Below, piece after piece: positions 1-64,000 of a stretch of DNA of 64,000 bases. Made by a program: the position numbers and the translations under genes. This DNA is from Camelus dromedarius (lineage: Eukaryota), in assembly GCF_036321535.1 (NCBI RefSeq), contig NC_087436.1, positions 186,001 to 250,000 on the forward strand. Reading direction: 5' to 3'. Under the pieces are notes generated by a model, which saw only the letters and a list, made by a program, of their open reading frames with translations, had not been told where the DNA came from and ran no database searches. How positions within the stretch are numbered: the stretch's first letter is position 1; each line of letters starts with the position of its first letter.

Positions 1-3000
1 TTCTTTTCTCTCTGTGTGTAATTTACAGGGCAATGCTACAGATGGGGCAGCAGAGATCTGTGGTAAGCTGTTCCATAGGGTGGTGGAGCAGTTAGAAATG
101 ATAAGGTCAGAGATCTAAAAGACTTTTAGACCCTCCCCTCCTAACTGGCAGACCTTTAAAGCAAACTAGCACAGGTATGTAACTAAGACAGTGGATGAGA
201 GGCAAATTTATAGTCCCTTTAGTGTTACTGCTCAGTCAAGGGGTAGGGACCACTCTGGCCAGGAACGGCAAGACCGTGGATGTTGTGGATGGGTAGGAGA
301 AGCTGACATTTGCTTCTGACCTGAGAGGCAGGGTTGTGTTGCAGAAAAGCCGATAGTGCTGGAAAGATGCAGCAGGTCCACAGCCCAAAAGGAGCTGTCA
401 TATTCAGGGAGGTCAGAGAGCAAGAACCAGAGTTACTGACGCCACAGTGTCAGTAGCGTGGCAGCTGTGATGTCAGTATCTGCGTCCCATAACCCACCTA
501 ACCCTACATGAGCTCATCTGCCTAAGGGGGCAGGTAAGTAGCAGAAATGTGTCGAGTGGGTGCAGCCACTGGCAAATTGGCAAGTGGGCATCCTAAGGAA
601 ACGCAATGCTCACCGTCACCATATTGGAAATAGGGCCTCACAGTGTCAGATCTCCTTCTTATTCAAGAGAAACCAGAAATTAAGAGTTTATTAGCAATCA
701 ACCCAGATCAAAACCCAGAAAAGATATCATTTTATAATGACAAAGAAGGCACAGACTATTCAGAAATAAATTAATGAAAATATTAAGAAGATTCTGATAA
801 ATGATTTAAAAAAAGAAAAAAAAATGAACAGTAGAATGCACCACCCTCTTCAGTGGGCAGACTCAAATTTGGGGGACATAGAACATTTTTTCTCCAAAAT
901 AAATTTAGTATCTGAATGCAAATTTAGTTAATAATCCCAAATGGATTTAAGAAAAACATCTGAAAGGTGATCCTAAATGTATTCCAGAAATATACCCATA
1001 TATACAAATAAAATAATGAGGAGGGATGTTTGAATTTGTAGTATTAGAGACATTCTGGAAAAGGATAAAACAGGACCAACTCTAGGAGGTATTAATCTAT
1101 GTTCATGGAAACATTATAGAAATAGTGCACTGAGAGTATGAATGAAATAGATTACATTTCAAGAATAGACGTGGATATTTGTGAGATTTTAGTAATATTA
1201 TAAAACTGACACTTCAAATCAGTGGATTCAAGTACTGCAGTAATTAGCTAAATCATTGGAAGACCTGGTACAGTGTCCTCATTTATGACATTAAAATAAA
1301 TTCCAGATAATTTTTTAATTAAAAAATAAAACACCAGAAATAACCCAACATGATTTAATCTGTTCAGATTTTCAAGCGAGAAGAACTTTCTAAAAAGCTT
1401 TTGGAACAAAGACCAAAAAGAGCAAAGACCCAGCAACTCAGCAAGGCCAGAAACGCCCACTGTAAAACAAAACTAACCCTCGCCCAACCCTCTCTCACGG
1501 TCCTGTGTTGCTCTCTGATACTTTCTACATTTTCTTCTTCCCTTTAAAGTCCAGTTTCTTGGAGAAGTACCTGCGCTGAAGACTTCTCCAGGGCTCAGAG
1601 CCCTGCATCCCCCACGGCCCTCATCGCAGCACTGAGACAGGAGTTGCACTGCCGGTGGCTGCGTGTTTCAAACTAGTCGGCACTTCCAGCTCCTATTTAT
1701 TTGATTACCAGTTAGCTTTTGCAGTGGACAAATATTTTCCTCTCAGTGGAATATTTTCCCCCCTTAATTTTTGTTTTACTTAAATAAATTTAAAAAGCCC
1801 AGACAGAAAATTGTGTGTGCACATATGCACACACACAGATACACACAGATCTGTTTTTTAAAGTCTACCTAAGTATAGTCCTCCTCTGCCTTTTCCCCAG
1901 TCTTGGCAATTAAAGCTGGGTTTTAGCTCTTGCTTTTTTGCCCCACACACACACCCTTTCTCACTATGCTCCTTTTAGTCAGTGTTCAAATCCCTCTGAA
2001 GCCAAGTTACAGCCTTCTCTGTGTTGCCTCAACTAGTTTCTCCCAACTGCTCTGATATTATTCTTTTCTTGCTGGATTTCTCTTCTCCCATGTGCCATGT
2101 ACATGGCCCTTTTCCCCAGGGCCTCGTCCTCAATCCTTCACTTGGCAGGAATGAATCGCCCCCACGGCCTCACCCGCAGCTCCTCTGAGCTCCTGACTGT
2201 TGAATCCAGCTTAACAACGGGCATCACTCCTCAGATGTCCCATAGACACTTTGCAATCAAAATGCCACACACAGAACAATCTCCTGGAAACCATCTCCTC
2301 CCCTTACACTCCCCCTGCAGATCCGCTCTCCAGATGGGTCACTGGAAAGTCTCCTCAGCAGCTCTGTGGCCCGCCGCCGCGGCCCTGCAGTCCCCTCTGC
2401 AGCAGTCACCACTTCTGCCGCCCACGTCTCTATCCCTCTGCCCAGGGCCTCTCTGCAGGCATGTGCCACTTGTCTGGATTACCTGGAGTGGCCCCCGAAA
2501 TATCCTTTCCCACCAAAATATGGGCCTTCTCCCAAAAATATTATTTTCCATTCTGCTGCCAGTATAACCAGATCTTCTTTAACATAATCATTATGCAATT
2601 CTCTTGCTTACATATATTCCAATATAGCGCTGTTTTTTTAAGGATACATTCAAGTCTAAGCACACAAGACCCATCATGACAGAGGCCTTGTGCACCTGAT
2701 ATTCCCACCTGTGGATACTTTGTTCTAACCCTACTTGTTGTTCTTCAGTCTGGCCAAGCCGCTTCATGCCGTGTACTCTTATATGTCTCTACCTCTCTGC
2801 ATGAAGTGTCCACTCCCTCTACCACACATTAGAGAGCTAACTTCCTTTCACCTTTCAAAATTCAGTTCAAATATTTCCAGCTCTATGAAGTCCAATGTGG
2901 TTTCACCTGCTTAGCAATCCATCAACTACTCGCCAAGTCTCGCCTGCCCTGCAGAGTGCAGACACCATGTCTTACCTGTCTTGGTCTCCCCAGCAGTTGA

Positions 3001-5981
3001 TACAGTGTTTGGCATAGCAGGTGCTCAGTGTTTGTTGGATAGATAAACGAATGAATCAGTAAAGAGATGAGAGGTCTACAATCCCCCCCAGTAACTCAGC
3101 TGCCATTTTGGAAAGTTCATTCTGCGGAGTTAAGGAAATGTCAGTGCAGGTGGTGAGCAGACAGAACAGAGGTGAGGGCGTGGGGGAGAAAGGCGGTCCT
3201 GGAGAGCGCAGGAGAGGCGTGGGTGGGAGAGCACTGGAGAGAGAGGGAATGGAGGGGGCGGGTGCAAGGAGATGTTGAAGAACAACTGATATTAAATGCA
3301 GTAAATTAAATAGAGAACATAATAAATGAAGGGAAGATCAAGTTAACACAGCAAGGATGGAAAAGGCAGTACCAGAGACGAAGAGCTCTCACTTCATCAC
3401 TCACTGCATTTCACTTACGGCACCCGCCCTCTGGGAAGGCAGTGCCAAGTTCTTGAGAGACTGGTGTTTGTGCTGTGGGTGCTCTAAGTACAAAACGGTA
3501 TCTTATGGCTTCCAGATTTTAAGACTGATAGATTATTTCTCTTATGTCCCGTGTCTGAGTTCTCAAACAGCAGGATCTTTTGCTTCTGGGGGTGAGCTAC
3601 TGTGGTTAATAACTCAGGGTTACTCTAATAATCTAAAAGGACAGTGGGAAAATCACTAGAACAAATAAAAGAGAAATTTCACTCAGAAAAAAACATATGC
3701 CCTATAGAACCTTGTGGGGGCCTTGGGGGTAATGTTACCGCCAACTCATCTAACAGTTGTATGTGAGTGTGTTGAAACTCCATCCTCAAGTCACTTAAAC
3801 ACGTATGACAAACAGGGTCCAGGCTGTGGTGCTCCAGACATGCACGGGAAGATGAAAAGCCTGACTACTGCCTCCGACAGGATCAGTCCAGCCGGGGAGC
3901 GCAATGGACACGGACACGATCACGCACCATCAAGGCAAGAATCAACTGCAATTCATGTTTAGAGAGGAGAGCAGAAAATCTCTAAAAAGTGGAGGGTTTC
4001 CTGCCAAGGCTTGGCAAGATTCCTTCCAGGCAGAAAAGCAGAGAAAGATACTTCTGGCGAAGGAGACTAGGGATGGTGGCTGGGTGTGAGGCCTAAAGAA
4101 GCAAGGGTGGAGGGCTCCAGGGTCATCTGTCAGAAGCTGTTCCCCTTCAGCAGCTAAGAGGCCTAACTAAAAATGCAGGTGGGGTGTCATTAATGATCAT
4201 GGGGAAAACTGGGAGGAGGAAACTGAGGTCAGGAGATCACCATCAAAGGCACTTTATTTGAGAGGAACAAAAATAATTCAAAAAGCACTTGGAAATCCTA
4301 TCTCCCATGAATGAAAAGAACACAAAATAAGTTTCACTCCAGCGTTGAATACAGAATAACAGACTGCCTACTCTCAGAAATGGATTGAATTTTCTAATTC
4401 GTTAGGGATTATTTAGAGAATAGGAAAACGAATAAATCTGAACAATCTCTCTAGAATAGCTGGTACTCCATCCTGTTATGTAGGGTAGAGTTAGGCTGAA
4501 TTATTTAATTAGCATTTTAATGAGACTATAAAGTTCTAAAAGTCCTATCCATTTCTCCCAAAAGAGTGCAACTTTTCCTTTCAATGACTTTTATTTGACT
4601 TAACTAGAACAATAACTATTTTCCAAGGCATTTTTCGTGTGTGTTAAAATACCAAATCATATGCTGCCCTCAGAATGTTGTTGTTATTATTAATGCTGAT
4701 AATAGCCCCAATAAGAAATATTTACAATTATGACTCATTTTGGAATAACAGGTCATTGGCTTAAAGTCCTTCTGAAAATAAGCAGAAAAAACGAACATAA
4801 TTTCTACACCAGCTGCACCCTTAATCGAACCTGGTCACTAAGCACAATAAAAGCAAAGATGAAACTCAAATCAGACACCAGACCACAAAGCATAGCTGAC
4901 TGAAGATGCCACAAAATGACCTTTCATTCACCGAGGGAATCAGATGCTTTTCCATGTATATTATATGTTTTAAAACAATTATTATATATATAGAATGTAA
5001 TTTAGGAAAAAGAAAACTCCCTCTTTCTGTAGACTTATAAACAGGAAGCACAAAGGGTTGTCTTGCAGACATGAACCCGCATGCATAAATGCAAAGCCTA
5101 TTGACCAAACTCCTTTCCTGTCTCCTAAGCTTAAAAAAAAAAAAAAAGTAATTCAAGGCAGTGGTGAGCGGAAAGGGCTCAGATACAAAACGTGCACATC
5201 AGCCTTCTAGTAGATAAAAGGGCGCCATACATAATAGAAAAGATGATGTTTCCTATGGAAATCTATTTTGAGATGCAACAATTTAAAGGCAACCGAGAGC
5301 TCAAAACCAAGTTCAAACAAAGAGAAACAAAGGCCAAGCAAATTTACAGAAATGGACAAAGACATTGGAGAAGGAGGGGATCTGTGTTCTACCAATATCC
5401 AGATCAGCAAATTCATCCTGAATTCAAGCCAGTGATGTGCCATGAGGTCACTCAAGGAACCAGGCAGAAACCATCGGCCAGAAGAAATAGGAAAAATGTC
5501 AAAGGCAGGTGTGAGGTGTGGAAGGGGTGACCCTGTGACCCTTGCTGCCATGAGGCAGGATGCTCTTGCAGGCTTTCTGCACAGGCTGGCGGGCTCACAT
5601 GACTCTGTTTAGAAGGATATCAGCCCACAGCTGTGCCACACGGGCTGCAGCCCGAGCTGAGTCACATCTAGTAACGGTTCTGAGTTCATCCTTAGACGAC
5701 ATGACCAGTAGAATCTGAGAATCAATGGTGGAGACGTACCTGAATGAATATTCCATTTCATTCCTTGGCAGTAAATCTTCAGCTTTGTACAACATAAATA
5801 TAGACAGAGATACACACAGGCACCCTAGTTGAAAGCCTGACTGCATAATTGCATCTAATTGAAAAAAGCGGGTTCCGTTTCGGTATGCTAGGTCTTTGTT
5901 TGGCTCAGTAACCGATGCTTCTGAGACCCAAAGCATATTCTAGTATAACCGACAGTACAGAAATCTCCACCGATGACTTAC

Positions 5982-6105
5982 TCATATCAAGGTATTCATA
6001 AAATAGCACCAGTTTGCCCATGGGATACAGATGGTTGTCCCATTCCCATCGTGGGGTGGTCTGTTTTGTTCCCGAAACTGTGGCACCATTAGATTCATGA
6101 CCCAG
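5982..6105 (-). pseudogene. ANO6: ANO6 pseudo-exon (~exon 16): WVMNLM/TVSGTKQTTPRWEWDNHLYPMGKLVLFYEYLDM
   Basis: gcag acceptor and gtaagt donor. 124 nt versus 131 (7-nt deletion, frameshift). EYLEM is changed to EYLDM. Confidence 0.94.
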
Positions 6106-7979
6106 CTGCCAAACAGATCAAATTATAAGGCAGGATATTATCAGACCAAGGTCATAAAAGTATTACTGACATTTCAAGCTGAACACATCATCTTCCCAAG
6201 AAATTAATTTCTTGTTTTCAGGATAAATTTCTTTTTATTGCTGCATCCCTACCCTCAAGTATTGTGAAAACTAGTCCTGACTACGTACCTTGGGTTAACC
6301 AAAATTGTAACGACTACTACTACTTTATCTACTACCTCCTTTTCAGGTAGGCATTTTAGCTTTTAGAAGATACCTACCCTCATTTGTTTTTTCCCCCCAT
6401 TTCTCTGCTATTATTCACCATGGCCTTTCCAGTCTGTAAATTGTCAGAGAAAATAAGTAAAAGAAAGAATTACAGGGTCTGTGAGCTGGTGATAAATGCT
6501 GCAGAGGAAAATAAAGGAGGGCGAGGAATGTGTGGTATGGAGGAGTGTGGATGTGGAAGTGACCTTTGAATAAGGCAAAGACGGAGGCAAAGGGGTGGGC
6601 ACAGGGAACAGTGATCACAGGCCTGGAGGTCCCTCACGCTGGACAGACAGCACGGAGACTGGTGTGGGCCAGAGAGAATAGGAAATAAGTGGTGGTTTTG
6701 GGGGTGGAGCCTTAGAGGCTGCCTTGAGGATGTGGGCATTTTTCCCTCTGAAGGAATTGCGGAGCCATGGAGGGTCACCAAGCAGAAAAGTGATACTCTA
6801 ATGTTGGATCGAACAGGTCCAAGACCCTAATTAAAGCTGAACAAATCATGGGCCAAAGAAGTGACATGCTGCCTCAAATTCAGTGCAGAGCTTGAAAGAA
6901 ACACAGCCTCGACTCGCAGCCCAGTGCTCTGCCCCCTCCTGGATGCTGTCCCACAGAGCTGTCCCTAAGGTTATGTTTTTTCCTCACTCAGAGGCTTGTG
7001 GGACAACTGAATGCTTCCCCCTTTTTCAAATGGCAATTTGTCCTGAAAGGAATTCGGAGTTGGCAGTGAAACAAGGCATAGATCTGTAGCCTACAGAGCT
7101 GTTGTCCCTGAAAGCAACAGCTGGCGCGTGGTTTACTCGTGGAGCTCAGCAGAAGAGACAGAGCAACAACAGACAACTTAGCGTCTGGCTGAGGTTCGGC
7201 TGACTACACTGCACGTTTGGATGGATTTCAAATTTGGACAGTGAGGCGGCTTCACACGAAATGCAGGTGTATACATCATACATGCCCACACGTCTGTATG
7301 CACACACACGTGGACACACACAGAGTATATGATGTGACTTGTAAAGAGCTTCCCCTGCTAGGTTTCCCACTGCCTCTGATCTCAGCGTTAACATTTCCCT
7401 GGCCATGCTCCCAGGTTTGCTACGAGATTTCTTTGCAATGGAACATGCCTTTCGCTTCACAAACTTTCCCCATTTCTTTCAATGACATTAGGGGAAAAGC
7501 AGGGAGCTCTGGGAAGGGGTGGGGATATGGACTCGAGATACTCCTGAATCTGAATCCACACTTCATGGCTTATTTGTTATTTAACTTTATTTACATTCAA
7601 AATGCAATTGTTGCAGATCTCAGAAGTTGATTTACACTCACTGCTGTGGCAGAATGTTGCGGTCAGTAGACCCACCACTGGATCCTCTTATTCAACACGT
7701 CCTTCCAATAATTCAGATAATACTGTATCACAAATGCCCATTTCTATATTTTGATATCTGCTTTTCAGTATAATTATCTTCCTTCTTTATTCTCTAAATC
7801 TTATGATTTTTAAACATTTTTCTGAGAAGTGTTCCACAGGCACTATACATATGATAAGTTGATAAAGAGATCCTGGATATCAAAACCACATTTAAATCCT
7901 GAGATAAACTCAACTGTGCCGTATACATGGCTAGGTTTAGTCTGCTTCCTTTGTTACTTTGTTAAGTAATTTTTGTTTC

Positions 7980-8162
7980 AAACAACAAGATCCTACTGTA
8001 TAGCACAGGGAACTACATTCAATAACTTTTAATAGCCTATAGTGGAAAAGTATACGACAAGGAATATATATATATATATATATTTATGTATATGTGAATC
8101 ACTATGCTGTATACCAAGAATTAACACAATATTTTACACCAACTATACTTTCAACAAAAAAT
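7980..8162 (+). mobile_element. Short L1 3' end
   Basis: ctgtatagcacagggaactac...(TA)n...gaattaacacaatatt...aactatactttcaa, similar to the 27959 element. Confidence 0.85.
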
Positions 8163-11100
8163 GTTGAAATAAAATTGGGAGGTGAAACTTCGACTGCCCA
8201 GGCTGCTGTCAAGATGAAACGATTCAAAGCAGGCCAGGTATTAGCAAACCCCCTAACACACCAAAACCCCATATGGGATCTTCTTTTTGAGCAGCACAGG
8301 CTAACCAGCTGTGGTCACCTGTAAATAAGGTTGAAGTCACTTAGACCCTTGGCTTGGGAACGCCGTGGCCACCGGGGTGGGGGTCACTGCAGCACCTACG
8401 AGAATGACGGGGACAGCCTGCTCCTGACGCCGCTCCCCAGGCCGCAGCCCGGAGCACTGCAGTCAGGTCTGAGGTCCGGCCGGGAGCGCACAGCTCCACA
8501 GCCACTCGGAGCCCTGCGGTGCGGGTGGAGCTGGGACCGCGCTCATCCATCACCCTTCCAGGCACCCAGACTCGGGAGTCCCCTGGGGGAATTTTTCTCT
8601 GCCTCATAATTCCTGTCTCAGCCTCTTGTGGAATGCGGTCCATGCCCAACGGAAGCAGGGCTTTAACCCTCCGGGACCCAAATCCATCACGGTTTGGATC
8701 CAGGATGTAAATTCCATGTTAACTCACCTGGTGCTCCCTTCTTGTGCTGAACTGCCCTCCCCCGTCGATGACATTAGGTCGTATTAGAAGTCCCGACTTG
8801 CTTGTCCTTAGCTAAGACTCTGAGCCTCTTGCTCAGTCTTCCTGACTGGAACCACTCTTCTGTGGCAGAAAAGCTTGGGCTGTCGGCAACCCATCATTGT
8901 CCTCGGTCTTTTGGGTTTTCTGTTGGTTTATGGTTCTCATGCAGGGATACCAATTTGCACATGAGAAACACCTGTAGACATTTTAAAAAATACAGACACT
9001 GGATCCTCCCCACTCTCCAGCCAAGGCTGGAAGCTTTCTCCCTCTAGCAGGGGTTACACAATAATTTGCTTGGGAATTGACCACACATATTGGCATAATC
9101 ATGGTAAATTGCCCTTTACTCAGTGCTTCCCACGTGGCATTTTCTACTTCATGTTGTCTTTGTACGTTCATTATCACATTTAATCCCTGAATTATAGATA
9201 ATCACCATTTCTTTTGAGGACACTCCTACTTGCTAATCTTGAATACAAGTATCTTTGATTCTCTTAATCTATTTCATTCCTGAGTTTCCTGTTCCTGGAT
9301 TTAAAGAGTGAATTATGGACACATGTATTTAAGATTCTCTTAATATATCTATCTGACTCATCCTCTAACCAAATCATATCTGGAGAAGAGAGATTTTCTC
9401 TTTTAAATATTTGCATTTTCTTACTATATAGTAGTGCGTACACACGGTGGAAAATGTAGAAAGCATATAAAGTAAGAAAATTACAGCCATACATTATCTA
9501 AACACCAAAGGACAGTGCTATGTCATGTTGGGCATTTAACCATTTTTCTTAATATTTTATCATAAAATTTCCCTAGGGCAAGTTACTTAACCCTGGAATT
9601 GTACTAGACTTTTGTCAAGTACAGAATAACATTCCCAGAAATGACCCCAACATCAAAATAGTACGGGAGGCTGGGAAGGCCATAGGGCACTCAGCTTATT
9701 CTCTGAGTCCTACAAAGAATGCTGTTAATTCACTGATGTTACTCATTCGATGCCTGTGAGTCACTCACTCACTCAGCTGGCTCGGACTGAGACCTACTTT
9801 ATACCAAGTGCCGATCCAAGTGCTGGGGAGACCCCAGAGAGAGCCTGGATCACGGCATCACTGTCCTTCTTCATTTGCTCCCAGAATCCTACTCAACAAA
9901 CCCACATGGGATTGGGGGGTGGAGGCAGGTGAGATATGGTAAAATTCATTTCATTATGTTCCTTTAGACATATTTAAATAGCATGAAAATAGTCACTAAC
10001 TTTGATAAGTTTTCTTTTCCCTTCCTATGTATTTTTGAGGATGGGTATAGTTTTGGGGCAGCAAGAGTAATTGATAGATCTTTAGTATGTTAGGATTTTA
10101 TATGAAAAATTAAGAAGGAAACTGGCACCTTATACAAAGAGAAGAGGCAGTGAGGAAACCACAAGCGACCCTCGAACTTGGCTACCATTCAGAATTTCTG
10201 GTATTCAAAAAAGGGAAACATAATTCAAAATATTTTCCCTAAATATTTTAGCCCAGAGTAGAAATACATGTAGGCAAAGTTCAGCTCACTGGAACCTACA
10301 ACAATGTGCTTACTTAAGCGAAGGTATAAACAGACCACAGATACTATAATGCATCCTTTACTTTAAACAAGTTAATGTGAGCAAGTTTCATTTCACATGA
10401 ATTGCTCAGTAACAATTTAGGAAATATATCCTTCTTGATTGGTAAAAATAGCTCACTGATAACCAGATTCAACAAAATTTAGTGTTAAATAATTAACCTA
10501 TTTCCTTCAGGAAATGCTTTTGAGTAATCTGAGTTAAGTATTTCCTCTATCTGATCTATTTCTTTTCACAGAGAAAAGTAGTATTATTTGCACATGAGCT
10601 ACTTTTACTCCTCTGGAGAAATCTGACTGTGAGCTCAGGGTAAGAGTTGTCTACTGCACAGTAGGGAAAAAAAAGATTCATTTCACAGCAAAGATCAGAA
10701 TCTTTTTTTTGAGGGGCATGGTGAGCTGGGGGACAAGGGAAATGCCTTTGTTTGGAGACAGACCACAGTAATCCATCCTGAAGCTGAAAGATGAAGACCT
10801 TGTGAAGAAATGTGGAAGGACACACTGACACACAAATGTGTTCACTCTGCAAAAACAGAAAGAAGGAAAGAAAAAATAATTTAACTGCCCTATAAAGAGA
10901 ATGGACAGAAAATTGGTAATAAGGGAGAGTGAAGGAAAGTTAGGGAAGGGAGGAGAAACAGTGAAAGGGAACTTGGATGCGGTGGGCAGAGTAGCAGGTT
11001 TCTGGAGCTTACAATGAAGGATGATAAGAAAAAAAGTAAAGTTTAAAAAAAGTTACAAAGTTTAAAATAGTTTAAAATTAAAAAATGAAGTTAAAAAATA

Positions 11101-11363
11101 AGTTTTTTATAGTGACATGGAAGATTGTAAAATGATGGAGGATTTTATTTCAAAATTCAAGTTGTTTGAGTTTCTCCTCCATGCTCCAAACAACAGTAAG
11201 ATCTGCTTGTGTAATTGGTTTTGGGGGACACCACAGAGAGGGGTGAGCAATGCAGTTCGGTTGGCCAGGAGCAGAATTCTTTTGTGGAAGGCAAGACAGA
11301 AGAGAGATCAACAGTTCCATGAGGACAGAAACTCAAAGCCAGAAATTATCTTAAAAAGCTTAG

Positions 11364-11882
11364 TGTGGTGGGCAGAAAAATTCCCCCCCCCCAATATGTC
11401 TATGTCCTTATCCCCAGAACATAGGAAGAGGTAATATTCCCTGGCAAAGGGGGCCTATGGTTGCAGTTGTGGTTAACGTTGCTAACCAGCCTACTCTAAG
11501 AGAGATGAGCTGGATTATAGAGGTGGGCCCATTGTAATCACCAGGGTAGTTAAATGAGGAAGAGGGAGACAGAAGAGGGGAGAGAGGAGAGGAGATTTGA
11601 CCACAGGATCAGAGTCAGAGTCACACAACCATGCTGACCTTGAGAGAAGGAAAAGAGGTCACAGGCCAAGAGACGTAGGTGGCCTCTGGAAGCCAGAAAA
11701 GTCAAAGATACAGTTTCCCCTGAGGCCTTCAGAAACAGCCGTGCCAATATTTTGACTTCAGCAGGCTCCTGCGTTCAAGAACCCTACAAGGTTAAATTTG
11801 TGTTGTTTAGTGGAGACTATTTCTTTTTTCTTCCTACTACCATGTCATTTGGGGATACTTGTTACAACAGAAAGCGAATACA
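11364..11882 (+). mobile_element. MaLR solo LTR (MLT1D-like)
   Basis: tgtggtgggcagaa...gtaatcaccagggt...ctctggaagccagaaaagtcaa...taaatttgtgttgtttt...aataca. Confidence 0.75.
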
Positions 11883-12713
11883 CTAAGCTCCTTGAAATGT
11901 TCAGAAATTGCAGATAACACTGGACTGTCCACTTTGATATGGGATTGGGCTTATGTGAAAATCGAAAGGACAGTGTGACCTTTGCTAACATCTGCTTTTC
12001 TGATTTTTAGGAAGAGAACAGTAAGTCAAAACCTGTGTAGTTATTATTTTAGACAAGTGTCTCTTAAAACATTATGTAACCCTTTGCCTTAGGACCCCAA
12101 GAGAGTCTCTGTTCTTAGAAGAACATGGATTCCGTGAGATAGGGTCTTACATCTGAGTCCCACAGTGGTCTCTTATTGGCAATGAGAACTTGGGCAAATC
12201 ATTTACCTTCTTTAAGCCACAGGATCTTCATTTGAAAAGGAAGATAAGAATAAGGATTGTTTGGGTGATTAAATTCTACTCACAAACACACGCACACACA
12301 CATATATGTACAACATTTAATACAGTGACTAACACATACTAGGCACTCAACAAATTCCTGTTATGGATTTTTAAATGCATGTATAAAAGGAGGAGAAAGT
12401 TGCGGGAAGTTGTGGGAAAATTAGTTCACGGCCCCAAAAAGGGCCATCTCTCAACGGGCTCTGATCAGTCAGTCCCCAGTGATGGGCTAATAAGCAGAAA
12501 CTATAGCACTTGAGGATTTAATTTAAACATAAAAAGGGAGGAATTTAAACATAATTATTAAACAGGAGGTATGTTTACACTGTTGGCTGGATCATCTTAT
12601 CTGGAGAGCTTTAATAAGCAGAGAGTCTCCCCTGTTTTAGAGATGGGCATGCAGGAAAATTACTTGGATGGGTGGGCCGTTCTCACCCCAAGATCACATG
12701 ACTTATTACTCAC

Positions 12714-12811
12714 GGAAGTAACACCTCTTGTATGTTATTCCAGATGGACTGTCCTCCCATGATTATTGTCAGCTGCATCATCAGTTCAAGGAGACAGCCA
12801 CCTGGGTCACA
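12714..12811 (-). pseudogene. ANO6: ANO6 pseudo-exon (~exon 15): [33 protein letters not shown]
   Basis: ccag acceptor and gtgagt donor. 98 nt, open frame, anoctamin CxxGGCLxEL signature. Confidence 0.96.
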
Positions 12812-12986
12812 CTGGAATATTAGACAGAAAATCTCATTTAAATTTTAGATAGCTCTAACATGAAATAAAGTCATTATTTTATGCCTAAAAAATCTAAGGA
12901 ACAGAGAGTAAAGACACTCTTCATTGGGCAACTAAGAGAAAACATGAAACAGGTTAGACTGTCAGAACACAAAGCTGTATTCACAC

Positions 12987-13155
12987 GTCTTCATTTCTGT
13001 ATTTTCACAGCCAATACACCAGATCTCCAGGATAAGTCACAAATCTTCCCTTAAAGAATGTGATGTAGAAACACGAGGAGTAGTAGTTGACAAACTGGAA
13101 GAAGAACACCTTCATGGCTAGGTTGTTCTCATAGTCAGTCTGGTCCTTGGGATCT
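12987..13155 (-). pseudogene. ANO6: ANO6 pseudo-exon (~exon 14): IPR/[51 protein letters not shown]
   Basis: cag acceptor and gt donor. 169 nt versus 170 (-1 frameshift). TGA replaces a Gly. Confidence 0.96.
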
Positions 13156-14229
13156 CTGCAGCTAGAATAAAGAAAAGTTAAGTCTGTAAAACTGTGAACA
13201 GCCTTGAGACCCTAATCAAAGCCACGGACACATGAGTTAACACGCTAAATATGTATATATATTTATATATATATATATACACAATTCACACTTTTTTCCA
13301 TATAAGCTGTTTTGAATTCCTTAACATAGCTACTATATTAATTCCAACTGTACACACTGTTGTAAGAGTTTCTCCCACTATGAATGCAATATCACACAAG
13401 GCAAAAAAAAAAAAAAAGTCACCCGTTCCTTAAAATTTATAAGCACAACAGTATCCAATGGGCAAGAACTGTCCTCTGTCAGGTGTAAGTTGAAAGAAAG
13501 CTACTTCTAAACATCCTGCTAAATGAAATTCTCTTGTCTCCCTGAACAGCAGGAAGGTAGGACTATTGAAGAAAACAAACAAAACATGGGGCAACTTGCT
13601 AGAAGCTTTTGGGGAACATAAAACATCCTCCTAGTTCAAAATTTGAATTGGTCTTAGTGTTTTCAGAAGATGACCACTGAGCAGACAACTGGGAGAATGA
13701 CCCAGCCACATGCAGTGTGTGGGAAGCAGTTAACTTGGGCCGCTAAGCTGCTGGCTGGGATACAAGCCAGAGAGAAGAAACATTTGTTATAGAAGCCACA
13801 GCTGATGAGAATGGAGCTACACTAACAGGAACAGCATGGGGGGAGGACACAAAACAGTGTGATTACTTGTCCTCTCCGTAACGCACAAGCAAATTTGCCA
13901 CTGGAACCACGACCCTCTTCCACTTATTTGCAATAGAGAGACTATTTACTTTCAACAGTAGGGTACATGATCTAATGTAATTGAAATTATTATTAAGCAC
14001 TGACATATTTACACAGAGCTTGGACATTCTAAAGCTTTCTTTATCCCTTTTACTAATGCAAAGCTGCAGCTAATTCACTTCTCATATAGGCTAGAGAAAA
14101 TACGTTTACACTTGAAGTTTTCTAAAGACTGTAATGTACTGGAATTGAAGTGCCTAAAAGATAAAGTCTCTGTTTTGACCTGGTTCTAAAACTGGTGTAG
14201 AAATGACCTCAGCTGCAGAAGGAGCTTAA

Positions 14230-14456
14230 CAGACTCAGTCATCTTGATTGCCACTTTCTCATATATGGCGTTCAGGGTCACGATGATGATAAAACTGATG
14301 AGGGAAGCAGTGATGGGCGTGGCCCACCTGCACAGTCAGGTACTTCTGGATTGGGTCTCTTCCATTCAGGTTCTAGGGAAGTTCTGCTGAAAATACAATG
14401 AACACTGAAAGTCCGTAGACAATGATCCCAATAACTGAAGCAATGGTCAACAAGAC
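14230..14456 (-). pseudogene. ANO6: ANO6 pseudo-exon (~exon 13): VLLTIASVIGIIVYGLSVFIVFSAELP*NLNGRDPIQKYLT.../ITASLISFIIIVTLNAIYEKVAIKMT
   Basis: cag acceptor, TAG at 14373-14375, +1 frameshift after KYLTVQ. The expected donor reads ttaag instead of gtaag. Confidence 0.95.
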
Positions 14457-17400
14457 CTGACAACCCAAAAACCTAGCAGCATAAGGCTCACTAATGATCG
14501 TATTTTTACACAGAAAACTTGCCCCCAATCCACGCTTAAACAGAAAACATGCACGTGCTGTAAACCTCACATAAACGTGAAAAGTGATGTAAATCGCATG
14601 TAAATGCCACAAGAGACGTGAATATCAGGCATGTTAAATTTTAGGGGAGGAGGAATGAAGGATGTCAAAAAGAATGAGTGCATCCACTAATATAACATGC
14701 TGACAGCAGGAGCAGCTGTGTGCAGGGCATAGGGAATATATGGGAACTCCACTTTCTGTGAATTTTTCTGTAAACCTAAAACTGCACTAAAGAAGGAAGC
14801 CTGTTAAGTATATCATTAAATGGCTGAAAATGGAGTAACTGGTGGCATGTTCTTTTGGAGACAATTTTGTGATAGCAGAACCAATGAAAGTATCCCTTCT
14901 ACATCTATAGAATTACTTAGGTTATGAACTAGTTGTAACCCATGAAGGGGATATGCTTCCTTTCAAGGGAGAACCTATCACTGATTCAGGGGTCAGCAGT
15001 TGCTAGCTGTCATCTTCATTCTTAATAGGACAAGTGAAGCTGTGGACATGCCCTGAGGGAAATAGTGGAAGTGACAGCAGGTCTCTGCTGATGAAAGCTT
15101 CACATGCTTTTCATACTCCTTGAGATCTTAAAATGGCAGGTATTCCTACTCCCTGCATTTGCACAAGATTCATGTCCCTGATCCATTGTAGTTCTGACTG
15201 TGTGGACCCAAGGACAACGGGAGTGTCTGAAGCATAATTTGCACGTGGCTGGTAGGGCTTCAGTTCCTCACTAGGCAGGTATTTTTCTGCCCACTGAAGA
15301 ATGCACATTAAAGGTCCCATTTTTAAACTGTTTTCCTTCCATCTACCTTCTTGGTCATAATCCAGAAGCATGTACTCAGGGTCCCTGGCTGCTCCTGATG
15401 GCTGCCCCAGAGAGAAAGCTACAAAGAATGTGAATTTCAAGACTAAGTGAACCACATCATGTTATTTACAGTAACAGCGGGAGGCTGGCTTGCACCTGCA
15501 AGGGAGAGCAGATGGAGTGTTTACAAGCCCCTCCTGGAGCGACACTCCTGCATCTAGATCCCAGCTCCGATGCTAGCTGTGGGGCCTTGTGCAAATTTCT
15601 TATCTTCTAGGGGCTTCAATCTCCTCACCCATATAATGGGGGGATAATAATAGCAATTTATAGGACTATTGTGATGAGTCAATGATTTACTAATTGTGAA
15701 AACAATTAGAACATTAACCACAGGCATGTGAAAAACTCTACCTAAGTATTAGCTATGAATATGGTGACCAAAGTCTTAAAAAGGTGTTTTTCTTAGTTTT
15801 TAAGCCATCAGTTTGTAGAGAAAGCATTTTATTTTCTCCTCTACTCTCTTTCATCATCCTTTCCTTCACAGAAATTCTTCATGATTGTGAAAGGAATAAC
15901 TTTTTGGTGTGTGTGTGATTAAATGTGAAAATTAGTTAAGGCTGAGAAAAATGTATTATAGAAGGTATATAAAGCCTTTCCCACTTGTACAGCACATATA
16001 GGCCATTTAAATGCTATGCATTTTTAAAAAGTCTGCATAATAATTTTTTAATTATTTATTAAGTAATCTTAATAGTTAAGACTCTTTAAATGCTTACTAT
16101 TGCTTCAGCACACGTCTGTTTTTCTAAATCCTCACAATCACCCTGTTGGGAAGGTAATATTATATCTCTTTTACAGATGAGGAAATAGAGCCACGTGGAA
16201 ATGATGCAATTTCCCCAAATGAAGCAACTATTAAGTGAAAGAATTGAAATACTCAAAGAGCCCAAAGACACACTAACTGTAGAGCACTGTCTACTACATG
16301 GTCTGTGAAATTAATTGTAATTCATTTCAGAACTTTTACAAACTTGACACATTTCCATTTTTCTTCCAAGCACTTAATGGGTTCAATATTTCTTATGAAA
16401 CAGGAAAGCTTTCCATTCTCCTTCCTCAAGTTTCTTCGTATTTATCATATTTTCTGATCATAACTTTAACATTTGCTCATTAAAGAAAATTTGAAAGTAC
16501 TCAGTAGTGGACAGAACTGTTGTCCTGGATCTGTCCCCAGTCTTAGAAGGGGACCCAGATTTTGCTTTAGGATAAATAACCTCCATTTTGTTTTTTGTCC
16601 TGTGATTTAAGCTCGATTAACCCACTCTTTCTGAAGCACCAGAGGTAGATCTCAGTTGGTTTAAGACAAATAATACCCGTCATTGTATTGGCCTCGCCCA
16701 TGATTGGAGAATTGACAAATAACCAGTAAGAGCCACTATTATGTGAGGAGATACGTGCTTGTGCCCATGTGAATGATAAGCTTCCTCTATCAAGAGAGGA
16801 AGCTGCCAAAAGAGACCTCTCTTGGTTTGGATGGATGATCTGGGATGCTGAGTGCCTAGAAGTAGCATGATGAGACATCATTGGACACCGAATGAAGACA
16901 GGACAAGACCAGCCCTTGACATCATCTGGGCTACAGTATCTCTCCTTGACTGAAGCCAGACCTCAGATCTGAGGTTTTCATTTACAGGAACCAATAAATC
17001 CCATGCATCCCCATTTTTTGGGTGTTGTTTAAACACATTGGAAATTGATTTTGTCACCTACAATGAAAGGACTCCAACTCTGAAAATGAATAAAAAATAA
17101 ATTAAGAAAAATGCTTCTACCTATAGACATAATTCCTTCAGAAGGGTTCATTGTTTGTATATTACAAATCATTTTATATATTAATTTTATTCTCAAGCCT
17201 ATCGTAAGCATAACATTTTGACATGTCATAAAAAATTTTCATGGACACACTTTTTCATGGCTGGGTATTGTTCTACTTTGTGAAGGGTTGGAAGAATATT
17301 TTGGCTGAGATTTTATATATATATATACACATATAAAAGTATGTCTGTGACTTGCATCCATACTGACTTTTCCCTGCCATTTTGAAATACTTCCTGATTA

Positions 17401-18680
17401 AAAGTTTTTCAAAGCTGAATTAGTGGATTAAAGCATAGGAATATTTTTGACTCTTGATATCAACTGCCAGACTGCTTTCTAAGAAGGCTTGAGGAGTACA
17501 CTAGAAATTAACACAGCATTGTAAATCAACCATACTTCACAAAAAATATCCAGTAACCTAGGCATGGGATTGGTGATCACTGGCATTTCATCCTCATAAA
17601 CAGAGCTGTGTCACTTGAGAGGTGGAAAACTACTTCATTTTGATGTGCACTGAATTACCATTGGAGTGTGACATCTATTTTTTCTTTGTGAATGTGTGTT
17701 CCTTTTCTCTGCCTTCTATGCTCCTGAGATTTTTTGATGTTACCTTTGAAGTTATCTGAACTCTCTATGTATTGAAGGAATTAGCCCCTTGTTGGATTTG
17801 TAAACAAATAACATCCTCTGGTGTTTTGTTTAAAATTAGGATGCTTCTGATGCATGGAAATCTTTGTATACTTTCCTCAGAAACTTACTGCTCATCTAGA
17901 GTTTGTGTAAACATCCATATTTATTTCTAGTTTTTTTCTAATTGTGTTACTTTTTAAATGTTTCTGGAATTTATCACAATATATGGTTCACTGTATGATT
18001 TCAATCTTTTCTTTTCCCCCCAATTAGCTAACGAGTGTTCCATTCACTGAATAACCTTTATTTATCTCCCTGATTTGTAATGCCTTCCATCTCTTATATT
18101 AAATTATTATTGATATCAGAGCCCATATCTGGACTTCCTGTCCTATTTTCTAATCTGGCTATTCTTGAACTACTAAAAGTCTCATTATCTTATTAATTAT
18201 TATATTACTAATATGATTTTATTCACAATAAACCCCAAATCAATTTTATAACTTCTGATATTTTGGAGATATGATATTTTAATCTAGAATCATGTGATTA
18301 AAGCTTCTTTTATATCTTTCAGTAGTTTTTACTTTTATTTTATGATAGTTCCTACTATCCTTTTCTTAGGTTATTCTAAGATATTTTACCTTGGTTGTTA
18401 CTCTTGGAAAATTTTAGAAATCTTAATGCCTCCATCTGGTCTCTTAATCAGACCCTGGAGAATCCTAAACCACTGATCTGATTTGAACAAATGAGGTGAA
18501 AAGCATTGGGGGAAGCACTGTGAGCAGAAGAGACTGTGGAACCTCAAGAGTGGCGCCCTGCATTGGCTCAGATGTTCTCTGGAAAAACTTTTCTCTATGA
18601 GACTTCATAGTTCCCAGCTTGATTTTCAGTTTTCTCAGGATTTCACATTAGATTTTAAAAAGTCTGTGGCAGGTTCTTAC

Positions 18681-18756
18681 CCAGAAAAAGAGCACTTGCA
18701 CAAAGGGTTATATGTATACACTTTCCCCAGGTGGTAAATGGAACACGCTCTTCTTC
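18681..18756 (-). pseudogene. ANO6: ANO6 pseudo-exon (~exon 12): EEERVPFTTWGKCIHITLCASA/FFW
   Basis: ttag acceptor and gtaag donor. 76 nt versus 78 (-2 frameshift). Confidence 0.95.
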
Positions 18757-20824
18757 CTAATTAAAAAAACAAGTTAAGTCAATCAAGGGATTACACCTAT
18801 GAAATGACTTTTCTCCTAACTGGTCAATAAATCCTAAACATAATTAAAAAAAAAATAATTTTGAGACATAGCCTCATTATTTGTAATTGCATGGGGTTTT
18901 TTCCTGTTTTTTTTTTTCTTTTCTGTTAACGATTTCAAACAAACAACAAAATACGTACAGTGTTCATTTTAATACTATTTTTTGAAAATGCATATGTGAA
19001 CAGTAAACTGTTTCCCTGCCATTGTCTGAGCTTGGGGATCTGGGTACCTGACGAGGCCAAGCTGTAAAGCTCTACTCCTGAGCTGGCCTTAGGTTTCAGA
19101 AGTGACGCTAGTGACAGCAGAGTCCGTGCAGGACAGAATGTTTCACAGGTGTCGGCAGCTAACTGGTCTCCACTGTGTGTTCCTTTGTTGAGCTTTATGT
19201 GTTTATTAGCAACAACTATGAAGTTTTAGAGTTTCCATTTTAGAGTTTATATTTATATTTCATTTTTAGAGATGAAATCAGTAAGACTCAAGTTTTACCT
19301 GGATAATGAAAGCAGATAAAGTATAATAATAGCTGTCACTAAGTACATGGCCCTTCCTCTGTGCCAGGAAGTCTTCCAAGTAGATTCTGCACATAAATTC
19401 GACCCGTCCTTACCATAGTCATGAGGAAGCAACTCTCTTATTCTGATTTTATAGGAAACTATGGTACAGAGAAGTTAAGTTGTCCAAGATCACTCAGGAA
19501 GCAAGCTGCTGTGTTCAAATATGAATTTAGGCAACTTCATTTCCAAGCTCTCACTACCACAACGCTGGCCTCTCTAAACAATGGAGCATACTTTCGCAAG
19601 TAAAGTAAAATGCTTCAATTAAAAAACTAAACAAAATATTAGGCAATTTTTTAAATAAGGAAGAACAATAAAGTGAAATGAGTTTTCATCTTCAATTTTT
19701 CAACAAGCATGTTCTAATGAAAATTTAAACTTATTAGCTGGAAATTTTAAATTTAAAATTGGCAGTTTAAATGACCAAAAAACTTTTATTCAGTATTTTT
19801 TTTGTATACTGCCAATATGATACGTTTTTGTTTTTCAGGACTCAAAAGCATTATGAACATCTAATTTTGTCTAAGTTTCAGCTTTCAACTCTGAATGTAC
19901 AGTCTTTTACCAACATATGCTTTGACTCACATCTTCAGTTGTAAACAATGGGAAATATTCATAATGGGGATTATTAGAAGCTTATTACATTGTAAAAGAC
20001 AAATGTCACTTTCTATTTGTAGCTGAACCTCATTTCTTTCCATTTATAAAAAGAAGAGTTTGACCTGCTCCCTCCAGAACTTTTCAGTGCCAACATTCTG
20101 TAGATCTGTGATTCAATTTATTAAATCTATAGTTGGAGACATTTTCAGATGCTCCTAGTAAAAGCATTTTCTTTCCAAGAGTTATTCATGCTCACAACCT
20201 ACTGTCCTGCTGCTGCTGCTGACTGCAAGTACCATTAGCTCTAAATTATCTCAGCTGATGGAAAGAAGCAATAATACAGATGACTCAAAAAATCATCTTT
20301 TCATAGCTCTGGAATGTTGATACAAAGATATATAGTTTTATTTTTTTAATTTTGCAGCAGGAGAGGCAGCAATAAATTTACATTTTAAGTTATGTAACAT
20401 GCCTAGCTCAAACACTGCTCAAACACTGATGGCATCTCAACAAATGTTTCCCTGCTTGTTCTACCCTTTCTCTGACTTTAGGATGAGAGCCATGCTGCTT
20501 TGTGCACATCCCAACCGGAAGGGGGAGCAGTGACCGCGACTTAGTTAAAGACAAATGGGCACCTAGTCTACGATGAAAAGGAGGCGGCAATAATGAAGGC
20601 ACATGTTAAAAAATGGGAGTCAACTATAAAAACCAATGTGTCTTTCCTCCTACATCTATGTCATAGCAGCTAATTTATATTTTGCATTTATTTATTGGTG
20701 TTATGAAAGGATACAAGTCAATGCCTCTTTTCTCATACACTTATACCAGACCTTTTCTTTTCCCCATTTTTACTGTTAATATGAATGAAGGACCTCAGTT
20801 CTCTTCTGTGTCCACCATTCCAGG

Positions 20825-21005
20825 GAGTGCTCCTTCACCTTGGCTGCACATTATAATAACAAGAGGAACTTTAAAAACTTCCCTATGCCAGAATGTACCG
20901 CAGGCCACTAAGTACCATCAGAGTTAGCAGTGATGGAATCCAGGCACCAACATTTTTTAAGGTCCCCTGGTGATTCCAACATGCAGCCAAGGCTGACAAG
21001 CCCAG
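20825..21005. mobile_element. MER5A-like DNA transposon fossil
   Basis: ccttggctgcacatta...cccctggtgattccaacatgcagccaagg, with inverted ends. Confidence 0.55.
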
Positions 21006-21047
21006 AAGTAAACAGACTAAAGTGAATCTAAACAGCGCCCGCTTTTC

Positions 21048-21184
21048 CTGGGTAATCTCATCTGTCTCCACGTGGGGACACCGCTCCTCCTATTCTGACC
21101 GGACTTGTTCTTCCTGCTCAACCGTGTCCCATTTGTACTCAAGTTATGCCTGGTGCCGCTTCAAGAGCTCCAGAAGTAAGGTGA
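21048..21184 (-). pseudogene. ANO6: ANO6 pseudo-exon (~exon 11): TLLLELLKRHQA*LEYKWDTVEQEEQVRSE*EERCPHVETDEITQ
   Basis: ttag acceptor, two in-frame stops, 6 nt shorter than human. The donor reads gaaaag (GT to GA). Confidence 0.95.
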
Positions 21185-21509
21185 CTAACAGAGAGAGAGA
21201 ACAGCAGAATGTGGATCTTCAGTGATGACTGATGCTTCAGAAATCTGTACTTAATATTTATTACCCTTAACACTTTCGTAAACGGTTAATAAAATCACAT
21301 TTTATTTATAGGCGATACTAAAGAGAAACATCAGTTAATGCCTTTTTTTAAGAAAAAAGAAAATGTAGATTATTTATTGAACTTTTGGAAACAGACTAGC
21401 TCTCTAGCTCATGGGAAAGGTATTAACATGATGGTCAGACACAGGTGACTGTGTCTGATGCTAAAGTATCTGCTACCAGCACATTATGCCCACTAAAAAC
21501 ACAAATATC

Positions 21510-21615
21510 GGGGGGATGGGTATAGCTCAGTGGTAGAGCACGTGCTAAGCATGTACAAGTTCCTGGGTTCAAGCCCCAGTACCTCCATTGAAAAAGAAAA
21601 TTAAAAAAAGGAAAA
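21510..21615 (+). mobile_element. Camelid tRNA-derived SINE (Vic-1-like)
   Basis: gggtatagctcagtggtagagc (A box), gggttcaagcccc (B box), A-rich tail. Confidence 0.88.
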
Positions 21616-22039
21616 GTAACTGTCACAATTTAAAAGCAGTGCACGGTCCACCCGCCAAAGAGGAGGTCCTTTTCCTCACATACCTCTGTCTCTTCTGTCC
21701 AATGTACCTGAGGGTGGGGAAGGGGATTAGAATGCTTTAGTAACCCCTCCATTTCTATTTTCCACCACCCCAGTCACACAAAATTAAAATAATATTCTTA
21801 AATATGGAAAACTGCCATTTTCCTCAATCTTCGGTAAAGTAATTTTTAGAAATCGTCAATCTGTTTTAAGACTCGTCAATTCAAATAGACAAAAACAACA
21901 TGAAATGTTTATTGAAAAATGTGGCTTCAGGGTAAATCCCCTAAGCCCTTCTTCCAACCAGACTGTTACTCCTAGGCCATAACTCTAGAGAAATTCCAGA
22001 ATAACCACTGTTCCCTCCACCATTATACCTGAGTCTCTA

Positions 22040-22860
22040 CCATGCTCTGAGAATAAAGAGAAAAAAGACACAGTCCCTGCTTCCGGGAGCTCCTAGGTGC
22101 ACAGGACTCATCATGAAATGATGGCTGAGGAGGCTTGTTAAGACGGCTTGGATAACAGTCAGCAGTGGGTGCTCGGGGCAGAGAGCCGGAACTGTAGCCA
22201 ACGCTCTCCCAGAGGAGGGAACCACTGTGGTGAGTTCTGAGATGCCCTAGAAGTGATCAGGTGAAGTTATAATGTTAAGGCCATTTCTCCCTGGGGAGCT
22301 GCACATGCAAAGGAGGGAGGCCAAAGAGAGCCAGGTCACTTCCAGGAACTGCAAATAGTCTAGAAGTGAGAACAGGGTGTGGGAGGCAGGTGAGGCAACC
22401 AGGTGGAGAGATCACAGGTGCACATCACACAGGACTCTGTGTGCCTCCAAGGTAAAGGAGACATGCAAATTGATCTAGAAAGAAAAAAGATAGAGGCAGG
22501 GAGACCTATTGGCAGGTTCATGTGAAGGCCTGCTGAGGCCCCGCTAGGAGGAGAGAGAAGAAAACATTTCAGCAGGTGGACGGATTGGCCACAGATGTGA
22601 TGGAAGGGCAGGAAGAGGTCAAAGATGCCGGCCAGCTTTCTGGCTTTGGCAGTGTCCTAAATTATAGTGCCATTTCCTAAAACAAGAAGGGCAGGAAGAG
22701 GAGCAAGTCGTGAGAGGAGACAACTGATTCAGTTCTGGCTGGGTGCCTGTGGGCTCCAGGAGAGATGTCCAATAGGCAAATAAAAGTCTAGAAATCGGGA
22801 GAAAGTTCTAGGCTGAGCCAAGTAGTTTTCCTGCTTCAAGAGGCTAATGGTTGTGAGTGG
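22040..22860. mobile_element. Decayed L2-like LINE fragment
   Basis: Purine-rich L2-type motifs (agacacagtccctgct, gcacatgcaaagg, agagatgtccaataggca). Confidence 0.5.
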
Positions 22861-22974
22861 ACAAGCTCACGAGAAGAGACGTAGAGGGGTAGCTCTCACC
22901 GTCCTGCACATGGGAAGCATCTGGGAGCCTTTAAAACATAGTGCGCCCCAGCCTGGTGTGGGGCCTTTGTACTG

Positions 22975-23108
22975 TTTATTGTTTTTTAAATACTTTCCTT
23001 TGTTGGGGGGGTAGTTAGATTTATTTATTTTAATGGAGGTACTTGGAATTGAACCCAGGACCTCTTGCATGCTAAGCAAGTGCTCAGCCACTGAGCCATA
23101 CCCTCCCC
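22975..23108 (-). mobile_element. Camelid tRNA-derived SINE (Vic-1-like), inserted in a MER5A-like element
   Basis: Reverse complement ggggagggtatggctcagtggctgagcacttgcttagcatgcaagaggtcctgggttcaattcc followed by an A-rich tail. Confidence 0.88.
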
Positions 23109-25074
23109 ACCATTTTTTTGTTTTTAGACATTAGCTCTACTGAGCAGTCAGGGTTGAGAATCAACCTGTAGAGAGCAGAGAGCCTTGGGGTAGAGATCAA
23201 GGAGAAGCTTCCCAGAGCCCTGCAGACCCCAGCAAGGGCAGCCGGAGATGCAGGGAGCCTCGGATGGGCTGTGAGGAACGTGAACTCAACACTCTCCAAT
23301 GACAAACATGTTTCAAGCACCCACTTCCCAGCAGTGTTTCTTCTGAGTTTACTACTTTTCCAGTAATACTGGGTGAGAATAGAAATAATCTGGACAAAGG
23401 GATCAAATTCAAATGCTCGTTCTGACCATTCTTAGCTGCGTGATTACTGATTAAAAGGTTACCGGTCTGCCATGTGTAAACTGGGGGACCTAGAACCGTG
23501 CTCGTGGGCTGCTGTGAGCGTAATGAAATGACAACTATAAAGGCACTCCTGACTCTCAGAGGTAATTGCTACTATTGTCCCCATTTGGGACACCAAGAAA
23601 CAGAGTCACAGAAAGCTTCAAACATTTGCCCAAGATGAAGGTTAGTGTCTGGAATCAAGCCAATGACTTCGTGGATCCAGAGCCCAGGATCTTCTTACGA
23701 ATAACACGGCACTGCCCAGGTTCCCTGCTCCAAAACCCGCCTCCCTTTGGCTCAGTTCCATGGGCCCTGCGCTGCACAGATGTCGTCACTGCCTGCCTGC
23801 CCGCCCGGTGTCTGACCCCGGCACTGCTCCCTCCATCTCACACACCGCTTCCTTGGGCACACCAACCCTCACGAGGCCATTGCTGTGGGTACTCGGATGT
23901 TTACACGGAAACGCAGGTGGCAGCCCAGCTTTTTGCTATAGATGCTGCTGTCAGTGGAGGCAAAGAGCTCACAGTTGGTGGCGGAGGCCACTTCTGGTAT
24001 CCTCCTTGGCTGGAGAGCTGGATGGAATCCAGTTTCCCTCTGCAACTTAGACATCCAGCATGAGAGTTATGTAAGGCCATCTGGCCTCTCAACATAGAAA
24101 TGATGCCCCCGCAGTCGTACTTAATATTGTAATCTCCTGGCTCCACCAGGGAGCAGAGGCCATGGCCTGTTGTCCAACAATTTTGTTTCCTTACACGACA
24201 GCTACAATGGGGTGAGTAAACACCGGACCAGAAAATCTACAAAGCCCTCGTGTACTATTTCCTGACACTTGCAGGTCACCCAAATACCCCAGATCCTCCA
24301 AGTAAACAACTAGTAAGAGGAACTGAGCTGGCTCGTCTGTCAGATCCCTGATGGCAGGACGGATTTGTCCTCTCCTGCTCTCGGGATCATCCGTTCTCCT
24401 TCTGTGTGCCCTTCCCCGATTGAAGGAGACTGTTCTTTGTTTATGGGCTATGGAGTATTTGTGGCTGTCTGACGAGAACCTTCGAAACTAGAGCTCTTGG
24501 TGAGAATGGAAGCATGGCACCCACGTCTCATGAGCTCAGCTACCGAACAGCCTCATCTAGCCAAGACTGTGGCCAACACCAGGGGTCCACGCTGTTGAGT
24601 GTTGGGTCTGGAGAGCAATGCCTCCACCACTGAGAAGCTGCCCCACCACTTGTGCCCTTGTCCCCATCCAGGGGGAGGTGATGCATCCATGGGGTGAAAG
24701 CCTTGAGGGCACTAGGTGACTGTGGACCAAGCTGTGACTGGCTGGTCCTGCCCCCCAAGTGACCCATGTTACCCTCACATGCAGAAAATCCCCAAAGAGA
24801 CCCCTGCTTGAGGGAATGGGTCACCTATAAGCCAACTGTCCTCGGGCCACCTAAGAAGCAACACAGTATACACAGTGAGCCACCCACTCACTACAGTATC
24901 CAAGGCTCACAGTTCCCTCATGGGACACCATGTACCCCCAGCAAAAAGAAGACCGTTACTTTGTAATTGACTTGAGAATTCTACTGAAAACACTGCCTTC
25001 CACCTTCCACTTATGAAGTTCTTTCCACTGTGTCCCCTGCTCTGCAATTGTGCAATCAGTCCAGAGCTCCCTCA

Positions 25075-25668
25075 TGAGAAAGGAAGGAAGGGGCCGGGCA
25101 AATCCAATAAAGGAATGGCACAGCCTTTAGCACCAAGATGGTGGAAAAGTCAACTCCCAGTAGATCTTGAGCTTCAATACACACTCACCGAAATACAGCA
25201 GGATGTTAAATGGCACTCCCAAAGGTCCCAGGACAGGTTCAAGGCTGACCATAAAATGTCAAAGGGTGAGTGGTGGCCCAATTTCTGGGAATCCCAACAC
25301 CTTTCCCAAAGCAGTTGGAATATTCCTCCCACTTATTACCATATGAAGATACTGAGTGCATAAAATCTAACAATCCCACACCTCGTGGTTGCTCTCTCTG
25401 CTGAGATAGACAGCACACACACTGTCTGTGGAGTGTGTATCTACTTTTACTTTAAACTGGAGCACCCAACCCCCATGCCTCATGGCCTTTCTGTTGTCTT
25501 CTGAAACAGCCCACTCTGTCTATGGTGTATATATCTCTCTGAATAAATCTACTTTTCCTGAACTGTGGCTCTCGAATTCGTTGCTGGGCAAACCAAGGAC
25601 CCACACTTGCTGAGGTGAATCCCAGGGACACAAATATGACCTGGGATATGGCCATCCTCTCCCCCACA
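25075..25668 (+). mobile_element. Solo ERV1-like LTR
   Basis: TG...CA ends, TATA-like cataaaa near 25360, aataaa near 25542, LTR-like U5. Confidence 0.6.
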
Positions 25669-27958
25669 TTTTCCTGTATCATACATTCCTTCCCAAAGGA
25701 TCTCACCTTGTGCACTCCAAAATAGACAGCACTCATGTGTCCTGACCAGGATCTGCTCCTGTGTGTATCATTTCTTATTTCCACTAGAACATCAACTTCA
25801 GGAGGACAAGGATTTGGTTCTGTTCACAAAGGAAGCACCAGCACATCACAGGTGCTGGAGAAGTATTAGCTGAATGAATGAGCTGTGGGAAGTCCTGGGA
25901 TTTCCACCTGGAACTCCTAGCCTCTTGGGTCCCAGCTGACTACAGGTGCTCCCTGCTACTCATGGCTGACCTCTTGCCACCACTCTCTGCTCTGCCATCA
26001 CCTGAGCTGGGATGAGCTGAGATGGGCACACACCCCAGAGAGCATGGCTCATGGTTCATGCCGTTACAACACACTCGCCCCTTGACTGTTAGAGGTTACT
26101 TAGGGTGGACAAACTGAAGGCAGCACCATGTGCACCGCCCTACCCCACAACTCACTTGAAGCACCAGGACTGCACACAGGGGAAACGCTGGCCCTTTGCA
26201 ACCTAAGGAGAGGGACTATGGGTGAGAAGAGGGTCTCCGTCAACTAACAGTCTCTTTACAAGCCCAGTCTTAGGAAAGCTCTTTAAAGATACTTTTTGTA
26301 TCATCCTTGTGTTTCTGTAATCCCTCTAGATTTTGTCATTTTAATCTACACATCAGAAATACAGATATTCTTGAAATCTCTATTGATTTTCAATGAAGAA
26401 AATCCTCAATTTCCTACACTGCTAAGAAAATTACTGCACTTTATTTAAAAAAAGCAGCTTCTTTCATGACTTCCTATCTTTAAACACCTAATTTCACAAG
26501 AATCAGTGAAGCAGGACATGAAAATCATGCTATGCTTTATCACCTACAGGTGGGCAGGGATGAAATGAATGAGTACTGATCTCATGAGATGGGAAGGCTG
26601 GGTCTGTATTATTCCAGCTACAGATGGAAGGGTCCGTATCTGTGAGGGTGAGGAAGGACCAAGGATGAGAAACCAACATTTTCTAACCCATTTCTCTTTT
26701 TCAGAGTCCCAGACAAAACAGTGTGATTGTATCAACTAAAACAAGAACATCTGCACCCTTCTAAATGCACGCTACAACTTTACTACTACACACGGCACTC
26801 TGTCACTGACCTAAAGGCTGATGACAGCCAAGAAATTTGCAGGGATCTTATTCTGTGCTCATCCCTTTTTGTCTTTGGAACCTCAGGATATTTGCCTCCT
26901 CTCCCTGATTGTCATTTTCCTCATCCTTCAAATGGGAGTGTAACAGTCATTCATTTGCTCAGGGTCTATTCGACAACTGGAGACGGCTTATGAAAACAAC
27001 AACAACAAAAAAAGCAAAACAGCAATTCTGATCTGTGCTGTCTTCCTCCTCCTCCCTGAACATGAATGGCATCTTTCACTGAATCCCGAACTTAAGGAGT
27101 AGTTCTGATGAGGAAGTCACAGGACTGCTGTGTAACAGAGAAATGACCTGGAGAAAAAGAATGAGTTGCCAGCAAATCCTCAAAACCCATAAGGGTGCAA
27201 ACCCTGGGAGCTACAGGCATGGGTGGGAGTTCCTTGGTTCCCCATTTCACAAATGGGGAGAACTTTGCAGGGTCCATGAAAGACACAGATAGCCCAGTAA
27301 AACCACACCATGTTTTGGAGTACACCAGGGCCACGTCGCTGCTGACCTGTACTTCTTTGTGTCCCAGAGCAAGAGCCCTGGGCAGGGGTGACTGTGTTTG
27401 AGAATGGACAAGAACTTTCTGTTCTGTCTCTATTGCTTTATCTCTTCCTGCAATAAAACAACTGGTAGGACTCTGGTGGGGAGCAATATACCCACATTCT
27501 CTGGCAAACCACACACCAGGCAGCTCTAGCTGATCTGAGAGAGGACTATTCAATGAACATATATACACCAAAGTCAGGCAGAAGGCTGCCTGTGACCTTG
27601 GGAATCCAAACCAGCTTGTCCTCTTAATCAGGATATTCGACATCTAAAGAAAGTGTGCACCAGATGAAGACAATGACTTAGACAGCGTTGGTGGTTATGG
27701 CCAGCAGTATCTAAGGACAAGTCATGCTCTGGCAGATGGGAGCATTTTGGTTGCTTTAAGAGTTTGCTACTGAAGGGCTGGGACATTTCATTGGGCCTTG
27801 AAACTCCAGACCTCTTTACTCACAAAGGCAGACAAGTTAGGTGAGCCAGCTCAGCCTTTATTCCAACTTCCTAACCAAAATGCTATGAGGTTGAAAATAT
27901 ATTTCTCAGACTCTTCTGCAGCAAGGGTTCCAGATGTGGCTTTAAAAATGCCCATCAG

Positions 27959-28193
27959 AGATTGAAATTTGCAAATATTAACTACTATATATAAAAATAG
28001 CTAAAAAAACTAAATTTCTTCTGTATAGCACAGGGAACTATATTTAATATCTTGTAATAACTTTTAATGAAAAATAATATGGAAAGGAATTCATACATAT
28101 ATATGTGTATATGAATGACCGGAACATTGTGCTGTACATCAGAAATTGACACATTGTAACTGACTATACTTCAATTAAAATATATATATATAT
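27959..28193 (+). mobile_element. Short 5'-truncated L1 3' end with target-site duplication
   Basis: ctgtatagcacagggaacta 3' UTR motif. Flanked by the direct repeat aatgcccatcag (27947-27958 and 28194-28205). Confidence 0.88.
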
Positions 28194-29599
28194 AATGCCC
28201 ATCAGCAGCATCTGAGTGTCACTGAAAGCAGAAACCCAGATGAGTAGAGGCAGAGGTGGTTGGAGGAGCTACGTTATTTTGCTGGGATGGATGCAGCTGG
28301 CATGGCAGAGATCTAGAAGGAATGCTCACAACAGCCACTTACTGATCTGCAAGTGTGTTAGGGTAATAGCTTCCTGAAATCCTCCCCACCCCTCCTGATG
28401 AGCCAGGTGTCTGGCGTTTCTCTGGAAATCACTAGGCACAGCCTGGGACTCAAAGGTAAAAATTAAAAACTGCAGTCAGGCAGTGAAGAGACTGGCAGGA
28501 CGTGTTGGACAAAAGTAGGTCAGAATCAACAAAGAATGAGGAGGGGATACAACGTGTGCTGAGGACCCTGACTACAGTGGTGGATTGTCTGTGTTAAGGA
28601 CTCTTAGTCAGTATGAGTAGATGGATTGTTGTGGACTAAAATGGTGGCCATTGTTCAGATAAATATGTGATTTGGACTATATTTATTAGAGGAGGGCTTT
28701 TTTTCCCCCTTCAACGTTGATCATTTCTAGGGAGCAGAAAAATACTCTGCCACACAACATCTAAGTGCAAAAGAGATGCTACGGGATGGTGGTGGTGTGA
28801 AAAATTTCAGTTCTGCAGTTCCATGGTTTCCTTAATGAGGTTCACAGCAGTTGGTACTTAAAATAAAATAAGGTACTTATAATAAAGACATCATCATATG
28901 TACATATCCTTAAAGATACACATACGGTGCTATACGTGGGCCTGAAATGTGTTCTGCATTCTAAAATCCGATGAAATAAAATCAGTAGCTCAATATGCCT
29001 GTTCGCTCTATAAACATGATGTAGCTAATGATCACAGAAAACAAGATCAGCTAGTAAATTTGAAATTTGTCTTTTCCAGTGTCAAAGATAATATTTTTTG
29101 CTTTACTTAAAAAGCATTTTTTAATTAGGACTGTCAGTGTCCATTGGTATATGGGGTTCACTAGATGTGTTCAGATATTCTAGACAGTGAATCAGAGCAA
29201 AGACTGAGGTTTAGACAGTAGTTAAATGCCTCACCCTTGTAATCAGCATCCACATATTGCTATACTGAATATCCTTAAAACTGAGAACTTCATTAAAGCA
29301 ACTAAAAGAAAGGGAAAAATTAGCCACAGACTATTGGAAGATTTGTAACGTGTAAAAATGACAAAGGGATATTCATGAGCATATTCTTAAAAACCCCTAC
29401 AATTTAATAAGTAAAACAACAAACGGACAACAGGTTGCACACTGATCCCTTTAGGAGAAGCCATGCAGATGAACTCTTGTGTGAATGGGGCTGGAGCTGT
29501 AGAATTAGTTACTCTTGCAAGTAACTCAGTTAAAAACAAATGCATATGGGATACACTTCTACAATATCTGAGTAAAAATCTTGGAAAACTTACTCCTCT

Positions 29600-32500
29600 G
29601 TTAAGCAATGACAATGGCAAAATTTGTCAAAATTAACCTCTGCAGAACTCTGGAAATTTAACCAAGGCTTCCAGCAATCCGGGGAGTGTTTATTTGAGAA
29701 AAAATAACAGCTAAATCTCCATAAAGATAATCAGTTTTGTCATATTGTAACTTGATCTACCACATCCGAGAATCCTCACCTAAATGGTGGCCTTTAAAAG
29801 CAACAGTCTCACAATCAAGGAAGGGGCAGAAGTGATTTGAAGTTACCCAAAATATCCGCCCCCAGAGAACTGTCACTATTTCACCTATCTCAAACTCATG
29901 CTGTGCAAACAGCCTGTCCCCAGAGTGTTTGTGGAAAACAATCAGCAGTGAGTAACATTACAACTGCCTGAGGCACTGGTACCAGTTCAGGCTAACTAGA
30001 TGCTGACTAGGAAACTTAGAAGGCAAAATTGAGTATTGAGACTTTCTGGGGGTGGAGGTAGGGTTAAATAGCTCCAAAAAATTCTGAGAATTGTAGAATT
30101 GCGTACACATGTGTGGCATATGGCAAGGAAAGATCTGAGAAAATCTTAAGCCTTCAACTCTGGCTGAACTTGAGGTTCTGCATAAGCAAGAACTAAAGGT
30201 ACAAAATAGCTGCAGACTGCCTGCCGGTGCTGAGGGCATCCGTCAGCATGCAGGCACACAGCCACCTGGCAACAGCTCAAACGATTGGCTCCAGGCATTG
30301 AAAGAAATCACTGTCCAATCATTATTACACTGACGACAACTAGGCTTTCTGCACACATACAGATCTCATGGCCATGCATGATAAAGAATACAGACTTTAC
30401 AGAATTTGTTCAGGAAAGTAACTACATAAATAGCTGCAGCAGCAATGACAATGGAAGCAACGATAAACCCTGGAGATGAGGAAAATCTGGCTTTCAGTTC
30501 TGCCATATTGTAATATTTTAAATGTCCAATTTTCAACAGAAAATTACAAGATGTACAAAGAAACAGAAAAGTTTGGCCATAACACAGGGGAGAAAGTAGT
30601 CAATAGAAACTCCCTGAGGAAACCCAGACACTGGACTTACTAGACAAAGACTGAAAGAAGGAATTACACATATGATCAAAGAGCTAAACGAAACCATGCC
30701 TAAAGAATTTAAGTATGTGAACATCTCATTGTACAGAGAATAACAATAGATAAAATTTATATTAAAAACCAACTGGACATTCTAGAGATACAAACATAAT
30801 GACTACAATGAAAAATTCAATAAGAGATTTCTCTGTAGATATGAAATTGTTGAAGAAAAAGTCAGTTAACTTAAAACTACTGAGATTATCCAGTCTGTGG
30901 AACAGAAAGAAAAAGGAATGAAAAAAAATGAACACTGTGTCAGAGATAGGTTGGACACCATCAACAATACCAGTACACACATAATTTGAAAGCCAGAAAG
31001 GAGAGAAAAGAAGGGGTAGAAAAAATATATAAAGAAATAATGGCTGAAAACTTCCCAAATTTGATGAAAACATTAATTTGTACATCCCAGCAGCTCAACA
31101 AACTCCACGTGGTATGAACGTAGAGACATCGAAAATAGGCACATCAGACTAAGTGTGTCAAAAGAGAAGAACAAAGAATCTTGACAGCAGAAAGAGAAAA
31201 GAGGCTCAACATATTCAAAGGCTCCTCAGTAAGACAGTTGATTTCTCATCAAAAACCATGGAGACCAGAAGGCAGTGGGAAGGTATCGTCAAAGTGATAA
31301 AAGGAAAATACTGTCACCAAGTATTTTATAGCCAGCAAAATGATTCTTCAAAAAAATTAAAGGAGAAATTAAGACACTCCTATAAAAACAAAATCTGAAA
31401 GAATCCATTGCTAGCAGGCCTGTTTTACAAGAAATATTAAGGATAGTCCAGCAGCTGTAAATGAAAGGACACTCAAGTGAAATATAAAGAGCACTGGTAG
31501 AGGTAACTACATGAGTAAAAAAATAAAACAGTATAAATACAGTATTACATGTAAGTGTTTTCTTCTAATTGATGTAAAGGACAACTGCATAAAACAATAA
31601 TTATGAAACTGTGTAGATGCACTTATAAATGCATAAAGGTGTAATTTGTATGACAGTGACAGCATGAGGAGGGGGAGGGAAAAGATTCATACCAAAGCAA
31701 AGTTTTTGTGTACTATTGAAATTAAGTTGGCATTCATGTGAACTAGATTGCTTTAAAACAAGATGTTAATAGTAATCTCCGGGGCAATGGAGGAGAATGA
31801 GTAGGAGGAAGAGGAGGAGGAGAAGAAAAAGATAAAATAAAAAACAAATTAAAATGCCACACTTGAAAATGCCTACTTTGTACAAAAAAGTGTAGTAATA
31901 GAGCATTGGGGAAATAAAAAGACATATAGAAAGCAGATAGCAGATGTAACTTCAACCTGATAAGAAATTACATTAATGTAAATGAATTAAATATTCTAAT
32001 CAAAATAGTAAAGGCAGAAATAAATGGAATAGAGAATAGATGAAGAACAGAGAATAATCAACAAAAAGAAAAGTTGGTTCTTTGAAAAGATCAAGAAAAC
32101 TGACAAATTTTTAGCTAGTACTGAAGAAAAAAAGAGAGAAGATTCAAATTACTAAGATGAGAAATGAAAGGAAGGATGTCACTACTGCCCTTACAAAAAT
32201 AACAAGGAATATAAGGGAATACCATGAATACTTGTATAGCCAATAAATGAGATAATCTAGATGAAATGGATAAATTCCTTGAAGGATATAAGTGACTAAA
32301 TCTAATTCAAGGAGAGATAGAAAACTCAAATAATCCTACAATAAGTAGTGACTGAAACAGTAATCCAAAACATTCCCACAAGGAAATGCTAGGCCAGTAT
32401 GGCTTTGCTGGTGAATTCCATCAACTACTTAAAGAAAAAACAAAAACAAAAAACAAACAAACAAAAAAATGCTTCACAAACTCGTCTAAAAATAAAGAGG

Positions 32501-34870
32501 TGGGCACACTTCCCAATTCATTCAATGACACAAGTATCACACTGATACCAAAACCAGACAAAGGCATCACAAGAAAACTAAAGACTATCTCTTATGGATA
32601 TAAGTGTAAAAGTCCTCAACAGAATACAAGCAAATCCAATCCAGTAACATATAAAATAGACCACAATTCAGTGGAATGTATCCAGGTATGCAAAGGCATT
32701 TCAACATACAAAAGTCAATTCATGTAATATGCCATATTAATAGAATAATGGATAAAAACTAGGAATAGAAGAGAACATCCTCAACTTGACAGAGAACATC
32801 TATGAAAAACCTGGAGCAAAGATCATACATAATGGTGAAAGACTGAATTATTTCCTCCCAAAATCAACATTGTACTAGAGGTTCTAGTCAAAGCAAACAG
32901 ACAAAGAAAATAAAGCCTCTAGATTAGAAAGAAAGAAATAAAACTATTTCAATTCCAGATGACATGATATTATACATTGAATTCACAAGGAATCCACAAA
33001 GAAAAAAAGAGAGAGAGAGAGAAAAAAAAACTATTAGAATTAACAACATAGTTTGACCAAAATTGTAAGACACAAATCAATATATAAAAAAGTAATTATA
33101 TTTCTATACAACAGCAGTGAATAATCTAAAAATAAAATGAAGGAAACATTTTCATTTACAATAGCATCAAAAAGAATAAAATACTTAGGAATATTAAGAA
33201 AAATATGTGGAATACTGAGGAAAATGTCTGAAACTTGTATATTGAAAACTAAAATACTACTGATAGAAGTTAAAAATGACCTAAAATAAATGGAAAGCTC
33301 TTCTGTGTTCATGGATCAGAAGCCTTATTATTGTTAGGAAGGCATTTGTCCTCAAAATGACATATAGATTCAGTGCAACTCTGGCTTTTTGGGAGAAATG
33401 AACAAGCTGATCCTAAAACTAATATGGAAATGCAAGATACCCAGAATAGTCAAAACAATCTTGAAAAAGAACAAAGTTTTGAAGTTTCAAAATTCAAAAC
33501 TCAGTAACAAAATGGTAATCCATACAGTGTGGTACTTGCATAAAGGACAGACAAATAGATTGAGAGAAAAGAACTGAGAGTCCATAAACAAACTCTTACA
33601 CGTAGCCAGTTAATTTTTCATAAAGGTTCCATGACAATCCAATGGGGAAAAATTAATCTTTACAAAAATGATGCTGGGACACCTGAACATACACCTGGAA
33701 AGAAAGAAAACTGAACTTTTACCTTAACACCATTTATAAAATTTAACTCAAAATAAATCACAGACCTGAAACTATAAATCTTTTAGATAATGAACAATGA
33801 GAAAATCTTCAGGATTTTGAAGTACAAATACTTCTAAGATATGACAGCAAAAGCACAAACAACAAAAGAAAAAAAATCAAGTAAACTGGACTTCAGTAAA
33901 ATTAAACACTTCTGTGCTTCAAAGGGCTTCATCAAGAAAGTAAGAAGACAATCCACAGAATGGGTGAAAATATTTCCAATATTTTCCCTGATAACGGACT
34001 TTTTATCCAGAATAGACAAAGGAGACTTAAAACATGACAATACAAAGACAAATACAATTAAAATTGGCAAAGAATTTGAATAGATGTTTCTCCAAAGAAG
34101 ACATACGAATGGGAAATAAGCACATAAAAAGATGTTCAACATCAGTAGGCATTAGGGAAACAGAAATCAAAAGCACAATGACATGCCACTTCATACCAAA
34201 TAGGATGACAAATATATATGATATATGATATATAAATATGTATCTATAAACTCGGTAATAAAAAGTGTTGATGAGGATGTGGAGAAACTGGACTCCTCAT
34301 ACATTACTACTGGAAATATAAAATGGTGCAGTCACTTTAAAAACTACTTTAGCAATTCCTCAAAATGTTAAAAGTAGAATACATCCCAGCAATTCCATTT
34401 TTTGATATATCCTGAGGAGAACTGAAAATATGTGTTCACACAAAAACTTGTCCATGAGCATTTCAGCAGAATTATTCATCATCAACTGATGGATGGATAA
34501 GCAAAGTGGTGTATTTATAACAATGGCATATTATTTGAACACAAAAAGGACTTTGGGTACTGATATATGCTACACCATGGATGAGCATTGAAAACGTCAC
34601 ACTAAATGAAAGACGACAATCAAAAAAGGCAGCATACTGTATGGTTCTACTTATATGAAATGCCCAGAACAGGCAAATCCGTAGAGACAGAAAGTAGAGT
34701 GGTGGCTGCTGGGGTCTAAGGGAAAGGAAGTTTAGGGAGTGACTTACTAAAGAGTACTGGTTCCTTTTGGGAGTGATGGCTACAAAACCCTGAAATGTAC
34801 TTAAAAATCTAATGCACAATTTCAAAGGCTGCATTTTATGGTATGTGAATTATATCTCCATAAAGCTGTT
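29600..34870 (+). mobile_element. Old LINE-1 (L1MB-like), 5' region to 3' end with internal deletions
   Basis: Decayed ORF1 (DFSSKTMETRRQWEGI) and ORF2 (LPNSFNDTSITLIPKPDK, LDFSKIKHFCASK). L1M-type 3' UTR ending aattatatctccataaagctgtta. Confidence 0.85.
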
Positions 34871-37800
34871 ACTCTTGAAGCTGAGCCCACATATGGAGCA
34901 ACTGGCCCAGCACTGACTGCAGCATCTTGAGGGGGAGTGACCCACCCACCCACCACAAAGGAAAGGATCACCTGACCCAGTGTTGGAGGCGTGCAATCTT
35001 CTTGCTGACAGACACTGTGAGCAGCACAGACAAGGGGGCCAACAGAGCAAGGTGAGTTCGTGAAACAGGGCGAAGACACAAAGGCCTCTCAATAAAACCA
35101 TTAAGAGCACACAGTCTCTAGGAGAACACATCTTTGTTTTTAAAATCTTTTTATATCTGTTTTATTCCTATTACATTTTTAATCTTTATTTTTAAACAGT
35201 CCTATATGTTTACAATTCTCATTTCATTTATATTCTCTTGGTTTTGATCTGTTATTTATTAGTCACAGGTTTCAAATATTGTATTTTGAATTTTCTCTTC
35301 TTTTTATTAAGATTCTTAAAAGATATCTCAACTCGATTCCTATTCTGCTTCAAATTGCTCTTCTATTATTGATTATACACTCTTTTCAAACCTTCTTTTC
35401 CTCCATTCTTTTAAAATTCTCTCTCTCTCTCTTTTAAGTTTTATTCCCACATAGGCTTTAGATAGATAAATAAATAAACTCCTTTAAGGACCACAATAGA
35501 TAACTGATACTCCTTAAGCCACAGTGCCAGAGAGATATGAGCAGAATGAGGAAGCAGAGGAAGTCCTGCCAATTAAAATAGCAAGAGAAATCCCCTCAAA
35601 GAACGATCAATAAAATAGACATTGATGGCCTACTAGATCAAGATTTCAAAAAAGAAGTGATCAAATTACTGAAGGAACTAAAAGAGATAGTCTTTAGAGA
35701 CATAAAATATATCAAAAACAAAATAGAAGCTATAAAGAAGAGCCAAGTAGAATTGGTAAATTCATTGGCTGAAATGAGATCTGACCTAAAGGCTGTACAA
35801 AGCAGGCTAGATAATGCAGCAGAACGAATAAGTGACCTAGAAGACAGGACAACAGAAAGCACCCAATCAGAACAGCTGAGAGAAAAACAAATATAAAACA
35901 ATGAAAACAATATAAGGAACCTATGGGATAATATAAAGCATGCCAATCTATGCATAATAGGGGTACCAGAAGGGGAAGAAAGAACAAAGGGGATGGAAAA
36001 GGTAATTAAAGAAATCATGACTGAAAACTTCCCAAACTTAAAGAAGGAATCAGACACCCAAGCACAGGAGGATCAGAGGGTCCCAAACAGGAAGAGCCCA
36101 AAGAGAAACACGCCAAGATATATCATAAATCAAGATGGCCAGACTGAAGGATAAAGAAATGTTCCTAAAGGCAGCAAGAGAAAAACAAAGAGTGAGTTAC
36201 AAGAGAAGGCTCTCAGCTGATTTCTCTACAGAAACACTACAGGCCAGAAGGGAGTGGCAAGATATATTCAAAGTCCTGAATGAAAAAAAAAGATGCAGCC
36301 TAGGATACTTGCTCCAGCAAGGCTATCCTTTAGAATAGAAGGAGAGATAAAGAATTTCACAGAGAAGCAAATACTAAAAGAATTTAGCAACACTAAACCC
36401 ATGCTAAAAGAAATATTGAAAGGTCTACTCTAAATAGAAAAGAAGCAGGATGCTACAGAAATGAGAATTCATGACTGTGAGAGTATTTTTCCTTTCTTCT
36501 TTTTTTTTTTTTAAATCTTGTTCTCAGTAGGATGGGTTTGAGATTACATTAATATCTGTTTAGTACACACAGTTACAGTAATTGGTTAACAGACTTACAA
36601 AAAAGTGTAATCACAAGCCAAAAACTTACAAGTGAGTCACAAAAACTAAATACAATACAAAGGAAAATTACCATACCACAAAAGGAAGAAGAAAGGAACC
36701 AAGAAGAAATACCAAATCAACTGCAAAAATAAGTTGAAAATAGCAATAAACTCTCATCTATCATTAATTACTGTAAATGTTAATGGTCTAAATGCTCCAG
36801 TCAAAAGACATAGTAGCAGACTGGATAATAAAGCAAGAACCTTCAATACACTGCATACAAGAGACACACTTTAGGGAGAAGGACACATATAGATTGAGAG
36901 TGAATGGACGGAAAAGGATATTCCATGCAAATGGAAATGCCATAAAAGCAGGTGTAGCAGTATTGATTTCAGACAAAATAGACTTTAAAACAAGGGCCAT
37001 AAAGAAAGATAAATAAAGACATTTTATAATGATTAAAGGATCAATACAAGATGAAGATATTACAATCATTAATATATATGCACCCAACATGAGCACCTAA
37101 GTACATTAAACAACTACTAACAGAGATAAAGGGGGAAATTGATGGGAATACAATCATTGTCAGAAATTTTAACACCACATTAACATCACTAGACAGATCT
37201 TCCAGACAGAAAATAAATAAGGCAACAGAGAAATTAAATGATACAAGAGAATAATTGGATTTAGTGGATATTTTCAGAGCATTACAATCCTCCATAATAG
37301 AATACATATTCTTTTCAAATGTGTGTGGAACACTTTCTAGGATTGATCATGTACTTAGTCACAAAAGAAGCCTCAACAATTTTAAGAAGATAGAAATTAT
37401 CTCAAGCATCTTTACTGACCACAATGCCATTGAAACTAGAAATCAACTTCAGAGAAACAAAGGAGAAAGGAAGGAAAGCATTGAGATTAAACAACATGCT
37501 ATTAGAAAACAAATGGGTCGATGATGTAATCAAAGTTGAAATTAAAGAATACCTTGAGACAAATGAAAATGAAAACACAACCACACAAAACATACGGTAC
37601 ACAGCAAAAGCAGTACTAAGAGGAAAGTTTAGGGTAATGCAGGCCTTCCTCAAAAAAGAAGAACAATACCAAATAAACAATCTAACCCACCAGCTGAAAG
37701 AACTAGAAACAGAAGAGCAAAAACACACAAAAGTCAGCAGAAGGAAGGAAATAATAAAGATCATGGAGGAAATAAATAAAATAAAGATTAAAAAAATAGA

Positions 37801-40390
37801 GAAAATAATCAATCAAACCAAAAGCTAGTTTTTTGAAAGAGTAAATAAAATCGACAAACCTCTGGCCAAACTCACAAAGAAGAAGAAAGAGAGAGCACAA
37901 ATTTGCAAAATAAGAAAGGAAAATGGAGAAATTACAACAAATAACATAGAAATACAGAATATCATATGAGAATATCATGAAAAACTACATGGAAAAGTGG
38001 ATAACCTAGAGGAGATGGACAAGTTTCTGGAAACATACAGTCCACTAAGACTGAATCAAGAAGAAACTATCCACTTGAACAAATGGATCACTAGGAATGA
38101 AATTGAATTAACAATAAAAAACTTCCCTACAAATAAAAGTCCAGGACTGGACAGCTTCACCAGGGAGTTCTACCACACATACAAAGAAGAACTCATACCA
38201 GTCCTTCTCAAACTCTTCCAGAAGATTGAAAAGAAGGAATATTCCCAAACACATTCTATGAAGCCACCATTACCCTGATACCAAAACCAGGCAAAGACAC
38301 CACCAAAAAAGAGAATTACAGACCAATATCACTGATGAACACAGATGAAAAAATCCTTACCAAAATACTAGTAAATAAAATCCAACAGCACATAAAAAAA
38401 TAATACATCATGCTCAAGTGGGGTTCATCTCAGGGACACAAGGGTGGTTCAACATATGAAAATCAATCAATGTAATACTTCACATCAACAAGAGAAAGGA
38501 CAAAAACCACATGATCATCTCAATAGATGCAGAAAACTTTTGATAAAATTCAACACCCATTTATGATAAAAATTCTCACCAAATTGGGTATTGAGGGAAC
38601 ATATCTCAACATCATAAAAGCTATATATGACAAACCTACAGCCAGCATAGCACTCAACGGTGAAAACCTCAAAAGATTCCCACTAAAATCTGGGACAAGT
38701 CAAAGATGCCCACTATCACCACTCCTATTCAACATAGACTTGGAAGTCCTGGCCACAGCAATCAGGCAAGTAACAGAAGTAAAAGGGGTCTAAATTGGAA
38801 AAGAAGAGGTAAAAGTGTCACTATATGCAGATGACATGACAATATATATAGAAAACCCTAAAAGGTCCACACAAAAACTACCAGAGCTGATCGAAGAATA
38901 TAGCAAAGTAGCAGGTTACAAGATTAATGTTCAAAAATCAGTTGCATTTCTTTACACAAATGATGAATCAACAGAAAAAGAAAGTAAAGAAACAATCCCC
39001 TTTAAAATAGCACCCAAAGTAATAAAATATCTAGGAATAAATCTAACCACAGACGTGACAGAATTATACACAGAAAACTATAAAGCATTGGTGAAGGAAA
39101 TTAAAGAAGACTTTAAAAAATGGAAAGGTATCCCATGCTCTTTGATTGCAAGAAGCAATATTGTTAAAATGGTCACACTGCCCAAGGCAATCTACAGATT
39201 TAATGCAATCCCTACCAAATTAACCTGGACATATTCCATAGAACTAGAACAAATCACAATAAAATTTATATGGAACCATCAAAGACATAGAATTTCCAGG
39301 GCATTACTGAAGAAAAAAAGAAAGAGGCTGGAAGAGTAACTCTCACAGACTAGAGACAATACTATAGACTTACAGTCGTCAAGACAGCATGGTATTAGTA
39401 CAAAAACAGACATATAGCCAAATGGAACAGAATAGAGAGCCCAGAAATGAACCCAAATATTAAGGTCAACTAATCTTCAACAAAGGAGGCAAGAATATAC
39501 AATGGAATAAAGACAGTCTCTTCAGCAAGATAAACATAAGACAAGATACAATAAAATTCCTAGGAGAAAATACAGGCAAAATATCTGACATACATCTCAG
39601 AAATCTTCCCCTAGGGAAGTCTACCCAAGCAATAGAAATAAAAGCAAGAATAAACAAATGGGACCTAATGAAACTTACAAGCTTCTGCACAGCAAAGGAC
39701 AACTTAAGTAAAACAAAAAGACAACCTACAGAATGGGAGAACATTTTTGCAAATGAAACTAACAAAGGCTTGATCTCCAGAATATATAAGCAGCTCATAT
39801 GACTTACTGAGAAACAACCAAATAACCCAATCCAAACATGGGCAGAAGACCAAAACAAGCAATTCTCCAAGGAAGATATACAAATGATCAATGGGCACAT
39901 GAAAAATGCTCAATATCACTAATTATCAGAGAAATGCAAATCAAAAGTACAATGAGGTATCACCTCAAACCAGTCAGAATGGCCATCATTCAAAAATCCA
40001 CAAATGACATATGCTAGAGAGGCTGTGGACAAAGGGAAACCTCCGACACTTCTGGTGGGAATGCAGTTTGGTGCAGCCACTGTGGAATAGGTATTGAGTT
40101 TCCTCAAAAGACTAGGAATAGAATTGCCATATGACACAGGAATCCCACTCCTGTGTATATATCCTGAAGGAACCCTACTTCAGGATGACAGCTGCACCCC
40201 AATATACATAGCAGCACTATTTACAATAGCCAAGACATGGAGATAGCCTAAATGTCCATCAACGGATGACTGGCTAAAGAAGTGGTATATTTATACAATG
40301 GAAAACTACTCGGCTATAAAAACTGACAATATAGGGCCATTTGCAGCAACGTGGATGCTCCTGGAGAATGTCATTCTAAGTTAAGTAAGC
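34871..40390 (+). mobile_element. Lineage-specific LINE-1, near full length but disrupted; lacks the 3' UTR end and polyA
   Basis: ORF1 remnants at about 35538-36433 (RLSADFSTETLQARREWQDIFKVL). ORF2 endonuclease at about 36740 and RT (SLYADDM at 38815) with many stops and frameshifts. Homology ends abruptly at about 40390. Confidence 0.95.
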
Positions 40391-40418
40391 ACCGTAACAA
40401 GGAATAAAGAGAAGTTAC

Positions 40419-40554
40419 CTCTAAGTACAGTTATTTTGATTAAAATATACATACAGAAAGCAAGTCACCCCCACGACTGCTGCCAGGAGGAGCATCTGAA
40501 TGTAATAGCCTAGCCCAAGCAAAGTAGATTCCGACCTTCTCTCCGTAGAATTTC
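40419..40554 (-). pseudogene. ANO6: ANO6 pseudo-exon (~exon 8): KFYGEKVGIYFAW/LGYYIQMLLLAAVVGVTCFLYVYFNQNNCT*
   Basis: cag acceptor and gtaact donor. An extra G after FAW gives a +1 frameshift, and TAG replaces a Trp near the exon end. Confidence 0.95.
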
Positions 40555-40627
40555 CTGCAGAAAGACAGAAGGTAGTTTCAGAAGAAACACATATTCACTC
40601 TGTAGCTTCATCCTCATGTTAATTTCT

Positions 40628-40757
40628 TTTTTCTTTGTTTTTTGGTAGGGCATAATTAGGTTTATTTATTTGCTTTTTAAATGGAGGCATTGGGGATTGA
40701 ACCCAGTACCTCATACATGCTAGGCATTCACTCTACCACTGAGTTATACCCTCCTTC
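40628..40757 (-). mobile_element. Camelid tRNA-derived SINE (Vic-1-like)
   Basis: A and B boxes on the minus strand, T-rich tail on plus, imperfect target-site duplication (cat..taatttct). Confidence 0.85.
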
Positions 40758-43195
40758 CATCATACTAATTTCTGATTCTAAATCAAGGGGGCTTTAAGTT
40801 TAAACCTCTGACTCAATTCACACTTAAAACATATGCGTTTTCACAGCAGCCCCCAAATTCTACCGTGAAATAAGAAGTATTTTACGTATCATAGAAATAC
40901 AGATCACTGGTTCACCTGCTGAAGAGAGATAAATGAGAACAGAGCAAAGGAGGGGACGAGGCCGACTCCGGAGCAGATGCAGGGGATCATCACCACTCAC
41001 TGGACAGTCTGGCACATTCAACAAATCCCACCAAAGATCATTCTTAACAGGCTTGACACAAGTGGACTTCAACTACTGGCTCAGTCATCTGCGTCTGCCT
41101 TATCTCGGGAACTTCCCTGGAGCAAATGCAACGTAAACCACAGATAATAAGGAAATGGCTGATAATGATAACAACTGGGAGTGCAATGTCTCTCTGACAA
41201 AATATTTATAAAACTCATGTGGGAATGGGAGAGGGCAGGAGGGATGTGGCTGAGTAAGGAACTGCCCTGTATTCTTTGTATCTAGCACGTCGGCTGTTCC
41301 TAGGTTTCAAAAACCCTTCAATGTTACTCAGTTAATCTGGAGTAGACGGAACAGGCCAGGGAGGCAAGATTAGAAGAAAGGAGGCAGGGCACGAAGCGGT
41401 GCCAGGCTGGTCCTGAAAGGGAGACAGACACAGACAGGCAGACACAAAGGGCTTAGGGATGAGGCGGAACAATGAGGCGGAGGCTCAGGTGTGTTTGCTG
41501 CTGCTGCTACTTCCCTCAGCTGGAGCACTGCTGACGCGGCAGTGCTGGGTAAAACCTGTGACTTTCCTCAGCTCTGAGTTCTCTCGGAAGCTTCCGGCTC
41601 AGTCTGGAGCTGAGATGAGCTCCGAGGGCCTAGCCTAGGGGGGACTCAGCTCTGAGAACAGCCTGGAGTCCTGAGAAACTTCACGCAGGAACCCCTAGGG
41701 CTTGACCAGCGCTCACAGGGCTGCTGTGAGACCAGCTCCATCGTCAGAGACCTGGGCGTGGACCATTCCATGGGGAAAATGGCTGAGCCCGATGCCAAAT
41801 CAGATAGGAGGGACAAAGTGTGTTCATTCTCATGTGACTGGTCTTTGTGGCCTGGCTCACAGATGGCAGGCTCAGGATGGTGTCTGGCAGAGAAAACCCT
41901 GGCAATGGGTTTGAGATGTCTTGGACTCTTTCTTGTTAAGCTTTTTGTAATACATTCTTATCAACTATCCATCCTGAAAATGCCACATTCAAAACTGAAA
42001 GAATGTTAGAAGTTGCTTGCTCCAACTGGCCAATGGTAAACACACCCTGCTACAGTTAGAGAGCTGGTCAGGCAGCCTCTGCCTGCATATTTACAGTGAC
42101 GGAGAGTTCATTACTTCCAAAGGTTACATGTCGGCAAGAATGTCAGAAAGAATTTTTGAACCTTAAACAGATGTCTGCCCCCTAGTCCTTGCTGAAAGGC
42201 TAGAAATAATGAGGATCCCTTCAAATGTAGTTTTGTCTGATTGTTATCTCTCTCTGTCAAAAACACCCCAATTCTTAACATCAATTTTTCAAAATTCAGC
42301 TTTGATTTCTTTTTATCAAACTTATACCATACATTCATTAAAGAGTCAAACAGTTCTCGAACACCGATTGTAAAAAGGAGCAGTTCCCAACAACCACCCC
42401 ATTTCCTGGTCAGAAGCAACAATGTTCAGCTCCTACTGCTGACTCTTGGAATAAAAACTCCCTATTTCTGACTAATATCCTTGTAACACAGCCTACTGAC
42501 TTTTTCAGCTTTATGTATCACCTATTTAACTTTCTATTTTGGAAAATGAATATTAAGCTCTCTTTCAAACCACATCTCCTCTACACACCCAAACCTTCAT
42601 TCTTCCAACCTTTTGATACAAATACATTATAATTTTGATCAGCTCAGTATCCTTGCTTTACATTATTAGGACTCTCTACAGACTGTTCACAGCTGTAGCA
42701 AGTTGTCTGCTAGGCTTACTTTTTTATTCCCTACTTTGTTTTTCCTGGAGTTAATAATTGTCTTGGTGGTTCATAGCTTAGATTTCTCTGCGCTTAACAA
42801 TTCAACCCCATACCTTCTCCTAATGAATAACTTTCTCAATACTTTCCAATTCATTGTCTACAAATTTCATCTCCTTGAATAAATCTCTTCAGATCTCCTT
42901 CAACCTGGATTAACGACATGCTAGTCTTGTCACAGAGCTCAAGGGGCCACTAGTGGGAAGCAACAAGGGAATACATGGACCAGGAGAAGGGAACAGATCA
43001 ACATAATTTCCTTCACAAAACATACGTAAAATAGTGGGAAAATTGTTTTCTTTACAAACACAAACACACACACCAACCCCAAAATCCCATAAAGAATGAT
43101 TAAATAGCCATCAAACCCATTGCCCTGCCATCAAATTCTGTATAACATAAAACAAAAATAACAGAAGGAATATATCATATAAATATGAATCTCAA

Positions 43196-43300
43196 GGGGG
43201 ATGGGGTACACTCAGTGGCAGAGTGTGTGCTCAGCAAGCATAAGGTCCTAGATTCAATCTTCAGTACCTCCATTAGAAAAAAACATTAGAAACAATAGAA
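43196..43300 (+). mobile_element. Camelid tRNA-derived SINE (Vic-1-like)
   Basis: ggggatggggtacactcagtggcagagtgtgtgctcagcaagcataaggtcctagattcaatc followed by an A-rich tail. Confidence 0.8.
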
Positions 43301-43384
43301 AAATGTATCAACTTTAAATATTTACAAATATATAAACTTCCTCTTTTAAAACTGTTCTACAGGATAATCCGGGTTAATGAGAAA

Positions 43385-44130
43385 GTGCCTCTTCATGACT
43401 GTGATCCTGCTGATAATTGTGGGAGGAAATTAGAGTATGACCACATGAAATAAAATCCCTTATGAAATAATGATCCCGGGTGACAATCATTATTGGCTGC
43501 TGTCATCACAAAAAAGAGAGTCAACTGGACATCATGTACCTTATGACAGGAGTACAAAACTTCATATAACAAATATTCTTGCACAAATTTGAACCTCGTT
43601 CAGATCAAGCTTTTAGGGGAGGATCAAATCACTTAGCTAAAGCCAATACATAGGATGGAGAAATAAGTCTAACCACAGGGGAGAATGAAATCAACCAAAC
43701 AGGAAATAGAGAAATCCCTCAGCAATTTCAAGGAAAATGAGAAACAGGAAAATTATAGATTAGAACCCACTTGAGAGATATGCTAGCTGCAATGTGTGAA
43801 CTTAGTCTGGATCCTGATTTCAACCCCAAAACTGCTTAAAAGTGTATTTTTGTGACAATCAGGGAATTATTTTGTAACCCTAAAAAAAATGAATATTCCA
43901 ATTGTATTTGAAAGAGACCTTGTCATTTCACTAATGAAAGGTTAAGCTACGTAGGATTGCCTTCAAAATGATCCCGAAGTGGGGGAGGGGAAGAGGTGGA
44001 GATGAAAGTTGCAACAACAGTGACTCTGAGTTGATAATTCTGGAGATGGGTGACTGATACAGACAGGCTGGCTGTGCTGTTCTCTCTACTTCTGTACGTG
44101 TTTGTATCTTTCCATAAAATGTGAAACAAA
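43385..44130 (+). mobile_element. Old L1 (L1MC/ME-like) 3' fragment
   Basis: gcaatgtgtgaacttagtctggatcctgatt...ttgataattctggagatgggtga...tttgtatctttccataaaa. Confidence 0.55.
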
Positions 44131-45039
44131 CAAAAAGACTTCAGTGATTTAAAACCCTCACTTGGAAGGTTAAGAGGTTTGCCCAAGTAGGTGGGCATCT
44201 GAATGGGGCACTGAGATTAGGAAGATCAGGCACCTGGCTCCAGGCCGACCTGGGGCTACCTTGACCCTTCTCTTCTCCTCACCATCCACAGCCAGCCCAT
44301 AACTGCATCCTGTCAGCTCCACTCCCCAAACGCATTCTCCCTGGCTCCCACTATCTCTCATCTGGCCCACTCCAAGAGCCTCCGACCAGGCCTCCCTGCT
44401 TCCTGGGTCCCTGCAATTCATTCTCCACATTATCTTTGCAAATTGTGAGAGAAAATTACCTTAGTGCTTAAACTATCATGACTGTTTCTCACTGCACTTA
44501 GAGTCTACACTACTTTCCGTGCTCCTGATGCCCTTCTAAACCTCGCGTCTCATCACTCTCACCAGCGTTGGCTCCAGTATCTCCTCAAACCTGCTGAGCA
44601 CATTTGTGCCTCGGGGCAATGGACAAGCTGCCTCTATTCCTGGGGTGACTTATCCCAGATCCTCAAAGACCAGCCTCCTTATCACCATCTCAGCTCACAT
44701 GTAACCTTCTCAAAGATAGCTTTCTTGACTCCATTTCCCCCAAGTCTCCCATCTCAACACTGTATTATTTCCTTCATTTCAATCTGAAATTGTTTCCTTA
44801 TTAGCCCGATTATTTTTGTTTGCTCAGTTGTCCTTGGCCTCCCTCCTCCCAGCAGCCTTGCACAAACAGCATAAGCTCCCGGGGAGCAGCCGGCGCTGAT
44901 GCTCTGAGAATACACATGCTGAGCGCGACATTACAGTCACGTGGTGTAGTGAAACGGTGTCGAACAGCAGATAGAGCTAAGCAGTGAGAATACTTCTCTT
45001 ATTTTATAATTTAAGTGAAACCTAACATTTACTCCTGTT

Positions 45040-45480
45040 TAATGAAGAATTTGGTAGGTCTTTGTTCCCAGTTCCTGGACGGCAACCCCTAAAGCCTTGA
45101 AATTTCCCAAGATAGGAGTGTCTTTACTATTCATGGTGGACCCTTGGATGGCTTGTGTTCATGAGATAACTCAGGATGGGGACTGGCCAGCCAGAGACAC
45201 CAACCATGTGATTAGAGGAGTGGGGCTTTGAGCTTTGTGACAAGTGACTGACCATCAGGAGAGGTAGGGGCTCAAATGTTAGGGCTTTGACTTACAGTTA
45301 GTGTTTGGGGTAGCCATGTCAGTAGTGACCCAATAAATCATGTCTTTGTAATAAAGTCTCCAGTAAAAACTTGGGGCAACAAAGCTCAGAGCTCCTGTGA
45401 GCTTCCTGGTTGGTAACACTCTTGGAGGACTGTCACACTCAGAAGCCATGAGGGCAACCCTGAGCCCTTCCCACTGGAGT
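45040..45480 (+). mobile_element. MER21-like LTR, apparently 3'-truncated
   Basis: ggtctttgttcccagttcctgg...gataggagtgtcttt...accaaccatgtgattagagg...gagcttcctggttggtaacactc. Confidence 0.65.
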
Positions 45481-45499
45481 GCCCTCCACAACAGCTCAC

Positions 45500-45614
45500 C
45501 TGATGAGATCTAAGGGCTGCTTCTTGTCTATGCTTTGAGGAGGAGCACATTCCCTGTACAGAAGGCCCTGTTCGCTGGGGCAGCTGAGGTCCTCTGATGG
45601 AGGCTGAAGTTGCA
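45500..45614 (-). pseudogene. ANO6: ANO6 pseudo-exon (~exon 7): CNFSL/SEDLSCPSEQGLLYRECAPPQSIDKKQPLDLIR
   Basis: cccag acceptor and gtgag donor. 115 nt versus 116 (-1 frameshift). Confidence 0.95.
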
Positions 45615-47368
45615 CTGGGAAGCAGAAGCAAACAGGTGAGCGTCACTGTCACCACGTGTTCACATGTTCTGCTAATAAAATGTGGTGCTAACACTTTGTG
45701 GTCATTTGTAAATAAGGGGCCCTCCTTTGCCAGAAGGGATGGAGGTACCATATAATTTTTCATAATTCTCACCGAGGATTAATACTAACCCCTTGAGGGT
45801 CATTTGCAAACGTGGCTGGAAAGGAACACTTGGATGTTACAGTCCTGGGACCACCGTGGGTACCTGGTGAGGGCCTTGCAGATACTTAATGTCCTACAAC
45901 CGGGCCAGTCTTCCACAGCAAAAAAAACTACGCCACCCAAGTGCCCAAACTGCTTCAGTGGAGGCAGCAGCCCCCTCCTTGGACACCCAGAGGAACCTGG
46001 ACTCTGGCTGTTTAGGGGCAGGGTCAATTCTAAAACCCAGGCTTTTTTGTCCCCACAATTCAGTAGTTATTCGGTGACAGCACATGGAATATAAACAATA
46101 AAGAAACTTGACATGATGTTATATATTTAGCTTACTCAAGAAACAAAATTTAAATCCAGTCATTCTCCTTCCCACCTGATCTACTTTCCTTTCTCCTGTA
46201 CTAGAACCAGATTATTACCCACCCAGCCTTAGCATGGGTCCTGACTCCACTTACCTCCCTCCCAAACACCACATGAGATGATTCCTCAGCCTGGATGTGG
46301 AACCAGCAATTACAACAGGCTTTAGTGGAAAAGAAATGGTTGTGTGCAGATGCCAACTAAACACTGTAGAATCCTGGTGTCCCACATTAGTAATCATGAC
46401 AGCTGTTTGCAAGTGTCCCCAAAGTTCATTTCAGACTCTCACTGCTAATTTTGCTCGGATATAAATATGAAACATGTGGACAGCTGGGCTGGACTGCTAT
46501 GCTGAGTCTCTGATCCAGGAAGCTCAGTGTCTGCTCCCTGCAACCAGCTCCCTGTTCTGTTCATGCATGTGCATCAAGCAGCTGTTTAGTGTCCATTTTA
46601 GTATCTTAGACAGTGCATTTCAGTATGGTCTTCATCCACAAATACGTGTACCACACAGTAGTAATGATCAATCTCAGTCTTTGCTTTCCTTTGTCTTAGA
46701 GAGTCAGATAAACGGATAGCAAGGTAACAAAGTCATAGAGCGCTATAATATAGTATTTCCTTTATTTCAATGACAGGATTTATTTAAAGAGCTTAGATAT
46801 AACATCTTTGCATTTATGGCATCATTTAGCGTCTGAAGCTCTTACATTTTACAAACTTCATTTCATGCGAGATGTTGTCAGTTAGAGAAGTGCTTCTGAA
46901 TTTGAGGGGTTGCTGTCATCTCAGATGGAGTCCCTAAAAAATGTCAAAACTCTGCAGTATTGTCATCATGACAAGAACTCAGACAGATGAAATTTGGAAA
47001 GCCCTGTGATTTACTAGTGCACAGACAGAAAATGGTATTTCAGAGGGAAAAAGCCTGAATTACAGAAAATGATAAATGAAATGGTCTAACATGCATTTCC
47101 CTTACAGAGAACTAATACTTCTTTGGTTGATAATAACATCTGTCAGTAATTATGAAAAGAGCTGGCAAATGCATAGTACTTACTATTAGCCAGGGCTGTT
47201 CTAAAATTCAAGCAGATTCATTAATCCCCATAGCATCTCTACGAGGTGGGTACTATTATTATCCCCATTTTATTGATGAGGAACTTGATAAACACAGAGG
47301 CTAAATGACTTTTACAAGGTAGACAGCGAGAAACCAGCACAAGTGTTCCAGCCTGAGTCTATGCTCTT

Positions 47369-47552
47369 GGCCACTTCTACCTTTTTTTTTTTTTTTTTTT
47401 TGGTGGCAGGGAGATAATAAGGTAATTCTGGTGGGGGGTGGGGAGGTAATTAGGGTTATTTGTCTATTTTAGAGGAGGTGTTGGGGGCTGAACCCAGGAC
47501 TTTATGCGTGCTAAGCATGCGCCCCATCACTTGAGCTGTACCCTCACCTCTC
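47369..47552 (-). mobile_element. Camelid tRNA-derived SINE (Vic-1-like) with target-site duplication
   Basis: SINE body at about 47470-47550, poly-T on plus. Direct repeat gagtctatgctctt at 47355-47368 and 47553-47566. Confidence 0.85.
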
Positions 47553-47831
47553 GAGTCTATGCTCTTAGATGCTAATCCACACTGCCCCACATGGTAACTC
47601 TGGGGGAACTACAGTTCATTCATTCACCCACTTGTTAAACTCAGCCTTCCTGGTGCCTGGGATTCAGCAGTGAACAAGACAACATGGTTCCTGCCCTTAA
47701 TGTGCTTGTCGACTCCTGACATATTATCTTCATTTTACCCAGGAAGTAACAAGGTCAAGAAGACTCACCTTTTCCTGTTAACACCGGAGGATACATGAAG
47801 TGCTTTATTTCATTTCTGCCATTTGACTTAC

Positions 47832-47948
47832 ACCATGGGAAGGGAAAGCTGCCTTGCAGATCCCGGAGCTCACAAGCCAGTTAATCCTGAATTTTTTTTT
47901 AAAACTGTCCCTTACTTGATACTTGATCTGAGAAAGGATGAAGTAAAC
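47832..47948 (-). pseudogene. ANO6: ANO6 pseudo-exon (~exon 6): VYFILSQIKYQVRDSFKKKFRINWLVSSGICKAAFPSHG
   Basis: ag acceptor and gtaagt donor. 117 nt, open frame, one codon longer than human because of an A9 run. Conserved FPLHD is changed to FPSHG. Confidence 0.95.
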
Positions 47949-48172
47949 CTAAATAGATTCTAAGAAAGCGTGTGGTTTATACAGGGTAAATAACCAGCCA
48001 CTGTTTACTATCCTAACAGGAATCTGTAGGCATATTTCTTTTCTTTCTCTTTTTTCATTTTTATGGGCAGCTTTTAAAAACCAAACCAAACCAACAAAAC
48101 CAAATCACTTATAATTCAACAGCAGGTTCTAAATCACCCCCAAGACAGCAGCTAAACTCGGTTTAGACTTAC

Positions 48173-48459
48173 AGTGCGGCTCCTGGTGGTTGGATTGATG
48201 AATGTATCTCTATCCTGAATATAAAAGTCGTTCACGCAGCTCTTCTCAAATAGGGCAATGAAAAACTCTTGTTCCGGTTGTTGATACTTTCATCCACTTG
48301 GAGGACTTTCATAAAACAGCTGAAGGTATCAAAGGCTGAGGACACGGTTTTCAGATGATTGGGATTCAGAGGCAATTTTATGTACAGTATCTCAGCGTAT
48401 GTACAGAGCACCTCTCACAGGGTGTGTACATTTGCAAATACAAGCTTGTCATCCAAAAC
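48173..48459 (-). pseudogene. ANO6: ANO6 pseudo-exon (~exon 5): VLDDKLVFANVHTL*EVLCTYAEILYIKLPLNPNHLK...NPTTRSRT
   Basis: ag acceptor and gtaagt donor. TGA at 48415-48417 replaces a Trp. 287 nt versus 288, with a -1 frameshift after VDESIN. Confidence 0.95.
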
Positions 48460-49362
48460 CTATATTGGGAGAATGAAAACACAAACCAGGAAACTATTTT
48501 CACATTTTTAGTACACAGATTTTTCTTACATTGCTGGTAGTTAAAGCACTTGTGCAAACACACACAGATATGACACTGGTAAAAGTGAAGATATAATGAA
48601 AATAGATTTGCAAACCATCATACATTTTTGCCTTAAAGTTAATTTCTTTGTTGAAATTACTGAAAAGTTATTTAAAATCCTTACAATTCATTCATAAAAT
48701 AACCAATGTTTTAGATGAAGAAAAGTAAACTTGTTAACTTTTAGTCCAAATTAGTAACTAAAAATAGAAACACGAAAAAATTCTTTGCAGGGGCATTGTA
48801 ATGACAATTTTTTAAATTTCTTAAACCTAGGACTATTTACATATCTGTTCAATATAATGTTAAACAGCCATTAAAAGGGATTTAAAAGAATTATATTTAT
48901 TAATATGGAATATATAATAAAAGGAAAAAGAAAAAAATGTGAAATAATAATTTTCATTTTTGGAAGGGAAAAATATCTACATTTGAACAAAAAAATGTTT
49001 AGAAGGATTTTAAGATTCTTTATGTATAACTAAGGTACAGATGATTTTTAATTCCACTGTTTTTAGTTCCATTGGATTTTAATTCCAATGTTCTTTCATT
49101 TTCAATTTTGGGGGAATTTTTATAATAAAAAAACTTTAAAATTGTTCTTGCATAAATACATTAATAGATATATTTATGACTACATTCTCTGGCTATTATA
49201 AAAGATCTCCTAGCTTTGGATCTGAAACATACATTCCATAATGCAGATTCTGACTGACTCGCCTCCCAGTCCAGAGCGAAGGCACGGCTAGGGTGACATG
49301 TTTCAAATATCATTCCAGGGAACATGCAGGTTCCCAGCCAACGGCTGCAAAGGGACTGACAC

Positions 49363-49427
49363 TGATCTGCTTGCTCCCAGCTGCAGACCATCACAGATGA
49401 GTTTAGATTCATAGGCTCAAGTTTTCT
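49363..49427 (-). pseudogene. ANO6: ANO6 pseudo-exon (~exon 4): RKL/AYESKLICDGLQLGASRS
   Basis: ttttgacag acceptor, gt donor. 65 nt versus 66 expected, giving a -1 frameshift near the 5' end. Human: RKRQAYESNLICHGLQLEATRS. Confidence 0.9.
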
Positions 49428-50159
49428 CTGTCAAAAGAAATCAGAAAATGTTAGGCTTTTACTTTCACCAAGGGAACAAGAAGTTGTTTGATTTTCTTTT
49501 ATTAAAAAAAAAACAACAAACCAATTTGAACCTGAAGAAAAGACATTTGCTCAAAATACCACAGTAGCAATGAAGGTGTTCTGGCTGGCAGGGACTTGTT
49601 GGATTCCTGTGAGTGCTGGACTCCTCACATGGAATTCCCTTGGCACTCCAGAAGGCCTGTGGTTGTCCCCATGGGTTTGTGGCCATATGTGGTGCACAAA
49701 AGTCTCTGGCTTTGCCACAATTTCAAAGCCTTTTTTGGCTTATGAAAGGCTTTGCACTCAAATGGAGTTTTCTTGAGTCCACTCACTGATGTCATTCACC
49801 AGAGTTATAGTCCAGATCTGACATTCTAGACTCTTAAAATCTTGCAGACATTCAAATGGTTCAGGTTTGGATGTGTATTCACCTCTGCAGGCCTGGACCA
49901 AATTCCATAAAGCCACCCGGACAAGTTCAGCAAAATGCAAAGACATTTTTCTTTCTGCAAGACTGAAATGTCTGTGAAGCTATAAAAACTTCTGCATCTA
50001 CAAAAATAGGGAACCAACTCATCAATAACATATCTATCCATAATGCATGGACATTTGAAAAAATACTGTATTTACTCCTATTAAATTCTATCTGGCTTTT
50101 GCCAAATTGTGTCCTAAACTGTAAGGAAAGTATATAAATGTAGAGAATTTTTGACCTTT

Positions 50160-50965
50160 TAAGAGAAAAAGGAACCCTCCTACTCGGTTGGTGGGAATGT
50201 AAATGTTGCAGCCACCATGGAGGACAATATAGAGTTTCCTTAAAAAACTGGAAATATACTTCCGTGTGATCCAGCAATCCCATTCATGGGTATATGTCTG
50301 GAGAAAAATATAATTCAAAAAGACACATGCACCCCAGTGTTCACAGCAGCACTATTTACAATAGCCAACACACTGAAATAACCCAAATGTTCACTGGCAG
50401 ATGATTGGATAAAGAAGTTGTGGTATATTATATATATATGTATATTTACATATATACACGCATATACACACACATATATACACATGAACACACACACACA
50501 ATGGAATACTGCTCAGCCATTAAAAAATTAAATAATGTCTTTTGCAATAACATGGATGGACCTACAGGGTATTATGCTAAGTGAAATATGTCAGAGAAAG
50601 AAAAACAAATATTCTATTTATTAACTTATATGTATATCTAAAAAATAAAACAAATTAATTACTATAATAAAACAGAAATAGACTCACAGGTACACAGAAC
50701 AGACTGGTGGTTACCAATGGGGAGAAGGAGGAGAGGGAGGCAGGAAGGGGGTAAGGGATTGAGAGGTAAAAAGTACTATGTATAAAATGGATAGGTTATA
50801 GGGCTGTGTAGGAAAATATACACAGGGAAATATAGCCATTATTTTATGGTGACATTAAATGGAATATAATATATAAAGATATATATATTAATATATAAAG
50901 ATGTTGAGCCTCTGTGTTGTACACCTGAAAATATTATGATGGAAATCAACTACTCAATTATAAAA
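50160..50965 (+). mobile_element. LINE-1 3' fragment
   Basis: aaggaaccctcctactc...gttggtgggaatgtaaat...ccagcaatcccattc, followed by a typical L1 3' UTR and an internal TA/CA microsatellite. Confidence 0.9.
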
Positions 50966-51011
50966 TACTTAATCAAAGTTTTTTTCATATTATTTGCAAT
51001 AAGTTAGAAGC

Positions 51012-51300
51012 CAGCACTGTCAATAGAAACATAGTGCAAGTCACAATTTTCCAGTAATCCCATTTAGACAATAAAAAGGAACAAGTGTACTTAATTCCAG
51101 GAATAATTATATTTATCCCAAAATATCCAATATACTATCATTTCAAAAGTGTGATTAACAATTTTAAAACTTATTAATAAATATTTTACATTATTTTTGT
51201 TGTACAAAGTCTTGAAAATCTATTATGTATTTTCCACTTATAGAACATCTCAATTCACAATAGCCACATGTGGCTGGTGGCTACCATACTAGACAGAGCA
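51012..51300. mobile_element. hAT-derived MITE (MER3/MER33-like)
   Basis: cagcactgtcaatagaa ... aatagccacatgtggctggtggctaccatactagacagagca. Confidence 0.6.
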
Positions 51301-51483
51301 GATTACACCATTCACACTTCTGATAAATTACCTGCTCTTATTTATTTAAAAAACTTCCAGAAGAGGCTTTAGATATTCCCTATATCTAACAAAGCAACCT
51401 TGACGGGTGAGGAATATCTTCATTATAAAGTGAAAAATAAAGGTAAGAGAGCCATGGTTACATGTAAGTTAATGTAACAATTC

Positions 51484-51609
51484 CTTCTTAATTCATTCAG
51501 GACTTTACAATCTTTCTTCATATTCCAAGGATTCACTGTCATTGTGCAATGTTTTTCACTATAATCATCTTTGGAATTGAGAGGCTTCTGATGACCCTGC
51601 TTTGTGCAT
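51484..51609 (-). pseudogene. KLHL2: Isolated KLHL2 (Mayven) exon-2 copy: CTKQGHQKPLNSKDDYSEKHCTMTVNPWNMKKDCKVLNELR
   Basis: Matches the KLHL2 N-terminus recalled as CTKQGHQKPLDSKDDNTEKHCPVTVNPWHMKKAFKVMNELR. Intact polypyrimidine tract and cag acceptor, 126 nt. The donor reads gaattg (no GT). No BTB or Kelch exons seen downstream. Confidence 0.9.
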
Positions 51610-51665
51610 CTGTACATAAAAGAAAATAACAAAACAGAGAAAAAGACCTTATTAAAGATAATTTA

Positions 51666-51815
51666 GGGGGGTATAGCTCAAGTGAAAGATCATAGTCTTA
51701 GCATGCACAAGGGCCTGGGTTCAATCCCCAGAACTTCTTATAAAAATAAAATAAATAAAAACCTAATTACCACCCCCTGCAAAAAATTAATTAATTATTT
51801 TAATTAAAATTTAAA
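51666..51815 (+). mobile_element. Camelid tRNA-derived SINE (Vic-1-like), just upstream of the KLHL2 exon acceptor
   Basis: ggggggtatagctcaagtg...gggttcaatcccc, flanked by the repeat aaagataattta. Confidence 0.85.
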
Positions 51816-52884
51816 AAAAGATAATTTAGAGAAGCCTTATCAGGCTACAAGAGCTACAATGAATGCCCCTCCTCCATTAATTTAGAAGAAGTTTCACAAT
51901 ATTTCCCAACATAAAGGCTAAAATATAATTCGGAACACTTCCTGATGGTCAGCATCATTTTAACAAAAATGTAGATAATTACTTCCCTGGTGTCAAAGCT
52001 CTGTCAGAGATGGGCACAGAAAATTTAGTAAAAATTATTTTGCAACTACCTTTGAAAGAAATGCTGAGAAATGATCTTTTCTGTTGGAAATTAGCCTGCT
52101 TTTATATTCTGCAGTAGGCATATGTGTTTACAAACCAGGCAGGAACTGGATCATATTTTACACATACTTTAGAAACTGATTTGAATTTTGCTCTCTACCT
52201 GCAAGGCTATTTCTTAGGTAATAACATAAGCTGGCCACTATACTAAATTTTGTTTCCCTGTTTGCTTAATCCTCACAACAATTCTGTAAGCTGCTATTAT
52301 TACCCCCATATAACAGATAAAGAGCTTGAGGCAGAAAATAATTTGGGTAACTTGGTAAATGGTGGAGCTGGGTAATATCGCAGCCAGTCTGACACTCAAG
52401 TCCATTCTTCTCACCGATGTCTGATACTGCTGCCTACATTCAGCAATGACTCCTGATTTCATATTTAAGTGTGTCATTTCTAAAAGTGCAAAGCTATATT
52501 AGTACTGCTGTGTAAATTATTCTTTTAAGATGTGATTGCCAAAAAAAACAAAAACAAATAAAATCAGGGTGCCACTGAGGGGAGGGCGAACTGCATATGG
52601 ACGGACACAAGGGGACTTTTTGAGGACACAGTTGCACAACTATAGAAATAGCTAAAATGGCTGACTTGTACAATTATAATATGTGAATTGTATGGCCTGT
52701 AAATTACACCTTAATACAGCTATTAAATTAAGAAACTGAGATACCAAATTAAGATTAAAACACATATATATATATCACACATAGTACAACAGGCAAATAT
52801 CATTATTTACTGCACCATTTTCCTTCATGCAGCTTCCTTTCCTCACCTGTTCCTGAAAGGATGATTCATTTTTAAAATAGCCTT

Positions 52885-53900
52885 TTAATTTATTCAGCAA
52901 ATAATTTTTGACAGCCTGCAATGTACCCAGGACTACTCTAGGCACTAGGAAAAGATCAATAAACAAAACAAAAGTCCTGTCCTCACGGAGCTTGGTTGGA
53001 GTCTAGCTGGGGTGGGGGGTGGAGATGACAATTCACACAACAGAGCAGCAGAGGAGGTGGCATGCTAGGAAAGAGGAACCATGGAAAAAAGTAAAAAGGG
53101 CAAAGTAAAGAGAGTTGAGGGTATAGGATGAGGGTGATGTTGTATTAAATACCAGAGCAGGGCACACTGTGAACTGAGGTTAGAATTAAGACTAGGAGGT
53201 GAGAAGTCCCAGGTGGACAGAATAACCATCACCAAAGCCAGCGTGACATCTCATGTTCCAGAATGGGGGCACAGCTGGAGCTGCGGAGAAGGGTCAATGC
53301 AGATCCTGTATGGCCTTGGAGGACATTGTAAGGACTGTGGCTTTTACCCGGAGTGAAATGGGGAGGCACTGCAGAAGGACGACACAATCTAACTTAGGTT
53401 TTCAAGGCTCACTTGACTGCCGGGTGAGAATAGTGCAAACGGGTCAGAGATGAAAGGTGGGAAGCTACTGAGAAGGGCTTTGGAGGAGGAGAGGACAGTG
53501 GCTCAGGGAAGGGAAGCAGCAGTGGAGGCAGGAGCCATGGTGAGAAGTGGCTTGGTTCTGGATATGTTTTAAAGGCAGTGTTAAACCAGATCTATTGACA
53601 GAATTCATGTGGTATGTCAGTGAAAGTCAGAATAACTCCAAGTTTTTTGACCCAAGCAGCTGGAAGGATTAAGTTTCCACTAACTGAATGGGGGAGGCTG
53701 CATAAAGAACCAGTTTGGGGGGTAGGAGGACCAAAAGCTCAGTTTTTACACACGTTGGTTTTAAGATATTAGAGTTCCAAGTGAAGATGTCAAATCAGCA
53801 GAATATCATAAGAGTCCAGAGTTGGAGAGAAAAAGTCTAACGGGAGACAGAACTGTGTGAATCATGGGTCACACAGGTGGTACAGGAAGCCATGAAACCC
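52885..53900. mobile_element. Decayed L2-like LINE fragment
   Basis: attcagcaaataatttttga...aaagtcctgtcctcacggagctt...ggttctggatatgttttaaagg...aataactccaagtttttt. Confidence 0.55.
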
Positions 53901-56900
53901 AGGTACTCAAACATTAAGATAACCTTGCATTAACCATAGGAGTTATCCTTGAGGGCCTGCCTACTAGGTGAGGATATCAGTCCTATTTCCCGACCACTCG
54001 AGTTTTAAAAAGGAACTTACAAATGAATTCGTGCAAGACACTGCCTCCAGTGGGTGGGATCAGAGCTGGAGTCGGAGAATGGGATGGTGCACGCTACTCC
54101 CTACGGCAGATTGTGTGTGTGTGTGTGTACGCATGTTTGTGTGAGAAGGGGGAAGAGTTACACCTGTCTTAAGAAAAAGAGCTAGAAATTCTAGAAGCCG
54201 AAAAATGAAAGAACATCCAGATCTGGTAGAGGGAACAGGGGAAACACTGTACTGTAAGACATATCCCCATAATGCCATTTCCCACCATCCTTTCATCAGG
54301 AACACAGTTGGAAACTGGGGAATTATGTAGATACGTGTGATGTACACAAACTTTCTGACTATGTAACACTAAATATCTACATATGTAGCAAGTTAATGAT
54401 ATTTATATCTGCTTCAAGTTTAATAACAAGTTCACAACAGAGGGAAAATAAAATATTGAGGACTGGTAGAATTATCCTTGAAGGCCTTTCAATGCTCAGA
54501 ATGGAAGCAAAAGCGGCTTCACCCCACAAAGAATGTCATTGTGAGTCAAGAATGTTTATATTTGCTTAAGAAATTGAGAGTTACAACTTCCTGCTTTAAA
54601 GAGTTAACTTTAAGGCAGATACCATACTATAAGCAACATCTATACTGGTGCTTTCTTAAAGCTATTTTTAGTTCCTGCTTGTTCTGATGTACTCCAGAAA
54701 CTCTGCAAAGGAAACCTTCTATTCAAAGGCTTAAAGAATAAAAAAAGAAATAACACTGCATTCTTTTAAGTGTTCTCTGTACTGAAAGTCATTTGCAAAT
54801 GCAGCACCCTGCCACATATCTACATTTTTAACAATAAAGACTTTTGTGCAATTTTTCAATTGCTATGTGACTTTGCGTCAGTCTCTCACTCAGAAGCAGA
54901 ATAGAGTACCAGAAAATGACACATCATGTCTAAAACTACAGATGTGGAATATGAACTTACACCAGGAAACAGCTAAGTGGGAGGGTAAGGTTTACCTTTT
55001 AAGTTACCGTAAGTGCAGTTACATCTTCTCCCTGCTTCCCCTGTGAAGTGAAGAACTAGTCTTTTCCAGGAAAGCTCTCAATCTGAGTACTGTTTTCTTT
55101 AAAATATTTGGAGATACTTTTTTAAGGTTCTTTCACTTTTAAGTCTTTCCCCAACTCTACATCCCATAACAAGTGTTAAAATTATCCAATAGCCTATTGT
55201 TAGAGAACATACTGTACAAAAGCTGAGGTTTCCCAGTGCTTGGATCCCACAACTCTGCTACCAGATAATCCTAAAGCCTTCCTTCCATAACTGACTCTTC
55301 TGCCAATTCCCAGCTGAGGGCAAATTTGGCTTCTCAGCACAGTTAAATTTCTAACTCTGCCTACAAACACTCTACTGCCAGTAAGGGAACTCTAAGGGAG
55401 CCAACAAAGCCCCTAGTGAGTGTTGCCTCCTTCAAACAATCAAGATGCCATCACCAAGCAAATATTTAAACCTACTGCAAAACTTCTGAAGACATCTTAC
55501 AAACAATATAGTTTATATAGATTCATACTATTTGCTCTGGAATAGTGATTTCCAATGGAGGGAACAAAGGACCACATGACCCAAGCAATTATTTAAAATT
55601 TCACATAACTATCCCTATTCACCTGAGGATTCAGGCAAGCCCGTCTTATAGGTCTAGGTGTAACAGAATGGCAGCACCTCTTCAGTAGGGTGAAAAACAG
55701 CGAGGTAGACTTTTAGTGAAAGGGAGTGATGTAATAGGACCCACCGCCCACTTACCTCCCACCACAGGACAATCATCTCAGATCGAGAACAAACACTTTG
55801 GGAAACAGAGGTTGTTTATGTTTTTATGGTATCTGGTGGAAATAATGCCCTGAGTCACGTGAAGTTGTGGCTGCAAAATTGAACAGGAGACCAGACATTT
55901 TCACATTCAGGACACAAATAATCAGCCCCCGAGTGGTCACAATAACTGTTCTCCCCTTTGCCTGTTCATCCCAAAAGCTGCAGGACTCTCCTGCTTGCAG
56001 TGACACCCACCATTTCTCACAAATTCCTGCCAAGTTCACGTCAGCAGCTGGTGGTGTCAAAGTCAACATTTGTACTGCTCTGAAGTCTCTCCATTACTTT
56101 ATATCCTTCTATTTTCTCTGTTGTCTTCCTAGCTACCCTTGCATTCAGAAGCTGGTTAACGCACTAACATTGACTCTGTAATCAGTCCAGGATATAGGAA
56201 GCAGAGATTCAACTGTAACCAGTCCCAGAATACTTGTCATGCCACTCTAGTGTCCCAACAAAATACTCTGGCATCCCTCATCTCACCCAAAGAACCACCG
56301 CATTACTTAGAGGTTGTAAAATTAGAGGGTTTCTCTACTGGGAAACACTGGCTTGTGGTAGAGTCTTGATTTCAGTTTTTGCAACTAGTTACAGGCAAAA
56401 AGACATGGTCCGCAAATTTTCTTCAAGCGTTTGGAATTTAAACTTTTATTAGATACAGAGCCGGCGGACTAACCGTAATCTATGAACATATGGTCATATT
56501 ATAAAATAATGTCCATGTCTGCCTTACAGCCATGTAAGAACTTGAATTACACCTGCATCCTGTAGGCCTTTAGAATTGGATGTGAAGCATCCTGTGTTAA
56601 AAACCTCCTATCCAGTCCCAGAACACCTTAAAGACAACATCTCATTAATACCACTGAATACATTAGTATAGAACTTGTATGGTTAAGTTACATCTCCAAT
56701 TTCCCAGAGCTGGAAAGCAGATGCCTAGAAAGGCTGGAAAAGCCCAACTACCAAAACAGCTCAAAAGTTGAAGCAGACTCCTGCACCTCCCAGGGCGGAA
56801 GGTGGAGGGTGGAGGGGGCATTGCCAACCACACTGTCCTCCCCCAGGACGTGGCATGTGGGGAAGCAGGCAGAAGTGGGTGGCTGGGACTCACAGGTGGA

Positions 56901-58615
56901 GAGGTGATGAAAGCAGGAGTGGAACTGCTCTGGTCCTAGAACAACAGAGCTGTAAAAAGCTCGGCTTCAGTTCAACCCGCTTACTCTCCCACTTCCCCTC
57001 CCACCTACGTGACAAACAGAGCACAGTCAGGCACTTTCTGCCCATGACAGTGACTACTAGCAGGAAAGGGACCAGGATAAAAGCATGTCCTACAAAAGAT
57101 CAGTCTGATTTTAAAGACTGTGTTATAATCAATGAACAGCAGTGTCAGAGTGGGACACTTGTGAGGCGCTCAAATAAGGAGGAAGAGGCTGAGGATCCGT
57201 TTCCAGCACTTCCATGTCTTTTATCACTCCTATTTCTGACCTTTCCTTTGCCACGTTTTGTAGCACTGCCATCACTGGCAGGTAAAGGGGCAGCAATGAG
57301 ACTTGGCCGTTTGGCTGATGGGGCTACATTTCCCAGCACTGGAATGAAAAGGCACTGGAAGAGGAGCAGCTGGAAGATGTGAACCGCGGTCCTGGCCTGT
57401 GCCAAACACTAAACAGGTGACCCTGGGTTAGGCTGTTAGTCTCTCTGGGCTTCCGGCTGTTTACTTATAAAAGAAGGTTTTGTCATTGCACAAATATATC
57501 CAATATGAAATGTAACGTGAAAGTCAAACATAATGACATCTCACCTGCTTGCCTCAGGGAACTGTACAAGCACTGAACACTATGTGAATGTAAACACAGA
57601 GTTAAGAAAACTGTTGAGGTAAAGCGCTAAACTGAACATGGAGATAAAGTTTTTCTCCATGGATTTTCTTGGCTTTCTTTTTTAATTGCAACACTGAATT
57701 AATAGTTATTAGCTATACTCCACACCACCACCCCTGCGAATAACTAAAGTAGTTTAGCACTGCCTGGATGCCTGCTATTGCCCGATGCTAAGCAGGGTGA
57801 GGGTATAAAGGAGGCTGAACAATGGAGTCTTCTCCAGTTACCAGCTCAGTGAGGAGACACATTGGAAACCACCCAGGAATGGTACCAAGTCAGTACTCAA
57901 AGCCAAGATAACAGGCTACCGATCATAAACAGTGCAGGAATACAAAGAGGAGCTAGAAGTATTTGGAGTAAATAGGGAAGATTCTATGAAGGGGATAGGG
58001 ATTCAACTAGTTCTCAGGGCAATTCTAAGCTGTTTTAACTGAGGACTGGAGAGGAAAAGACTGGTGACTCCTGGTTTTTAATAAGGCACAGGTTACCCTC
58101 GGAGGCTAAGTCACATAATGATTGGAACACATAAGGTAAGGCCAAAATGATGAAGGTTCAAGCCTACCTGTCTGAGAACTGGTTGTGGTAAGTCTTTGAC
58201 TTGACTCTAGATGTTGGAAGGTCAAAATGGTAGGTTGACTGAAAAGGGGAGGTGAGAGAATATCCAAGAATTCTACAGAAGGAAAAATTCATGTATCAGG
58301 GATGAAAGCTCTTCATCAGAGTATCAGCAATCAGAATAGACACTTGAAACCAAAAACATACAGTTCCAGAAGCTGACAAAATGTGGAGGGTGGTGAGAGA
58401 AAGATGAATCAAAGTCCATTCCAAGCCTTTGGCTATTCAAGACCAGAAGAATGATGATCCCACTGAATAAGTGGAGACGCTGCAAGAAAAAAGATTATGA
58501 AATCAGCTTTAGACATGTTGAATCTGACATATGAGCTAAGAGTAGGTGTTCTCTAAGAAGCTCAAAATTCAAAACTGAAGCACAGATCTAGAGTACAGGC
58601 TTAAGCTGCAGATGG

Positions 58616-59742
58616 ACAAGACTTGATAAATCTCCTAAAAGAAAACATAGGCAAAACATTATCTGACATAAATCTTAGCAACGTTCTCCTAGGGCAATCT
58701 ACCCAGGCAATGGAAATAAGAGAAAAAAACAAACAAATGGGACGTAATTAAACTTATAATTTCCTTCACAGCAAAGGCAACCATAAGTAAAAGGAAACAT
58801 AAACTTATGAATGGGAGAAAATATTTGCAAATGATACGACTAACAAAGGCTTAATTTTCAGAATATATAAACAGCTCATACAACTTAACAACAACAACAA
58901 CAAAAAAAACTCAATCCAAAAATAGGCAGAAGACCTAAACCAGCATTTCTCCAATGAAGACACAAATGTCCAATAGATACATGAAAAAATGCTCAGTATC
59001 ACTAATAAACTGAGAAGTGCAAATCAAAACTACAATGAGGTATCAGCCCACACCAGTCAGAATGGCCATCACTCAGAATTTCATGAATGATAAATGCTAG
59101 AGAGGCAGAAGAGTGTAGGGTACCCTCTTACACTGCTGGTGGGAATCCAGTTTGGTGTACTCATTATGGAAAGCATGGAAATCCCTCAAAAAACTAAAAG
59201 TAGACTTACCCTATGACCCAGCAATCCCACTTCTGGGTATATAACTGGAAGGAACTCCAATGTGAAAAGATACCTGCACCCCAGTATTCATAGCACCACT
59301 GTATACAATAGCTGAGAAATGGAGGCAAGCTAAATGTAGCAACAGATGACTGGATAAAGAAGTTGTGGTATATTTATATACTGGAATACTACTCTACCAT
59401 GAAAAGGACAAAATAAAACCATTTGCAGCAACATGGATGTATCTAGAGATCGTCATTCTAAGTGAAAGCAACCAGAAACAGAAAAATACCAAATGATACC
59501 ACTCAGATGTGCAATCTAAAAAAAGAGAGAAAAAGACACTGTGAACACATTTACAAAACAGAAACAGACTTGCAGACTTAGTAAACAATCTTAAGGTTAC
59601 CAGGGAAAGGGGATGGGAAGGGATAAATCTGGGAGATTTACAAATGTTAGCCACTATATATAAAAATAGATTTTAAATAAAGTTTCTTCTGTATAGCACA
59701 GAAAACTATGTTCATTATCCAGCAATAACCTATAATGAAAAA
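58616..59742 (+). mobile_element. LINE-1 fragment (ORF2 3' end and 3' UTR), truncated at both ends
   Basis: Collinear with 39540-40390 of the large L1 and continues into the 3' UTR. Stops before the TA-rich terminal segment. Confidence 0.9.
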
Positions 59743-59844
59743 GCCGATACAGCCACCAACTGAGGAAGCAAGAGAAGAAAGGATTTAGTTATGCTGGGCT
59801 AGAGCCCACTTCTAAAATCCTTCTCAGCCACTGAGGCTGCCCCG

Positions 59845-60660
59845 AGTAACCTGAACCCTCCTCCCAGGGACAGGCTGACATGACATATGTCCTGCAAACC
59901 TGAGGCAGCAGAGGCCGTATCCAGGTCTGGCCCTGGGGGAGATGGGAGCAAGTCCACCTGCTCCCCCTCGGGCAGCACCCCTCCCCGCAGACCCTGCCTC
60001 CTGACTGCACCGCTCCTGTATCTCAGGAACCCACTGACTTTAAAACAAGTGGTCCACGAACCTGGGGTAGCGGCAGGGAGATGGGCAGCGACCTGGCAAG
60101 CTGGTCGATTTGCCCCCATATCCCCCACGGCCTGTCCAGGGCTCGGCCTCTGCTGCTCCAGGCACGGACCCCAGGTCAGCCTGCTCCCAGGAGGAGGGCG
60201 CGGTGTGGTCAAAGGCAGTGGCTGGTTATGGGTTCCGCCCATGTGTGCCAGTGGATTTGCTTCAAACTCCCCAGCACATGGCCTGAGCTTGGCCTCTGCT
60301 GCCCCAGGTTCGTGGAACTCAGGTTACAGGTCAGCCTGCTGCTGGAAGGCGGGTGCTGTGCTGTCAGGGAAAGGAGGCGGCTGCGATGGCGGGATTGGGG
60401 CTGCCTTGTGAGAGCGCAGGGGTTGCAACCACTTCCCGCTGCTGCTGCAGCCATTCCAGCACACTGATCGCACCGCGCCCACCTCCCAGGAGCAGCCTGA
60501 CCTGTAACCTGAGTCACAAGATCCTGGGGATTTAGAGGCCGCCTCCAAGGTCAGGCCGCGGGGAAGATGGGAGCAAATCCAGGGGCTCTCATGGGGCAGA
60601 CCCCATTCCATCCGAGGCCCCGCGACCGCACGGCACCCGCCTTCCAGGAGCAGGCCATTG
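59845..60660. repeat. Diverged ~157-bp GC-rich repeat array with direct and inverted copies
   Basis: The motif cctcccaggagcagcctgacctgtaacctgag...agaggcc...gatgggagcaaatcca recurs near 59845, 60466 and 60625 in forward orientation, and as reverse complement near 60170-60365. Confidence 0.75.
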
Positions 60661-61270
60661 TCTGAGGGCCAGTCGGAGATGCTCCAGAGGAGTCCTGTGC
60701 CCTCCCACCTCCCGGGGCTGTGCCTGCTCTCCTAAACCCGGACATAAGCGGCGGCAAAAACGCGGGGTTCAGGAACTACTAATAGCGGGATTACCACGAA
60801 TTACAGCGGCGGCTGGGACCCGCCTCAGGGTCCTAACGGGACGCGCGGCCTGGACTTCACCTCCGCACCCCTCCCTGTACGCCTCCCCAGCCGCACAGCC
60901 CAGGTGTCACCCACCGGCTCCCCGAGCAGCGCGCCCCCACCAGCGCCCCCTTAACTGCCCAGCAGCGGCAGCCGAACCGAGGGCAAGCGGCGGCCCAGAC
61001 CCCAGGCCGTGTTCCTCTTCCAAGAGCTGGTCCAGGAACAACCGGCTCCCGCCAGCTTCCACGCGTTCTGGGCGGGTTCCGGCGTCCGCGCATCTGTGCG
61101 TCTGCGCGTGCGCGCGCCTCCTCCTCCCGCCTGCAGCGCAAACTGCTCAGGTGGGTCTCCTGCTTTACCGGACCAGGCCACTGGGGCCGGGAGGAGCCAG
61201 GTGGGGCCCCTCCTGCTCGTCCCGCCGGGTCTCCATCCCCAGAGCATTCACCCCGCCACCGACTGGGTCC
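60450..61270. promoter_or_regulatory. CpG island / candidate promoter, probably firing on the minus strand
   Basis: Strong local GC and CpG enrichment. NRF1-like tgcgcgtgcgc at 61103-61113, GC box near 61070, ETS-like ttccgg at 61077-61082. Candidate minus-strand donors gtgggt (60909-60914) and gtgaag (60855-60860). Confidence 0.65.
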
Positions 61271-62455
61271 TGGCACTGAAATAGAACCACGACTGCCCTG
61301 AGCCAGGCCACACCCCGCCAGCCCCACTTCCCCTGCTCACCTTCCCCTCCCTGTTACTACCCTCCCACCCCTGGCCAGGCCCAGTCTCCCACCAGAACTT
61401 GAAGACAGGGCTCCTTCTCCTCACACCGAGGTCCCTGCCCTGACACTCCAACCTGCTAGGTCCTAACCTATGGCCCCTACACCCACAAGCTTACCCCTCA
61501 TGCCTCACCACAGGAGGCCCAACATCCTGAAATTGTCACCCTCACCTCTCAGCCAGGTCAGTTCCATTCTAAGTGGGCCCCACACCCCACAACCTGTACC
61601 CCCTCACCATGGGATCCCCTTCACTCTGAGCGCACCCCTAACCTGAGCTCATTCCCTCACCCCTCACCCTGTGGTTGGGGTGGGGAAATCCGGGCTCCAG
61701 GAATGATGACTACTGCCACCAGTGGGGGATCCAGCCTAGTGTGCACCTTCATATTTAATGTCTGAGGCTACAGGGTGAGGCAGGCTGGGCTGAAGGCGGT
61801 TCCAAATCCTGCCCTGGCACCCTGATCCCCGCACTCTGTGTCTCATCTGACCCGATGGGTCAAGGTGATCCCAGGCTGCCAGCCACTGGCCTGTGGGCCT
61901 TGGGTTGTTGATGGTCCTGATGGTGGTCTGGACCCCTAGGGCGGAGGCACGGGGCAGGCGGACCTTTGGGGTGGGGAAGTTCAGAGGGTGCACTTGAGCC
62001 CAGGGGTAGACAGCAGATGGTGGGCTGTGTGCATGGGGCTGTGTGTGTGGCCTGGCCTCAGCCCAGGTGGGTGCAGGGATATTGTTCATTCACACCAGGC
62101 CAGAGGGAAGAGGGACGGGAGATTTTAAAGCGTCAAAGTTAGGAAGCTAAGGCTGGAGAGAAAAGTAGGAAGGTGCACTTGCCTGGCCACCATGGAGCCC
62201 GCCGGCGACGCTGGTCCCTTGCATCAGGGGAGACTGGCAGTTGACTGGCCAATGGGACATCCCCTGCTGTGGTATAGTTTACAGGCAATTGAAGGGATTT
62301 TGACAGGTAATTTTAATCCAATAGTTGTCACTTTCTCTGCGGGAGATCATGTCCAAAGTCATGGTGAATCTGGCAGGGTTCCTGCCTGAACTCCATCCTG
62401 GGACAATAGAGGACCCACCCAGGAATCATACTCTTAGCTCTCACCCAAAGGCACT

Positions 62456-62895
62456 GTAATAAAGAAGAACAAATCTGACTCCATATTGGATGTGTGCCTT
62501 TTCCTTTAACCCTCTGCCGTGTTTTCTAGGCTTACTCTTGCTAGCTCTGCACCTTTTGTAAAACAATGTTGCCTTTAGCCTGAAATAAACAGAAGATCCT
62601 ATTCTCAAAACTCTGACCTTTAAGGATATTAACACTTTTGCACTCCTATAAAGATAACAAGTTGCAGAATAGAAAAAGTTTGTTTTGTTGCAGGTTTTAC
62701 AGGAACACCATGATCTGACCCACGTGGACAGCTGCAAAGGATTCCAAAGAACAAAGTAATCCTACACCAACAAGTTTGCAAGAACCAACCACAGCCTCTC
62801 CCCTATTTACTAGAAAAGGAGCCTAAAGTCTGACTTGGGGAAGATGGTTCTCCAAGATATTAGTCTGCCATTATCTTGGTCTGAAGCTGTCTACG
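62456..62895 (+). mobile_element. ERV-type LTR (partial)
   Basis: Starts tgtaataaagaagaacaaatctgactccatattgg. The LTR-like body is duplicated in inverted form just downstream. Confidence 0.65.
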
Positions 62896-62902
62896 TAGAC
62901 CA

Positions 62903-63167
62903 GGTCATAGTGCCTCTGTAAAACCTCTAATAAAACAAAAGTTATTTCCTATTCTGCAACTTGTCATCTTTATATAAGTGCAAAAGTGTTAATATGCTTA
63001 AAGATCAGAGCCTTGAAAACAGGCTCTCCTGTATATTTCAGGCTAAAGGCAACATTGTTTTACAAAAGGTGCAGAGCTAATAAGATTAAGCCTAGAAAAG
63101 AGGGCACAGGGTTAAAGCCAAAATGACCGATCTTCTATGGAGTCAGATTTTTTTCTTTTTTATTATA
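62903..63167 (-). mobile_element. Second, inverted partial copy of the same LTR
   Basis: Reverse complement of 62456-62720, including the exact block tttcaggctaaaggcaacattgttttacaaaaggtgcagagcta. Confidence 0.75.
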
Positions 63168-63184
63168 CTATATTCTATTTTTGT

Positions 63185-63480
63185 TTTAAGTTTATAAGAA
63201 TAAAGTTTAGCCTTTCCCATTTTAAATTGTGCAATTTTAAGGAGCATTAAGTGCATTCACAATGCTGTGAGACCAATACCACTTGTTTAGACAATTGCCT
63301 TCTCAAACTAAAAGCTTGTATACAAAGCGCACCCCACATCCTACCTCCCCCAGCCCATGAGAAGCAATAATCCCCTTTCTCTCTCTATTTCTTTACCTAT
63401 CCTGGAGGTTCCCTATCAATGAAATCATATAAAATGTGGCTTTTTTTTCTCGCTGCCCATATATCTTAAGTAGGGACGGG
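63185..63480 (-). mobile_element. Old L1 3' end
   Basis: cccattttaaattgtgcaatt...cattcacaatgctgtg...atgaaatcatataaaatgtgg. Confidence 0.55.
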
Positions 63481-64000
63481 TGAATTTTTTGTTTATTTGT
63501 TTTCATGTTAATTAGCATTTTTGTATTTTGAGAGGAAAATCCAGATGGATTAAAGATGAGACGTACCAAATGACGCCCTTTTGGTAACTCTGTGCATAAT
63601 CTCGTGGTAGGCACTGCTGTTCTAAGTGTGAAACCAGAGCCAGAAGGGAGATGCTTAGCTCTTCTTGTGGCAAAATAAAACCAAACTAAAGCAGAAAACA
63701 AAGGCCAAGAAAGACAGCTGGAAAGAAAAAACACAACCTGGAAAAAGCTTTCCTCAAGACCTAAGGTCGGAGTAAAGCTTCACATCGCTGTGGTGCAAAA
63801 ACCTCTTGAAGCCCAGTGTTCTGAAAAGAAACAAAACACACACAGGCAGTTCCAACGAGAGGCAGTGCAGGTGGCCAGTGTGTGCTAGAGATGCTCGACC
63901 TGTAAGTTGAGGACATAGGCAGATGGACAGACTGCAGAGATAGCATTGGCCACCTTCACACTGGCAGGTCTTTAGCCCGGTGACAACCAGCCCTGGTGAC

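Follow-up and report, generated by a model that had tools for sequence, protein, structure and literature searches.

A probable mosaic segmental duplication joining KLHL2 and ANO6 sequences within an L1 fragment in a camelid genome

The interval between the KLHL2 and ANO6 exon copies in the 64-kb window analysed here (the whole stretch of 64,000 nucleotides) probably represents the junction of a mosaic segmental duplication made of three pieces, namely a piece with a CpG island (segment A), 9.2 kb of KLHL2 and a genomic copy of ANO6, with a single L1-L1 join between KLHL2 and ANO6, later amplification and ongoing decay (Table 1). On the minus strand, the KLHL2 exon-2 copy lies upstream of the ANO6 exon-4 copy with a gap of 2,057 bp; the initial annotation had placed it, with an acceptor of its own, about 2.05 kb upstream on the same strand. 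Intact parental genes are found elsewhere in the examined genome, KLHL2 on contig C1 at 11.57 Mb and ANO6 on contig C11 at 50.6 Mb, and kilobase-scale DNA alignments to both loci put the match beyond chance. The two genes are accordingly unlinked here; the initial annotation had noted this for human when it proposed the joining of two unrelated pieces. The window thus carries adjacent blocks from different ancestral loci, ANO6 from C11, KLHL2 from C1 and a third block homologous to neither, an arrangement that characterizes segmental duplications. Neither ANO6 residues 1-85 nor any KLHL2 exon other than exon 2 was found by search within the 64-kb window, in agreement with the claim that no ANO6 exon 1-3 and no further KLHL2 exon can be recognized there. 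Elsewhere in the genome, ANO6 exons 2-3 occur in a single copy (2 matches among 6 candidates).

Table 1. Features of the mosaic in the 64-kb window
Feature	Position	Strand	Evidence or remark
ANO6-derived unprocessed pseudogene: ~1 kb of intron 3, then exon 4 onward past the window start	1..50433	-	tblastn (stops, frameshifts), blastn
Internal deletion point	29251..29254		~6.07 kb of parent (ANO6par 36811-42877) missing; adjacent blastn blocks
ANO6 exon-4 copy	49363..49427	-	TGA and 1-nt deletion relative to parent
Former ANO6 intron 3 stretch, exon in C. ferus LOC116661728 models	49883..49997	-	tblastn with P0001 and P0140; AG and GT sites
Hybrid L1 3' fragment with KLHL2/ANO6 junction	50163..50965	+	three-way alignment, informative sites
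KLHL2-derived piece: exon 2, preceded by the 3' 8.1 kb of intron 1 and followed by ~1 kb of intron 2	50516..59742	-	blastn 82.6-84.0% identity, K2P ~0.13
KLHL2 exon-2 copy	51485..51609	-	acceptor kept; canonical donor GT changed to GA
L1 3' fragment at boundary of segment A and KLHL2 piece	59300..59742	+	pairwise alignment to KLHL2 parent; many L1 cross-hits
Segment A, third duplicon piece, running beyond the window end	59744..64000	-	CpG island ~60.5-61.35 kb

The KLHL2-derived piece corresponds to parental positions C1:11566907-11576102, and blastn homology to the parent spans 50498-59742. A minus-strand open reading frame at 51423-51662 contains the exon-2 copy and reads CTKQGHQKPLNSKDDYSEKHCTMTVNPWNMKKDCKVLNELRR. 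It aligns with the KLHL2 fragments P0127 and P0130 at 65-70% identity over 47-52 residues (tblastn E 1.7e-19 and 3.4e-16; also found by phmmer), an alignment on which the initial annotation had let its assignment of the 51.5-kb peptide depend. At the DNA level, the copy is 90.6% identical to the genome's own KLHL2 exon 2 over 159 aligned nucleotides and retains the acceptor ...ttatgtacag|A. A search of solved structures with the exon returned a weak match to KLHL3 only (E 0.4); the identification therefore rests on phmmer, tblastn and DNA alignment. The donor reads GA in all eight copies inspected and in 48 copies with no or one mismatch to a 59-nt probe. The exon copy differs from its parent at 12 nucleotides, 10 of them non-synonymous and 2 synonymous, and, as judged from its sequence, evolves without purifying selection. 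The homology ends 4.4 kb short of the parental KLHL2 exon 1 (METPPRPPA) with its CpG island, both of which were left out of the copy.

The part derived from ANO6 is an unprocessed pseudogene in decay. Its exon-4 copy reads AYESKLICDGLQLGASRS, and further exons follow on the minus strand at 48459-48170, 47948-47835, 45624-45499, 40568-40424, 21161-21045, 18756-18682, 14459-14183, 13151-12957, 12814-12701 and 6081-5983, with the next one beyond the window at C1:185106-185327, 674 bp before its start. The exon following exon 4 matches solved Anoctamin-6 chains (E 1.5e-10). Homology to the ANO6 parent was detected by blastn over 22082-50731 at 83-85% identity (parental sequence compared up to C11:50660000). 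The exons span upwards of 43 kb in colinearity with the parental introns and contain stops and frameshifts when aligned with ANO6 proteins by tblastn. The parental exons 3-10 used for comparison are intact, and most parental exons are about 100% identical to the alpaca ANO6 protein. The segment missing at the internal deletion point held exons 9-10 (ANO6par 37918-38025 and 41548-41610). An origin as a processed retrocopy was rejected, since intronic homology to both parents runs for kilobases.

The two homologies meet in an L1 3' fragment; each parent has it in the same orientation, KLHL2 within intron 2 and ANO6 within intron 3. The ANO6 homology (22082-50731) and the KLHL2 homology (50498-59742) overlap within this L1, and mapping against the parental loci by blastn and three-way alignment, as the initial annotation had suggested, gave a switch at about 50434-50515, a (TA)n(CA)n microsatellite. 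This narrows the breakpoint range of 49430-51480 given before and confirms the L1 at 50160-50965 that had been named as its possible site. Informative sites favour ANO6 by 42 to 16 at 50163-50433 and KLHL2 by 41 to 13 at 50516-50731. Across the microsatellite, the identity of the window to ANO6 falls from 84.8% to 64.9%, while that to KLHL2 rises from 75.1% to 83.1%. The hybrid L1 is colinear with both parental L1s, and no L1 register is gained or lost on either side of the microsatellite. A same-orientation repeat in both parents with an in-register hybrid product is the configuration expected for an L1-L1 NAHR junction.

Since the same L1 lies at the switch in both parents and in the same orientation, the join points to L1-L1 recombination. 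The two L1 3' fragments of KLHL2 intron 2 and ANO6 intron 3 would have recombined with a crossover at or beside the internal TA/CA microsatellite. The hybrid L1 itself is observed; for the exchange, we infer the mode, NAHR as against a replication/microhomology event. The parental L1s are now only about 67-75% alike, which is low for classical NAHR, so that a mechanism based on the microsatellite or on microhomology is equally possible. The further-reaching proposal that microhomology-mediated or non-homologous repair (template switching) acted at a fragile TA/CA microsatellite, with the flanking L1s reflecting a coincidence of repeat density, is possible but not favoured. It accounts for the position of the switch on the microsatellite itself and for the low parental identity, but the hybrid L1 is in register with both parents, as homology-guided exchange predicts, and both L1 copies contain this microsatellite as one and the same internal feature.

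The junction is colinear in all seven copies of the same subfamily and in all three copies of an older subfamily that were compared, and the three older copies, aligned directly with the parents, end at the same parental positions. As the junction is common to all 10 other copies examined, it has a single origin. A junction in an L1 with a microsatellite is a classic site of misjoins, and the KLHL2 and ANO6 pieces might have been connected by the assembler through a collapsed L1 repeat. Such an artefact is hardly credible, because the junction recurs in the 10 other copies, which lie on different contigs, and because the independent annotation of Camelus ferus contains models that splice across the join. 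The flanks are moreover 12-13% diverged from the parents and hence do not represent misjoined parental loci, and of 20 public runs from 11 studies that contain words of a 4.2-kb stretch, 16 contain half or more of those sampled.

At its other end, the KLHL2 homology stops at about 59742, some 110 bp before the tail of the parental L1. Sense-oriented L1 3' fragments therefore bound the KLHL2 piece on both sides, a feature also expected if ANO6 intron 3 had received the piece by insertion (such as L1 3' transduction or some other transposition) and there were no fusion breakpoint. Past 59742, however, the rest of the window (59744-64000) and the next 10 kb give repeat matches only, and ANO6 intron-3 homology does not resume; the initial annotation had preferred fusion over insertion, and this result agrees with it. 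Neither a poly-A tract nor a target-site duplication is seen at 59742, the junction L1 resembles ANO6 in its 5' part, and that L1 is already present in the ANO6 parent. An insertion is therefore very improbable, and models of L1 3' transduction or insertion were rejected on the lack of resumed ANO6 homology and of poly-A and target-site duplication at 59742.

Segment A, which on the minus strand precedes the KLHL2 piece, has a GC content of 0.64 at 60-62 kb and supplies a CpG island 9.3 kb upstream, at a conserved spacing. It is without homology to 150 kb around the KLHL2 parent and to 50 kb around the ANO6 parent. A 601-nt probe from this segment gave 347 candidates, the best 40 of which are 93-100% identical. 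Two exons of the C. ferus model LOC116661546 map here (61948-61841 and 61134-60916), as does P0124. No Pfam family scored above the cut-off among segment A reading frames of at least 60 residues, and 132 reading frames from 59744-64000, the next 10 kb and 1-6000 gave two sub-threshold chance matches only. A protein search with a 159-residue frame at 60860-61336 (minus strand) returned no scoring match among 418 candidates. An ATG at about 61.23 kb (METRRDEQ) was considered as KLHL2 exon 1 and rejected, as sensitive blastn against the parental KLHL2 promoter region recovered the known L1 edge alone.

The mosaic belongs to a large family. A search with the KLHL2 exon gave 142 candidates, all of which were scored; 137 matched, and 120 rank above the parental exon. 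A 59-nt probe had 101 matches in the genome and none in the control, and the two ANO6 probes had 123 and 130 candidates; these numbers may overstate the family should some of the small contigs be haplotypes left uncollapsed. For probes at 14.1, 45.3, 51.4 and 60.75 kb, all 40 scored matches each were 93-100% identical. At least 20 large contigs (17-123 Mb) and numerous small ones carry copies, which lie mostly near contig ends and on small contigs rich in repeats. The hub of segmental duplications proposed in the initial annotation was thus borne out and even understated, with more than 100 copies and a third piece that supplies the CpG island. Its hint at sex linkage was not supported, as the copies are spread over many large contigs and not confined to one sex chromosome.

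Subfamilies with GA, GT and TT at the exon-2 donor can be distinguished. Copies of the window's subfamily are 97.5-99.5% alike over 3.3 kb (seven sampled), and a 59-nt probe for its lost donor finds 48 copies with at most one mismatch. Older-subfamily copies (n=3) are 90.6-91.8% identical to the window over 3.5 kb, so that the subfamilies differ by about 9%. Both ranges of identity, 97.5-99.5% and 90.6-91.8%, describe copies within one genome that are at least 1 kb long and at least 90% identical, as is characteristic of segmental duplications. The K2P distance is 0.138 to the ANO6 parent (22.6 kb pooled) and 0.120 and 0.134 to the KLHL2 parent (blocks of 1.1 and 7.8 kb, respectively). A divergence of about 0.13 substitutions per site from both parents indicates that both gene pieces were copied at approximately the same, old time. 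Once formed, the mosaic was amplified in waves to more than 100 copies.

In Camelus ferus, the models LOC116661728 and LOC116661546 (annotated as 'uncharacterized protein'; XP_032330132.1, XP_032330143.1 and XP_032329732.1) splice the same chain, leading from segment A through KLHL2 exon 2 and an exonised intron to ANO6 exons, with 69-100% identity to the window per exon. Their exon-2 peptide is 96% identical to the best copy in the examined genome and never reaches 100%. The models retain the GT donor and the residues 'WH', as does the older subfamily of the examined genome; unlike them, the window copy is part of a derived subfamily in which the donor is lost.

These models raise the possibility of a functional, lineage-specific family of fusion genes, in which a KLHL2 N-terminal peptide would be combined with the N-terminal dimerisation region of an anoctamin under a captured CpG-island promoter. 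The models have 215-332 residues and match PF16178 (Anoct_dimer), exon 2 keeps a 53-codon stretch open in 81 of 120 copies (about 39 have a stop in the exon by our own count), the CpG island is kept at its distance, and the sequence is present in RNA-labelled runs. In the window copy, however, the exonised intron stretch has a stop 5 codons in, and the spliced reading frame, in the frame of the model, stops after 57 residues. Stops and a frameshift interrupt ANO6 exons 4 and 5, and the models take exon 4 out of frame and continue through introns. The prevalence of non-synonymous changes in exon 2 (10 versus 2), the loss of its donor in the largest subfamily and the stops are not the pattern of an open reading frame conserved by purifying selection, and neither the BTB and Kelch domains nor the anoctamin membrane domain could be made. 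The RNA runs contain 42-69% of the words of a stretch that is mostly intronic, which DNA carry-over or unspliced RNA could explain. A functional fusion gene family is therefore improbable. The copies likely give rise to a promoter-driven chimeric transcript that is non-coding or has a short reading frame, and not to a working KLHL2 or ANO6 protein; a short protein from chimeric copies is possible. For all its size, the KLHL2-ANO6 mosaic is duplicated, decaying DNA of an ordinary kind.

Pericentromeric and subtelomeric duplication hubs of primates, with their 'core duplicons', consist of mosaic segmental duplications that are joined through repeats, typically rich in Alu elements, and give rise to fusion transcripts. 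Work by Bailey and Eichler in 2006 is reportedly linked to these primate mosaics. The camelid family resembles them in the juxtaposition of unlinked gene pieces, the junction within an interspersed repeat, the many highly similar copies near chromosome ends and a captured promoter linked to chimeric gene models. It differs from them in its camelid host, in KLHL2 and ANO6 as source genes and in an L1-L1 rather than Alu-rich junction. The likeness to core duplicons is one of sequence and gene models, and positive selection or protein function are no part of it. It is conceivable, though unlikely, that the three-piece unit acts as a promoter-bearing camelid core duplicon whose own spread seeded blocks at most chromosome ends, including convergent pairs of 0.46-0.57 Mb, and that its transcription, perhaps in the germline, yields a lineage-specific family of short proteins or regulatory RNAs, which would act on the expression of ANO6 or KLHL2.

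Multi-copy, fragmented gene-derived sequences in repeat-rich domains of camelid chromosomes have been described and are read by the authors as segmental duplication followed by decay (PMC13751797). The blocks treated there are local to chromosomes 11, 17 and 36 with 5-19 copies, whereas the KLHL2-ANO6 family numbers over 100 copies, spread across many contigs, and occurs in gene models of C. ferus as well. The main text of that paper contains no occurrence of ANO6 or KLHL2; its supplements might list more pseudogene blocks. Full-text literature searches returned no paper that connects ANO6 to KLHL2 in camelids or to camelid duplications.

The mosaic provides a non-primate example, at base level, of an interspersed repeat fusing pieces of two unlinked genes into a unit that then spread to over 100 sites. 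With the 64-kb window counted for each of 130 copies, at least about 8 Mb of the assembly would belong to the family. No new protein function is indicated by it, and its ANO6-like and KLHL2-like fragments will confuse the annotation of camelid genomes, the mapping of reads and the calling of copy number. Chromosome ends rich in duplications are marked by the family, and its subfamilies form a dated series in which the spread of a duplication block can be studied.

The KLHL2-derived exon lies within a stop-to-stop ORF (51423-51662, minus strand) that includes CTKQGHQKPLNSKDDYSEKHCTMTVNPWNMKKDCKVLNELRR and has 18 matches among 1.84 billion representative proteins. Some of these matches are N-terminal KLHL2 fragments (P0127 and P0130; 'METPPLPPACTKQGHQKPLDSKDD...'), and one, from JGI, bears the name 'kelch-like protein 2/3'. 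In tblastn searches of the window with P0127 and P0130 (E 1.7e-19 and 3.4e-16, respectively), no KLHL2 exon besides the exon-2 copy was found. The ANO6 exon-4 copy, which has an in-frame TGA before the exon and a 1-nt deletion compared to the parental exon, follows downstream on the same strand after a gap of 2,057 bp, and the next ANO6 exon matches solved Anoctamin-6 chains (E 1.5e-10). These exon identities and the spacing therefore confirm the initial annotation, which had placed a KLHL2 exon-2 copy upstream of ANO6 exon 4 on the same strand. The window corresponds to C1:186001-250000 of the 2.31-Gb assembly G000 (171 contigs), in which KLHL2 is intact on contig C1 and ANO6 on contig C11, with parental ANO6 exons 4-10 being about 100% identical to an alpaca ANO6 protein. 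Thus, the two genes, described before as unlinked in human, are unlinked in this assembly, too. Close to the KLHL2 exon copy, on its upstream side, a tRNA-derived SINE-like element (GGGGGGTATAGCTCAAGTG...GGTTCAATCCCCAG) at 51650-51760 breaks the alignment with the KLHL2 parent at 51666-51817 and is either a post-duplication insertion or a loss in this parent.

Coordinates of the exon copies in the window and of parental exons in G000
Feature	Position	Strand	Remarks
KLHL2 exon-2 copy	51485-51609	minus	tblastn; acceptor ...ttatgtacag|A kept
ANO6 exon-4 copy	49363-49427	minus	AYESKLICDGLQLGASRS
Parental KLHL2 exon 1 (METPPRPPA)	C1:11,562,280		inside CpG island
Parental KLHL2 exon 2	C1:11,574,963-11,575,118		
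Parental KLHL2 exon 3	C1:11,589,463		
Parental ANO6 exons 2 and 3	C11:50,585,007 and 50,614,810		single-copy (2 matches / 6 candidates)

In blastn comparisons of the window with the two parental loci (150 kb for KLHL2, 50 kb for ANO6), ANO6 homology covers 22082-50731 (83-85% identity) and KLHL2 homology covers 50498-59742 (82.6-84.0%), both in minus orientation. The overlap of 233 bp is an L1 3' fragment that each parent has at the equivalent position, with matching orientation. In a three-way alignment, ANO6-like and KLHL2-like informative sites number 131 and 8 at 49900-50162, 42 and 16 at 50163-50433, 6 and 2 in a (TA)n(CA)n stretch at 50434-50515, 13 and 41 at 50516-50731, and 26 and 260 at 50732-51290. 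From one side of the microsatellite to the other, the window loses similarity to ANO6 (84.8% to 64.9% identity) and gains similarity to KLHL2 (75.1% to 83.1%). An in-register hybrid L1 thus forms the junction, and the breakpoint had been rightly guessed at the L1 fragment 50160-50965, within which the site counts switch. Because the parental L1s are today only 67-75% alike, this hybrid L1 may stem from classical NAHR or, equally possibly, from a replication- or microhomology-based event at the microsatellite.

KLHL2 homology stops at about 59742 within another L1 3' end, 4.4 kb short of the promoter and exon 1 of KLHL2. Apart from repeats, no homology to either parent was found in the adjoining third piece, 59744-64000, or in the 10 kb beyond it. 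Because ANO6 intron 3, looked for in this same range, does not resume upstream of the KLHL2 piece, an insertion of this piece into ANO6, which the initial annotation had considered besides a fusion, is very unlikely. A CpG island (GC 0.64) lies in the third piece. With 347 candidates, a 601-nt probe from this piece exceeded the KLHL2 and ANO6 probes, and some of its matches lack an adjoining KLHL2 copy. The CpG-island piece may be the mosaic's older or 'core' component. Copies of 60750-61350 without a neighbouring copy listed by other probes were found, e.g. at C36:14391648 and C27:26692404.

The minus-strand ANO6 exons span 49427 to 5983, with the next one 674 bp before the window start, and most carry stops and frameshifts. 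Because introns are retained, the ANO6 part is an unprocessed pseudogene and a retrocopy is ruled out. About 6.07 kb of the parent with exons 9-10 is absent at 29251/29254 as a clean deletion. The stretch 34880-40388 measures about 5.5 kb compared to about 1.7 kb in the ANO6 parent, and its surplus DNA gives many L1-type cross-hits, so that either this copy gained L1 once it had been duplicated or the parent has lost it. A query with the ANO6 3' part gave 352 candidates in total. Further fragments of 3' exons from ANO6, forming a second set, occur on C98, C6:88-91 Mb, C67, C112, C42 and C86 (residues ~701-737 at 79-84% and 768-823 at 53-66%, several stops), with parent-like spacing and in places that do not fit the layout of the window copy.

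K2P distances to the parents are 0.138 for ANO6 (22.6 kb) and 0.120 and 0.134 for the two true KLHL2 blocks, from which one L1 cross-hit was left out. Since they are equal for both gene pieces, these distances fit a common, old origin. With mammalian neutral rates of ~1-2.2e-9 per site per year, the mosaic would be roughly tens of millions of years old.

A 301-nt probe around the KLHL2 exon yielded 132 candidates (99-100% identity in 40/40 scored). All 142 candidates for the 53-residue exon peptide were scored; 137 matched, and 120 of these rank above the true KLHL2 exon, with a stop in about 39 of the 120 copies as counted from the table. For ANO6, a probe at 45.3 kb found 123 candidates and one at 14.1 kb found 130, with conserved spacing. 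A 59-nt probe had 101 matches at <=3 mismatches (reversed control: 0), comprising 43 exact and 5 one-mismatch copies with donor GT>GA and His>Asn, 19 copies retaining GT and His, and 34 with three mismatches, mostly G>T at the donor. In the same subfamily, 7/7 sampled copies are 97.5-99.5% identical across a 3.3-kb stretch that contains the junction; 3/3 of an older subfamily have 90.6-91.8% identity over 3.5 kb and the same parental end-points. Judged from these sequences, the shared junction indicates a single fusion, followed by waves of copying. Copies lie 0.2-10 Mb from the ends of C1, C3, C4, C6, C11, C15, C19, C22 and C23, at an internal position in C13 and on numerous contigs 0.7-10 Mb long, and some small contigs could be uncollapsed haplotypes that inflate copy counts. 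Six convergent pairs of copies, 0.46-0.57 Mb apart (C57, C138, C22, C169, C42 and C11; e.g. C57:332331(+) with 807090(-) and C138:444286(+) with 921703(-)), suggest that inverted duplications of far greater size surround the mosaic.

Camelus ferus 'uncharacterized protein' models (LOC116661728, with isoforms named up to X8, and LOC116661546), which are predictions from another species with a best match of 96% in G000, join, in this order, exons corresponding to 61948-61841, 61134-60916, the KLHL2 exon, 49997-49883 and ANO6 exons. Therein, ANO6 exon 4 is out of frame and read through its donor, followed by later ANO6 exons. Two terminal exons of isoform X4 (P0140) match 12811-12713 and 8970-8836 on the minus strand with 100% identity over 33 and 45 residues, whereas the 5' exons reach 57-89%, so that the unit either is unevenly conserved or varies in subfamily relationship along its length. 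The canonical KLHL2 exon-2 donor is GA in the window and in 8/8 copies read, 10/12 nucleotide changes in the exon copy are non-synonymous, and a model-like splice runs into a stop after 57 residues. By its sequence, the window copy cannot encode a BTB, Kelch or anoctamin membrane domain. RNA-labelled runs contain 42-69% of sampled words of 47800-52000, a stretch that is mostly intron, so that transcription of this copy is putative.

Full-text literature searches yielded no account of this family. Other pseudogene-rich blocks (NEK10, ATF5, FMN2 and others) were reported for alpaca in 2026 (PMC13751797), in an account of them that does not include ANO6 or KLHL2. The KLHL2-ANO6 family, well resolved and with a striking copy number, points neither to a new mechanism nor to a working protein. 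The block is a mosaic segmental duplication of a known kind, in which the junction is repeat-mediated and a putative promoter has been captured.
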